Source of the DNA: Schmidtea polychroa
Taxonomy: Eukaryota
DNA: 64,000 nucleotides
Direction: 5' to 3'
Assembly (NCBI GenBank): GCA_044892525.1
Contig: CM097887.1
Span: 17,670,001 to 17,734,000, forward strand
The notes beneath the pieces were generated by a model. The model was not told the origin of the DNA and ran no database searches. It saw only the letters and a list, made by a program, of their open reading frames with translations. Made by a program: the position numbers and the translations under genes. Of the stretch, positions 1-64,000 are shown piece by piece (position 1 is the first letter of the stretch; each line of letters starts with the position of its first letter).

Positions 1-466
1 TTTTATTTTAGATAAATCTATCTATGATAAATAAATGCATGATAAGTTAATGCATTCTTAATCTTGTCTCATCTAGTCTTCATAAGGTTTTATAATAATA
101 ATAATAAGTAACCTTGATAAGGGAAAATTATGAAATAGGGTGCTACACCTTCAATGGTATGCCCATGAACTCGGAGGCGCGTCAAGATATTAGCAGTCAT
201 TGTTACGAAGCTCATCTTTTGCTAACTAGTACCGACTAAAATGCAATACCAATGTCACTTGCGACGGGTATTTAACGATAAAATAAATGATTAAACGTCG
301 TTACGAAAGGAAATGGAATATATTGTGTATTTAATTTATTTAATTAAATAAATTAAATTAAAATTATTTATAATATTATTAACCAATAATATTTTAGAAA
401 AAACAATTTTATTATAATTTTTTTCTTAATCATATAAATTCATTCGAATAATTGAAACTTTTAGCA

Positions 467-2101
467 ATGTTTGAAGAATATGAATGTTTTATTTGTTATT
501 CACTTAAAAAAAAGAACTTATTCATTGGTATTGCAAGATGTAATCATATGTTCTGCAAGCCCTGCCTATTTTCATGGTATTTTGAAAGCAATTCCTGTCC
601 CTTTGACCGCCGAGAAATTAAAGAGGTTTTCTACTTTGAAGATTCCAAAATTATTCCAGTTCTTGACTTCTTATTTAATGAATTGCTAGCCTCGAAAGAT
701 TCAATAATAGACTCTCACCTCACTAATATTCTATCAATTCTTGTAACATTTCAGAACACAATCGGAAAATTTTCTCATATTTTTTATCGAATCGACAATT
801 TTTTTCATGAAAATGATAAAATCTTATTTCAAAGAATAATTAATTTAATTAATTTAGAAAATTTTGATAATTATGATAAATTATTCGATTGGATCAAAGA
901 GGTTTCCAGTGAATTTGTGAAAATCTTCTCGCAAGAAAAAAAGAATTTTACTGTCGATAAGAGATCCATTGAATCCTCGACTAATATTTTAAACAAAATG
1001 ACAAACCAATATCTTGAATTAATTAATTTATCAACCAATAGGAATTCATTAAATTCCAATAAAAGCAAATGCCAAACTGTGCAAATTCTCCAAGCAGAAT
1101 ATATTTTATTATCTTTATGCTATGAAACCTTTGATGAAATTAAATTCAATATGATTTCAATTGGTAATTTCATGAAGGAATTTGATATTTTCCATGAAAT
1201 AAACTCCACATCATTTCAAAAGATTAAATTTAGATATTATTTCGAAACAGCTAAAAAAATCCAAAATTTATACAAATCAATTAATATTAGATTTAAATTC
1301 ATTAAATTGCTGATCCTTTTGATCTCGATCAATCACAACAAAATGGAATTCATAGACCAGTTGGAGAGTTCAACTAATAAATGCATTATATGCTCAGAAG
1401 ATGGGGCAGAACGGGTAGATAAACTGAAAGACTATGACAAATCGATTTGCCAAAATTGCACTAAATTTATCCATTTAGAAACGCACAGCGCGATAAATAA
1501 TGAAACAGCCAATGAAATTCAAATCAGTAAAAATGCATCTAATTATCATATTCTGATTGGTGAAATTGCCACGTTTATTTACCAAATCGTTAATGCAACT
1601 TCAAATTTGCTTCAGGAGATTCCTCAAACTCTGTCGCAGTTTTGCAATCTTTCGAATACCTCTTTTTTGACAGAATATACTAGAAATCTAACGTTTTTGC
1701 ACAATTTTGAAAGTTCAAAACTTTCTCTTTATGTTGTTCAATTATACTTTAAGGACTGCCGTATTGTACCAATGCTGGAGAATTGGTTTGATGAAATGCT
1801 TGATATCTGCGAAGACATTTTACATTTATTCCATTATTTTTTAATCAACTTGAGAGATATAGAATATAAACTGTTCAGTGAAAATTGGGACACTAATGAA
1901 AATTTCCAGAGTGAAATGCGTAGACAAAAAACCGATTTCATGAAAATCTTGAAGCGGCTGTATCATGATACTATTCACTTGATAAATATATCTATAGACC
2001 ATAATATGGGGCAGTCCATTTTTAAAATATTCAATGACCTTGGAGAATTAGTTACAAGGATCATGCGTAATGAAAATGAGATCAATTCAAATGAGTTTTA
2101 A
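467..2101 (+). CDS. Intronless RING-finger protein (putative E3 ligase): N-terminal C3HC3D RING plus degenerate second RING
   Basis: ORF 452-2101, first ATG at 467. Motif CFIC...RCNHMFCKPC...SCPFDR at the N-terminus; second CIIC...ICQNC at ~1382-1470 lacks several ligands. AATAAA follows the stop. Confidence 0.8.
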   Translation: MFEEYECFICYSLKKKNLFIGIARCNHMFCKPCLFSWYFESNSCPFDRREIKEVFYFEDSKIIPVLDFLFNELLASKDSIIDSHLTNILSILVTFQNTIGKFSHIFYRIDNFFHENDKILFQRIINLINLENFDNYDKLFDWIKEVSSEFVKIFSQEKKNFTVDKRSIESSTNILNKMTNQYLELINLSTNRNSLNSNKSKCQTVQILQAEYILLSLCYETFDEIKFNMISIGNFMKEFDIFHEINSTSFQKIKFRYYFETAKKIQNLYKSINIRFKFIKLLILLISINHNKMEFIDQLESSTNKCIICSEDGAERVDKLKDYDKSICQNCTKFIHLETHSAINNETANEIQISKNASNYHILIGEIATFIYQIVNATSNLLQEIPQTLSQFCNLSNTSFLTEYTRNLTFLHNFESSKLSLYVVQLYFKDCRIVPMLENWFDEMLDICEDILHLFHYFLINLRDIEYKLFSENWDTNENFQSEMRRQKTDFMKILKRLYHDTIHLINISIDHNMGQSIFKIFNDLGELVTRIMRNENEINSNEF

Positions 2102-2265
2102 ATAAATATTTTGTTTCTATTAAATTATTTTATATTTCAAATAATTTTGATTTTTCGATGACTAACTGATTAAATGAATTGTATAATTAGATATTATGTG
2201 TAATGTCTAATGTTATTTTTATTTATTCTTTCATTTGTTTGAGTTCTTAAATTTAAAATTTCCAA

Positions 2266-2884
2266 ATAATTAAAAAAGGGTTATTGAAACCCGAGCTAAC
2301 CAAGCAGAAAGAGAATTAAATAAAAGGGAAGTTGGAAAACCATTATCATGACAGCATGAGTAATAGGGAAATGGACAAATATTATCACAAGGGAGAAGCA
2401 CGGTAGACAAATTAATTATTTGATTTAATGACAAGAATAGGAAAAGGCCACTAGGCAATTATTGTCAAATAGAGATGACTTGGTTAAAATGACGATAATC
2501 AATGCGATTATTTTAACTATATAGAGAAACCCAAATTTAGAAACAATCGGCATTTTGTTTGAGGTAGGGATGAACAAAACGAGAGTAGGTAAAAAGGAAA
2601 ATTATGAAAACTAGAAGATAGAATTAACAGAAAAGAAAAGGAAGGTTCAAGTTAAGTTGAAGAATTAAACTAAAGAGTTCATTATTGTTGTAAAGCGATC
2701 ACAACGAGACTTATCGAATAGTGAGAATAGACATTTTATTTCGATATTTGGAAAATATTTTAGAAAATTTGTAAATTGTATTATTTTCAAATACAAATAT
2801 ACGTTAAGTATTGTTGGTTTAATTGCTTTTCTAAAACACATGTAATCAGAAACACTAAATGTAATATTTATCTAATTAAAAACA
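2266..2884 (+). mobile_element. Truncated, diverged relic related to the ~1 kb solo-LTR family
   Basis: Shares GAAACCCGAGCT, AATCGGCATTTTG and a 3' end (ATATACGTT...AAAACA) resembling 19880-20924. Confidence 0.5.
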
Positions 2885-3342
2885 CATGAAATTTGATAAC
2901 CAATCAGATTAAAGGAAAATGTAGGAAATAATTTGAATAAATATGACAAATTATAACTGAAATTTACTGAGATTATTTATTAATTTGATATTATTTTACT
3001 GAAATATGTTATGATTTGTTATAATTTAGGGTAATATAATGAATAAATTAATAATTTTGATGGTTTTTACTTTATTATATTATTACTTTGACACAATTTC
3101 TATTGAGAGCAGTGATTTCTAAACTGGGAACTCTCGATTAGCACAGAAGGAGACGTTAAAGTTTTGTTTCTTGAATATTCTAATTTTTTTTCCTTGATTA
3201 AATATATTTTAAAATTATATTTTTAAATTCTATTCTTTTATTTTATTAAAATAATTCTTTATTGTTTATATTATAAACTTTATATAAACTTTATGCTATT
3301 TAAAGAGTTTTGTAACGACACGCAGATTATATTAGTTAATAA

Positions 3343-4300
3343 TATATAAAATTGGAAAAATGTTTCAGACAATGTATGTATGTCCGTTCTAGACTCAGGA
3401 GTGGTTAGAGCTATCGTCTTGAAACTTTTGTTATTTGGTAGATACATCTTTAATGAAGAACCCTATTGTTTGTGAGGTCGATCCGGTGATGGCTTCAGCT
3501 CTTTCAGTGAGCAGAAGTGACGTAAAGTCAGAATTTTTAGAAATTTTTTCATACATTTTCTAACATATCTCAATTTATACTCGTACTATTGTGCTGAAAA
3601 TTTGTTATACGGTAGATTGACCTTAGCCGAAGAACCCATTTGCTTTTTAGTACATTGGTAGATGGCTTCAGTTTTTTAAAGTGACCTGAAGTTTAATTTT
3701 TCTATCATAGTTGTATGTTTTATTATAAATGCTATTGAGTTAATGTAACCATGACATTTAGAGTATTTATTCATGTTTCAGACAATGTATGTATTGCAAA
3801 GTAATGTAAAATGAATACTTTATAAATCAATATAGTTTTTATTATCTTAATTAATATACCGTATATACTTGTGTATAAGCCGAGAAATTTTGGGCAATTT
3901 TTTAAGCTAATTTTTTCTATTCGGCTTATATACATGTCAAAAACAAGATTTTGTGATTATTTAAATAATTCGTCAGATTTTAGCTATTTTTTTTACCTCG
4001 GCTTATATACGGGTACTTGATTTTGGACAAAAAATTGACTATAAAAACTCACTTCGGCTTATATACGGATCGGCTTATACACGAGATGAAATTTTATCAT
4101 CAGTTCCAAATAAATATTAAGACTATAGAAATTAAAAATAATTTAAAAACAAAATACAAATAAAAAATACGGCACCAAAAGAGCTGGAAGTGGAAAAAAA
4201 GTGTGAAGTTATTGTTTCCGTGGCGGTCGTCTTAGGTTTCTATATGTCATGTATAAAAATTTCTTGTGGGGCATTCCAACGCATGCCGGGATTTCGCTAG
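3343..4300 (+). mobile_element. Non-autonomous Helitron-like element
   Basis: 3' GGCAT/ATGCC hairpin followed by CTAG (4297-4300) then T. 5' AATATATAAA...TGTATGTATGTCCG. The segment ATGTTTCAGACAATGTATGTA is duplicated at ~3360 and ~3773. No 5' TC is visible. Confidence 0.5.
3859..4085. mobile_element. Tc1/mariner-superfamily (Tc2/pogo-like) MITE nested in the Helitron-like element
   Basis: TA then CCGTATATACTTGTGTATAAGCCGA; the right end TCGGCTTATACACGAG is a truncated inverted copy. Four internal TCGGCTTATA motifs. Confidence 0.6.
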
Positions 4301-6920
4301 TAGTTAATAATTTTATGAATATCAATTTAATTTTAAAACAATTAAATGATAATTTAAACCTTTTGCTCCGAATAATATATTTAATACAAATGAAAAAGTT
4401 TTTAACTACTACATAGTCCTTTTTGAAATCAAAAATTACATTTCAACTTTTGTAGTATAATGGTAATGTTTATTATAAATCTATTTCTCACCTTTCTTTA
4501 AAGACATTAATTATTAATTTAATTATATTTAATTAATATTTATTTCATTATCAGATGTGGCTTCTGTTAATGATGTTGCTTGCAAAAAATCTCGGGTTTA
4601 AGGAAGGAACATGTTTGTTTTAATGTTTAATGACGTCAAACTGATTCTTTGTTGGCATTTATCCCGACAGAACTGAAAGTAAAAGATGCTGTAAATCCAA
4701 ATAGTTCTACTACAAAGTCATTCCTACTGCTAGAGTTTATAAATTATTAATTTGCAAATAAAATTTTATTAAATAATTATTGTTTTTTTTATCACGAAAT
4801 TGCGTAATCTAAAAATTATATATCTCCACAGCTTTCAGAGAAAATGTAAATGAACTGGATATGACTGAAGGGATTATACGGGAGGATAGAATCTAAACTG
4901 AAGTCAATTTCTGTAATTATTTGTGTCGCTGTAAAGTGGTAATTAATTGTGTTAATCAATAAAGGTTTATACTATCTGGAGCTCGTTATTGTTGTCAGTT
5001 CAATAATTGATAATAACCCCAACAGATCTACAAATCTGAACAAAACGGAAATAATCTTCGCCATTTCCCACGACATTTATTATTCAAACTTTGTCAATTT
5101 CCGAAATTCTGTAATAATATTACATTTTTAAAACTTATAAAAAAATGTACAATTTATGCTTTCTTGTTACGGGATTAAAGATTGTAGAAAGTCCAGCAAT
5201 ATCTGAAGTTATATGGAAATAATAAATTGATTACAACTTATAAATATCATCTTTCCCAAATTGATAGAGTTTTGACAGAAATTTCTGAAATGCTAAGAAA
5301 ATATTAAATTAATTTTAACTTTAAAATAAATTGTACGATGATAACTTCTCATTTTCACAGAAACTCAGTTTCATTTTCTAAAAATTGTCTAAAATAAAAT
5401 TATTATAGGAATGTGATCTCACTGCCTCATAAATATATACACCTAATTCTGAAATATAAAGGTTTCTAAAATATACGTTAGAGTGTGCACCAGTTGAGGT
5501 AACTCACCATTTGTGAGAAAATAAAGTGATTTCGATATAATGTAAGTCAGATATATTTTTAACTATAAATAAAAAACGTAATCGCCAAACACAATTCTCA
5601 TTTCTTTCAAAGATGCATAAAAATTGGATTTTACGAAATCCAACAAATTAATTCCCTGTTCTTCTGAAGTAATTTGTTTTCTGCTACCTCTTTTCCCTTT
5701 GCAAATTTTTCCATATTTTTTATATCTGTAAATTATTGTTCCAATGGATTTTTGGTGACTATAAGTAATTTTTTAAATCCTTCGTAATTTTCAATATTTT
5801 CAAAGGCATTAATTAGTCAAATTTTGTCATGTTCTGTAATTCTATCAAAATATTATTCTTAAATAAGTTCTTAAATTTAAGGTTTGTGAATTTTTTTCAG
5901 CAAATCCAAACAATTCAAATGACCTTGTTCAATATTTGAAATTTTACCTTCACATGAAGGCAACGTTTGACAAGAAATATTTGACATACTGTAAAATATT
6001 TTAATTATTTGTAATTAAAAAAATAAATCTTACATTGTCAGATCTTCACCTTCGCAAAAAGGCGGCGTTTTCAGAGAAATATCTGAAAATCTAAAGAAAT
6101 ATTAAATTTAAAATTATAATTGAGATCTTACTATGTTTTATCGTCTTTTTCTCTACAGCTCAAAGTCGAGTTAACCGATTCTAGATCAAACATTTTTTTC
6201 CGCCAAGATTTTTTTAATATATTGAAAATAATAATGTTAACAATATGTTAATTACTTTTAAATAAAAAGAAAAACGCTATGTAAAATTATTTTTCTGCCA
6301 TTTTTTCATTTTCTATATAAAAAATTTTAAGTTTTGAAAAATTAAATTTTTACACACAACTATAACTTTATCAGCTATAACATTATCGATTTTTTATATT
6401 ATAGAAACTTTTTTATTTCGGAATTAGGTGTATGTGCTGTGATTTAATTCCTAGCTCCTTGCACCCCCCCTTTCATTGAGATGTTATAATAAATATATGA
6501 TTTATTCCAAGTGATTTAGAAATGATTTTTAATTTTGTCCGTCTATGAATTCAAAATGTTAAATCTCAAAAAATTCATAATCCTCATAAAGTAATACCAA
6601 TAAATACTTTTCGATACTCTTTAAAACAGGCCTTAGGAGAAGATTTTTGCCATTTTGTTGATATCGGCAGGATGTTAGTAAATTATTATTTTCAAAAATA
6701 TAAAGTTCATAGATTATATTTTTAAATTCAATTAAACTTGTGCCAGTCATCGTTAGAAAGGGTTTATTTTCCAACATAGACCTCATAAGAGACTTCATCA
6801 TCAAATTCATCATAAACAAACATAAAAAACGAGCTATCTCCCTAAAAGGTAATTGAATGTATTAATGCATATTTAGTAAATAATTCAGTGAATCTTTATC
6901 AATAAAATAATATGTTAAAG

Positions 6921-7401
6921 CAGCGGTCCTCAAATTCTTTGAAATTTTCTGCGAGGCGGTCCCTTTAAAAATTGTTAGATAGCTTGCGGACCCCTAATAA
7001 TAAAAAATAAAAAAGGTATAGCAAATAAAACATATATATATTGAGAAAATATTACATCGTAAAAGTTAAATAACAATTTTAATGCAACGGATACAGGCGT
7101 TTTTCCAGAACTAGAGCTTCTAGGTTTGGCTTTGTCTTGGCCAGTGCAACACGCGTATCATTTGTTGCGCATAATCTATTTCTTGCTTTTGTTTTAATTG
7201 TAAGTAGTGTAGAAAAAGCCGACTCACACTCATAGGTGGTTGCAAATGGAATGAGGACTTTTAGGGCCATCTTTGCAACATCAGGATAGGACAGTGCCAT
7301 TTCAATCCAAAAGTTTTTTTTTTAATAATTTAAAAAAATAAATATGCGTTAGCTCGTCGCGGTCCCCTAGGGGACCGCGGACCCCACTTTGAGAACCGCG
7401 G
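6921..7401 (-). mobile_element. hAT (Buster/Charlie) deletion derivative retaining the transposase C-terminal dimerisation region
   Basis: TIRs CAGCGGTCCTCAAA / TTTGAGAACCGCGG; perfect 8-bp TSD TGTTAAAG; ORF 7079-7300 ...PFATTYECESAFSTLLTIKTKARNRL. Confidence 0.9.
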
Positions 7402-7939
7402 TGTTAAAGGATCTGTCATCTTTTATTATCAGAAAAGCTCTAAATTTTGAATAGCTCATCAAACATATATTCATTTTTAACAGAGTTGGAAATGAAACAC
7501 TAAAGCAATTCAAATCTTTATTTGGATCTTACTGTCATATTTTTATTTTTTTGATTACAATAATTTAAATTTTAGACTTTTAATTTACTTGATTTGACTT
7601 AATTTACCTATTTATCGTTGTATTATTTAATTTAACAAATTTAAAATCAAAAAAAGGCAATTACCATTATGAGAACAAAAGATTAATAATAAATAAAGAA
7701 AATATATAAACACAAATTACAAATAAACCACATTTTTGGATGAAGGAGTTGACCATAAAATTAATTTAATCGTTTTTATGGATAGAGAATTTTTTAACCA
7801 TAAACTACTAGGAAAGAAAAATTATAAAAATATGCTTATTATTATCTTAAAATTTCGAAATTTATCGATTTTAATTTTTTTTTAAATTAAAAAATTCGCT
7901 CAAAAATCAATTACTTTGCTTTATTTACTTTTTTCCTGG

Positions 7940-8002
7940 TAGCACACATAAAACAGCTTCCGGGTGCCATGGCGCCCGCGGGCACAGGGTTGGCGACCAC
8001 TG
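7940..8002. mobile_element. Isolated hAT terminal fragment
   Basis: GC-rich subterminal sequence ending TTGGCGACCACTG; no partner end found. Confidence 0.5.
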
Positions 8003-8019
8003 CGTTAATTAATTTAATA

Positions 8020-8195
8020 ATTAAGGGAAACGCGAGCTAAGCAAACAGAAATAGAAGTAAATAAAAGTGAGGTTGGAAAACCATTATCATGAGAGCATGG
8101 GTAATTGGAAAAGGGAAAAATATTATCACAAGCGACCACGGTGGACCAAATAATTAAAAAGGCCACGATTCAATTATTGTCAAATAGAGATGAAT
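8020..8195 (+). repeat. Second copy of the 2270-2480 LTR-relic segment
   Basis: Shared GTTGGAAAACCATTATCATGA, AATATTATCACAAG and CAATTATTGTCAAATAGAGATGA. Confidence 0.75.
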
Positions 8196-8218
8196 AAATA
8201 TTCTATATATCATATGTA

Positions 8219-8396
8219 TTAAAACCATTAATACGATCAGAATTCGAATGTAAAGATAGTTTTGAATTTTTTTCCTGCATTGCACAATATGATAGACAAA
8301 GTGTAGATTCTACACTTTTTCTATCATATTGTGCAATGCAGGAAAAATTTCAAAATTATCTTTACATTCGAATTCTGATCGTATCAATGGTTTTAA
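8219..8396. repeat. ~178-bp near-perfect palindrome built from Penelope RT-coding sequence
   Basis: Centre at 8308 (GTGTAGA-T-TCTACAC); arms of ~88 bp with a few mismatches and one indel. Confidence 0.9.
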
Positions 8397-9431
8397 CAAT
8401 CCATTCAAAAATTTGGCTATTTTATTAATAATTGCGTAATAATAATTGCGTATTGCCCATGAAGTTGACAATATCCTATAGTTTAAATTCCCTAACTACT
8501 TTCTTATTCATCTATCCAAAAAATTTGGCTATTTTATACTGGCAGTGCCAACCATGGATAAAACCATTCTCATAGATACGCAATCTTTTTGGATTTTTGG
8601 AAGCCTATACATTTCGTTGGTTGTGACCCGATTAGGCGATATGAATCAAACAACTCTTCATTAATTTGCTTATTTTTAATTAATTTATTCGCTATCTCAT
8701 TTAACGAATTCTCATCCTTAAGAGGAGGCTGTATTCCATTTTACCGATAAATCTCTACTTTCCCAAACTGGGAGCATTCAAAACATAATTAAGCTTATTC
8801 ACATATACATCATGGTCAAGAATTACCAATCCATTTTCTCTGTCAAACTTGTATATATTGATGTCTTTTTTAGCTGAATTTTTTAATACAGAAAAATCTT
8901 TAATATTCTGCTTTTTATTTTAATCAATATACTCCATCGTACTCGAACTCAACACACTCTTCATATAATTAGTATTATTATCCTTCATCGATCGAAATAT
9001 ATGAAAGTATAAACTTTCAATCTTTGCACAAAATTTTGTTTCATCAATTCTTTTCTTAATGTAATGATTGGGACTAAATTTCAAAATACGAACCTCCTCT
9101 TCAGATAAAACAACTTCACTCATGTTTATTATATGAGCGTATTCTCTACACTAAATTTAGAGATCCCAAATAATTTACTCAAATTTTTTAATTTATTAAT
9201 ATGAGCATTCTCTTTTGATTTTAACTGAGAAATAGAATTTGTAATACACCATTCAACACATACCTGCAAACAAAACTGATTTTTTATTTGATTCAAAGTA
9301 AAACTAATATTTAAGAGTTTTTTATCCAAAGATGTTCTCCTTATCTTCTCTGATTCCAACATTCTTCTTAAAGTTCTTTTATGAATTATTTGAACATCTT
9401 TTTTACTTAAATTATATAATATTTGTTTCAA
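8308..9431 (-). pseudogene. Decayed Penelope-like element (N-terminal and pre-RT/early RT region), a different lineage from the intact element
   Basis: Frameshifted peptides: LSEEEVRILKFSPNHYIKKRIDETKFCAKIESLY; KKDINIYKFDRENGLVILDHDVYVNKL; YRLIGSQP/MYRLPKIQKDCVSMRMVLSMVGTA; KIAKFLNGLLKPLIRSEFECKDNFE. These match PLE DKG, LPKIHK and LRPILS motifs. Confidence 0.75.
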
Positions 9432-10054
9432 AAATAAATATTAATNNNNNNNNNNNNNNNNNNNNNNNNNNNNNNNNNNNNNNNNNNNNNNNNNNNNNNN
9501 NNNNNNNNNNNNNNNNNNNNNNNNNNNNNNNNNNNNNNNNNNNNNNNNNNNNNNNNNNNNNNNNNNNNNNNNNNNNNNNNNNNCCTTTTGCTGCAAATAA
9601 TGTATTTAATGAAAGAATTTTCGACTATACGATAGTCCTTGTCAATCTTCTGGAATTTAGCAATGTTCTTCTTCAAAATACCCTTCAATCTTTCTTTTAT
9701 TTCCTTTCTCTTAATTCTCATTGGTTGTAAATATAATGAATTGTTTTACTAAAAACTTTTAAAATTTTTTTATAATTTTTACATTTAAAATTTCAAAATA
9801 ACACAAACTAAAATTTTTAAATTTTTTACAGCTTCTATAATTAGCTTCTAGAAGCCTAATAAAATATTTGAAAATATTTTAAATAAAGCCTCCAATAACT
9901 ACTTATATATGCTATTTAAATATTTCAATAAATGTGTCAATTTTGATTTTCAAACCCTATTTTTTAAAATTTTTTTCTATATTATTCTAATTATTACTTT
10001 TTAATTTATTCTTATTTTTTTAATTTCTTTGTATATTGTCAGTTATTCTCAAAG

Positions 10055-12625
10055 TCAATGACAACAGATCAAATTCATGATTTCATTGATTTCTTCTTTA
10101 GTGTTGATCTTTGGCTGTCTGTTTATTATGAGAATTGCTTCTTTGATTCTGACATTTTTCTTTTGGATGTTTCCATTAGCTATGATTTCTATTGAAATAT
10201 TTTTTCTTTCTTCTGTTGGCTGACACTGCCGGAGATGTCTGCCCAACGAGGATATTCCACCAGGATCTAGATGTTCTTTAACTCTTTCGTGCAATGTCCT
10301 GAGGGTACTTCCAATGTAGATTTCATTGCATACATTGCACGTGATGCAATAGACGATGTTTTTTCTAAAGCACATATCTTTCGGTGTCTGGCAGTTTTTC
10401 ATTGTGCAATTGTTTTCTCTATTTATGTTGCCTGCCAGAGCCCTTCTCAATGTCCAAGATTTATGTGCTATCCGAATTGGAAGACCGGTACGTTTAAGTT
10501 CTTTCATGATCTTGAAGTCGAGTATGTCACTGATGAATGGGATATTCAGATAGAAATATTTCTGATTCTTTTGTGTTAATTCCCTAGATCTTCTTGGGGT
10601 AGAATTCATTTTTTCAATGTCCTCACCTTGGTATCCGTTTCGGTGTAGGATTTTATTGAAATTTGATTGCTCTTTAAAGTTTTCGTTTTTCTCCGTGCAT
10701 CGATTGGCTATTCTTCGTTTCTCGTTTCTTATGACATGTACTTCCTGTAAGTATGGAAGCGCTGATCTTTGGTGCATAAATATTTCTTTGCGAGCTGGTT
10801 TTCTGTAGAACCCGTATGTTGGAGTATTTTCTTCTATTTTGATTCTCAAATCCAATAAATTGAGGGATCCATCTTCTTCCGGATATTCGATTTCGAACTT
10901 AATATCTTGATGAGCCGCATTGAATGAATGAAATATTTCCTCCGCTTCTTTTCTGTTTTTGGTCAAGATGAAGATATCATCTACATATCTTGCATAGAAA
11001 CCGATGGGTTGTATGGTCCTCAGTGTCTGTCGTTCGAGGTTATCCATAAAGATGATTGCTAGCAGTCCTGATATGCTAGAACCCATAGGCAGACCTTTAA
11101 CTTGTTTATAGATATTTTGTTCAAAGGTAAAATAGGTGTTCTCGAGGATAACAGTAAGTAGTTTGGTGATATTCTCGGTATTCATTTCCTTTATTAACAA
11201 GTTGCTTTCTCTTAATTTCTTTTCTAAACATTGAATAGCCTCTGTTGGTTCGATAGATGTGTATAGTGATACGACATCAAGACTAAATGGGTATTGGAAT
11301 TCTCTATGACAAGTCATGTTATTATTTAGTCTTGTCATGAGGCAGTCGCTGCTTTGAAGATGGTGTGGTATCGTGTCCAATAAAGGTTTCAAGATCTTTG
11401 CAAGGAGCCAACTTGTTTTAGTTGTTGGTCCATTTTTGTTGGACACTATAGGTCTAATTTTGATACCAGGACCCTCTTTGTGAGTTTTAATTAGGTGGTA
11501 GAAGTTAGGAAGATCAGAATTTTTTGTGACGAAGCTGTTGGTTATTCTGTTGTTGAGCCTCATTTCCAAAGCTATGGCTTTCCATACTTTGTTGATCTTC
11601 ATTTCGATGGTGTTTGGTGACATGCGGCTGACTTTCTTGTATGTTTCGATGTTGCCGAGGTGTTCGTAACCAGCTTCACAGTAACGATTCTTCTCTATAA
11701 TGCAAAATTCTCCCCCCTTGTCACTTGGTAAGTAAACGTACGGTTTCTTTTTAAGGGATTTTAATATTGCCTGTTCGTCTTTTGTTAGGTTTGAGAGATA
11801 TGGTTTTCTTCTTTCCTTCTCAACTAACTCCATGATTTTGTGACAGACCTTTGAGAGTGTTGAATCTAATTCTGCATCAGGATTTGGTTGATAGAGTTTA
11901 TCTGTGTTTATGTATACTGGGAGCTGGTTTTCGCTATTTTCATTTTCATGCGGTATTGTATTGTTCCATTTGATCTGGTACGCAATGCGACAAAGAGCTG
12001 TTTTGAAATTGAGGATGGCTGCTTCATCTATTTCTCTGTTTATACTGAACTTTGGTCCTAGTGAAAGTAATCCTTTTTCACCTTTGGATAGACAATTTGT
12101 GAGGTCGGTTACTAGTTCTTTGTTCACTGTAATGCTTTCGTTTCCGTCCAGTGTTTCATTGTTCTTAACAAGGCCTGCTTTGAGCTCCTTTTTTCTCAAA
12201 AGGTGTTTGATTCTTTTGTCAAATCGCAATGAATAATGTACTTCTGCTGTCATGAAGGATTGTCTTTGTACCTCGTAGATCAATTCTTTTGGGTGGTTAT
12301 TCAAATACGTTTTCAAAATGTTTTCTTGATTCTTTTGTTCCCGATGAGTTTCTCCGTACATACTTCTAATTAAATTTGTTAAAATATAATCTTTGATGTT
12401 TTTATTTCTCTTGATGTTTTGATCTTTGTTGAGAATCTGAGGTAAGTGGATGTTATCAATTGTTGTTGGAAAGATCTTTATTTCCTTACATCGGCGAAGG
12501 AAATTTATTTGGCAGTATAATTTCGCAATTTTCTCGTTGATTCTAGCTAAATTCCGTATTTCCAAGTATTTTGCCCGGCTCAGGCCTTTTGAAAGTATAA
12601 AATGATGATTGCTTGGTAGCAGCAT
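10055..12625 (-). CDS. Penelope-like reverse transcriptase + GIY-YIG endonuclease (856 aa, uninterrupted)
   Basis: SDKGG, FYHLIKTHK, KIRPIVS, SLDVVSLYT, GLPMGS, ARYVDDIF; Cys linker CTMKNC...MC; IVYCITCNVCNEIYIGST...RVKEH; RIKEAILI...PKIN. Confidence 0.95.
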   Translation of the reverse strand: MLLPSNHHFILSKGLSRAKYLEIRNLARINEKIAKLYCQINFLRRCKEIKIFPTTIDNIHLPQILNKDQNIKRNKNIKDYILTNLIRSMYGETHREQKNQENILKTYLNNHPKELIYEVQRQSFMTAEVHYSLRFDKRIKHLLRKKELKAGLVKNNETLDGNESITVNKELVTDLTNCLSKGEKGLLSLGPKFSINREIDEAAILNFKTALCRIAYQIKWNNTIPHENENSENQLPVYINTDKLYQPNPDAELDSTLSKVCHKIMELVEKERRKPYLSNLTKDEQAILKSLKKKPYVYLPSDKGGEFCIIEKNRYCEAGYEHLGNIETYKKVSRMSPNTIEMKINKVWKAIALEMRLNNRITNSFVTKNSDLPNFYHLIKTHKEGPGIKIRPIVSNKNGPTTKTSWLLAKILKPLLDTIPHHLQSSDCLMTRLNNNMTCHREFQYPFSLDVVSLYTSIEPTEAIQCLEKKLRESNLLIKEMNTENITKLLTVILENTYFTFEQNIYKQVKGLPMGSSISGLLAIIFMDNLERQTLRTIQPIGFYARYVDDIFILTKNRKEAEEIFHSFNAAHQDIKFEIEYPEEDGSLNLLDLRIKIEENTPTYGFYRKPARKEIFMHQRSALPYLQEVHVIRNEKRRIANRCTEKNENFKEQSNFNKILHRNGYQGEDIEKMNSTPRRSRELTQKNQKYFYLNIPFISDILDFKIMKELKRTGLPIRIAHKSWTLRRALAGNINRENNCTMKNCQTPKDMCFRKNIVYCITCNVCNEIYIGSTLRTLHERVKEHLDPGGISSLGRHLRQCQPTEERKNISIEIIANGNIQKKNVRIKEAILIINRQPKINTKEEINEIMNLICCH

Positions 12626-12801
12626 TTATTATTTAAAACAATAAAATGATAATTTAAGCCTTTTGCTGCAAATAATGTATTTAATGAAAGAATTTTCGAC
12701 TATACGATAGTCCTTGTCAATCTCCTGGAATTTAGCAATGTTCTTCTTCAAAATACCCTTCAATCTTTCTTTTATTTCCTTTCTCTTAATTCTCATTGGT
12801 T

Positions 12802-13475
12802 CAATAGAAATCATAGCTAATGGAAACATCCAAAAGAAAAATGTCAGAATCAAAGAAGCAATTCTCATAATAAACAGACAGCCAAAGATCAACACTAAAG
12901 AAGAAATCAATGAAATCATGAATTTGATCTGTTGTCATTGACTTTGAGAATAACTGACAATATACAAAGAAATTAAAAAAATAAGAATAAATTAAAAAGT
13001 AATAATTAGAATAATATAGAAAAAAATTTTAAAAAATAGGGTTTGAAAATCAAAATTGACACATTTATTGAAATATTTAAATAGCATATATAAGTAGTTA
13101 TTGGAGGCTTTATTTAAAATATTTTCAAATATTTTATTAGGCTTCTAGAAGCTAATTATAGAAGCTGTAAAAAATTTAAAAATTTTAGTTTGTGTCATTT
13201 TGAAATTTTAAATGTAAAAATTATAAAAAAATTTTAAAAGTTTTTAGTAAAACAATTCATTATATTTACAACCAATGAGAATTAAGAGAAAGGAAATAAA
13301 AGAAAGATTGAAGGGTATTTTGAAGAAGAACATTGCTAAATTCCAGGAGATTGACAAGGACTATCGTATAGTCGAAAATTCTTTCATTAAATACATTATA
13401 TGCAGCAAAAGGCTTAAATTATCATTTTATTGTTTTAAATAATAAATGCTGCTACCAAGCAATCATCATTTTATA
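12802..13475 (+). repeat. Inverted full-length pseudo-LTR
   Basis: Reverse complement of 9584-10194 and of 12596-12801; encodes the last 44 aa of the ORF, the 3' UTR and the first codons (MLLPSNHH). Confidence 0.92.
13347..13385 (+). ncRNA. Candidate variant minimal type I hammerhead ribozyme in the pLTR (copies on - strand at 12686-12724, 9611-9649, partial 13563-13597)
   Basis: GAGA-TTGACAA-G-GACTATcgtATAGTC-GAA-AATT-C-TTTC: U3/A8 covariant core, 6-bp stem II, palindromic AATT stem III, short stem I. One extra G before stem II. Confidence 0.5.
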
Positions 13476-15719
13476 ATAATAATAATAATAATAATAATTA
13501 TTATTATTATTATTATAATAAAATGATAATTTAAGCCTTTTGCTGCAAATAATGTATTTAATGAAGAATTTTCGACTATACGATAGTCCTTGTCAATNNN
13601 NNNNNNNNNNNNNNNNNNNNNNNNNNNNNNNNNNNNNNNNNNNNNNNNNNNNNNNNNNNNNNNNNNNNNNNNNNNNNNNNNNNNNNNNNNNNNNNNNNNN
13701 NNNNNNNNNNNNNNNNNNNNNNNNNNNNNNNNNNNNNNNNNNNNNNNNNNNNNNNNNNNNNNNNNNNNNNNNNNNNNNNNNNNNNNNNNNNNNNNNNNNN
13801 NNNNNNNNNNNNNNNNNNNNNNNNNNNNNNNNNNNNTTAACAAATGTAAGAATGCATAATTAACTAATTAAGAAATGTGCAAAACAATTGTATAATTAAT
13901 AAATACAAGTTCAATACAAGTAATAATTAATATCTATTTGCATAGGATAAAATTCAAAATTTTCCCATTTCTGGACATAAAATTATAATTTTAAACAAAT
14001 TCATTAATTAAATATGAATGCTGTCATTGAAATAATAATTACACCCTTTCTAAGACAGGAATACCACTCAATCATTTTGTTACATTTGTTACCTCAGAAC
14101 GTCCTAAATAAGTTTCAGAAACTTTTGAGAAAATGGTAAAATTTATTGAATGTTGTTTGTTTTAATTGATGGTTTTTATTAATTAATTTTATTAATATTT
14201 TGTCATTTATTTTAGAAATATTTCTTTTTGTTGTGCATTTTCATAACAATAAATATGGCAGTCCCCAAAAAGATTAATACTTGGTACTGTGATTACTACA
14301 GTATTAGATTATATATTTCTATACAAATCAAATTCATTATTTTTAGGTGGGAAACGGTTTGATATGTATTGCAGATTTTGCTGCTCCCCTAGACGATGCA
14401 GAATAGGCAGATATTTTTTTGGTCCTAGTTATGCCTATTGTATTTAATAAATTTATATGAACATCTAATTTGGATATTTTGATGTTTTATTTTAAATGAA
14501 AATTAATTAACTCTCCCCTTGGGTTATAGAATCTGTTTTAGTATATCATTTTACAGAAACTTTTGAAATTAAAAGTAAAGTTTTTTTTTATATATTTGAT
14601 AAATTTAAACAAATAATATTATAAGAACTTTTTTTCCAATTTCACCACTGATTATTTTTTTCCATTGAATATATTAAAAAGAGAGCTTGAAGACTATAAA
14701 TCAGTAATATATCGATGTATTTTTATACTCACGAATTTTTGGCACTGCCTTTTTCAATTGAATTTGATCATTATTGCATTTAATAATTAATGTTGGGGAA
14801 AAATAAATTTATTTCATATTTAATAATAAATTTATTGGTTTAATTATATTTTAATTACCCAAATAATATTTTCTTTTTTTATATTTTATTTTATAAAAAA
14901 ACGTTTTTTTAATTTTTATATATTTTAATTTAAATTTTTGAACGCATATTTTAATATATTTTAATATAATTTTAAATTTTAAATTTTTGAACGAATCTTG
15001 TAAAATTTTGCATTTTGCTTCGTGTATGAGTGGTGCTGATTTGTGCACATTTTTCCAGTGTTCGTGATAATTGATCATTCCCTCTTATATTTTCTAAAAA
15101 GAATGTAAAAGACGTAACATAATACCTAAAGGTTTTGTAGTCACAAATAAACTCAAGTCCAATTTTCCACCCCAACAAGAAATAAAACTTATAAGCGATA
15201 AAAAAAGAAAAAGAAGGGCTAACACTCTGCATCTCAGCATGTTATAGCAGGATCAACTATTGCACCTCAAGTCCTTGTGCTCCTTTACCACTGAAAGACA
15301 CTATCTGTCGAAAGAACTCAGCTTTCTCAAACATAAACAAGATTATTCAAAATACATCCAACAAAACCAAGCTCTTAGAAACAACTCAACCTTTTATAAA
15401 CCAATGTAACTAATGCTACTTTTGAAAGTCTAAGAAGACAAGCATACCATTTGCTTGTAATTGTGTGTAATGTAGATGATGTGCAATCCATATTTTCACT
15501 ATTTGTATAATTTAATACATTATTATAATTAATTTCTAGATTAAAAAGTCCCTTAATTATTTTATTTTACAATTAATATTAAATTTTTCATGTAGTCTTT
15601 TGGAAGAGTCTCTAAATTTTGAAAATATAGTAATAGTGCCACTGATATCTCAATTATTTTCTGCATTTAGCCAGTCAAATACTTTATTAATGTTTACGTC
15701 TTTGTTGTGGAGTCTATGT

Positions 15720-16227
15720 CAGGGGTGGGGAACTTGCGGCCTCCCGGAGCTTCATGTGCGGCCTCCGGAGCCTTATTGAAATAAATCTTAATTTATATAA
15801 AAAAACCATGAATTTTGAGGATTTACAAATAAAAATACTTGTAACTACTGAACTGAATATATACCGTACTGTACAAGCATCCCGTCCAGTACAAAGAACG
15901 AAATATAAAAGTCTATCATTCACAACCAAAAATACAAAACGTATGTAGACGAATAAATAAGATTATTGAGCACTCATTTGTGAAATGATGACTTATTTGC
16001 ATCAATTTTTTCATTCAGAAATAATAAACATTTTCCAGAATATTTCGTACAGCTGCATTTTTCAAATCTGGAAACTGATTATAAACATTGCTTTAATTAC
16101 TAATTGTATATAAACAAAATATTTAAAATGAAATTAATTAATGTTAAAATACTTTTTGACTGCGGCCCCATTTGGAGGTGACAAATTTCAATGTGGCCGA
16201 TGGTAATAAAAATGTTCCCCACCTCTG
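15720..16227. mobile_element. hAT (Buster/Charlie-type) MITE
   Basis: TIRs CAGGGGTGGGGAAC / GTTCCCCACCTCTG; TSD GTCTATGT / GTCTATAC. Confidence 0.85.
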
Positions 16228-16399
16228 GTCTATACTTATTTATAGCTGTTACAACATTCTGAAATCAAAAAAATCACTTTTAGAACGAAAAGCTCTAGCA
16301 AGTATCAAGAGTGGTAGTAAATGACGACACTTTCTGCAATCGACATCAGAATTCATCATCACAATCGATCAAAAGGTAGGATCATTACTATTTTCACGA

Positions 16400-16640
16400 A
16401 GCCATCTCTCCAAAAACAAAAATGAAAATATTATCAGATAGATAATCAGCTAATTTCTAGTCGGTATTCGCGCTTCTTGTGTCGGCTATAATCATCACAA
16501 TTGATTCTCACAGGTTGAACTCCTCTAACAAATCCTGAAGTCCCTTGTATTACCCATCACACTTAATCAACTGAGCCCAACCTTAGTCTTTTAAATTTAA
16601 CTTATCATTAAAATTTGATCTTTCAACCATTATTACCCTT
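16400..16640 (-). pseudogene. Possible DNA-transposase relic
   Basis: Stop-riddled frame ...GLQDLLEEFNL*ESIVMIIADTRSANTD resembles the DLLxEWNL...FDTTASNTG motif of hAT-related transposases (recalled motif, not searched). Confidence 0.3.
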
Positions 16641-17155
16641 TGAACGACTTTAAATCGAGCATGGTTTTAAAATTTATCACTTTAATCAAACTCTTTCATT
16701 TTAAAACGACCGATTTGACCCTAAAATGACCGTATAAATGATTTTAAATAGACCTTTATGACCGTAAATGACCATGATCGCGGGTTTGTGAGGCACATTC
16801 CTCATTTTCTCATACTTATCGTTTGAATTATTTTCTTTTAAATCCCAATAAATATAATAAAACATTCTATTTTCAAAAAGAATTAAAAAAATTTTAAATT
16901 CATAAATTTTAATAATAATTTAAAATACAAACTTGTTAATAATTTTAATTTCATTATTTTACTTTTTTAAAATAAGAATAAATTAGCACATGCTGACATA
17001 GTATTAAAATTAAAAATAATAAAAATTTTAATTTAAAAAATTTTTCTAAATAATGCAAAAAAATATAATTAATTTTCAATTTTCAAAAAATCTTTTAATA
17101 TTATTAAAAAAAATAATTAATTTGTTTAAATAATTGAAATTTTATTATAATTTAA

Positions 17156-17899
17156 ATGTATTTAAACCAATTTTTCAAATTGAATTACATAATATTATTA
17201 ATCTATGAAATAATTAAATTTGCAGAGTCTGCTAACATAAATCGTCAGGATACCTACATTAACTATAAAGTCCTTCAAGGTTTTCCAATTAACGAAGACC
17301 AAACATTCAATTTTCGTTATTTATTCAAGAGGTTTGCCAATCATGACAAAAGTGACTTAGTCTTTGCGATTCACCGAAATGACTTTAAGGTTGAGAATGT
17401 CATAGTCATTACCAAGGAAAACGTTCTTTCATTCAATAAAAATGATAAACTATACATGAAGATCTTTGATTTCAAATTTGCGCCCAGTTATATCCAAGCC
17501 GAGATCCAGTGCAACAGTTATGCAAATGGAATGCATTTATCTGCATATTACTTTGAAGAAGGAAATATTGAAAACCGAGATCATTTCATTGTCAATGTAG
17601 AAAAATACCTAAATAAAAAGATTGTGACAATTCCTATAAAGGTTGTCAAAGTAGAAAATTTTCATTTTTCTCAACCGAGGTTTGCAATTTTCACTTTCAA
17701 TGATAACGTAAAGGAAATAATTTTCAATTTCCCAAAGATGAAATTGATATTCCAAATTCCTATATACGCAATTGGTTTGATCATTTTTGGGTTGATTTTG
17801 TCCATATTGTACAAATGCTCTTGCAGTGTGACATTATGGTTTCGTAAGTTAAAAAAAGAGAATACAACATTGGTTAACTCAGCGATACCCGATATCTAA
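17156..17899 (+). CDS. Orphan single-pass type I membrane protein (247 aa)
   Basis: Hydrophobic N-terminus ending FAES-A; beta-rich ectodomain; TM IPIYAIGLIIFGLILSILY; juxtamembrane CSC and basic RKLKK. Intronless, AT-rich flanks. Confidence 0.7.
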   Translation: MYLNQFFKLNYIILLIYEIIKFAESANINRQDTYINYKVLQGFPINEDQTFNFRYLFKRFANHDKSDLVFAIHRNDFKVENVIVITKENVLSFNKNDKLYMKIFDFKFAPSYIQAEIQCNSYANGMHLSAYYFEEGNIENRDHFIVNVEKYLNKKIVTIPIKVVKVENFHFSQPRFAIFTFNDNVKEIIFNFPKMKLIFQIPIYAIGLIIFGLILSILYKCSCSVTLWFRKLKKENTTLVNSAIPDI

Positions 17900-18369
17900 C
17901 GTTAAATTTCTTGTTTACTTAGACAGTAAAAGGAATTCGGACGTGATTTGTGTTTAATTAATTTTGTATATATGTAATTTATGCGGACTTTGAGGTAATT
18001 GATATAAATGATATCAACAAATTTACATGCCAATAACAGCAAGCTTATTATTAATAAATAATTATAATAATTCTAAATCAATTTTTTACTGGTTTGAATT
18101 GATTTTTTATCTTTTTTGTCTAAGGTGGAATGTTAAGCATATCTTTTTTGAATAAAAATTAGAATTCGATAGTCTTTCATTGTAATTTAAATTATCCTCA
18201 ATTCCACGTGGTGTTTTAAAGTGGTTGACAATTATTCATTTTTTGATGAAAATCATCATTTTTGTTAAATTTAGACGCTTTTTTTTCTGATTGTAATTAA
18301 AAAATATTTTTGAAGACTAATAAAAAATTATTTAAAAAGCATTTGATAAAATACAATGAAGAATATTTA

Positions 18370-18880
18370 GTTGGTTGTAAGTAGTTAGTTGTAAGTATCT
18401 AATTATTTGAGAGTTAGTTAGTACTTGGTATCTGGTACCTAGTTGGTTGCTTGTTGTTGGTTGTTAGTATATGATATCATGTTGTAAGTATTTGGTACTT
18501 ATTTGTTAGCACCTAGTTTAAATATTTAGTAGCTGGTAGTTGGTAACAGATTGTAAATAGTGTCTAGATAGTACCTAGTTGTTAGGTATCTAGTGGTTAG
18601 CTGTTTGGTAGAAGTACATAGTTGTAAGTATCTGGTTGACATTTTAGATTTTGACAAGAACATAAGAAATATTTTACTTGCTGAATTAAAAAGAGCTTAT
18701 TATAAGCAAATACTTGATGAATAAATTTTTTTTTAAGTCTTTAATTGTTATTATTTTATGTCTATGTATGTGGTTGTTAGTTTGCTTCTACTTGGTTGTT
18801 GTTAGTACATGGTACTTCGTAACTGGTTGTAAATACTTGGTATCTAGTTGTTAATACCTGGTAGTTGATGGTAACTGATT
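18370..18880. repeat. Degenerate TAGTTG/TGGTA-type low-complexity repeat
   Basis: Recurrent TAGTTG, TGGTAC, GTATCT units in two blocks. Confidence 0.6.
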
Positions 18881-19879
18881 CTTGAATTATTATTAATATT
18901 ACTATTATTATTATTATCATTAAAATTTAAATCTATATTTAACTTTAAAAATTATTTCATTAAAACTTTCATTTAAATTTGAGTTTAAAAATTAATCCAC
19001 TAAAATTTATATTAAAAATTCACTTAAAAAATATTTCATAAAAATTTCCATTTAAAATTATTTTATCAATATTTTCATTAAAAATTCAGTTAAAAAATAT
19101 TTCATTAAAATTTTCATTAAAAATCGACTCAATAAATTACTCCAAATAAATTTCCATTAAAAAATTAAATTTCTCAAAAAGTTTTGTTGTTAATAAATTC
19201 AAAAATTTTACTTTAATTTACTTATTACATTACTTTAATTTACTTATTTAAAAATTATTACTATAACTTAAAATTTTAGACCATTGATTACTTTAATTAA
19301 AAAATTTGAACCTTAATTTACCTATTTATTCTTGTTTACTTAATTTAACATTTTACACCATAATTACCTTAACAACCAAATATAACTCTTATTTTCATAA
19401 TTAACCAATAATTTCATGTGGTCATTGATTATATCACAAAAATTTGCATTAAAAATCATTTAAAATTTTCAATTCTCAAATACCGACTATTATTCTAACT
19501 TTTTGTTAATAAATTTAAAAATCTTACTATAATTTACTTATTACATTAATTTACTTTTATAATTAAATTTTTACTTGAATTTATATATATTAAAATATAT
19601 TACTTTAACTTTAAAATTTTACACCATTGATTACTTAATTTTAAAAATTAGCAATTAATTTACTTATTTATCCTTAATTTACCTATTTATCTTAATTAAC
19701 TTATCCATAATTTACTTTAATTTTGAAATTTGGACCTTAAATTACTATAATTAAATTTTTTAGACCCTTGATTTGGACCTTAATTAACTTATTTGAGCCT
19801 GTAATTTACTGTAATTCAATTTTTAGACACATAATTTACCTATTTACCATGCTTTTTTAGTGTAGACTGATATTTGTAT

Positions 19880-20924
19880 TGTTGAGGTCCGTAAATTAAA
19901 ATAAAATTTAAATGAAATTTAGGTTAATAATTTAAATAGAAAGTAAATGAAGAAAAAAGACAAATAAAAGCGGGATCATGCACAGAATCAATAGTAAAGG
20001 AAAGTGTGATGGAAGCAGTATTAGAAAATGCCAAAAGCAATTACGAAAGGCAAGAATCCGGAAATCCGAGAAAAATCAATAAATGGTAAAATCATCGAAA
20101 TCGAATTGGGAAAACGGGACAGGTATAGATTAGCTAATGGTCAACAAGATGATGATTAGGGATTTATCAGAAAATGGTTTGGAAGGGTCGAAAAGCATTC
20201 AAATGTATGAAAATAGAAAACGTTAATTAATTAATTAATTGGCTAATGGAAAACCCGACCCAATGGAGAACCCGAGAGATGAAGGAAACCCGAGCTGGGT
20301 AAACAAGAAGAAAAGCAAACAGGAGGAAGATTTGGGCCCATTAGCTTGACACAATGATTAATTGGAAAAGAGCAAGGAGAAGATAGCGCGCGTAGGAAGA
20401 CCGAAAGAGCCATTAATTATCTGGACTCGTTGGACCATTATGGGTGACAGCCGAAGCAGATACGTGGAAGCAAATGTCAAGTGAAAGATTGGCTCGGCAA
20501 TAACCATTTGTCATCCCGATTTCGAGGAGTATATAAGGAAAAGGAAAATCAGAAAAAATCGGCATTTTGCCTCAGCTAAGGTTAGAAGAAACCGAGTTAG
20601 GAATAGGCAAAACGAATTAAGGAAATTGGGAAAAGAAGACATAGAATTAGGAATACGGAAGGGTGAAAAAGAATCAAATCAAAGAGAAACCGAGGAAAAC
20701 GTGGGTCAAGAGAATCTAAAGAGACAAAAGGTGAATATTATCTATTTGCAAAGCATCAGCACCGAGCGGAGAATCGGTCAAACGTAACTTTAATTATTAA
20801 TTGCAAAGTGGTGATAACGAATTGTGAATCTATTATTTCAATATACGTTGGGTCGTTTATTGTTTTGATTTAAAGGACACGAGGAGTCAGAGGGAACCGA
20901 CTTAAAGTAATCTAAAACCCAACA
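19880..20924 (+). mobile_element. Solo LTR (copy A), 1045 bp
   Basis: TGTTG...CAACA ends; 4-bp TSD GTAT; TATATAA at ~20530; highly similar to 38529-39588; no PBS or PPT flanking. Confidence 0.85.
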
Positions 20925-21016
20925 GTATTGCAAATCTCAGGACCAAGGAGACCCCCTCACTATAGTCAAAAAAATCCTTGGCTTTTATAATGAAGAGAAA
21001 TCTTCGCGTTTCCTGC

Positions 21017-21060
21017 ATAGTACTGATGAGAGAATCAAAATCTCGAAACTAGTCCATTAT
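21017..21060 (+). ncRNA. Minimal type I hammerhead ribozyme motif
   Basis: ATAGTA-CTGATGA-GAGA(atcaaaa)TCTC-GAA-ACTAGT-C-CATTAT: canonical core, 4-bp stem II, palindromic ACTAGT stem III, GUC cleavage triplet (C21054). Stem I has 5 bp with the first pair mismatched. Confidence 0.8.
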
Positions 21061-21751
21061 TTAGTTATCACAAAGCTTGTATTGTTTATATTATTCCAAT
21101 GTTNNNNNNNNNNNNNNNNNNNNNNNNNNNNNNNNNNNNNNNNNNNNNNNNNNNNNNNNNNNNNNNNNNNNNNNNNNNNNNNNNNNNNNNNNNNNNNNNN
21201 NNNNNNNNNNNNNNNNNNNNNNNNNNNNNNNNNNNNNNNNNNNNNNNNNNNNNNNNNNNNNNNNNNNNNNNNNNNNNNNNNNNNNNNNTTAATTAATTTA
21301 ATAATGTATTTGCAATTTAATTATTAAATTAATATATTTATTAATTTGAAAGTCAGCGTCTCTACAATTATTATTATTATTATTAAATATTATCTATTTC
21401 TTTTATATTTCTTAATAATTGCAAATAAAGAAATTATAAAACATGTTATGATTTAAAGAAGACAGAAGAACTAGATGTATATGTAATTATTTATTACCGG
21501 GCGCAATGAGTGGTGAGTATCGCACAGATTGTTTCAAAAGATTAGCTTCAGTGTTTATTTATCATAATATTTAATTGTTTTAATATGTAATTGTTTACAA
21601 CTAAAATTACTATTGTATATTGACTTTTACACACTAATGAGTCGCTTTCTCTTTTCCCCTCACTTTCTCTCGATTTCTCTCTTTCTTTCTCTCGCTCTCT
21701 CAAATAATTATTCTCTTGCTTCCAAATTTATAATTCCGTCTGACTTGAACT

Positions 21752-23080
21752 TTAATTGAGTAAATGATTAAACCTTCTAATCCCAGAACAAATCTTTCCA
21801 ATTTGAACGACATTCAAATGAGAGATCCATGTCATTCGACATTGATCCATATAAATTTTAAGGATCAAAAACAATTCATGCTGATGATGTTTCATTAGGA
21901 GAATTGTGTAATTTCTTAGTAAAAGTGCTTCAGTAGAGTTGTCTTGGAGAATTTCTGAGAAACATTTTGACAAATTTCTCTCGAACTCTGCAAGAGTTGC
22001 AATAAAAAATTCTTTTTCGGTATTTTTCACGTTATTTCTAATAGCAATTTTGAGATTTTGTGCGATAGTAATTGAGTCACATTTTAAAGGGGTGTCTAGA
22101 AATGTTCTCAGAAATTCCGATTCTTGATAGAATTCTATTATTGATTTTCTCTGTAAATCGAGATTTTGTTTTAATTTGTAAGAATTTATTGGTTTATGTT
22201 TGCATATGATTTCTGATTCATGAAGATCAATTGGACAAATGATCCGATCGGATTCTGTCACCATGAAACAGTTTCCGCATATTTTGTGTTTACATTTATT
22301 AAATTGTAACATTTCATTCCCACCAAAGCCGCAAGTAAGGCAATGGGAAAATTCAGTTGCGGATGGAACTGGGAATATTTTCTTGTATTCAGTTGTATTA
22401 TGAAAATAGTTTTCCGCGATCCCATACAGAATTATTCGTTTTGTGAAATTGGTCATTTTCATCCGGAGAACTTCTAGTAACACATGTAAAACTAAAGCAT
22501 CGATCAATGAAGATGCTTTCAAGACTTTATTGACCGTAGCACATATTGTCCAAAAGATTTCCTCTGGGATATTCTCCGACAATTTTTGACCTGTTTCTTT
22601 TAGACATTCCAATGAGTTTGCTATAAGTTTTCTGTACACTGGATAATTAGGATTAAGGCTAATTGAATCAAAATGCAAATCAAAATCAAAATGTGTGACA
22701 TTCTTTTTAATATTGTTCAACTTTTCCGTTATCACCTTCAGAAGAATTGATAAACATTCATCAAATTTACTGTTGAATTCGAGTATGGTCTTAAACAATT
22801 CGTTTCCATTTTCTTTTTCGCTTTGAAAATGCCTAATGAGAAAGTAGTAGGGTTTGAGATAAAAAATTGTATTGTTGATCTCTTTGCAAATTGAGTCGTT
22901 CTTACTCCGATCAAAAGGGCAAGTGTACTTGTGATGGAACGTCTGGACTTCTTTCATTGATAACATCATCATGCAACATTCACAAAATTTGTGCTTTGGG
23001 TAACATTTCTCATATCCGAAATTATTTCCCTCCTCGTCATAACAAATTAAACATATTTCTTCAAAATTCATTTCATCCAT
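21752..23080 (-). CDS. Intronless dual-RING protein (442 aa), paralogue of 467-2101
   Basis: RING1 CLIC...KCYPKHKFCECC...TCPFDR; RING2 CLTC...KCKHKICGNC...ICPID (22226-22342). Both end in Asp instead of the eighth Cys. Confidence 0.85.
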   Translation of the reverse strand: MDEMNFEEICLICYDEEGNNFGYEKCYPKHKFCECCMMMLSMKEVQTFHHKYTCPFDRSKNDSICKEINNTIFYLKPYYFLIRHFQSEKENGNELFKTILEFNSKFDECLSILLKVITEKLNNIKKNVTHFDFDLHFDSISLNPNYPVYRKLIANSLECLKETGQKLSENIPEEIFWTICATVNKVLKASSLIDALVLHVLLEVLRMKMTNFTKRIILYGIAENYFHNTTEYKKIFPVPSATEFSHCLTCGFGGNEMLQFNKCKHKICGNCFMVTESDRIICPIDLHESEIICKHKPINSYKLKQNLDLQRKSIIEFYQESEFLRTFLDTPLKCDSITIAQNLKIAIRNNVKNTEKEFFIATLAEFERNLSKCFSEILQDNSTEALLLRNYTILLMKHHQHELFLILKIYMDQCRMTWISHLNVVQIGKICSGIRRFNHLLN

Positions 23081-23539
23081 TTCAGGTTATAAAATGAACA
23101 TTTAAATCAGTTTATTTAAACAAATGGTTGATTTATAATTTTCACTTTTATCGGAAAATTTAATGAGGAAATTAATATTAATATTTTTCTCATTGTTGAT
23201 TAGTATTTATATTTTTGGTTATACAATTATCATAATATAATAATGATTCGCTTTTTCTAAATTTGTTATTTTGCGTCAATTAAAACAATCAAAGTTGCTG
23301 CTTTTTTTAAAATAATAATTTGTTAATAATTCGTATAATTAAAACAAGCAATTTGAAAGAAATAAAAATAAATGAATAAAATAAATAAATATTTTTTGAA
23401 ATAAAGTTTAACAAAATCCAATTTTATTTTTTTTAATTTTTTATTTTATTAATTAGATTATTAACGGGGATTAATTGAATGGCCTCTTTTTCTTTTTTAT
23501 CTTTCACGTTTCTTGGAATATCAGTTCGTGTGCCGAATC

Positions 23540-24416
23540 AATTAAGGAAGTTTTGAAATTTTTCAAAAGCATTAGAAATGACGAAAGTTTCGAAAATAAT
23601 TTGTAGATTTCTAATGAACTTTGTAAAGCATTTGAAACAGAACCGGATTTTTCTACTGAAATTAGTGTATGTCGCCGACATCACCGAAAACAATTTAGCT
23701 ATGAAGGAGATGAAGATATTCAATTTACTTCAAAAGAACATTTCAAAATATTTTTTTCTATGTTTTGGATTTCTATACAAATTTATTGATATGGAACATG
23801 AGGAAATAAAAAAAAGTTGTTTCGATCTCCATAATAAATTTAAAGGTGGTGAATCTTGTGATATCAGTGGCGTAGATTTATATCAAGAGTTAATTTCTCT
23901 AAAAATTATCATAAAAGACAGAAAGCAGCTCGAAGAACTCATAAAGTTTTTATACAAATACAACTTGGAGACTTCTTTTCCAAATGTCGCCACAAGTTTA
24001 AAACTTTTACTGACAGTTCCAGTATCTGTTGCAACTAGAGAGCAAAGTTTTTCAAAATTAAAAATAATCAAAAACCACCTGAGAACTTCAATGACTCAAG
24101 AACGTCTCAGTAATATATCAATTATTGCAATTGAAAGTGAAATTGCTAATTCCTTAAATATTGAAGGGGCGATTGAAGAATTTGCCTCTAAAAAATCGCG
24201 TAGAGTAAATTTTTGATTGTAATATCATAGATTTATAGATGTGCCAAAACATATTAATGTTTTATATTCAATGGTAATATGTACATGTACATTAGATATA
24301 TAAGTATAATAATAAACATTAAGAATGAAAATTTGATTTTTTTCTTTGATTTTGATGTTATCTCAAAGGGCATGCATTCTAGCACGCAGACTGCCATATA
24401 CCCAGGCACGGCCCTG
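23540..24416 (+). mobile_element. hAT transposase 3' fragment (ZMYM1-like) with right end
   Basis: Frameshifted RRHHRKQFSYEGDE, then FPNVATSLKLLLTVPVSVATREQSFSKLKIIKNHLRTSMTQERLS; terminal ...CCAGGCACGGCCCTG at 24416. Confidence 0.85.
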
Positions 24417-25134
24417 TGTATATTGATATATTGTATATTTATTTAACATGATTGTATTCGTATTTACCTTTTCATTTTCAACATGTTTTCAACTTTTCGC
24501 GCCAAAAAATATTTTTTTTGATTAATTTTGACATTCAAGTATTTATTTTGTGTTATTTGAATTTTTAATTAATTTTGCACATAATAAATTCAAATTAATT
24601 TTAATTTCATTTAATGATATTGGAAACTAATGCATATAAATTTTAGAAATTGTCAAAATTTAATCAAATAATATTAGAAATTGTGAAATTTTAAAACATT
24701 AATTAATAAATCTAGACTTTATTGTTTTTTAGAAATGTTTTGTTTGAATAAGAAAGGAAAACAGGAAGAATTTGATAGTTTTATTTGTTTTGTCAAGTTA
24801 AAACAGACAATGATAAAGAAAAATATAAAAAGAAATATTTAAATTTATTACTAGCATTTTATGATTACTATTAATATGAAAAAAATATAAATTATAATTA
24901 ATTAAAATCTTATATTTAATTATTGAAATTAATTAATCAATCGGTGATAAAGTTTGATTCGCTACTGTTTCTAAAATTTTCAAAAGATTTAAATTGATAG
25001 ATTATATATATATATATATATAATCGCTAAAGTTTTCAATTAATGTGTTTAAATAAAGTGAGAAATCAGGTGATTTTAAATAAGCATTTCAATAAGACCT
25101 GTGCCATTTTATTATTGCACTAACAATTTATATA

Positions 25135-25400
25135 CAGGGTTTACAACCTTATTTAATCCCTTTTCAACATATCATAATCCTCTTTCAAATTATTTTAATC
25201 AATTTAGTTTTATATTGAATCATTTTAGATATTTAATTCCAAAACCAAGCAAACACTCGTAGAATAACAGACAATGAGCTAGCACTAATCATACGTAAAT
25301 ATGAATATGAAAAGAGAACCTCACTACTACAGTGCACTGGTTAGTGATGTGAGAAAATTTGAACGAAAACCTAAATTGACAACACACCAGTTTGAATATC
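25135..25400 (+). pseudogene. IS630/Tc1-like relic (TIR and HTH fragment)
   Basis: TA-CAGGGTTT terminus similar to 56980; peptides RITDNELALIIRKYEYEKR and ERKPKLTTHQFEYL. Confidence 0.35.
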
Positions 25401-26124
25401 TCACCAAATTGAAGATGTAATTGCCATAAAGGTTTGTGCTGGTTTTTAGAGCTTCTGTATCTTTTTAATTTAATTCCGATTTATTCTTGTTTTCACTTAA
25501 AGAAACCTTTTCAGGAACGGTGAAATGAGTCTAACAAGACTTGTACAAGATTTTCTCGATAACATTTTAAATATTGATTAAGTCTTTAAATGAAATTCTT
25601 ACAAAATGATCTTTTTTGTAGCTATTTTAAAATGTGAAGCAATTATAAGTCTTTTAAGAAGTCGAAATCTAAATATACCAAAGCGTAAGAAATAAGTTAT
25701 GGAATTTTATGAGGGAAAAAGAATAAAGTTCTAAAGGAATTACAAACATTGAATAACGAGAAATTGAAATTTAGCTTGAGAAGATATATGAATGTAATAC
25801 ACCAATCGTTTCAAAATCCGTATGTTCTTGATTTTATTCATATTGAAGAATCTTGCAATTTAGAATAAACTAGGAAATTGGTGAAAAATTGATTTCAAGA
25901 ATTCTCAATTTATTTGGGTTGTGATATTGTTGCTTTAACTCAATATTATGGTAAAGTATGGACGAATTATTAAAGCCATTAGGCAATTTTATAATAATTA
26001 CGAAGCACACTTAACTTTTTATCGAAATATTTGATAAAAAATTTATATTTAGAGGTAACAGAGTTCGAGGATTATACTGTAAACAATAAATGATTTGATA
26101 ATCAGTGAAGTACCATCGTATATG

Positions 26125-26480
26125 CAGGGCCGTGCCTGGGTATATGGCCGCCTGCGTGCTAGTATACGGTATATACTACAAGAGCAATAGCACTGAACCT
26201 CCTATGTTTGAGTGACCTTAAATATTAAATACACTACATAACTAAAATTAATTGAGAATTATCTTTTAGAATAAGCAATACTTTCGATTGAAAATGGAAC
26301 ATTTGATTACAATGATTGATAAATTTGCTACAAACTCTAAAAGAATAAATTTATAATTTATTTGTATTGTTTTTAATAAAAATCAATAAACATGAATTCA
26401 GGCAAATTTAAAATCTTTAAAAAATTTCTTTTTTCGATTTTTGCACAAGGCCTTTAAAAGTTACAGCACGACGCTTTGGA
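26125..26480 (+). mobile_element. Non-autonomous hAT derivative of the same family as 23540-24416
   Basis: Left end CAGGGCCGTGCCTGGGTATATGGC matches the reverse complement of the 24416 end; residual AILSIE...IDKFATNSKRINL*; right end degenerate. Confidence 0.6.
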
Positions 26481-28344
26481 TAATACTGAGGATTAAGAAA
26501 ATGATGATAATAAAAATAATGAGTTAATTTTTATGGTTCGAAGGATATGACTCAACGCAAGTAACTTCTATTGATATTACGCTTTGCAATCTCTGAAATT
26601 TTGTCACTAGTTTCAATGGATTTACTTGACCTATTAGTAGGTAACCCTATGGAAAACTACTTCGAGTAAGTTGACTAAACGAATCTGATACTACGCAAAA
26701 TACAACTATTTATCTTTTGCTTTTATTTCCTCCGAGGTTTCGGTTTCTTCACTTTTTTAAAAGATTTTCAATCATAATGGCGATTTGCCTGAGTCGGAAA
26801 CTCCTTCCTCACATACTTTCTGAAAAATAGCAAATGTATGATTAATACGTTATAAATACGTTCTAGTATGATTAAAAAAAGAAAACTATTTGCAACCAAT
26901 CGTGTCAAAGAAATCACTCTTATTATAGAATAAGAATTATCAAAATAGATATATAAACTAAGTTAAAATTAAGAAAACCATAAATTCTTTCTTGAAAGAT
27001 CCTAAACAAACTTTGTCAAGAAATTATTTTAACACACTTTATTAATAATTCAACTCACTTTAATAGTTAGTGAGCGCGTATGTTCAGTTTCTGGAAATTT
27101 TATGGCCAAAATCAGGAGCCAACAAAACAAGAACACTTTGAATGACATATATTTTATAATACTATTTTTAAAAATAAATTTCATGTACTGTCTTTCTTAC
27201 ATTGTCAAATTGTGTCACTATTTTTATTTGGAAAATTATTCCTAATAAAGTTTAATTTCTTTTGTATTAAATTGTTATTGCCTAAAAAATATTCGACACT
27301 CAGTAATTAAAAAAGGCTTAATTAGTAATGTTTAGTCAGTTATTTAATGGCTTTCGTTGCTTTTTAACCAAATGAATAACACTCTCCCGACGTATTTTGA
27401 ATAAAACAAGAACATTTTACGAATAATCCAATTACAGACACGTCAAGCAAGTTCATTTCACAATTGTCCAGTGCTAATTTTATTCACAATGTAATAATAA
27501 TATTCATCTTAAATTAATGCTCGTCAAAAAACTTCGATAAACTCCCTTTAATTGATTGTTTCAACACCTGAAGCTGTGTATGAAGAATTTCTGAATTTGG
27601 AATTATTCTTGTAATTTACGGACATGAGACGAAACAATATATTTTTGTCTATTTTCAGTCGTTATCCATTTTCTATTCTATCCCATTCCCGTTATCCAGA
27701 TTTAATTTCGAATGAATTTATAGATTTAAATTTAAATTTTGATGCCTAATTAACTCTCCATTATTTCATCTTGTTCATCAATTCAATCCCTAACTATTTT
27801 TCTTGATTTATTTTTTTTAATTATCATTTTATCATTTTAATTTGGCTTGAGCATGTACAAAAATATGAATTAAATAATAATATATTTCATTTCGCATCTC
27901 GATTATTAGAGCTCTTCCTCCTAGAATCAATTATAAACAACTACTCAATAATATATAGTAAACAAACAAAATAATGAAATTTCAAGTAAATAAACAAATA
28001 ATAAAAATTATCGCCAATACAATGATGATTTTATTAACATATAGTACATGATAAATATCATTGGATATGTGATATAATTGCTTTATAATAATNNNNNNNN
28101 NNNNNNNNNNNNNNNNNNNNNNNNNNNNNNNNNNNNNNNNNNNNNNNNNNNNNNNNNNNNNNNNNNNNNNNNNNNNNNNNNNNNNNNNNNNNNNNNNNNN
28201 NNNNNNNNNNNNNNNNNNNNNNNNNNNNNNNNNNNNNNNNNNAATAAAATAATATTATTACCACTGCCTATAATAAGAACGGAGCATTTAATATAAATGC
28301 AGATGGACAATAGAATTGATTTTTATTGAAAATAAATAGATCCG

Positions 28345-29142
28345 TTACAATCGATCACAGATACTTCTAAAGTAGATTGGTTTACGATAATTGATAAATG
28401 GCACATTCCTATTACTATTACTATTATTATTATTATTATTATTGTTGTTAGCGCAAACGGAAACAGATGACATTGATCTCCAACTGTGCAGATCGATATT
28501 CGATTGAGACGAATGCACAGACGATGATGAGAATCTTGACTTATTCGACGAATCGATAAGATCAAATTTCAAAATTGAATCAGTCGAAGACACAATTTTG
28601 AGAGAGAAATCGTTTTGCATTCCGTAATGATTAAATGTGGGCTGCAAATTCTGACTTCGATAATTGGTTGGGTTTTTATTTAAATAATCAACACGTATAC
28701 GATGAGTATTGTCGAATGAGCTGTAGAGTTTTGGAATATCTATGAGCGATTTTGAGAAACAAAATTTGGCATTTCCATAGCAACAGCAGTTATTATTATT
28801 ATTATTACAATTATTGTTATTGAAATTATCATCGGTTTTCGCTTTTTTTGACGAATAACCAACATTTCTCGAGTCAGGATATCCAGATTCTTGTTCTATG
28901 AGGAAATGACCTAATGTTTTTGAATTTCTAGCCGTTGTCTGTAATTTGTCATCTTTATTCATGTTAACATCGAATGTAAGTGAAAGTTTTTTAGAAATAT
29001 CGTCATTATTGCGCATATTGATTGTGCCTTCAATGGATCCATTCGGTGACAATGAGGTTTCGAATTCAAAGTCAATTGGACCAGTTAAAATTGGTCCGAG
29101 AAAATTATACGTGTTACTAGATTTTATAAACAATAACTCATT
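28345..29142 (-). CDS. Asn/Ser-rich low-complexity exon of an unidentified gene
   Basis: 262-aa ORF with poly-N tracts; polypyrimidine TTTTTTTCAG acceptor at 29143-29144; upstream exons not resolved. Confidence 0.5.
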   Translation of the reverse strand, partial: NELLFIKSSNTYNFLGPILTGPIDFEFETSLSPNGSIEGTINMRNNDDISKKLSLTFDVNMNKDDKLQTTARNSKTLGHFLIEQESGYPDSRNVGYSSKKAKTDDNFNNNNCNNNNNNCCCYGNAKFCFSKSLIDIPKLYSSFDNTHRIRVDYLNKNPTNYRSQNLQPTFNHYGMQNDFSLKIVSSTDSILKFDLIDSSNKSRFSSSSVHSSQSNIDLHSWRSMSSVSVCANNNNNNNNNSNSNRNVPFINYRKPIYFRSICDRL

Positions 29143-29242
29143 CTGAAAAAAACGTCAATAAAAAAATTGGCATATTTTCATCTAAATTGTGTATCGAATT
29201 CATTATCTAAATGTACGGTACCATTTTCAAAATCATTTAAAG

Positions 29243-30081
29243 CAGGCATGAGCAACTTGTTTTTGTTAGGGGCCAGTTCAGTCTTTGAAAATTTTTCGGG
29301 GGCCGATGTATTTAGCACGAATTTATTAATATATATTCCAATAATATATCTTTTTAATAGCAAAGATCATTTAAATTTACATGATTAGGCATATATTATA
29401 TATTATATACTATATACTAGTTGTTATTGGAAGGCAAAATATACAAACTATGAAAATACCCAAATTTAACTTTAATAATCCCATATTTATAGTTTATTTA
29501 CTCGCACAAACTCCGGATTGTTCGAATCTATATTTTTTATGCTTCTCAAGTTTGCATATACTACTCAAATATACCCAACATATCAATATCCATCTTGTTC
29601 TGGTTTTGGTCTGTGTGACATTTGACACTTCTTATCACGACATAAATCTGAAATATTTACCTTGATAGTTGATGTTGCTACTCGTAATTCGTTTGACAAG
29701 TTATCATCAGTGAGCCGACATCTGTTTTTGCACTTTGTTTGTTTCATCTTAGAAAAGAATTGTTCACAGATGTAAGTGCTGGGGAAAAGTGAGACGATTT
29801 TCAGCGCATGATATCGGTAGACTCTACATGAAAGTTGGAAGTTTCCTTAATAGAATATAACTAAATACTTCACAGTGAGGTGTAAATGTGGAGAGGTGAC
29901 CGGAAGTTTACTGCTGCACCACCACGCTTATATTAAATGCGTATTTGTACTAATGGTGTAGCTCTAACGTCAACTGCATACATTCCTGAAAGCTTATCAA
30001 GGACCTGGTTATATGGTGTGGATCAATGAACACTGGGGGCCGGTCAAAAGAGGCTCGCGGGCCGTATGTTGCTCATGCCTG
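29243..30081 (-). mobile_element. hAT (SPIN/GTF2IRD2-like Buster) deletion derivative
   Basis: TIRs CAGGCATGAGCAAC / GTTGCTCATGCCTG; TSD ATTTAAAG / ATTCAAAG; STYICEQFFSKMKQTKCKNRCRLTDDNLSNELRVATS on the - strand. Confidence 0.88.
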
Positions 30082-30119
30082 ATTCAAAGGCATATTAAAG
30101 CTTATTATATAGTTATGAT

Positions 30120-31449
30120 TAGGAATTGTAAAATTACCGGTTTACCGGGAAATTTTTTTTTCTAAGATTGAAAAAAAAACAAGTTTAAATTTCCATTTCA
30201 TGATTTTTATTTCAAAAATATAAAATATGATAAATCTAAACAAATTATAATAATATTGTAGAAACAAATAAAAATAAAGTAAAAAGATAATAATGACACA
30301 GAAATAGCTTTATTAACTAATAGTTTTCTATTTAATAACATTTTTTTAAAAAACAAGGGGCTCTGCCCCTGTTCGCTTCACCAACCCCGTTAGAACGTGG
30401 GGTTAATGTTAAAGTTAATATCCAGGGTATTCTTGGACAAGAGTAAGATTCAGTTTATTAATTTGTTTACATAACTATGATAAAAGATAATAGCATAAAC
30501 CGTTTCTAAGTAATATAGAACAATAAGTACAAAAGAATAAATACTTCATAAAAAATTTTAAAAAATAAAATAAATAAAAAAGAAATTGATTAGAAAAAAA
30601 TAAAATAAAAAAAATGTAAAATTCGGATGGAGGGGACCCTTAGCTTCCTTATATATAGAAAGATAGCTCCTCAAAAAACTTAAATTATTTAAAGTGATAT
30701 CTCTTAATTTTGTTCTTATTTTTGTACAAAATAACCCAGAGCCCGCGAATACCCTTTCTGAATCAACACTTGTTGGACGAATTGTCATCAAATAATCATA
30801 TACCATTTGAATATACTTTCATCGTATTTTCTCTTGATGGAAGTATTCCAATTCTTTTTTCACAATATATGGCCATTTTTTGTTTTTGTGTTGTGGAACT
30901 GATCTTTCCAGGCATTCTGTTTTTTGTTTTATCAGATCGTATAATTTCTGCTTTAGGCATTTCTACATTAACTGTAGAAGTGTTAATATTTTTATAATCT
31001 GACTCTAAACTGGTATCAAAATCAGGATGATTTAACTGAATCTGACTATCAACAACAATAATCGAAAGTATATCCACAATACTTTTGATTATTGTTGCTT
31101 TTTTTGAGATATGAAAAATATCGTAGTTTTCCTGAATCGAAAAAACCAAATTAGGGTCTGTCAAATATTGCAGAACATGGAGTTACTCGATTTGGTAAGT
31201 GGCACGTTAATATCAAATGTAATAGCATAATAGTAAAATAAAAACTTACCTTAGCTTTCAAAACTGTCACAAAATACAAACAAATTAACTTAGAAAATAT
31301 GTAATATAAAGCAATTTATTTATAAAAATTATAACTTTTTGTGAATCGTGTAACTCTTACATTTAGGTATTTATAAATACGATATTTTACACATAAAAAT
31401 TTCTAGCAAGGATTTTTAATTTACCGAATTTACCGGTAAACAATCCCTA
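30120..31449 (-). mobile_element. hAT (Ac-type) internally deleted element with frameshifted transposase C-half
   Basis: TIRs TAGGAATTG / CAATCCCTA; perfect TSD GTTATGAT; LQYLTDPN...IVKKELEYF...KYIQMVYDYLMTIRPTSVDSERVF. Confidence 0.88.
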
Positions 31450-32502
31450 GTTATGATACTATAAAATATAAAATTAATTTTATCAGTTTCATGCGTGCTT
31501 CAAAATAGATTTGATTTGATATTTTATTAATATTCAATAACTATCATAAAATAAGTCACGAAAAAAAAATTGAAAGTAGCAATTGGCAGTACCAATTTAT
31601 TTTCCGTATTTTGTAAAGAAAATAATCCTCACATTTAACTGTATTTAAAAGGCATAGTTATTTAATATTTCGAAAAATAGTTTTGTGACTCAACATGTTT
31701 GTTATTTGAAATCATGATCCCAATAATAAATTAAAAATCATTAATAATAATTAATAAATTGAAATCATAAAACTTATTCAAGCAGTAAATTAGAAAATAA
31801 ATTGATCATAAACAAAATTAGTTATATTTCGCATTTATCTGGATTTGATTAAGATATTTATGTTAATTATCTCTTAGTCGGTTAACAATAAATTTCTCAC
31901 CTATCTTTGGTGATTATGTAAATTTGGAAAAAGGGCTTTAACTTATCCAAACCATGAATGTTCATGGAAAATGTTACAAGAGCTCGAAATTTAAATGCTA
32001 TTAATTACCCCAATAAATTATAAAGTTATTTATGATTATTGATTTTCGGGTTATAATAAAAACTATCCACGTTATTTAAAGAGAGCCTATCCAGAAACAT
32101 TCTACCAAATATTTCTGTTCAAAAACAATATTTAAGATAAAATTTCAAAAATCGAAAGGTTGGTTTTTTAGAAATTTGTTTCTAAAATCAAATTAATAAT
32201 TAATTTTAATGAGTTACAATCGTAATTAACTAACTAATTACTTGGTTCAATTCAAAATAATTGAAATTTTTCAATAATTTAAAATATTTATACTCCAAAC
32301 GCTCCCTAATTACAAAAAACTATAAGAATCAATAAAACTATAAGGAAAGGTTAATCAATAAATTATTTCATTCGCTAAGAAAAATGTATTTTTACACAAC
32401 GAAATTATTGTCAATTATAGTAATGCACCCCTAGTGTTATCATTAGAACTTCTGTTATGGTTGGATCGGTTCCATGTGTGTGCTGGTAAAGTTGATCTAC
32501 AA

Positions 32503-33068
32503 CAGTGGTTCTCAACCTTGTGTTGGCGATCCCATTGATATTTTTTACGACGTCGCGCCCCAAATTTTTTTAAGAAAAATATAAAACCTATAATAATCGC
32601 TGGAGTTATAATTATAACATTGTTTGACGTTTTTATAAAGAATATATTTAAAAAGTTATAAATGCAAAGGCAATCATTAAATTACAAAAAATTACTTAAA
32701 TTCCATTGATGAAATTTATTAATTGGTCATTGTTAAAACGTCAGAAAATTTTAAGAATGATTTCTAAATTAATTTCAGGGAAATTATTTATATGCCAAAC
32801 CTATATGCCAAAAATTATATTTTAATGTAATTAATAAAATACAAGCAAGATTTTATTTCATTATGAAAGAAACAAAATGGCTATATTAATGAGATGGTTG
32901 ATATCGTTTGAAATTTACAAGTTCATCGATTTGTGGAAGTGTTTGTGATAATGCGCATCGAGCCATTTTTCGACCCCTGTTATATACTATTTACCAGAAG
33001 GATCGGTAACGATTTTTTACAAATATATATTTTTATAAATATGACGACCCCGAGAATTAGAACCACTG
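32503..33068. mobile_element. hAT (Buster-type) MITE
   Basis: TIRs CAGTGGTTCT / AGAACCACTG; perfect TSD ATCTACAA. Confidence 0.9.
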
Positions 33069-33546
33069 ATCTACAACCTGAATACCAAGAACTTTCACTT
33101 CAGCTTTACATGTTTTGGAATATCAACGTTTCTCATACTCAAAGGAAACAACTTCCTTTCCTAGATTTCTTGGTTTTACATAAACAAATACTTCGAATAG
33201 TAGCTTAAAATAGTACCTTTTCAGACTTAAAACATTCCATGGTTTTAAATTTTTAAAATTAATAAAATTAAATTAATATTATAAAACAAATTAAAATTAA
33301 ATAATATAATGCAAAGAATCATATAATCATACAATGTTATTTTATTAAAATTTTAATGTTTTAAACCAGAAGGTTAATGTTCGTAGGGATATTGCCCGAG
33401 GAGATATTGTCATGATACGAGAAATATTATTGATGAACAGTTAATCAATAAACGTAATAGATAGATTCGATATAAAATTTAGTAAAACAATTCATCCATC
33501 ATTCGACATCTCAAACGCTAACTCTCATCAAAATCAATAAAAAAAT

Positions 33547-33996
33547 ATGTCAAACATTCGAGAAGCTGTGATCTCTCTGTTGATGAGCTTGATCATCAAC
33601 ACCTATTCAACCAAAGAAATTTTCCTTAGAATACTAATTCGCGATTCTAAAGTTCGTTACGAGAACCGGACTGACACATGCGTCTTCCATTGTCAAAAGG
33701 AATTAATGATCAAAGTTATTACAGACAAAGATTCCAATACTTCCACATTGTACGATACTGGAATCTACATGCCCAAATGCGAGATCATCAACAATTTCAG
33801 TAAAATCGCCAATAGTTTCATGGGAACATTCACTGCTAGAGCAAATAATTCTATGATCGGTTTCAATGTCGTTACCAATAAAAACTTTATGCAAATTAGT
33901 TTCATGCCTCTACATGTGATAACAGTATTCACCTTTAATTCATTTCTGCGTAGACTATTTTTAATAATCTTTCAAACAATATCCTCTTCTAATTGA
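33547..33996 (+). CDS. Hypothetical 149-aa ORF, possibly secreted; may partly be antisense LTR-relic sequence
   Basis: ATG start with a hydrophobic N-terminus; no recognisable domain. The - strand near 33880-33990 resembles LTR-family motifs. Confidence 0.25.
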   Translation: MSNIREAVISLLMSLIINTYSTKEIFLRILIRDSKVRYENRTDTCVFHCQKELMIKVITDKDSNTSTLYDTGIYMPKCEIINNFSKIANSFMGTFTARANNSMIGFNVVTNKNFMQISFMPLHVITVFTFNSFLRRLFLIIFQTISSSN

Positions 33997-34578
33997 TATA
34001 CATACAAATATTTTCTTTGATAAATCAGTTTCTCTCTAAATTCGATTTACCTATCTTAATTTGCTTCTTGTTTATTATTTTCATTCCCCTTTTATAGTAT
34101 AATAAGCTGTTTTCACTTCTATATTCAATAGTTTATTTTTGACAATCTCTTGTAACCTTCCATTTGTGGATTATTCTAAAGACAAAACTAATTAATTGTT
34201 TCACAATGCATCTTCCTTTGTTTTATCCCCTCCAATAATCATTACATTAGGATAATTGTATTTTATTTTCTCGTTTGTTCGTTTTCCTCATTGTTTACCA
34301 AATTAAAGTTTTACTAATAAATTAATTGTTTTCATTGGCATCGATGCATTGTTTCGACAAAACCGCTTATGTCATATTGTTCCCGGTTATCAACTCTGTC
34401 GGTGAACCATTTTTCAAAATCTAGATTTGATTTATAATCAATTCGCCGTTCCCATATTTTCTTTGCCCGTTTCGTGAATTTTTGCAATCAAATTTATCCA
34501 ACATTTTTTCCCGCATCGATTTCGTACTTGGTCAATTTTTCAGATTCCAGGTAAAAGTTATATTTCTTTCATTAAATT

Positions 34579-35567
34579 TGTTGGGTTTTAGGTAAGTTAA
34601 GTCGGTAACCTAACTCCTCGTGTCCTTTTAATCCAAACAATAACTACCCAACGTATATTTGATACACAAAAATATATTTCTCTCAACAATAAATAATCAA
34701 TAGTTCAAGTTTGACCGATTACCCGCTCGGTGTTGATGCTTTGACAAAAGATAAAATTCACCTTTTTATTACTTAGGTTCTCTTGACCAACGTTTCCCTT
34801 TTTCTAATTGATTCCTTTTCGTCTTTTCGTATTCCTATTCTATATTTCATTTTTCCCTAATCTTCTTAATCCGTCTTTATCTTGTCCTAACTAATCTTCT
34901 CGAATCCTAGCTGAGGCAAAAATGCCGATTATTTTGAATTTCGATACTAGACTAATACTAGAATATATATATACACTAGAATAATCACTTTGATTAATCA
35001 GTTTTTAACCTGGTTGCTCTAATTTGACAATGGTTTAACAACCGGCTCCTTGAACGTCATTTGGACCATCTCATGATTAATTGGTTCCCTTTGCTATTCC
35101 TTCATAATGGTCTTAACTTTGTTTGTCTCCATTAATCATGCTGTCATGGTAATGGTCTTCCGAGATTCTCATTTTGTTTACTTTGCTTGTTAATCGCGCT
35201 CTGGTTTTCTATTAGCCAATTAATTAATTAATTACCGATTTCCTGTTTTAACATATTCGATTGCTTCTCGACCCTTTCTAATACTTTTCTCATAAATCCC
35301 TAATCATCATCTTGTTGACCATCAGCTAATCTATACCTGTCCCGTTTTCCCAATTCAATTTCGATAACTTTACAATTATATTTATTTTTCTCGGATTTCC
35401 GGATTCTTGCCTTTCGCAACTGCCTTTGCCATTTTCTAATACTGCTTCCATCATACTTTCTTTTACTATCAATTCTGTGCATGATCACGCTTTTATTTGT
35501 CTTTTTCCATCACCTACTTTTTATTTAAATTTCAACCTAAATTTATTTTAATTTACTGACCTGAAAA
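34579..35567 (-). mobile_element. Solo LTR (copy C), older and more diverged member of the same family
   Basis: Ends match copy A in reverse (TGTTGGGTTTTAG...; GGTCAGTAAATTAAAAT); 4-bp TSD AATT. Confidence 0.8.
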
Positions 35568-36199
35568 AATTTGTAAATTACTTATTTTATTCAATAACAA
35601 GAACATTTTATTTAAAGGTTTCCTTGCAATGTTAATGACAAATGCCTTTTGATTATAAATTATTTTTAAGAATTTTAGATTTCAATATTTATTTTCAAGA
35701 AAATCAAAACAATTTTACAATATTAAATCTAATAACGAATAATAATAATAATATTAATAATAATAATAAATTTATCATTTCATTTATTTTCATTATAGAT
35801 CAATTTTTCCTTCCGTAACAAATTTTTTGCACAATTCGTAATTCTTTCGAATTTATATCGATAAAATTTAGATTTATATTGAAACGATTTGGAATTGTTT
35901 ATTTCACAAAAACTAAAAGTTGACTGTAAAATAAGATTATATTACACAATTAAATTCTGCTATTTTCTAATATTATTTAAACACAACATCCCACTTTTGA
36001 CAAGAATCATTTTCGGAATCTAATTGATTTTTTTCAGACTCGGTCTGGAATTGCACACACCCTTACTTTTTTATTTTTCTTCTTGGTTTTTATTTATGCA
36101 CTGATTGAAGTATCTATATTAATTCCCATTTCCTGCTTGGAGTCTGAAAACCTTATTACCTGCTTGGATTTCTTCTGATTATTATTTGACTAAACACCT

Positions 36200-37667
36200 G
36201 AAAAAAAGTGTAAACATCCTTGTTAATTCGTTCAATTATACCACTTATATGATCCAGTTCTATTTCGACCTTTAAACAACTTCCGTTCATTGCCAGCCAA
36301 ACTGTCTGATTGAAATTTTTCTTTTTTCATCTGATGCAACAAGTTCATTAGTAACTTATATATCCATTTCTGCTAACTCATCTTTGTGTACAATAAACAT
36401 TTCTGATTTAACTCGAAATTCAATTTGATAACGCGCACAAAATACTAAATGCCGGTAACAAAATTTTTCCTCTTTTGTCCTCTTAAATTTAGAATTTTTT
36501 TAAATAAATCTACTCTCAGTTTAGTTTTAAACTCTCTAACGAATAAATTACTTGGCTTAATTCAAAAATGGAGAAGATTTTTGTTTCTTTATTCTTATAT
36601 AACCCAAAAAATGTACTTCTAGTTTATTTATAATCATCCTATGCATAACCTGGTAACGATATAGGCTCCATTCTAGCGTTTTCTTTCAAATATTTTAAGA
36701 AAATTTTAATTTTCCCCTCATCGCTTTCTTTAATTATCCTTTGGATATCTGTAATATGCTTCCTCTCATCGTCTGCAGTGTAAAATAGCTTCTTTTCTTC
36801 TAATAATTTAATTATTTCTTGAATAAAATGATCAAATCCTATATGTGATTCAATTTTTTTACAAAAACTAAAAGTAAACTTTAAAATAATATATTATATT
36901 ACACAATTAAATTCTGCCGTTTTCTAATATTATTTAAACACAATATTTATATTGATAAAAATTGAATTAATATTGATAAAAATTGAATTAAATTTATAAA
37001 AATTGAATTAATATTGATAAAAATTGAATAATTATTGATAAATTTTGATTTCTATTGATTAAATTTATGATTTAGAGACATAATTTGGATTTATATACAC
37101 AAAATACCCGCTAAGAAATTGGCATATAAACTTATTTCTAATAATATGGAATGGCACGAGAAATTCGTTATAAAAATAATCTCAAAAATCCAAAACTAAA
37201 AATCGTTACACTTTGTTCACAAGAAAATAGAATAAATGAAAAGCGCAGTTATGAATATTTTGAAGCAAACACCAATTATATAAACACAGCCAACCCCGAA
37301 CCAAAAAAAGTAAAGTTCAAATGTATGACATTAGGGTATAAGGATAGCCGCCGAGCATGCAAATAAGATGACACGACAAATAATTACAATTTACCTCTAA
37401 ACCATTATATATCAACCTGTAACAAAAACATAAATACAAAAAAGCATTAAATATGAAGCAATAAAAATTAAAAAATTACCTCCAATTGTTCCTTTATATC
37501 TAGAAGACTGAGATTTTCAACTTCGATTTTTTTGAGACATTCGAAAAGATAATCATATCTTTCTTGGCTGTTCATGTCATTGGTCAATGCTGATGGAGGT
37601 TGTTTGAGTATACGCTCAACTTCCAGGATAAGTTTGCCATTAAGTTCATTCAATTTATCTATTCGAG
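36200..37667 (-). pseudogene. Spliced, probably decayed gene with helical (death-fold-like?) exons
   Basis: Exon 37480-37667 RIDKLNELNGKLILEVERILKQPPSALTNDMNSQERYDYLFECLKK; exon ~36649-36838 GFDHFIQEIIKLLEEKKLF...IKIFLKYLKEN; the downstream exon has stops and phases are not fully compatible. Confidence 0.3.
36951..37050. repeat. 21-bp minisatellite (ATTGATAAAAATTGAATTAAT) x ~5
   Basis: Direct tandem copies visible. Confidence 0.8.
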
Positions 37668-38528
37668 CTGTAGAATAACACTACCATAATTCTTTACCAA
37701 TATTTGTTTTTCATATATGTTCAAGTAATATTTACTACACCTAATTCCAGATGTTAAAAGTCTCTATACACCAAACACCACTGAGATACATTCTCTATTC
37801 ACTCACCAATTCACTCACCAATTTACCAATTAATCATCTTCATCAATTTATACTGAATTGCTTACAATAATGAATATTTTTTGGAAATTTATTTTAGCCA
37901 TTTTAGAAATGGCTTTCAGGTAAGTCTTTCATTTTGATCCATATAGATATGAGATCATTATTCAAGTTCTTAAATTTTACTTTTAGTCAACATTATAATT
38001 ATACATTTTTAATTAATTTTCAGGGATTTTCGATATTTTATGACAAGTATTTTGGAATATTTTCGAAAAAATGTGAGTCAGATATGTTTTTAATTATAAT
38101 TAAATAAATGAATTACCAAAAATATTAATTTTTCTAAAACATTTTGGGAAAAATCCCCGAATAATAAAAATAAAATAATTTTTGTAATTTTTTTTTCTGA
38201 GCTCAATATGAGGAGCTTCTTTCAGGAAAGCAAATATGGATTGAAAAGACATTGAACAAAATTCATCTGCTCTTGAAATTTCATTAAAAATATATTTTTA
38301 AAAATTTTCAGCGATCTTTTTTTATCCAAAAATTGTCTAAAATAGAATTATTATAGAAATGTATCTCAGCGGTGCATTTCGATGAATCAAAAGTTTGTAT
38401 GTGTTTTAGTATGTATTGTGTTTATGTGCAGTTTTTTAATTTTTCTTCCACTTTTCAGATTTCTATAGTATAAGATGTATCTGATTGCAATCTAAATGAG
38501 AAAATCAACGTGAAATCAGAGTAAGTAT

Positions 38529-39588
38529 TGTTGAGGTCCGAAAATTAAAATAAAATTTAAATGAAATTTAGGTTAATAATTTAAATAAAAAGTAAGTGAA
38601 GAAAAAAGAAATAAAAGCGGGATCATGCACAGAATCAATAGTAAAGGAAAGTGTGATGGAAACAGTATTAGAAAATGCCAAAAGCAATTACGAAAGGCAA
38701 GAAACCGGAAATCCGAGAAAAATCAATAAATGGTAAAATCATCGAAATCTAATGGGGAAAACGGGACAGGTATAGAGTAGCTAATGGTCAACAAGATGAT
38801 GTTTAAGGATTTATCAGAAAATGATTAGGAAGGGTCGAAAAGCATTCAAATGGATGAAAACAGAAAACGTTAATTAATTAATTAATTGGCTAATGGAAAA
38901 CCCGAGCTAATGGGAAACCCGAGCCAATGAAGAACCCGAGAGATGAAGGAAACCCGAGCTGGGTAAACAAGAAGAAAAGCAAACAGAAGGAAGATTTGGG
39001 CCCATTAGCTTGACACAATGATTAATTGGAAAAGAGCAAGGAGAAGATAGTGCGTGTAGAAAGGCCGGAAGGGCCATTAATTATCTGGATTCGTTGGACC
39101 ATTATGGGTGACAGCCGAAGCAGATACGTGGAAGCAAATGTCAAGTGAAAGATTGGCTCGGCAATAACCATTTGTCATCCCGATTTCGAGGAGTATATAA
39201 GGAAAGGGAAAATCAGAAAAAATCGGCATTTTGCCTCAGCTAGGGTTAGAAGAAACTGAGTTAAGACTGGGTAAAACGAATTAAGGAGATTAGGGTAAAG
39301 AAGAAATAGAATAGGAATATGAAAAGGTGAAAAAGAATCAAATCAAACAGAAACAGAGGAAAACGTGGGTCAAGAGAGTCTAGCGGAATAAAAAGTGAAT
39401 ATTATCTATTTGCAAAGCATCAACGCCGAGCGGAGAATCGGTCAAACGTAACTTTGATTATTAATTGTAAAGTGGTGAGAAAAGATTGTAAATTTTATTA
39501 TTTCAATATAAGTTGGGTCGTTATTGCTTTGATTTAAAGGACACGAGGAGTCAGAGGGAACCGACTTAAAGTAATTTAAAACCCAACA
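38529..39588 (+). mobile_element. Solo LTR (copy B), 1060 bp
   Basis: TGTTG...CAACA ends; TSD GTAT; inserted into a GTAAGTAT donor-like site. Confidence 0.85.
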
Positions 39589-40830
39589 GTATGTATGTTT
39601 CTATAATGTAAGATTATTGATTTTTTTGTTATATTATAGGAAACGGTTCTCAGTGGTGTTTGGTGTAATACATGTTGGTGTGTTCATCAGTTGATGACTC
39701 ACCATTTATGAGAATGTGAAGTTATTTACTTCATTTCATTTATTCAATTTTACAAGTAAGTTTTTTTTAATTTAAGTAACTTTTAAGGTTTGAATTTTGA
39801 TTTTATAAAATTATGAGATCACTATTCAAGCTTTTAAATGTTACTTGTAGTCAACATTTTGATTATAAATTATTTTTAATTAATTTTCAGGTTTTTTTAG
39901 GATTTTTATAACTATGAATTTATTTGGAATTATTTCGATAAAATGTAAGTTAAATTATTATTTTTAACTATGAATAAATAAAGAAATCCCCAAAAACATT
40001 TATTTTTTTAAGACATTTAAGAAAGAAGCGGAGTAGTTTTTTAAGCTTTTGTAATGTTCTTTCACCAGCTCATTTATATGGTAAATTTTGTCATTTTATG
40101 TAATTCTATGAAATTATTATTTTTTTATACAAGTTATAAAAATTTAAGATTTTCGAATTTTTTTCCAGAGAAATATCTAAAAATCTAAAGAAAAATAACT
40201 TCAAAAATATTTTATAAATAGATTTTACGATGTCTTGTCGTCCTTTTATCATATCTGAGTTTTTAAGAATGGAAAAAACCTAATGTAATTCAATATTTGA
40301 AAATTTAAATTTAATAATGTCCTTTATCGATTCGGTCTTTCTCAATGGTCAAGGTTCATTTATTATAAATATTGGTTAACATTAGTATTGTCATAGCGGT
40401 TTTTAAAATGCAAAATATTAACTAATATTTTAATGAATTCGCATTGTAAAAACTTTAAGTGATTGTTTTATGGATTTTAATTTTTTAAGCAAAGATACAG
40501 ATGCAAAATATAAGAAATTTAATTTTTTTCATTAAATAAGAGTTTTTATGATTATAAAATTTTATTTTAATCATTCGATATTTAAAAATTAAACTTTTGT
40601 TTTTAAAATTATTTTTTAAATATTTATTCTAATTTTTATATGTTGTAAGATTTTCATACTTGAGTTAATATTTTGAATGTATTTATGTTTGAAATTTTAT
40701 GTCTGTAAAAAATATGTTTAAAAATATAAATTTAATATCATAGGCAAAGATTTAGTGGGAATATTTTTTTTCATAAATTTATTAAATTGTTAATTTTAAA
40801 TATTAAATATAATAATAAAAATAAAATAAA

Positions 40831-40890
<60 letters not shown>

Positions 40891-40893
40891 TAC

Positions 40894-43800
40894 TTGTAAT
40901 AACTTGAGTTTTCTTAGTTTCTATATTCAATTTTCTTTCCAACTGATTTACAAAGTTTTCAGAATTCTGTAACATGTCGACTGTTTCAGAAAGTATTTCA
41001 CAATTTTCCTTCAATTGCCTTCGTAATTCTTCTATTGTTACAAGCAACTTTTCGATCTATAAATAAATATATCTATGACAGCAGTGAAACTTCGATTTCA
41101 TTTACTTCTGCCGCTAAATCAAAATTATCTTCAGCTAAAAGGCAGGCAAATTTTTTCAGGCTTTCAATAGACGTTTCACTGTCAATTGCTGATTTCACTT
41201 CTTCGGGAGAAACAAGCTTACCGGCTGACTGTAACAATGATCTGTCGGTATTACTAATTTGTGTCTTGGATTTATGATTGCTACGACTTATCTTGATTTC
41301 GGAAATTTCTTGATTCATCTATATTTTGCTATGGATAATGGTAAAATAATCAAATTGTTGCTACCTTCGTTGTGGCATTTATGATGTCTTTTGATATTTG
41401 AACGAGTTCTTCGGCATTGTTGTCAGTATTCCTGAATGGCTTGACACTTTCTGTTATCTGATTTATATTCTTTGAAATATTTGTCATGTCATTCAAAAGT
41501 CGCTTATTAACATCGTCCCATTTCATTGATTTTCGATCAATCTGATTATTGGTAATTATTTAACAAAAAAATTCAAATAACTATTAGAGCATAAGATTGT
41601 AAAATCATGGAGAATTCAGGATTTGAAATTATAATATTTTTGAAAAAGTATTCGATAAATAATGTCTTCAGATTCTTATAAAATTTATCTGAACATTTAC
41701 TAATGTAAGTGCAGGCTAATTGATAATTTTTGAGAAATGCCCCTAATAGACTGAATTGCTTTGAAAAAAATACAGTAGATTAGAATGGGAGACGAAAAAC
41801 TATAAATTATAAAATGTACCTATTGTTATTTACAAAATCATTGTTAACTTTCATAGACAAAGAAAATAATCGCATTTTAAATGCCAGCACAACTTAAGAC
41901 ACTTACGAAAGACTACTTTCAGAACTGTTTCAGAAAGTGGCAAGAAGAACGGGATAAATGTGTTTTAAGCGAAAGGAAATACTTTAAGGGAGACTGCTAG
42001 TAATGTATTTGCAACTATACTAAAGTTTTGTCTATTGAAATATTCACTGTATCTTTTGATAATACCTCATATTAACGTGCTATTTCATATCGATTGTCAT
42101 CTATCACAAATGTGAAAGTCGCTTCAGTGCTTAGAAACAGAATTCTACAGATCTCACTTAAAAATACATAAAGAAATGATTGAGAAAATATATTATTATT
42201 CTGTTGGGCAAATCAATGTGATGAATCAAAATTTCATTTGGGTAGTATGGCTATGAGACAAAATTGTCATAGGTGTTGTGCAATAGCCCTATTGAAATCA
42301 TAGTTTTTGGCCTTTATTTATTGATAAAGTTATTTAATTTAGAAACGGTAATAATTATTTACCGTATTTCCCCTACTACAACCCATTCCATATCAATATC
42401 CTATAATATATGCTTTTTNNNNNNNNNNNNNNNNNNNNNNNNNNNNNNNNNNNNNNNNNNNNNNNNNNNNNNNNNNNNNNNNNNNNNNNNNNNNNNNNNN
42501 NNNNNNNNNNNNNNNNNNNNNNNNNNNNNNNNNNNNNNNNNNNNNNNNNNNNNNNNNNNNNNTTAAATTCCAGTTTTGCGAATGTTATGGTTTACAAGTT
42601 ACACAAAATTCAAAGATGTTGAGGTCATTAGGTCTTTTATTGTCACAGAAATTCAGATAAAGCAGATTGGACCAGACTTTGAAATTTTCAGAAGTTACCG
42701 CATTACAAGGTTTCAAAGTTCCTTGATACGTCGGTTTCAATAAGTTCCAAGTATGGTCTTTCTGGTTCCAACTTTAAATTCTTATTTGATTACCAGAGGA
42801 TTTGGAATATGCTGGTTATTTATGATTCTCGTTTTATTCATTCTGCTTGTTACTGTATCAACTTATCAATGCGTTTTGGAAATCAAGTCAAATCAATGAA
42901 AAAATTCGGTGTAACTGAAAATCCAATTCGAAATCGAAGAAAATTCATGGAAAACAAATGGAAAAAAATTTCGATATATTAATGACTGTGCCGGTTATTT
43001 TGTAAATAAAATTAAAAGAAATTGGTATATAAATTTAATTAAAAAACATTTAAAATATTAGAATAATATAAAATTTGGATTTTGATTTGTCAAGTTATTA
43101 AAAATTAATTTTAAATTATACTTTCTAAATAAAATATTAATGCCAAATCTTTGGAGCAAGACTGCTATAATTCGCAATCAACATATATTTGAAATTTGGA
43201 CGAACTTGCATTCAATTTTACTCACCAGTCATAAGTTGCAACTGTGCTTCCATTAACCAGTATATCTACGACGAAACTGATGTTAAAACAATTCACAATA
43301 AACCACTTTCAAGAGTAAAATATTCACTTCTCTGCTTGGAACAATATCACCATAGGATAAGCAATAAACTTGAAATTAATAATCATCAGTAACAAAATAT
43401 GTAAATAAACAAATCCAAATGATAAATTTAAATTATTCATATTATAATAAATATATAAAAGTATATATGAATAAAATATAAAATAATATATATAAAATAA
43501 AAATTACTAATATAAAAATATTTTTTGTTATTTTCCTACCACCAAAATAGATAAATTAATAAATCAATACTAACATTTTGTACCGAACCGTCAATTGTAG
43601 ACCCTTTAAGAAGGGGTATTTTCGATTGTTTTGATTTGTCGAAACTGTAATCCAAAGTCGTTGATTGACCTCTATCCGAACCAGATTTTAGAATTTCTTT
43701 TAAGTGATCATTTTCTCTTGTTAGTTGTTCCACCGTCGATTTGCTTGTCAGTAATTGTTGGTGAGTACTTTCCAGTTGCATATCGTGACCCTTCAACACC

Positions 43801-46800
43801 AATGGACTACTCGTTTTACCGATACCCATCGTCAAATCGATCAATTGATCCGATAGCATTTTTTTCTCTTCAATTAGCGTTTCGATCAACTTACTATTGT
43901 CTTGTTTATCTGTCGCTTGGAATTCCGATTGACATAACTCGAGTTTTCTCGTCAATTCTTTCACTTTTTCCGTTAGCTCTTCCGTATGATTTTCAACAAC
44001 TCTCATTTCATTAATCCACTTTTCAAATAGTTTCTCGAAAGTGAAATCATTTTTCGGATCGACAATTCTATCAATTAGTTCTTTTTCTTTCTTTGAAATA
44101 TGAGGATCGAATTCGAATTTTTTCTGTAGAGAATCGATAAATTTTGCTTTCGAAGTAAGTGAGGTGGTTATTTGATTAAGGAAATTGGTGTTTAGTGGAT
44201 ATCTCGTCGGATTGGTGATTGCGTTGATTGCGTAAGTTTGGAAAAGGTTTTTTTCGTTTAAATAATCGATTTCTGCAGCGTATATTCTAATGCGGTCGTT
44301 GGGAACGATCGAACTATCTAAATTGTCGAAATCAATGTTGTTTAGTTGATGGAGTTCTTTCTCAAATTGTCCGATAGATGCATAACTGATTTTATTTTCA
44401 AGGTTCTCGATCGATTGAGTTTTACTCTCTAGCAAACCGGAACCTTGGGAGATATTCTGTTGGTATTGCTGTCCGGAATTCATGTGGGCGTTCGAATATT
44501 CAACGAGAGATGGATTTAAATTTGGGACTCCCGCGTTGAGAGCTATTTCATTTTCAATTGTTTCCAGTGTATAGTGTTCTTCAGAGGACTGGGGGAAATT
44601 TATAGATCGGGTATCGTTTCTTTGAGAAGACCGAGTCGCTTTAATTGATGTCTTCAGAAATAGGTCTTTCTTGGGCTGTTCAGTCGATCCATCTGCTGAG
44701 TATTGAATCGATTCCCTTGATCGATATTCGAGTGCTTCCTGTTCCATTATAAATTCCTTTGAAAGCCCCGATTTCAATGTGGCATCAATTACATGAGCTG
44801 TTGCAGAATGATCGTTGGGAAAATCTTGAAGTAGATTTGCAAATTCAGCTGAATTTGTTAAAGTATTTATGGCTGAAATTAGATCTTTTGGAGTTTTTTC
44901 TTCGATTAATTTCTTTTCCAAGGACAATTGATTAGCTTTTTGGGCTTCGCCAACAATATTAGGATCACAGACGTCTTGAGTAAGCCATACATTTTGATAT
45001 TGCTGATTTACATAAGTTGGGGTGACTTTATGGCTCAGATCATCGGTGATTGGTGTGATATTCTGTAAATTGGTATGTGTCAATTTCAGAGCTGATAAAT
45101 GCAGCTGTTGAGTAGTTACCAAATCGACAAATTTAGTCAAATCCTCTGTTGTTAACCTCTGTTCGTTTATCGATTGAACATCATCATGCAACTCAGGAAC
45201 ATTATAAGCAATTGATGATTTTAATAGTTGGCAGTTTTGAATCAGTTTCTGTCGGGATTTTTCATATAGTTCACTGAAAACGTCTAAATTTTGAATATGA
45301 ACCGGATCTTGAAGGATGTCTAAGTTGATTTTCATTGAAGCCAAATAGAACTGTTCTAATTCATTGTATTTTTGCATCATTCGTTGAAGATAAACATCAA
45401 ATGATTCTTTCGTGTCGTCAAAATCGATTGGCACATTGCAATTTCTAAGTATATCGATAACATGTTGAAAATTCGGTTGGTGGAAATGTTGAACCGTTTC
45501 TTCATTGGTGACAGTTTGAACATCTATCGGAACATTGTCAGTTAACATTCCACCAGTAGTTGGTCGCATAGAATCGAGATCGACAACAATCACATCGACT
45601 TCGTCGATTTTTTCCTCGATCTGTTGGAAATCAATATCAATTTTCGGATTCACAGTTGACACATCGGGAGAAGCGGATTTCCCAACAGTTTCATTGCTGA
45701 ATTTTTGAATTTTTTTCATTGATTCTCCTCTTTCACTGGCAAGGTTTATAATTCCTTCGGACATCTCGATGCTCGTTACGAGAGTGTTGTATTCGTCGAT
45801 TGCTTTTTGTAGTTCCAGAACTCCAGATCCGACATTTTCCGGATGATCGGTATGAGTTACTGATTTCCAAGCCACAGATTTGCTGGTGGAATATGTCAAA
45901 TCGTTTTCGGGATTTTCTTCCGGTGGGATTTTAGTGAAAGATTCCCTTTCATTGTATGGTCGGAAATCAGATATCGGACTCGGTGAATCGACCAGATAAT
46001 CTGTGGGAATCAATTCGGCTTGGTTTTTATCCTTTTGAGTCTGTGTTTCACTCGATTGGATGTTGGGATCTAATTTCCTATGCAAATATTCCAATTCTTC
46101 GTTGAGTTTTTCGTTCATTTGTTTCATTTCGAAAAATTCTTTCGTTGAAATCGAAGATTTCGGTTTTGGTTCCGTTTGAAGTTTATTGATTATCTCATAA
46201 TTCATTTCCAGTTCTTTGCCGTATTGATTTAACAATTCGTTTTTGCTATTGATTATTTGATCATTTTCGGATATAACGCGAGTTAATTTTTCCATTTCAC
46301 AGCATAATTTTGAGTTTTCCTGTTTCAATTCTTCGATTGCGTCATAATTCATCGATAGTTCTTTTTTGAAATCATCGATTATATTGTTTCTCTGTTCGAG
46401 TTGTTCGGTCAAATATTCCACGTGATTTGACAGTTCAATCGATTCCCGTTCCTTTTCAACTCCATTTTCAACCGACATTATTAATTCGCTGTTTTTCTCT
46501 TTGAGGAATTGATTCAAACATTCGTTCTGCTCTGTCAGTTGGCAGAGTTTCAATTGGTTCAACTCTAACTCGGAATTCAATTGATGATTTTCTGTGGTGA
46601 TTTGTTCTATGAGATCATTTTTGTCAAACAGCTGCCCAGAAAGTTTATCGATATTAGCACATTGTTGATCGTATTCCTGTTTCAATTGTTCGGTTTTTAT
46701 TAATAAACATTCTTGTTCGTTTTTCAATTCGTTAAAATTCAAGTTCTGCTTATGGTATTTGTTCTGTAATTCCAATAGATCGCATTCGTAGGCCTGATTC

Positions 46801-49800
46801 TTATCCTTTAGGCAATTTATCAATTCTTGATAATCGATTGGTGGATTTGAGTGTTCTACGGATTTTAATTCGTGTCGGTATTGATCGATTTCTCTTTCAT
46901 AATACAATTCCATGTCGTTGAGTTTGGATTTATAGTTTTCAATTATTATATTTTGATTATTGATTTGTTGGTGAGCTTTCATTATTTGCTGTTCGACATT
47001 GTCATTGATATTCTTGATTTCATTGATTCGATTGGTTTTGTCAAGCAGATCTTGTTTCAAATCATTCAATTGGAGTATTTGATTAGCTGCATCATCGTAA
47101 GCATATTTTAATTGGTCGAATTTTTCCTCCAATACCTTATAGTTATTTTCGCTATCGTAATATGATTGATTCCATTTCTCTAGTTCAATATTATCGATTT
47201 GTATTTGATTTTCTAATTCTTTGACTCGATTGCAACAAAATCGATAATCGTTTTCCAATGCCTTTTGAGACAACTTTAATTCTTCGATTTCCTGATTGTG
47301 GCATTCAATAGTTTCTTGTAATTCATCGGCACATCCTTGAATGACATTGATTTCGTGATTGGGAACATCGAAACTTTGCTGATTGTGGGAAAAGTTAATA
47401 TTTTGATAGTAATGTGACAAATTGTTGTAATCATCTTTCAATTGCTGATACTTGTAATCAAGATCCTGATAATCACATTGAATCTGTTCGTAATTCGATA
47501 CATTTCGACAAATCAATTCCTTTTCTTTCTGCAATTCCATTATTCGTTTATCTTTCTTTTTCAGTTGATTTATTAAATTATCGATTTGACTACATAGGGA
47601 ACTGTAACGAGTTTTTAAGTCACAGTAATCTCGGTGCTCGAAATTAATCATTTCCGAATTGCAGATATCGATTTTGCTCAATGATGGATGAGAACCGTAG
47701 TGTCGAACTGATGATGAGAGGTTATCCTTTATTTTCATAGAAATTTCATCGACTTTTAATTGGCTGTCGTGTAATTGATTTGTCAAATCACAAATCTCCA
47801 TGTGCGCATTTCTCAATTGACATCCAATCGATTCGATTTTATCACTCAAATCCATATTGCACTTCTCTAATTTCGATTTCTCACAACACAATCGTTCTAA
47901 TTCCGAGTCTTTCAAACAGCTCTCCTGCACTAATTGAGAATTCTCTTCGGTTAGTTTGTGATAACTCTCAGACAGGCAAATCATTTTGTTGTTATGACTA
48001 CTGAAAGTCGTTTCCACTAATTGTCGGTCTCGATTGAGAGTTTCGAGTTGGTTTTGAATCTGTAGATATTGGCATTCCAATTGTTCGTAATTGCATTTCA
48101 GCTGGCCATATTTATCCAGCCATTGATTATTACAACATTTCAATTTATCTTCCGTGGAAAACAATTGTTTTTGGATGTATTCGAGGTTTTCCTGTAGACA
48201 AATACATTGCATATTTTTCTGTTCGATTGTTCTCAATGCTTCCTGTTCGATGTTTCCAATCTGGTTGAATTTCTCTTGGAACTCTTCGCATTGCTTCAAA
48301 ATGCATTCGTATTCCTTTTGCAGTTGTTCACAGTCTATCGATTTCCGTTTCAGGCCACCGTTTAAATCGTTCTCCATATCTTTGTAGTGTTGGATTTGAA
48401 TTTCTTTCGCTTTGAGCTCTTCGTTAGTTTTCTCGAGTTTCCCCGATAGAATTCGATACTCTTCTTCTAGTTCGTAGAATTGATTGGAAATTTTCTCCAG
48501 TTCCATTTTGTATTTCAGATTTTCTTCTGTCAACTCATCGATTTGTTGAATGGCTTGATTCAGGGTTTTCGATTGGTTGTCGATGGATTTCTCGTTCGTT
48601 TGAATTACATCCGACAGCCTTCGTATTTCCTTCTGTTCGGTTTCGGATTTCATTGACGTGCGGACGATTTGATTTTTTGTATCGATTAAATTATTTGTGA
48701 GAGCTTCGATTTTCGATTGCAATCCGAGAATTTCCGTTTTATAATTGACTTTTTCATTTTCCAACAATTCTTTCGTTTGTTTCAAAGTGAAATTTTCGTT
48801 TTCCAAATCCTTCAAAGCAGACTCAATAGTGGATTTTGTCTGCATTAGGTTTCGATAGTTTTCTTGAATTTCTCGCAATTGATTTGTCAATTGTTCGACA
48901 GAATTCTTCAGTTCATCTTCAGTTTTCACTGAGTCTCGTCTCAAAAGTTCAAGATCTTTTGATTTTGAATTTGCAAATTCAATTTCATTGGATAGCTTTT
49001 CATTTTGGATTTGTTTGATTGTCAACTCGTTTTTCATGGATTCGAGTTCGGCCATTTTTAAATTGATGCACAGTCGAAGGGAATTGTTTTCAGTTTTTAG
49101 ATTTTCGAGATTTGCTTGAGTAATTTCCAACGTGTTTTTCGATTGAACTTGAAATTTGTCACTGACTTTTACGATTTGGAGCTCGGAATTTAAAACCTCG
49201 ATTTCCGATGCCAATCGATGCAGTTCTGCATTTAGAAAGTAAACTGTGTTATTTTTGTCGGTCAATTCGTCGTTTTTACTGTGCAATTCCGTAATGAATG
49301 TCGCTCGGATTTTTTCTTTATCTTTCAACATTTTCTGTAATATTTGTTCTTTCAACAAAAGATTTTGTTCGTGTTTACTGCTTCGTTGAGATTCGTCTTC
49401 AATTTTATTGACAAGTCGACGATTCTCGATCATTATCGTTGAGAATTGATCGGATTTTAATTTCAATTCCAAATTCAATTCATCGATTTTTCGATCGCGA
49501 TTTTTGATTTCTTTCAACGAATATTCTCGGATTTCGTTACTTTTTCCTTCAAAATCAACATAGAGTTTCTGGATTTCACTATTGATCTGTTGCACAGAAT
49601 TGTCGCTTTGAATCAAGCCAATCGGTGGCAATGATGATTTTCGTTGAATTGACAGTTCTAAACGTTGGGGTTTTATGTTTTAAATTTTTTTTAAAAATTT
49701 TTAATTTTTTTAAAAAAGATTTTAAATTATAAAATTAAAAAAACTTAAATAAAAATACAAATAAAAACTCAACTTACTTTGTCTTTCTGAATTCAATTTC

Positions 49801-52800
49801 GTAATTTCCATTCGAAGTTTATCATTTTCTGTTCGAAGACTTTCGATTTCATTGGTTAAATTTTTAATAGTCGTATTAAGTAATTTTAACTGACTCTCGT
49901 CTTGAAATCGACTGCTGAGATCTTCTTTGATATTTGTGTTTTCCAAAGTCATTGAATGAAGCATCTTTTCCGATTCTTCCAACGCGTCAGTTTTCACTTT
50001 GATTATCTTCAATGAATTTTCGATTATTTCATCTTTCTCCTTCAACAAATGCTGTAAATTTGTGAGGTTTTCACTGCGTTCATTGAGCTGTTGATTCAAA
50101 TACTCAATTCTTTTGTCATTTTCAGCTAACTCCAAACGTAAATTTCTGATTTCATCACCAAAACTCTGGGACTTTTCTAAAGAGAGAAGTTTCGATTGAC
50201 TATTGATTGATCGTCTTTCTAATGTTTCGATTTTCGATTTCAAAAATGCGATTTCGGAATCTTTTTGAAGTAGTAATTGTTGATTGATATCAACTGTATC
50301 GTGGGCACATGGATCGGCACAAGGAATGATGCATTCGTCGTTTTTGACGAGTTTTCTCAGGTTATCTACCAATTCAACTTTCTCATTCAATTCATCAGTC
50401 AAACAGATTAAGATTCCTTCTAAGTCGACAACTTTCTGTTTATACATATCCGATTGGTCGGCTTCGGATTTTACTATGATTTTACTGACGTGATTCTCTT
50501 CACAATTTCGATTCATGTCAGAAATGCGATCCCGTAATTGTTTGATTTGATTTTCCAGTGCATTTTTATCGGAGTTTATTGAGTTATTTCTGATTTCCAT
50601 TGTTTTGTTTTCAATTTTTAAATTACTAACACTGCTCCTCAGTTGGATCTCTTGGAATTCGTCTTGTTGTAGTTGTTTCATTAACTGTTGATTCTCTCGT
50701 TTCAATTTTTCAATGGCTTCGTTTAATTCATTGTTGGGATCGGTTTGGCTTGATTTTAATTGCAAAGCCGCAGTTTTCAATCGAAATTCTTCGGCTAATT
50801 TCTTTTTTTCTTCTTCCATGTTTGCTATAGAATCAAGCAGTTCCATTTTCTCCATATTACTTTTATCCAATTCTTTCTGTAAAGCACTGATTACATTTTT
50901 CATTTCCCCAATCTGACCTTCTAGAGATTCTAAATTTTTCGACAACATAGAATTTTTTTGAGAATTTTCATTGTTCAATAATTTTAATTCGTTGTATTTA
51001 TTTTTGAAAACTTTCAAATCTTCAATTTCTTTATTTAATCTTTCAATTTCTGCATCTTTGATAGTTTCGATTGATTTTTTTACGTGTTCTTGAGTTGATG
51101 ACAAATTGGCAAACTGATCTGATACTCGGCGCATGGCATACTCAAGATTATCCAATTCGGAGTTTTTCATTTGTAAATTCCGATCGGATTGTTTATTTTT
51201 CACAGATAACACTTCGATTTCACCTTTTAATCGATCGTTTTCAAATTGGCATTCTTTAGAATTTTTAAGCAATTCTTTGTGCTCAGAATTCAGTCTTTTC
51301 AATTCGCTTTCGATTCGTGCTTTTTCGTCCATAATTTTTTGCAAATCCAACAGTTTTTCTTTCAGATTTTCAATCTGATAGTTTTTATCGTCGAGTTCAG
51401 AATTGAAGTGTTTCTTATCTCTTTGATGAGCCTCTCTCATTATTTGGATTTCTTCTTCGAGATTTTTTATTTTTTCCGTTTGAGTGCTAATCACAGACAT
51501 TTTGTCAGCATCTTTTTCTTGGGAATTCAATAGGCTAGTTAATCGAGAATTGGTATCGATGCTTTGAATGTCACGTTTTTGATTTGGAGCATACATTGCA
51601 TTCTTTTCAATCAGAGTCACATTTTCCGCCGATAGAGCTAGTATTTTTTGTCTTTGGCTATTGGCGGATTTGACTAGATATTCAATCACTAATCGCAAAT
51701 TATCGTCCAATAAAAAGCAATTGTGGAGATAATTTTTTAAATCACTTTTGAAACCTCGGTCCATGTCGAGAGACAAAATTGAATTCATATGCGTTTGTAG
51801 TTTTTCGAAACTTTCAATGTCTTCGGTCAAATTCGATTCCAAAAATTTGATAATTGAATTTTTCAAATTAATTTCATTGGTAAGGAATTCTTTGAATAAT
51901 TCTATATCATTTTGATTTTGATCTGTTTTTCCAGTCATTCCAACAACATCAATGATAAATTTTTCCAAAGAATTATAAGCATTGCATTCCGGATCTAATA
52001 AACGCAAAAGATCGGGTCGATTTTCAGTTAGATATTTTTTAATACAGCACAACAAAGAATTTATGTTGCTAGCCTTCATTTCAATACTTTGAGATGCTCG
52101 CGTACTCGTAACTGGACATGGATCCTGATCTCGAATTGGAATGTTCGTTGGAGAACATTCCGTTAACTGCCTAATGCAGCAGCGTAATTCACAAATGGTG
52201 TCATCTTTGAATTGATTATATTCTGACAGGAGTTTTATTTGATTTTTAAAATCATCCAACAAATCTGATTGTTCCAAAAGTGCTTCTTTTGATATTTCGT
52301 TTTCTTCTTGTGCCAATAACAATTCATTGCTCAATTGATTAACCACAGAATGATCTTGGTGCACCATGTTAGCCAAATCAAGTTTATTTTGTAGATCCTT
52401 AATCAATTGAGACTTGCAATCATTTTCCACTTGTAATTGTTCATTTAAACGATTACTGTATGATATTTCTCGATCGTAACGATTTGTTTCATAGTGTGAA
52501 ACGAGAACTTCTTTGCTGTCCAATTCACATTTGAGTTCGGAATTCTCATGATTCATTTTATCGACTCGATGTTTCAAATCATTGATCATTAGTTCTTTGT
52601 TGTGCAAAGATTCCCGCAAATAAAACGTTTCGTTTTCCAAAGCTTGCATCGCTGAAATATTCGAACGGGATTTCACAGATGACAATGATCGTAAAGCGTC
52701 TTTTGCTTTTTCTAATTGGCGCTTCAGGCAAATCAATTCTTCGGAAAGGATATTTTCTTGATTTTCGTAATCGATAATTAGTTTATCATTGGCTTTGCAT

Positions 52801-52874
52801 AAGACTTTCAAACGGTCCGAGAGACATTTTATCAATGAATCTCGATAATATATTTCCCGTTGCATTTGATTGAT
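40894..52874 (-). CDS. Giant spliced coiled-coil protein (>3,200 aa), unidentified
   Basis: Phase-compatible exons 49778-52874, 43575-49657, 41365-41541, 41091-41318, 40894-41056, with GT-AG introns of 120, ~2030, 46 and 34 nt. Heptad-rich E/K/Q/L composition. Candidate upstream exons 54883-54918 and 56496-56645. Confidence 0.85.
41885..42069 (+). mobile_element. Mariner 3' relic within an intron of the coiled-coil gene
   Basis: QLKTLTKDYFQNCFRKWQEERDKCVLSERKYFKGDC* (mariner C-terminus); TIR-like TCACTGTATCTTTTGATAATACCTC followed by TA. Confidence 0.8.
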
Positions 52875-53312
52875 CTGTTTAATACATATTTTCGATAATC
52901 CGCGAGCAAAATTCAAATTAATATTTATAAGAAACTTTTTTGGTATAGAAAATGAAATCAAATGAAATAAAAATCCTATTAAACGGAAGAATTAATTACT
53001 ATAAAGAATCAGCAACAAAGTGAAAATGAAATTATGGGAAATATATGGAAGAGCGGGAAAAGCAAAAAGAATGTGTAAAAATTAGAAATTCGTTAATTAA
53101 GTAATTAGCAGTCTCAATAGGTAATCAAATGAAAATGTAAGCAAGTTGAATTTTAGAGAGTAATTATCAAGACGTGGTGATAAACAGGAGTACAATGAAT
53201 GAAGATTAGAATAGGCAAATTGTAAAAATTTTAAATAAAATAGATTAATGTCAGGCTTAATTATAAAAATTATATCAAACTTTACAAAATCGAAAAAATT
53301 AATTATTTAATA

Positions 53313-53558
53313 CAGCCATGGCCAAATGTGGCCCGCGAAGCGTTTTGATGTGGCCCGGACACAATTTAAACATCAAATCAATAATTGCCTTTTTTAGAAT
53401 TCATATTCGAATTAAGCATGTTTGTAATTTAAAAAATTGATTCTAAGTTTACTTGAATCGAAAAACGAGTTATATTTATTTAAATGAATTTATTGTGGCC
53501 CGTGATAGTATTTTTCCGAAAATTTGGCCCTTCGATTGATTTGGGTTGGCCACCACTG
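53313..53558. mobile_element. hAT (Buster-type) MITE
   Basis: CAGCCATGGCCAA / TTGGCCACCACTG; perfect TSD ATTTAATA; GGCCC subterminal repeats. Confidence 0.88.
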
Positions 53559-53669
53559 ATTTAATACATTTGAAAACAAAAATAACAATGCGAATACCCT
53601 CAATTTAACACCAAAACTATCAAAATTGTTTTGATATTTTCAAATGTATTGAATGGTTAAATTAAATTT

Positions 53670-54850
53670 TTTTAAATAATAAAAACTTTGTAATTTTTAA
53701 TTTTGTTTTATAAAGTTTATTATTAAAATTAAAATTATATTTATTGTCTGTGAATAAATATTTTAAATGTTTTATGGTAATAATCTAATTTAAAAACCAA
53801 TTAATTATTAATTTATAATTAAAAATAAAAATTTTGTAATTTTGTTTTTAAAATTTTTTAATTTATGTTGATTGGTAAAATCAAAAATTTTATTTATTTT
53901 AAGTAAATAAATATTTAAAAAATATATTTTGAAAATAATTAATTATTAATTTTAATAAATAAATAGAAATTTTTAAAATAATAAAAACTTTGTAATTTTT
54001 ATTTTTTTTTATTTTTTAAAAAATTTATAGATTGATTGTTAAAATTAAAATTATACTCATTGTGTGAGAATAAATATATAAAAAATAATTAATTATTAAT
54101 TGTAATTAAAAATAAAAAATTTGTAATTTGCTCTTTCGTTTTTTTTAAATTTTTTTAATTTATATGCTGATTGTTAAAATCAAAAATTAGTCTTCAAGTT
54201 GTTTTTAATAAATATTTATAATTTGTAAGTTTATTTTTTAAGTTTTTTAAAAATTGTTAAAATTAAAATTATATTTATTTGTGTGAATAAATATTTAAAA
54301 TGTTTTATGGTAATAATCTAATTTAAAACAATATTATTATTAATTTATATAATTAAAAATAAAAATTTTGTAATTTATAATTTTGTTTTTTAAATTTTTT
54401 TAATTTATATGATTATTGTTAAAATCAAGAATTTTATTTATTGTGTAAATAAATATTTTAAAAATAATTAATTATTAATTTAAATAAATAAATGGAAATT
54501 TTTAAAATAATAAAAACTTTATAATTTATATTATAAGAACTTTTTTTCCAATTTCACCACTGATTTTTTTCCATTGTATTTAATCAAAAGAGTTTCAAGA
54601 CTATAAATCAGTAAATATATCGATGTTTTTGATATATTTACTGATTTATAGTCTTCAAGCTTCTTTTAAAAAATATTTATAATTTGTAATTTTATTTTTA
54701 AAATTTTTTAAAAATTGTTAAAATTAAAATTATATTTATTGTGTGTCAATAAATATTTAAAAAATAATTAATTATTAATTATAATTAAAAATAAAATTTT
54801 TTTAATTTGTAATTTTGTTTTTTAAATTTGATTAAAATTTATAGAATAAT
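53670..54850. repeat. Degenerate AT-rich tandem duplications (~250-300 bp units)
   Basis: AATAATAAAAACTTT recurs at ~53677, ~53977 and ~54507; AAAATTAAAATTATATTTATT recurs several times. Confidence 0.6.
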
Positions 54851-55584
54851 TCTGAATTTAAAATTAGTGTTTTCTATCATACTTGATGATGACTGGAAAA
54901 CTGTCGGCATATATCGTTCTAGAGTATGGAAACGTATGGAAACGTATTTATTATTATAAATATATAAACTTGAATTTTCCTTGTTAACCTAAACATCGTA
55001 AAATCTAATAATTAATAAAAATTCCATTGAAAAACTTAAAAACTTAAAATATTACTTTGTCTAATATAGTGATTTATTGACAAATATGTGATTAAATAGC
55101 AAGATTAAAGTTGCACAAATCTGTCAATATTTCTAACCCACGCATTTGTATAAAGGGAGAAATCGATAATAATTGAATATAATATTAGTTGTGTTGATTA
55201 GAATCGATAATAAAGGTTTCAGACTGGAAGCATATAAAATGACACGCCCCTCTCAATTAAAAAGACTAATTTTAACGTTTTTTTTTGTGAATTCAACATT
55301 TGCTTTTCTAGTTTTACCTATCAGTGTTTTTGATTACCATATCACAGCAACACCATTGCCACATTTATTTGTTTTATTGGTTTTCTTCGTAATTGTTGCA
55401 CTAAAAAATTTTATTTTAATCGACAAAACCCCATTTCTATTACATTGTAACCTATTTTTCTCTATAGGGAATCATTTATAATTGTACCATTCACAACTAA
55501 AAAATGTTACCAAATGTTAAAAAAATAATTTTTCAAAAAAAGTATTAATAGCTACAACAATTTCAAGTTATAATTACATAATTA

Positions 55585-56375
55585 ATTCTATCAATATATC
55601 TATCAATCAATATATCGAATAATATATCAATCAATATATCTATCAATCAATATATCGATTAATATATCAATCAATATATCTATCAAAATATCTATCAATG
55701 TATCCATTAATCAATATACCTATCAATCAATATATCTATCAATATATTAATCGATATTTATCAATATATCAATCTATATCTATCAATCTATATCTATCAA
55801 TATATCAATCAATATATCAATCAATATATCAATCAATATATCAATCTATATCTATCAATATATCAATCAATATATCAATCTATATCTATCAATAAATCAA
55901 TCAATATAATAATATATATCTATCAATATATTAATCGATATTTATCAATATATCAATCTATATCTATCAATATATCAATCAATATAATAATATATATCTA
56001 TCAATATATTAATCGATATTTATCAATATATCAATCTATATCTATCAATATATCAATCTATATCTATCAATATATCAATCTATATCTATCAATATATCAA
56101 TCTATATCTATCAATCAATATCTATCAATATATCAATCTATATCTATCAATATATCAATCTATATCTATCAATATATCAATCTATATCTATCAATATATC
56201 AATCTATATCTATCAATATATCAATCTATATCTATCAATATATCAATCTATATCTATCAATATATCAAAATCTATATCTATCAATATATCAATCAATATA
56301 ATAATATATATCAATCAATATAATAATATATATCAATCAATATATCAATCTATATCTATCAATATATAAATCAAT
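55585..56375. repeat. Compound TATC/ATCA satellite with a 22-bp higher-order unit
   Basis: TATATCAATCTATATCTATCAA repeated many times; the strand is nearly G-free. Confidence 0.92.
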
Positions 56376-56979
56376 ATGGCAATTGCTTGCAGCGTTTCCT
56401 ATTTCACTATAAAATCAACAGTGAATATAATGGTTTATTGCTAGATGGATTTGTAGATAATATCCATCACAGATCATAAATATTGATAAAATTACCTCAG
56501 CATTATTATTGTTCGGCGTGTTTGAATAATTTGCCGTGTCATTTGATTTGCGTTTACATCCTAGAATACTTTCCAATTCTTTTAACGCGCTCATCATTTG
56601 TCTATATTCGTGTTTTAAGGCATCAGATAAATTGATTGAAGGCATCTAAATCATAGAGCTGAATAATTATGATAATTATTATAGTAAAAAACTACCGCTG
56701 AACCTATGTCATCGAAAATACCGCCAGTCAACATCTGAAAAAACCTCTAATCATTTTATTACTTATTATTTTAATAATAAACAATAACAATTAATATTAT
56801 AATTATTTTAAATTATTAATGTAGGGAGGAAAATTAAGTACAAAATAAAGAATCGAAATTATATTTAAATTTAAAAATCAACCATAAAAACATGATTTTT
56901 GAAACTATATTTTACTATCTTAATTTAGCTCAAAACTAAAATTTCAATGTGCGTTCTCAATGCTATGAAATATTTATTA

Positions 56980-57695
56980 CAGGGTTTTTCACTTGGTTTA
57001 TTCCATTTTTCAAAATGCTTAATCCATTATTTAAAGTCTTTATTTTTAAATAATTATTGATTCTATTTTTACATCGTAATGAGTGAAAGAAACAAATTAA
57101 ATATGAAAGGAAATTTGCAGGAGGTTTGAAGAAGACAAATCAATTGCTTTAATTCTTTCGGTATTTGACAATATAAAGCTTAAGAGAATAAATAATCTTC
57201 ATTATCAAGCTATATAGAGATGCTGGTAGGATACGCAGAAATTCTACTGAATCTACAGGTAGGCCTAAATTATTAGGTGAACCTGAAAAGGAATTAATAA
57301 GATCTTATATCGATCTAGATGTTTCTATTTCATTAGACATCAATTTAATTAAGGCAAAACTTCTGATGAATTTCCTAAATCAGTTTCAGGCTCAACAATA
57401 TATAGAGCAATTGATGAGTTTAATTATAGCTTTAAAAGAATTCAGCTAATACCCATTGCACGAAATACGCCTGGAAATATTATTAGAACGAATGAATATG
57501 CGTCTACATTTATAATAAATGAGAAAATAAGATGGTTTTTATTGATGAAACGGGTATTAGCTGTTCTACAAGGCGTTCCAATGGCTGGAGCGCTAGAGGG
57601 ACTACTTCTAAAAAATAGTTCAGGCAATACGTTCTAAAAACTTTTTTATTTGTGCAGCTATGAATAAAAGGGGTTTGATCATTTGATTTATTATT
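56980..57695 (+). pseudogene. IS630/Tc1-family transposase pseudogene (runs into gap)
   Basis: TA-CAGGGTTTTTCAC terminus; frameshifted STGRPKLLGEPEKELI, VSGSTIYRAIDEFNYSFKRI, VFIDETGISCSTRRSNGWSARG, SKNFFICAAMNKRG. Confidence 0.8.
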
Positions 57696-60045
57696 NNNNN
57701 NNNNNNNNNNNNNNNNNNNNNNNNNNNNNNNNNNNNNNNNNNNNNNNNNNNNNNNNNNNNNNNNNNNNNNNNNNNNNNNNNNNNNNNNNNNNNNNNNNNN
57801 NNNNNNNNNNNNNNNNNNNNNNNNNNNNNNNNNNNNNNNNNNNNNNNNNNNNNNNNNNNNNNNNNNNNNNNNNNNNNNNNNNNNNNNNNNNNNNNNNNNN
57901 NNNNNNNNNNNNNNNNNNNNNNNNNNNNNNNNNNNNNNNNNNNNNNNNNNNNNNNNNNNNNNNNNNNNNNNNNNNNNNNNNNNNNNNNNNNNNNNNNNNN
58001 NNNNNNNNNNNNNNNNNNNNNNNNNNNNNNNNNNNNNNNNNNNNNNNNNNNNNNNNNNNNNNNNNNNNNNNNNNNNNNNNNNNNNNNNNNNNNNNNNNNN
58101 NNNNNNNNNNNNNNNNNNNNNNNNNNNNNNNNNNNNNNNNNNNNNNNNNNNNNNNNNNNNNNNNNNNNNNNNNNNNNNNNNNNNNNNNNNNNNNNNNNNN
58201 NNNNNNNNNNNNNNNNNNNNNNNNNNNNNNNNNNNNNNNNNNNNNNNNNNNNNNNNNNNNNNNNNNNNNNNNNNNNNNNNNNNNNNNNNNNNNNNNNNNN
58301 NNNNNNNNNNNNNNNNNNNNNNNNNNNNNNNNNNNNNNNNNNNNNNNNNNNNNNNNNNNNNNNNNNNNNNNNNNNNNNNNNNNNNNNNNNNNNNNNNNNN
58401 NNNNNNNNNGTAATATTTTGAATTACACAATGAAAAATATTTGATCCCAAAAAGTGCATAGAAATGGATCAATTATTGCGATAATGTAAACAGCATGGAT
58501 TACATAATCAACAATTCAATCGATAAATGCTAATACTTCCACAGCATATTGGCGAGCCAAATGTTGCCATTGGATCTCATTTCAATTCAATTGTTTATTT
58601 ACTGAATTTATTTGTATAAAACAGACATGATTAATGAAATTTATTATTTTCGTTTTGTGATTTAGTTGTGTAAAATTCCTAATGCATTAAATATCTTGAT
58701 AAATAATCTATAAAAATAGTATTTTGCTTTATTATTGTCCAAAATGTGACCCAAAATACTGTCGAATATTATAGATTATTCTACGTCCACGTAATGATGT
58801 ATAGATCTAGTACCCTCATCGAATTCCTATATTTAGTGTATTGTTAGTGATGGGATTCAGCCCTAGTAAAGTTCTAGTAAATGCATACGGATTTTCATTT
58901 TACAAATCGATAAGAATTTGGAAAGCGTACCAAGAAAATTGTATCCCATCCTGCGTCACATTGTTTAATAATTCGATATCTTAAAAAATCTGACAGTTCA
59001 CCGGCACCTGGAGTGTGTAATATCATTAGCACAAATGTGAGAACACGTGGAAATGAGCTCTATTATATAGCCAATGGGAAGATACTAACCAATCATAATT
59101 AGCTTTCGCACGATGACAAATGATATGGCAATGTATTTATGATAATAAATAGCCCGGAACGATACCGCAACCTACCGTTTGAAACCTCTGCTTTAAGGCA
59201 TTTAGCTTTGCAATCAGCTTGAGTGTTACTCGAGATGTATAATTAATATTGTCACCATATTTTCAATATCTAATTCAAATATTAAGATCCCACTAGCTTT
59301 TGTCAATACATTTATACTAAAATCTCCTTTTCAAGTCAAGAAAGCTTTGTTATTCATATTCAAGTTGACGCTTGAATCAAGATCACAATCACCAGCTTTG
59401 CTCCCTTCAAATATCCTCTTAAATTCTGGCAGTTACAAAGAATATTTCCATTTTGAAATTGCATTTATTCAAAAACAATTTATATTATTTCTAAATCACC
59501 TTCAAGAAATCTCTAAATTAAGTCTCTTTTTTCTTCAAAGCTTTATCCAAAATGTAGGATATTTTTTGTTTTGAGTTATTTCTTATTTCACTAAACTAAA
59601 AATATCATTTTCTTCTTAAACTCCACTATCCAAATCAAGTTACAGCCAGAATTATGATCATTTATAATTCTTACAAACTCAAGTCTACCCTTATTGAAAG
59701 ATTAATTCCAGTTAAATATATATCCAAATTACAAATGTTAATAGAAATAAATAATCAATATGCATTAAAAATGGCTGATATTTGTTATTGAAATGATTTA
59801 CACAATGCTGTACATTAATTAAATGTAAAAATATAAAATTAATCAAAATTATTAGCAATTTTTAAGGAATTACATATTTTATTCAAGTAATGGTTAAAGT
59901 AATAAAACCAAATTCTTTCCAATTAATAAATGTTATACCCGGTTTACTGTGCATTGCAGTTCATTGTATTGAGACTTTAAATCTGATTTTCCTACTAAAG
60001 GCTAAGATGATATTCAAATGAATATTTAATTTACTGATTTCTTAC

Positions 60046-60251
60046 CCGATTATAATCATTACTGTAATAAAAATCCGTAGATCCACTATGATCAGTATAT
60101 TCTGTTTGATTTCCAACAAGTGAGTTAAATCTATTACGCCTGCATAGTTTACTTGGATCCAGAGATGAGGAAAATGAATCGTATTTATCACATACATTTT
60201 TGTGAGACTCTAATGATGAAGCACGTGTACGATCCATTATTAATGTTAGAT
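60046..60251 (-). CDS. Probable exon (Ser/Asp-rich), possibly the 5' part of the coiled-coil gene
   Basis: TTTAG acceptor and CGG|GTAAGA donor bracket an open frame MDRTRASSLESHKNVCDKY...DYNR. Confidence 0.4.
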
Positions 60252-60887
60252 CTAAATTGTAAACAAAAATTAACAATAATGACATGTTTAGCGAAAATAT
60301 ACGTGAGAATATTTACAATTGTAATGTTTCAAATGTTTCTAAAATAATTTATTTAAAGTATTATGTCATTAAATTTGATGTATGAATCAATAATCAAAAT
60401 TTCAAGGTCATAAATACTTCGAATTAATTAAACAAGTCATTTATGAGTTTATAATTTTTAATATTTTATTTGTATTCATAATTTTTTTTTATTTAAATTA
60501 TCAGAAAATTCGATAAATTAAAATATATTTTTTGCTTTTTCTCTGCAAAGAAAACAATTATCTCAAAGAATAATTACCGCCTATTATTATTTACAATTTA
60601 TCGAATAAAACTTACTCAAAACATGAAATTTTTCACTTGATAAGTAACACAAATTGGAGGTTACTTCTTTACCTTTTTATGGAAATAATGGTTTTTTTTG
60701 CACTTTTCAATTTAATTTATTGTTTCTTTTGTTTAAGTTAGATATCTTGTTGTTTTAATAATTTGGAATTTGCGGTTTTTGTGAATTAAATAAAACTTGT
60801 TATTTATAAATTCTTTGAATAAATATATATTGTTAGTTTCAAGATTTTTCTGCGAAATTTAAAGATGGATCTAAAGACGGATTTAAC

Positions 60888-60898
60888 TGGCGACCACG
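60888..60898 (+). other. Primer-binding site of the Gypsy element (tRNA-Arg-like)
   Basis: TGGCGACCACG immediately upstream of gag; complementary to the ...CGTGGTCG-CCA 3' end of animal tRNA-Arg(TCG) as recalled. Confidence 0.6.
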
Positions 60899-60945
60899 CC
60901 GAAAATCAAAATATCAACGCCATTTCGAAATCGACAAAATCGCTA

Positions 60946-62081
60946 ATGGAATGCCTACCGAAATCATGCCAAGACATGCTCACATTGAACATCAGACGAT
61001 ATGATGGACGAGGTTTAAAAGAAGCCGAAGAATGGATCAGAGATATAGAAGAATGGTTGCTGACAAATGGACAGCGATTGACAAGCACTTTCGATGTGTT
61101 ATTAGTAGCAGAAGCAAAGACATTGTGGGGAAACGTCAGAGAAACAGAAACAACAGATGTAAAAGCCAAAGCGTGGTTCTTAAATACGTTCACAATTACA
61201 AAATCAATAACTGACAAAATCGGAGAATTGGCAGCTATGGAACAGGAAGATGATGAAAGGTTTGCAGCTTTTGAGATACGGCTAAGAAGAGCTTTAGCTG
61301 AAGTTGTAAATTCAGGACGATCAGAAGAAGATATTGTTCAAGACCTCATCGCAAATAAAGCACGCGATGCGAGACTGAGGGAGATACTATTGACGAAACC
61401 AGAAGCAAAAATTGAAGAAACGAGATCATTGGCGAAAATTGAGAATTCAACAGAATACCCTAATTCCCATTCCTACATCACCACAAAGAAGACTATCAGA
61501 AGACCCATTTGTTCGCCATAGATCAAGAAGAGACGAACATCCTATACGCGGACCAATACAATATGAAGGAAATAACCATGGTCGCCGAGAACAATCTCCA
61601 AAAGAGAACAATTCCTGAGAAATGCGAGAATCCCGAATAGCTCAGAAAGAAAGCTGCCAACAATCTCCATGAAAAATATAGCAAGGAGGCTGTACAGCGA
61701 AAGTAGAGGACTACCACAAGCATCGGTCCCAAAATTAACGGTAGGTGATTGTTTTGCTGTGTCGAAAAGGGACACGGAAGGTATGAGTGTCCACTGGGAA
61801 ATAAATGCCTGATATGTGGCAAGGAAGGTCACAGATTCCGAGATTGTTTTTCGTTACGGAAAGAGGTTCGACGCCGATATCAAAGGAAAGCGTGCATAGA
61901 AGAAGAAGATTCAAAATCTGAAAGAAGAGATTACACCGAGAACAGCCAGGATTTCAGAACTGCTCACAGCGACATGGAAGATAGATACAATGTCCCTGAA
62001 AAATATACTATATTGAGAGAAGACGGAAAAAACAACAGCGACTCCATGGGTTTCATTTCGTCGGTGGAGTCAAGACAATAA
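60946..62081 (+). pseudogene. gag: Gag with two CCHC zinc knuckles (frameshifted)
   Basis: RRYDG...AEEWIRDIEEW capsid-like region; CVEKGHGRYEC (first knuckle broken by a 1-nt deletion) and CLICGKEGHRFRDC. Confidence 0.8.
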
Positions 62082-62128
62082 ATTGTGAAATAATAAATGA
62101 ACGACGAAGAGACGAGGCAGAAGAAGAG

Positions 62129-64000
62129 ATGTACCAGACGAAAAATGGAAGAAATTGGAGTAAAATAATGTTGAATAATGCCGAAACAGAGATGTTATGG
62201 GATTCTGGAGCATCAGTAACAGTCATGAGCAAGAGTTTGTGGGAGAAAATAGGCAAACCAGAACTTAAACGTAGTATGATATTATTGTGCGGAGTTTTTT
62301 CAACTGGAGGTGAAGAAGCAATAGGATACATGACTATACCGGCCACATGGAATCAGAAGACCAAAATAATCACAGTAGTAGTGGTGAAAGAGATCAAACA
62401 CGAATTCATAGGGGGTATTGATACAATGAAAGAGTTTGGAGTAAAGTTACTGAAAATCAATAATATAGAAACGTCATTGACAAACAAAATTTACACTGAT
62501 GAAGAAAGAATAAATAAAGCACTAGTGGCGATGGCAGGTGAGAATAATAAAGATATTGACGGAATGATCAGGGAATACGGCGGAATTTTTATGGCATCGA
62601 AATTCGATCTGGGATTTACAAACTTAATTCGACATGAGATGCGGATAACAGGAGGCCCAAAAATGCAACATCCTCGACGTCAACCGATGCAAGTGGAGAA
62701 AAGAATTGAAGAACTGATAAAAGAGTTAATGAAAGCAAATGTTATTCGATGTTGCAAGAGTCCTTGGAATGCCCCGTTAGTTATAGTAGGGAAGAAAGAT
62801 GGATCTATCAGGATGTGTGTAGATTATCGTGGATTAAATTCCATAACAGAAAAAGAGTCAATTCCTATGCCTAACACCAAATTCTTACTAGACTGTCTCG
62901 CGAATGCAAAAGTATTTTCGTCAATCGATTTAGGTCAGGCGTATTATCAAGCGAAGTTGGCTCCAGAAATTCAAGAAATGACTGCATTCAGTACAAGAGA
63001 AGGACAATTTTGCTTCAATAGACTACCGTTTGGCTTAGCAACAGCTCCTGCGACATTCCAGAGACTGATGGACACAGTGCTAGAAGGAATGCTATTCAAG
63101 GTAGTAGTAGTTTATTTAGATGATATCTTGGTATATGGTAAAAGTGAAAAAGACCACGATGAGCTATTAAGGGAAATATTCAGGAGAATTCAAGTGGCAG
63201 GACTGAAGATAAATCCAGAAAAATGCAAATTCAATAAAACAGAATTGTGTTTCATTGGTCACACAATTAACGAGAAGGGTATCCAGGCAAACAGGAAGAA
63301 ATTGGAAGAGATCGAGAAAGCAGAAGTACCAAAATGTTCAAAACAATTGAGATCGTTTCTCGGATTAACGAACTACTATAGAAGATTCATCAAAGACTAT
63401 GCCAAAATCGCCGAACCATTATACGCTGCAACATCTGGATGCGATAAAAATATATCAATTGGACTAAAGAATGCAATGAGAGCTTCCAAACTCTGAAAAG
63501 ACGGTTGTGCGAAGCACCTATCCTTGGTTTTCCAAGAGAAGATAGGAATTTTATCTTAGACACAGACGCTAGTTTCGGAGCCATTGGTGCAGTTTTGAGT
63601 CAAATTACAGAAGATGGAGAAGAATCGGTCAGAGCTTATGGCTCGAGACATATGTCATCACATGGAAAGGGATACTGTGTAACCAGGAAAGAACTGCTCG
63701 CCGTACATGAATACGTCATGCATTTTAGAGAATATCTGTAAGGGAAAAAATTCATAATTCGCACCGACCACAAGGCATTGGTTTTCATGAACACTACAAA
63801 AACGCCAATCAGTCCGCAATTCCAAACATGGTGAGCTAACCGGTTGGAATATGATTTTGAACTAAAATATCGGAAAGGCGAAGAACACTCAAATGCAGAT
63901 GGACTATCAAGATTAAAAAGTATGGTTTGTACCCAATGTCAAACAAGACATGAAGAAGCTAAGGAAGGAAAATCAAAGATCAGATATATATATACTATCC
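62129..64000 (+). pseudogene. pol: Pol: aspartic protease, RT, RNase H (frameshift ~63460, stops at 63739 and ~63832)
   Basis: LWDSGASVT; MCVDYRGLN; FSSIDL; PFGL; YLDDILV; FILDTDAS; ELLAV; RTDHKAL; NADGLSR. Confidence 0.92.

What the first reader, a model, noticed from the sequence alone, without database searches (positions are those of the whole stretch)
20925..21103. Canonical minimal hammerhead ribozyme in a structured island next to an assembly gap: candidate retrozyme or PLE-derived unit
All core nucleotides are present (CUGAUGA, GAAA, GUC), with a palindromic ACUAGU stem III typical of dimer-acting type I hammerheads. Upstream are two more hairpins, CCAAGGA...TCCTTGG and GAAGA-GAAA-TCTTC. 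No RT ORF is adjacent and the sequence is unrelated to the pLTR motif. A 185-nt N gap starts 43 nt downstream and could hide collapsed tandem copies. Tandem type I hammerhead units in animals yield small circular RNAs, so this may be a non-autonomous ribozyme retroelement family (inference). The first stem I pair is an A-C mismatch, so this copy may be impaired.
Basis: partly seen in the sequence, partly recalled or inferred. Interest (0 to 1): 0.75.

Follow-up and report, generated by a model that had tools for sequence, protein, structure and literature searches.

The report
Hammerhead repeat family with U1-like head
This is a cut-short, likely damaged copy of an abundant non-coding repeat that carries a hammerhead ribozyme motif; other copies carry the first 13 letters of the U1 splicing RNA just upstream, which suggests the repeat may borrow a U1-type start site to make RNAs predicted to cut themselves.

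Summary
The hammerhead motif is real (21017-21060; 0 of 300 shuffles match), but the 179-nt 'island' is two repeats, not one unit, and folds no better than chance. 20925-20991 belongs to a ~80-nt tandem repeat split by a solo LTR (19880-20924); the hammerhead repeat starts at 20992. Contigs of four public runs show it is a very abundant family. Its majority form has a perfect 6-bp helix I and 4-bp helix II, so the A-C mismatch is this copy's own. The family runs on into the gap. Upstream of 20992, where this copy is cut, family contigs (43, 58, 72 and 10 per run) carry ATACTTACCTGGC, the U1 snRNA 5' end, behind a shared 15-nt flank. Best reading: a 5'-truncated, decayed copy of a non-LTR-retrozyme-like family, probably transcribed from a U1-type start site. 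Tandem arrangement, unit length, expression, circles and cleavage are not shown. Retrozymes are known and newt satellite 2 has an snRNA-type promoter; my searches found no U1 head on a hammerhead repeat, in papers or in this scan's earlier notes. New variant of a known kind.

The parts
19880..20924 (.). Solo LTR (TGTTG...CAACA, 1045 bp) inserted into the ~80-nt repeat; flanked by GTAT at 19876-19879 and 20925-20928; neighbour, not part of the ribozyme unit
   Evidence: Copies at 38525-39592 (+, 92%) and about 34579-35554 (-, 76-88%); ends and duplication read. 'Gypsy-like' is my inference from the ends and the 4-bp duplication.
19848..19879 (+). Left remnant of the ~80-nt tandem repeat unit, upstream of the LTR
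   Evidence: Matches the letters that contigs carry between the end and the start of the unit (table 5c, X1 joint 20986 to 20925 with 18 letters; X2 loose end behind 20977).
20925..20991 (+).
   Evidence: Five go-back joints inside 20925-20996, periods of about 60-83 nt where the letters between are given; highest summed depth of the stretch in X1 and X2.
20992..21103 (+). 5'-truncated copy of the hammerhead repeat family (visible part; the family continues into the gap)
   Evidence: Shared loose ends before 20992 (43/58/72/10 contigs) and behind 21103 (20 in X1, 8 in X9 among the rows shown) (table 7). The junction with the 80-nt repeat is bridged by X1 record 8 (20948-21022, 0 differences).
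20992..21008 (+). GAAA-tetraloop hairpin: 5 bp in this copy, 8 bp in family members that keep the upstream letters
   Evidence: Sequence, fold; the three extra pairs are paired by hand from the loose end.
21017..21060 (+). Canonical-plan type I hammerhead motif, predicted cleavage after C21054; this copy has an A-C mismatch at pair 1.1-2.1 and a loop 2 that is 2 nt longer than in relatives
   Evidence: variants C21055T and a 2-nt deletion at 21033/21034 tables 3-4; exact copy in X2 record 16 (21015-21103, 0 differences, depth 16.5).
21104..21288 (.). Assembly gap (185 N) that holds at least the next part of the family unit; tandem copies neither shown nor excluded
   Evidence: no listed contig spans it.

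Best explanation
The stretch 20992-21103 is a 5'-truncated, likely decayed copy of an abundant non-coding repeat family that carries a canonical-plan type I hammerhead motif and, in other copies, a U1-snRNA-like 5' end, and the family likely works as a non-LTR retrozyme transcribed from a U1-type start site. Shown: motif, family abundance, better-paired majority form, U1-like motif with a shared upstream flank, truncation. Inferred: (1) units lie head to tail, each with its own upstream snRNA-type Pol II promoter, so that the U1 letters mark the start site; (2) read-through RNA is cut by the hammerheads, best as dimers through the palindromic helix III; (3) unit-length RNA is closed into circles by a host ligase; (4) a Penelope-like RT/GIY-YIG protein, such as the full-length frame at 10055-12625, copies it to new sites, leaving 5'-truncated copies like this one, which has lost its head and is probably inert.
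For: Descriptor 0 of 300 shuffles. Summed contig depth over 21017-21047 is about 3000-4100 times that of the single-copy-like right flank in X1-X3, and 0.27-0.58 of the LTR's (the tool says this is no copy number). Majority 3' half (loose end behind 21032; 40/52/67/7 contigs, agreement 0.80-0.92) gives helix II GAGC/GCUC with loop CAAAA, the same ACUAGU palindrome and GUC, then UACUAU, which pairs 6 of 6 with AUAGUA at 21017-22, then GGG that can close loop 1 against UCC at 21011-13 (paired by hand). Contigs aligned through 21055 read T at summed depth 45.7 of 45.7 (X1), 31.1 of 99.6 (X2), 1150 of 1150 (X3), 12 of 12 (X9). This matches the canonical plan of 6-bp helix I, 4-bp helix II and short palindromic helix III (PMC4209133), which in coral marks the tandem retrozymes while minimal forms mark PLEs (PMC7229834). 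U1 5' consensus AUACUUACCUG (PMC3033335, PMC4856993) and the human start in a cloning primer (PMC3936765) match the family's loose end 11 of 11 and 13 of 13; chance about 1e-4 and 4e-6 per 400 sites. Precedents for promoter plus hammerhead in each unit: newt satellite 2 (snRNA promoter) and schistosome repeat (Pol III promoter). A PLE with RT and GIY-YIG lies in the same window.
Against: No go-back joint was seen for 20992-21103, while five were seen for the neighbouring 80-nt repeat; contigs are mostly shorter than the unit must be (at least about 170 nt), so this is weak, but tandem order is unproven. One 301-nt contig (X9 record 32) has 64 nt before and 129 nt after its match with no second match listed. 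The family picture is pieced together from majority loose ends of up to 30 letters from one call; no whole unit was seen and linkage of the pieces on one molecule is assumed. Only 15 nt upstream of the U1 motif are visible, so no promoter element was seen. The 13th U1 letter is also explained by hairpin pairing. The helix II change between subfamilies (A-U against C-G) looks compensatory, but X2 contigs at depth about 380-400 seem to carry C opposite U. Rfam gives no hammerhead hit. 8 of 9 predicted Xenopus retrozyme dimers did not cleave in vitro (10.64898/2026.07.22.740005). The window copy's active monomer fold is unfavourable (+4.5 against -6.6 kcal/mol).
Confidence: 0.55

Rival explanations
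1. The family is the pseudo-LTR of another Penelope-like element family; this copy is a solo or 5'-truncated 3' end, and the U1-like letters are a captured piece or an antisense splice donor within the pLTR.
For: PLE hammerheads mostly occur as single motifs from truncated copies; some fly, rotifer, shrimp and mosquito PLEs have a small palindromic helix III (PMC4209133). Xenopus retrozymes derive from pLTRs. PLEs are present here. No tandem joint seen.
Against: Most metazoan PLE motifs have a long helix II, short helix I and an extra unpaired base, as the window's own PLE does (four U3-A8 copies); this family has the canonical plan. No RT frame next to this copy; low-copy sequence resumes by about 21390 (X3).
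Confidence: 0.2
2. A dispersed short retroposon, or a U1-gene-targeting element, that took a U1 5' piece by template switching or by inserting just behind a U1 start site; the hammerhead only frees the element's RNA from the co-transcript, without tandem arrays or circles.
For: U1/U2 pieces are added to SINEU by template switch (PMC4494074); elements that target snRNA genes exist (Keno; Dada, listing); ribozymes free mobile elements from co-transcripts (PMC6765202).
Against: The 15 nt upstream of the U1 motif are shared in all four runs (agreement 0.72-0.77 over the loose end), which a terminal SINE head at many insertion sites would not give; a palindromic helix III favours a neighbouring second copy.
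Confidence: 0.13
3. A retrozyme-like or satellite family in which the U1 match is incidental (chance, or a perfect 5' splice site on the opposite strand) and says nothing about transcription.
For: The motif was noticed after the fact; on the minus strand it reads as the consensus donor; U1 stem-loop I does not follow.
Confidence: 0.1
4. The hammerhead motif is a chance match or an assembly artefact beside a gap.
For: No Rfam hit; no excess folding energy; gap edge.
Against: 0 of 300 shuffles; exact contigs bridge the junction and the motif (records 8, 16); relatives pair better than this copy.
Confidence: 0.02

Closest known systems
Metazoan non-LTR retrozymes (Cervera and de la Pena 2020, PMC7229834; Li, Clavereau and Pollet, 10.64898/2026.07.22.740005)
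   Same: Canonical type I hammerhead with short palindromic helix III; AT-rich, non-coding as far as visible, high copy; co-exists with PLEs; isolated monomer copies are common.
   Different: Tandem order and circular RNA not shown here; U1-like 5' motif plus GAAA hairpin upstream of the ribozyme is not mentioned in the parts I read (no 'snRNA' or 'splice' in the main text of PMC7229834 outside references; figures and supplements not seen).
Newt satellite 2 (Coats, Zhang and Epstein 1994; seen only as cited in PMC2220036 and PMC6765202)
   Same: Hammerhead repeat said to be transcribed by Pol II from an internal snRNA-type promoter.
   Different: There the promoter is shown; here only the U1 5' RNA sequence is seen and the promoter is inferred. 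Whether satellite 2 also carries U1 5' letters I could not check (paper not held).
Schistosoma Sm-alpha SINE-like hammerhead repeat (via PMC6765202, PMC6155905)
   Same: Promoter part followed by a type I hammerhead in a repeated unit that needs a tandem partner to propagate.
   Different: Pol III promoter there; U1-like (Pol II) signature here.
SINEU of crocodilians (Kojima 2015, PMC4494074)
   Same: U1-derived 5' sequence in a short non-coding repeat.
   Different: SINEU heads are terminal, and no ribozyme is described in the parts I read; here only 13 nt match, the upstream flank is shared, and a hammerhead follows.
PLE pseudo-LTR min-HHRs (Cervera and de la Pena 2014, PMC4209133)
   Same: Type I topology, palindromic centre, dimer-type action, many single truncated copies.
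   Different: Helix sizes and loop plan differ; no link to an RT frame; no similarity to the pLTR of the window's own PLE.

Membership tests
Canonical metazoan type I hammerhead ribozyme | Core CUGANGA, GAAA, NUH in type I order | tested here: met
   same core in the family majority.
Canonical metazoan type I hammerhead ribozyme | 4-bp helix II with G10.1-C11.1; short palindromic helix III | tested here: met
   GAGA/UCUC and ACUAGU; GAGC/GCUC in the majority.
Canonical metazoan type I hammerhead ribozyme | 6-bp helix I, window copy | tested here: not met
   A21022-C21055 mismatch, then 5 pairs.
Canonical metazoan type I hammerhead ribozyme | 6-bp helix I with closed loop 1, family majority | tested here: met
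   UACUAU pairs 6 of 6 with 21017-22; closing GGG against UCC; paired by hand from loose ends, 5' strand assumed unchanged because no variant is listed at 21010-21022.
Canonical metazoan type I hammerhead ribozyme | Score against Rfam hammerhead models | tested here: not met
   Window copy: no hammerhead family at gathering or among 5 matches at E up to 10. The majority form was not scored.
Canonical metazoan type I hammerhead ribozyme | Self-cleavage; loop 1-loop 2 contacts | not testable with these tools
   Needs in vitro assay.
Non-LTR retrozyme | Many genomic copies of a short unit with a type I hammerhead | tested here: met
   depth and loose ends in 4 of 4 runs laid; ratios. Exact copy number not obtainable.
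Non-LTR retrozyme | Head-to-tail tandem units of about 150-450 bp | tested here: inconclusive
   No go-back joint for 20992-21103; contigs short; gap not spanned; no tandem call near it in the window.
Non-LTR retrozyme | No protein coding | tested here: inconclusive
   The 64-codon open frame over 20911-21102 has no start codon and no Pfam hit; the unseen part of the unit was not tested.
Non-LTR retrozyme | Expressed as unit-length linear and circular RNA | not testable with these tools
   Only contigs were served; no run on record as RNA holds the stretch.
Non-LTR retrozyme | Autonomous PLEs in the same genome | tested here: met
   856-aa RT plus GIY-YIG frame at 10055-12625.
PLE pseudo-LTR | min-HHR plan (long helix II, short helix I, extra unpaired base, no helix III loop) | tested here: not met
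PLE pseudo-LTR | Flanks an RT/GIY-YIG frame | tested here: inconclusive
   Not in this copy; other copies' flanks beyond 30 nt were not visible.
U1 snRNA gene | 5' arm AUACUUACCUG | tested here: met
   Family loose end before 20992; absent from the window copy.
U1 snRNA gene | U1 body (stem-loops, Sm site) behind the arm | tested here: not met
   A GAAA hairpin and a hammerhead follow; no U1 match in Rfam for 20700-21104.
U1 snRNA gene | Proximal sequence element about 60 bp upstream | not testable with these tools
   Only 15 nt upstream visible; position from PMC4494074.
SINEU | U1/U2-derived head at the element's 5' terminus, flanks differing between copies | tested here: not met
   Upstream 15 nt shared across 4 runs.

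The most novel reading that the evidence does not exclude
A selfish ribozyme repeat that has taken over a U1 snRNA promoter and start site: each unit is transcribed like an snRNA gene, self-cleaves about 76 nt after the U1-like A, and yields abundant small RNAs or circles that expose the intact 5'-splice-site recognition arm of U1 without the U1 body, able to pair with host donor sites or to use snRNA capping, export and processing.
Probability: 0.2. Interest if true: 0.85.

Novelty: new variant of a known kind. Interest (0 to 1): 0.52.

Why it matters
How animal retrozymes are transcribed so strongly is little studied; the two cases I found cited are an snRNA-type promoter in newts and a Pol III promoter in schistosomes. 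A family that keeps the literal U1 5' end would show where such a promoter came from and would give a sharp test (capped 5' ends at one base). If the RNA is abundant, a free U1 recognition arm raises the question of an effect on host splicing. The window copy itself is an ordinary decayed monomer.

Tried and rejected
No whole genome is held, so copy number and spacing could not be counted. No RNA holder listed. X9 (RNA only by guess) covers the family, but also the LTR and the 80-nt repeat, and its hammerhead/LTR depth ratio (0.14) is below that of X1-X3 (0.27-0.58): no statement on expression either way. Family patterns found 0 stretches in metagenome, viral and prokaryote collections. A U1-arm-plus-core pattern gave 8 metagenome stretches; by eye none has hammerhead stems, and Rfam gave 0 hits on these 8 plus 12 of the 18 viral loci with the 15-mer (6 loci not scanned): chance matches. 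A blastn hit of the unit at 3230-3274 (E 0.005) is AT-rich sequence without the motif; motifs of the family's flanks occur in the window at chance level. The adjacent LTR is not part of the unit: it has its own duplication and its other copies have other flanks, so a plant-type LTR retrozyme was rejected. Weak C/D snoRNA matches (E 3.8-5) rejected. Protein searches did not name the organism. Paper searches for a U1 link to hammerhead repeats listed none that describes one. The scan's earlier notes held no look-alike.

Full report
1. Observation. A descriptor scan found this one site in 64 kb; 0 of 300 block-wise dinucleotide shuffles gave core, helix II, 6-nt palindrome and helix I together, 3 of 300 without helix I, and 2 of 300 with any helix III of 3 pairs. 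Against it: Rfam has no hammerhead hit, and neither the 179-nt stretch (z -0.06), the 61-nt motif (z 0.03) nor 20992-21103 (z 0.14) folds better than shuffles, so 'structured island' is not supported. The gap is 185 N at 21104-21288.

2. Surroundings. The finding begins at the right-hand GTAT duplication of a 1045-bp solo LTR, 19880-20924, with further copies near 38.5-39.6 kb and 34.6-35.6 kb. The nearest RT frame is a Penelope-like element 8 kb away (856 aa, RVT_1 E 2e-14, GIY-YIG E 3e-5). Its pseudo-LTR carries a different ribozyme motif in four copies (U3-A8 core, 6-bp helix II after an unpaired base, 4-bp helix I), the PLE type described in PMC4209133. The finding's stretch has no match to those copies.

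3. Related sequence. Of 15 runs listed, 8 hold part of the stretch, none half of its words, none on record as RNA. I laid 4 of them (X1, X2, X3, X9; at most four samples, three studies; all contigs) on 20800-21700 at 80% likeness. The best holder may be the window's own source. Results: (a) Summed depth is 2e4 to 2.6e5 over 20924-21109 in X1 against 14-19 on the right flank; ratios for the ribozyme bin are about 3000-4100 in X1-X3. The tool warns that this is no copy number and overlapping short contigs inflate it; I read it as hundreds to a few thousand copies (inference). (b) 20925-20991 is part of a separate ~80-nt tandem repeat: five go-back joints, and the letters between unit end and start match the 32 nt left of the LTR. 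The first hairpin belongs there. (c) The hammerhead family starts, in this copy, at 20992; an exact 75-nt contig bridges that junction and an exact 131-nt contig at depth 16.5 covers 21015-21103, so the copy with its mismatch is real and about single-copy. (d) The majority 3' half (40, 52, 67, 7 contigs) has helix II GAGC/GCUC, loop CAAAA, the same palindrome and GUC, then a strand that pairs 6 of 6 with 21017-21022, then GGG that can close loop 1. A smaller window-like subfamily keeps GAGA/UCUC with a 5-nt loop and U at 21055. The mismatch is thus private to this copy. One caveat: X2 contigs at depth about 380-400 appear to have C opposite U at the top of helix II. (e) The family continues behind 21103 with a shared 30-nt loose end (20 contigs in X1, 8 in X9 among the rows shown; 384 rows were not shown). 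(f) Before 20992, 43, 58, 72 and 10 contigs share a loose end whose last 15 letters are ATACTTACCTGGCGC and whose first 15 are also shared (agreement 0.72-0.77).

4. The U1-like motif. AUACUUACCUG is the U1 5' consensus that pairs with donor sites (PMC3033335, PMC4856993; passages); the human gene begins ATACTTACCTGGCAG in a cloning primer (PMC3936765; passage). The family matches 13 of 13, then leaves U1: its last three letters extend the GAAA hairpin from 5 to 8 pairs, and the core follows 34 nt after the 12th letter. Chance is about 4e-6 (13-mer) or 1e-4 (11-mer) per 400 sites, before allowing for the fact that I noticed it after the event. The window has no exact copy. No U1 body follows, so this is not a U1 gene. 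The shared upstream flank argues against a terminal SINE head. From the U1-like A to the predicted cut is about 76 nt.

5. Mechanism. Best reading (0.55): a non-LTR-retrozyme-like family whose units are read from a captured U1-type promoter, cut by the hammerheads (dimer-type, given the palindrome), closed into circles, and moved by a PLE protein; the window copy is a 5'-truncated, decayed monomer or first unit, broken off at the hairpin. The cut-and-circle cycle is established for coral, mussel and axolotl repeats and PLE mobilisation is proposed there (PMC7229834, parts 2-4 of 6 read; 10.64898/2026.07.22.740005, parts 1-3 of 5 read); here every RNA step is inferred. The weak point is tandem order: no go-back joint was seen for this family although the method saw them next door; the visible unit is already about 170 nt and most listed contigs are shorter. 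Rivals: pLTR of an unseen PLE family (0.2), dispersed or U1-gene-targeting retroposon (0.13), incidental U1 match (0.1), chance or artefact (0.02).

6. Comparison and novelty. It works like, and is built like, a metazoan retrozyme; membership is open because tandem order and circles are untested, and the window copy fails the helix I test. Hammerhead repeats of this kind are reported from many invertebrate phyla. An snRNA-type promoter is reported for newt satellite 2 (seen only as cited in PMC2220036 and PMC6765202, passages; the primary paper is not held). U1-derived heads are known from SINEU (PMC4494074, part 1 of 5 and passages), and snRNA-gene-targeting transposons from PMC3706591 (listing only). 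Five searches and term look-ups in PMC7229834, PMC5680766, PMC6765202, PMC6155905 and PMC8557442 (passages) showed no hammerhead repeat with a U1 5' end; PMC4209133 was read in parts 1-2 of 4 and PMC4647461 as passages. The library lacks most subscription papers, and I saw no figures or supplements, where consensus sequences with such a motif could stand. The scan's own notes held no look-alike.

7. Verdict. Observation partly confirmed; interpretation partly supported; new variant of a known kind; interest 0.52. The copy is ordinary; the family's U1-like head is the part worth following, and it rests on one read-laying run.

Noticed in passing
window 12720-12686 (-), 9645 (-), 13596 (-), 13351 (+): The pLTR of the Penelope-like element (frame 10055-12625) carries a U3-A8 minimal hammerhead variant in four copies with identical core and helix II, with an inverted 613-nt flank of 100% complementarity; looks recently inserted.
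   Followed up: partly
window 19876-20928 and 38525-39592: Two solo LTR copies are both flanked by GTAT on both sides, suggesting a target-site preference (or that these letters belong to the element's ends).
   Followed up: partly
window 20530-20592, 39194-39256, 2518-2580: A TATATA box followed by a conserved ATCGGCATTTTG block in the LTR copies and in a more distant fragment at 2.5 kb; if it is the LTR promoter on the + strand, it could read through into the hammerhead copy.
   Followed up: no
window 19848-19879 and 20925-20991: A very abundant, diverged ~80-nt tandem repeat with an internal 7-bp inverted pair; more abundant than the LTR in two runs; identity unknown.
   Followed up: partly
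window 21022/21025 to 21066 (table 5): All four runs hold a low-depth family copy in which the hammerhead core is deleted (40-43 nt skipped).
   Followed up: no
window 452-2101 (+) and 21752-23086 (-): Two long intron-free frames with N-terminal RING-like cysteine motifs; the second has two such motifs but no Pfam hit.
   Followed up: no
window 33541-33996, 23557-24216, 60823-63496: An HSP90-like fragment (41-53% identity to database proteins), a hAT dimerisation-domain remnant, and Gypsy-like gag/pol frames.
   Followed up: no
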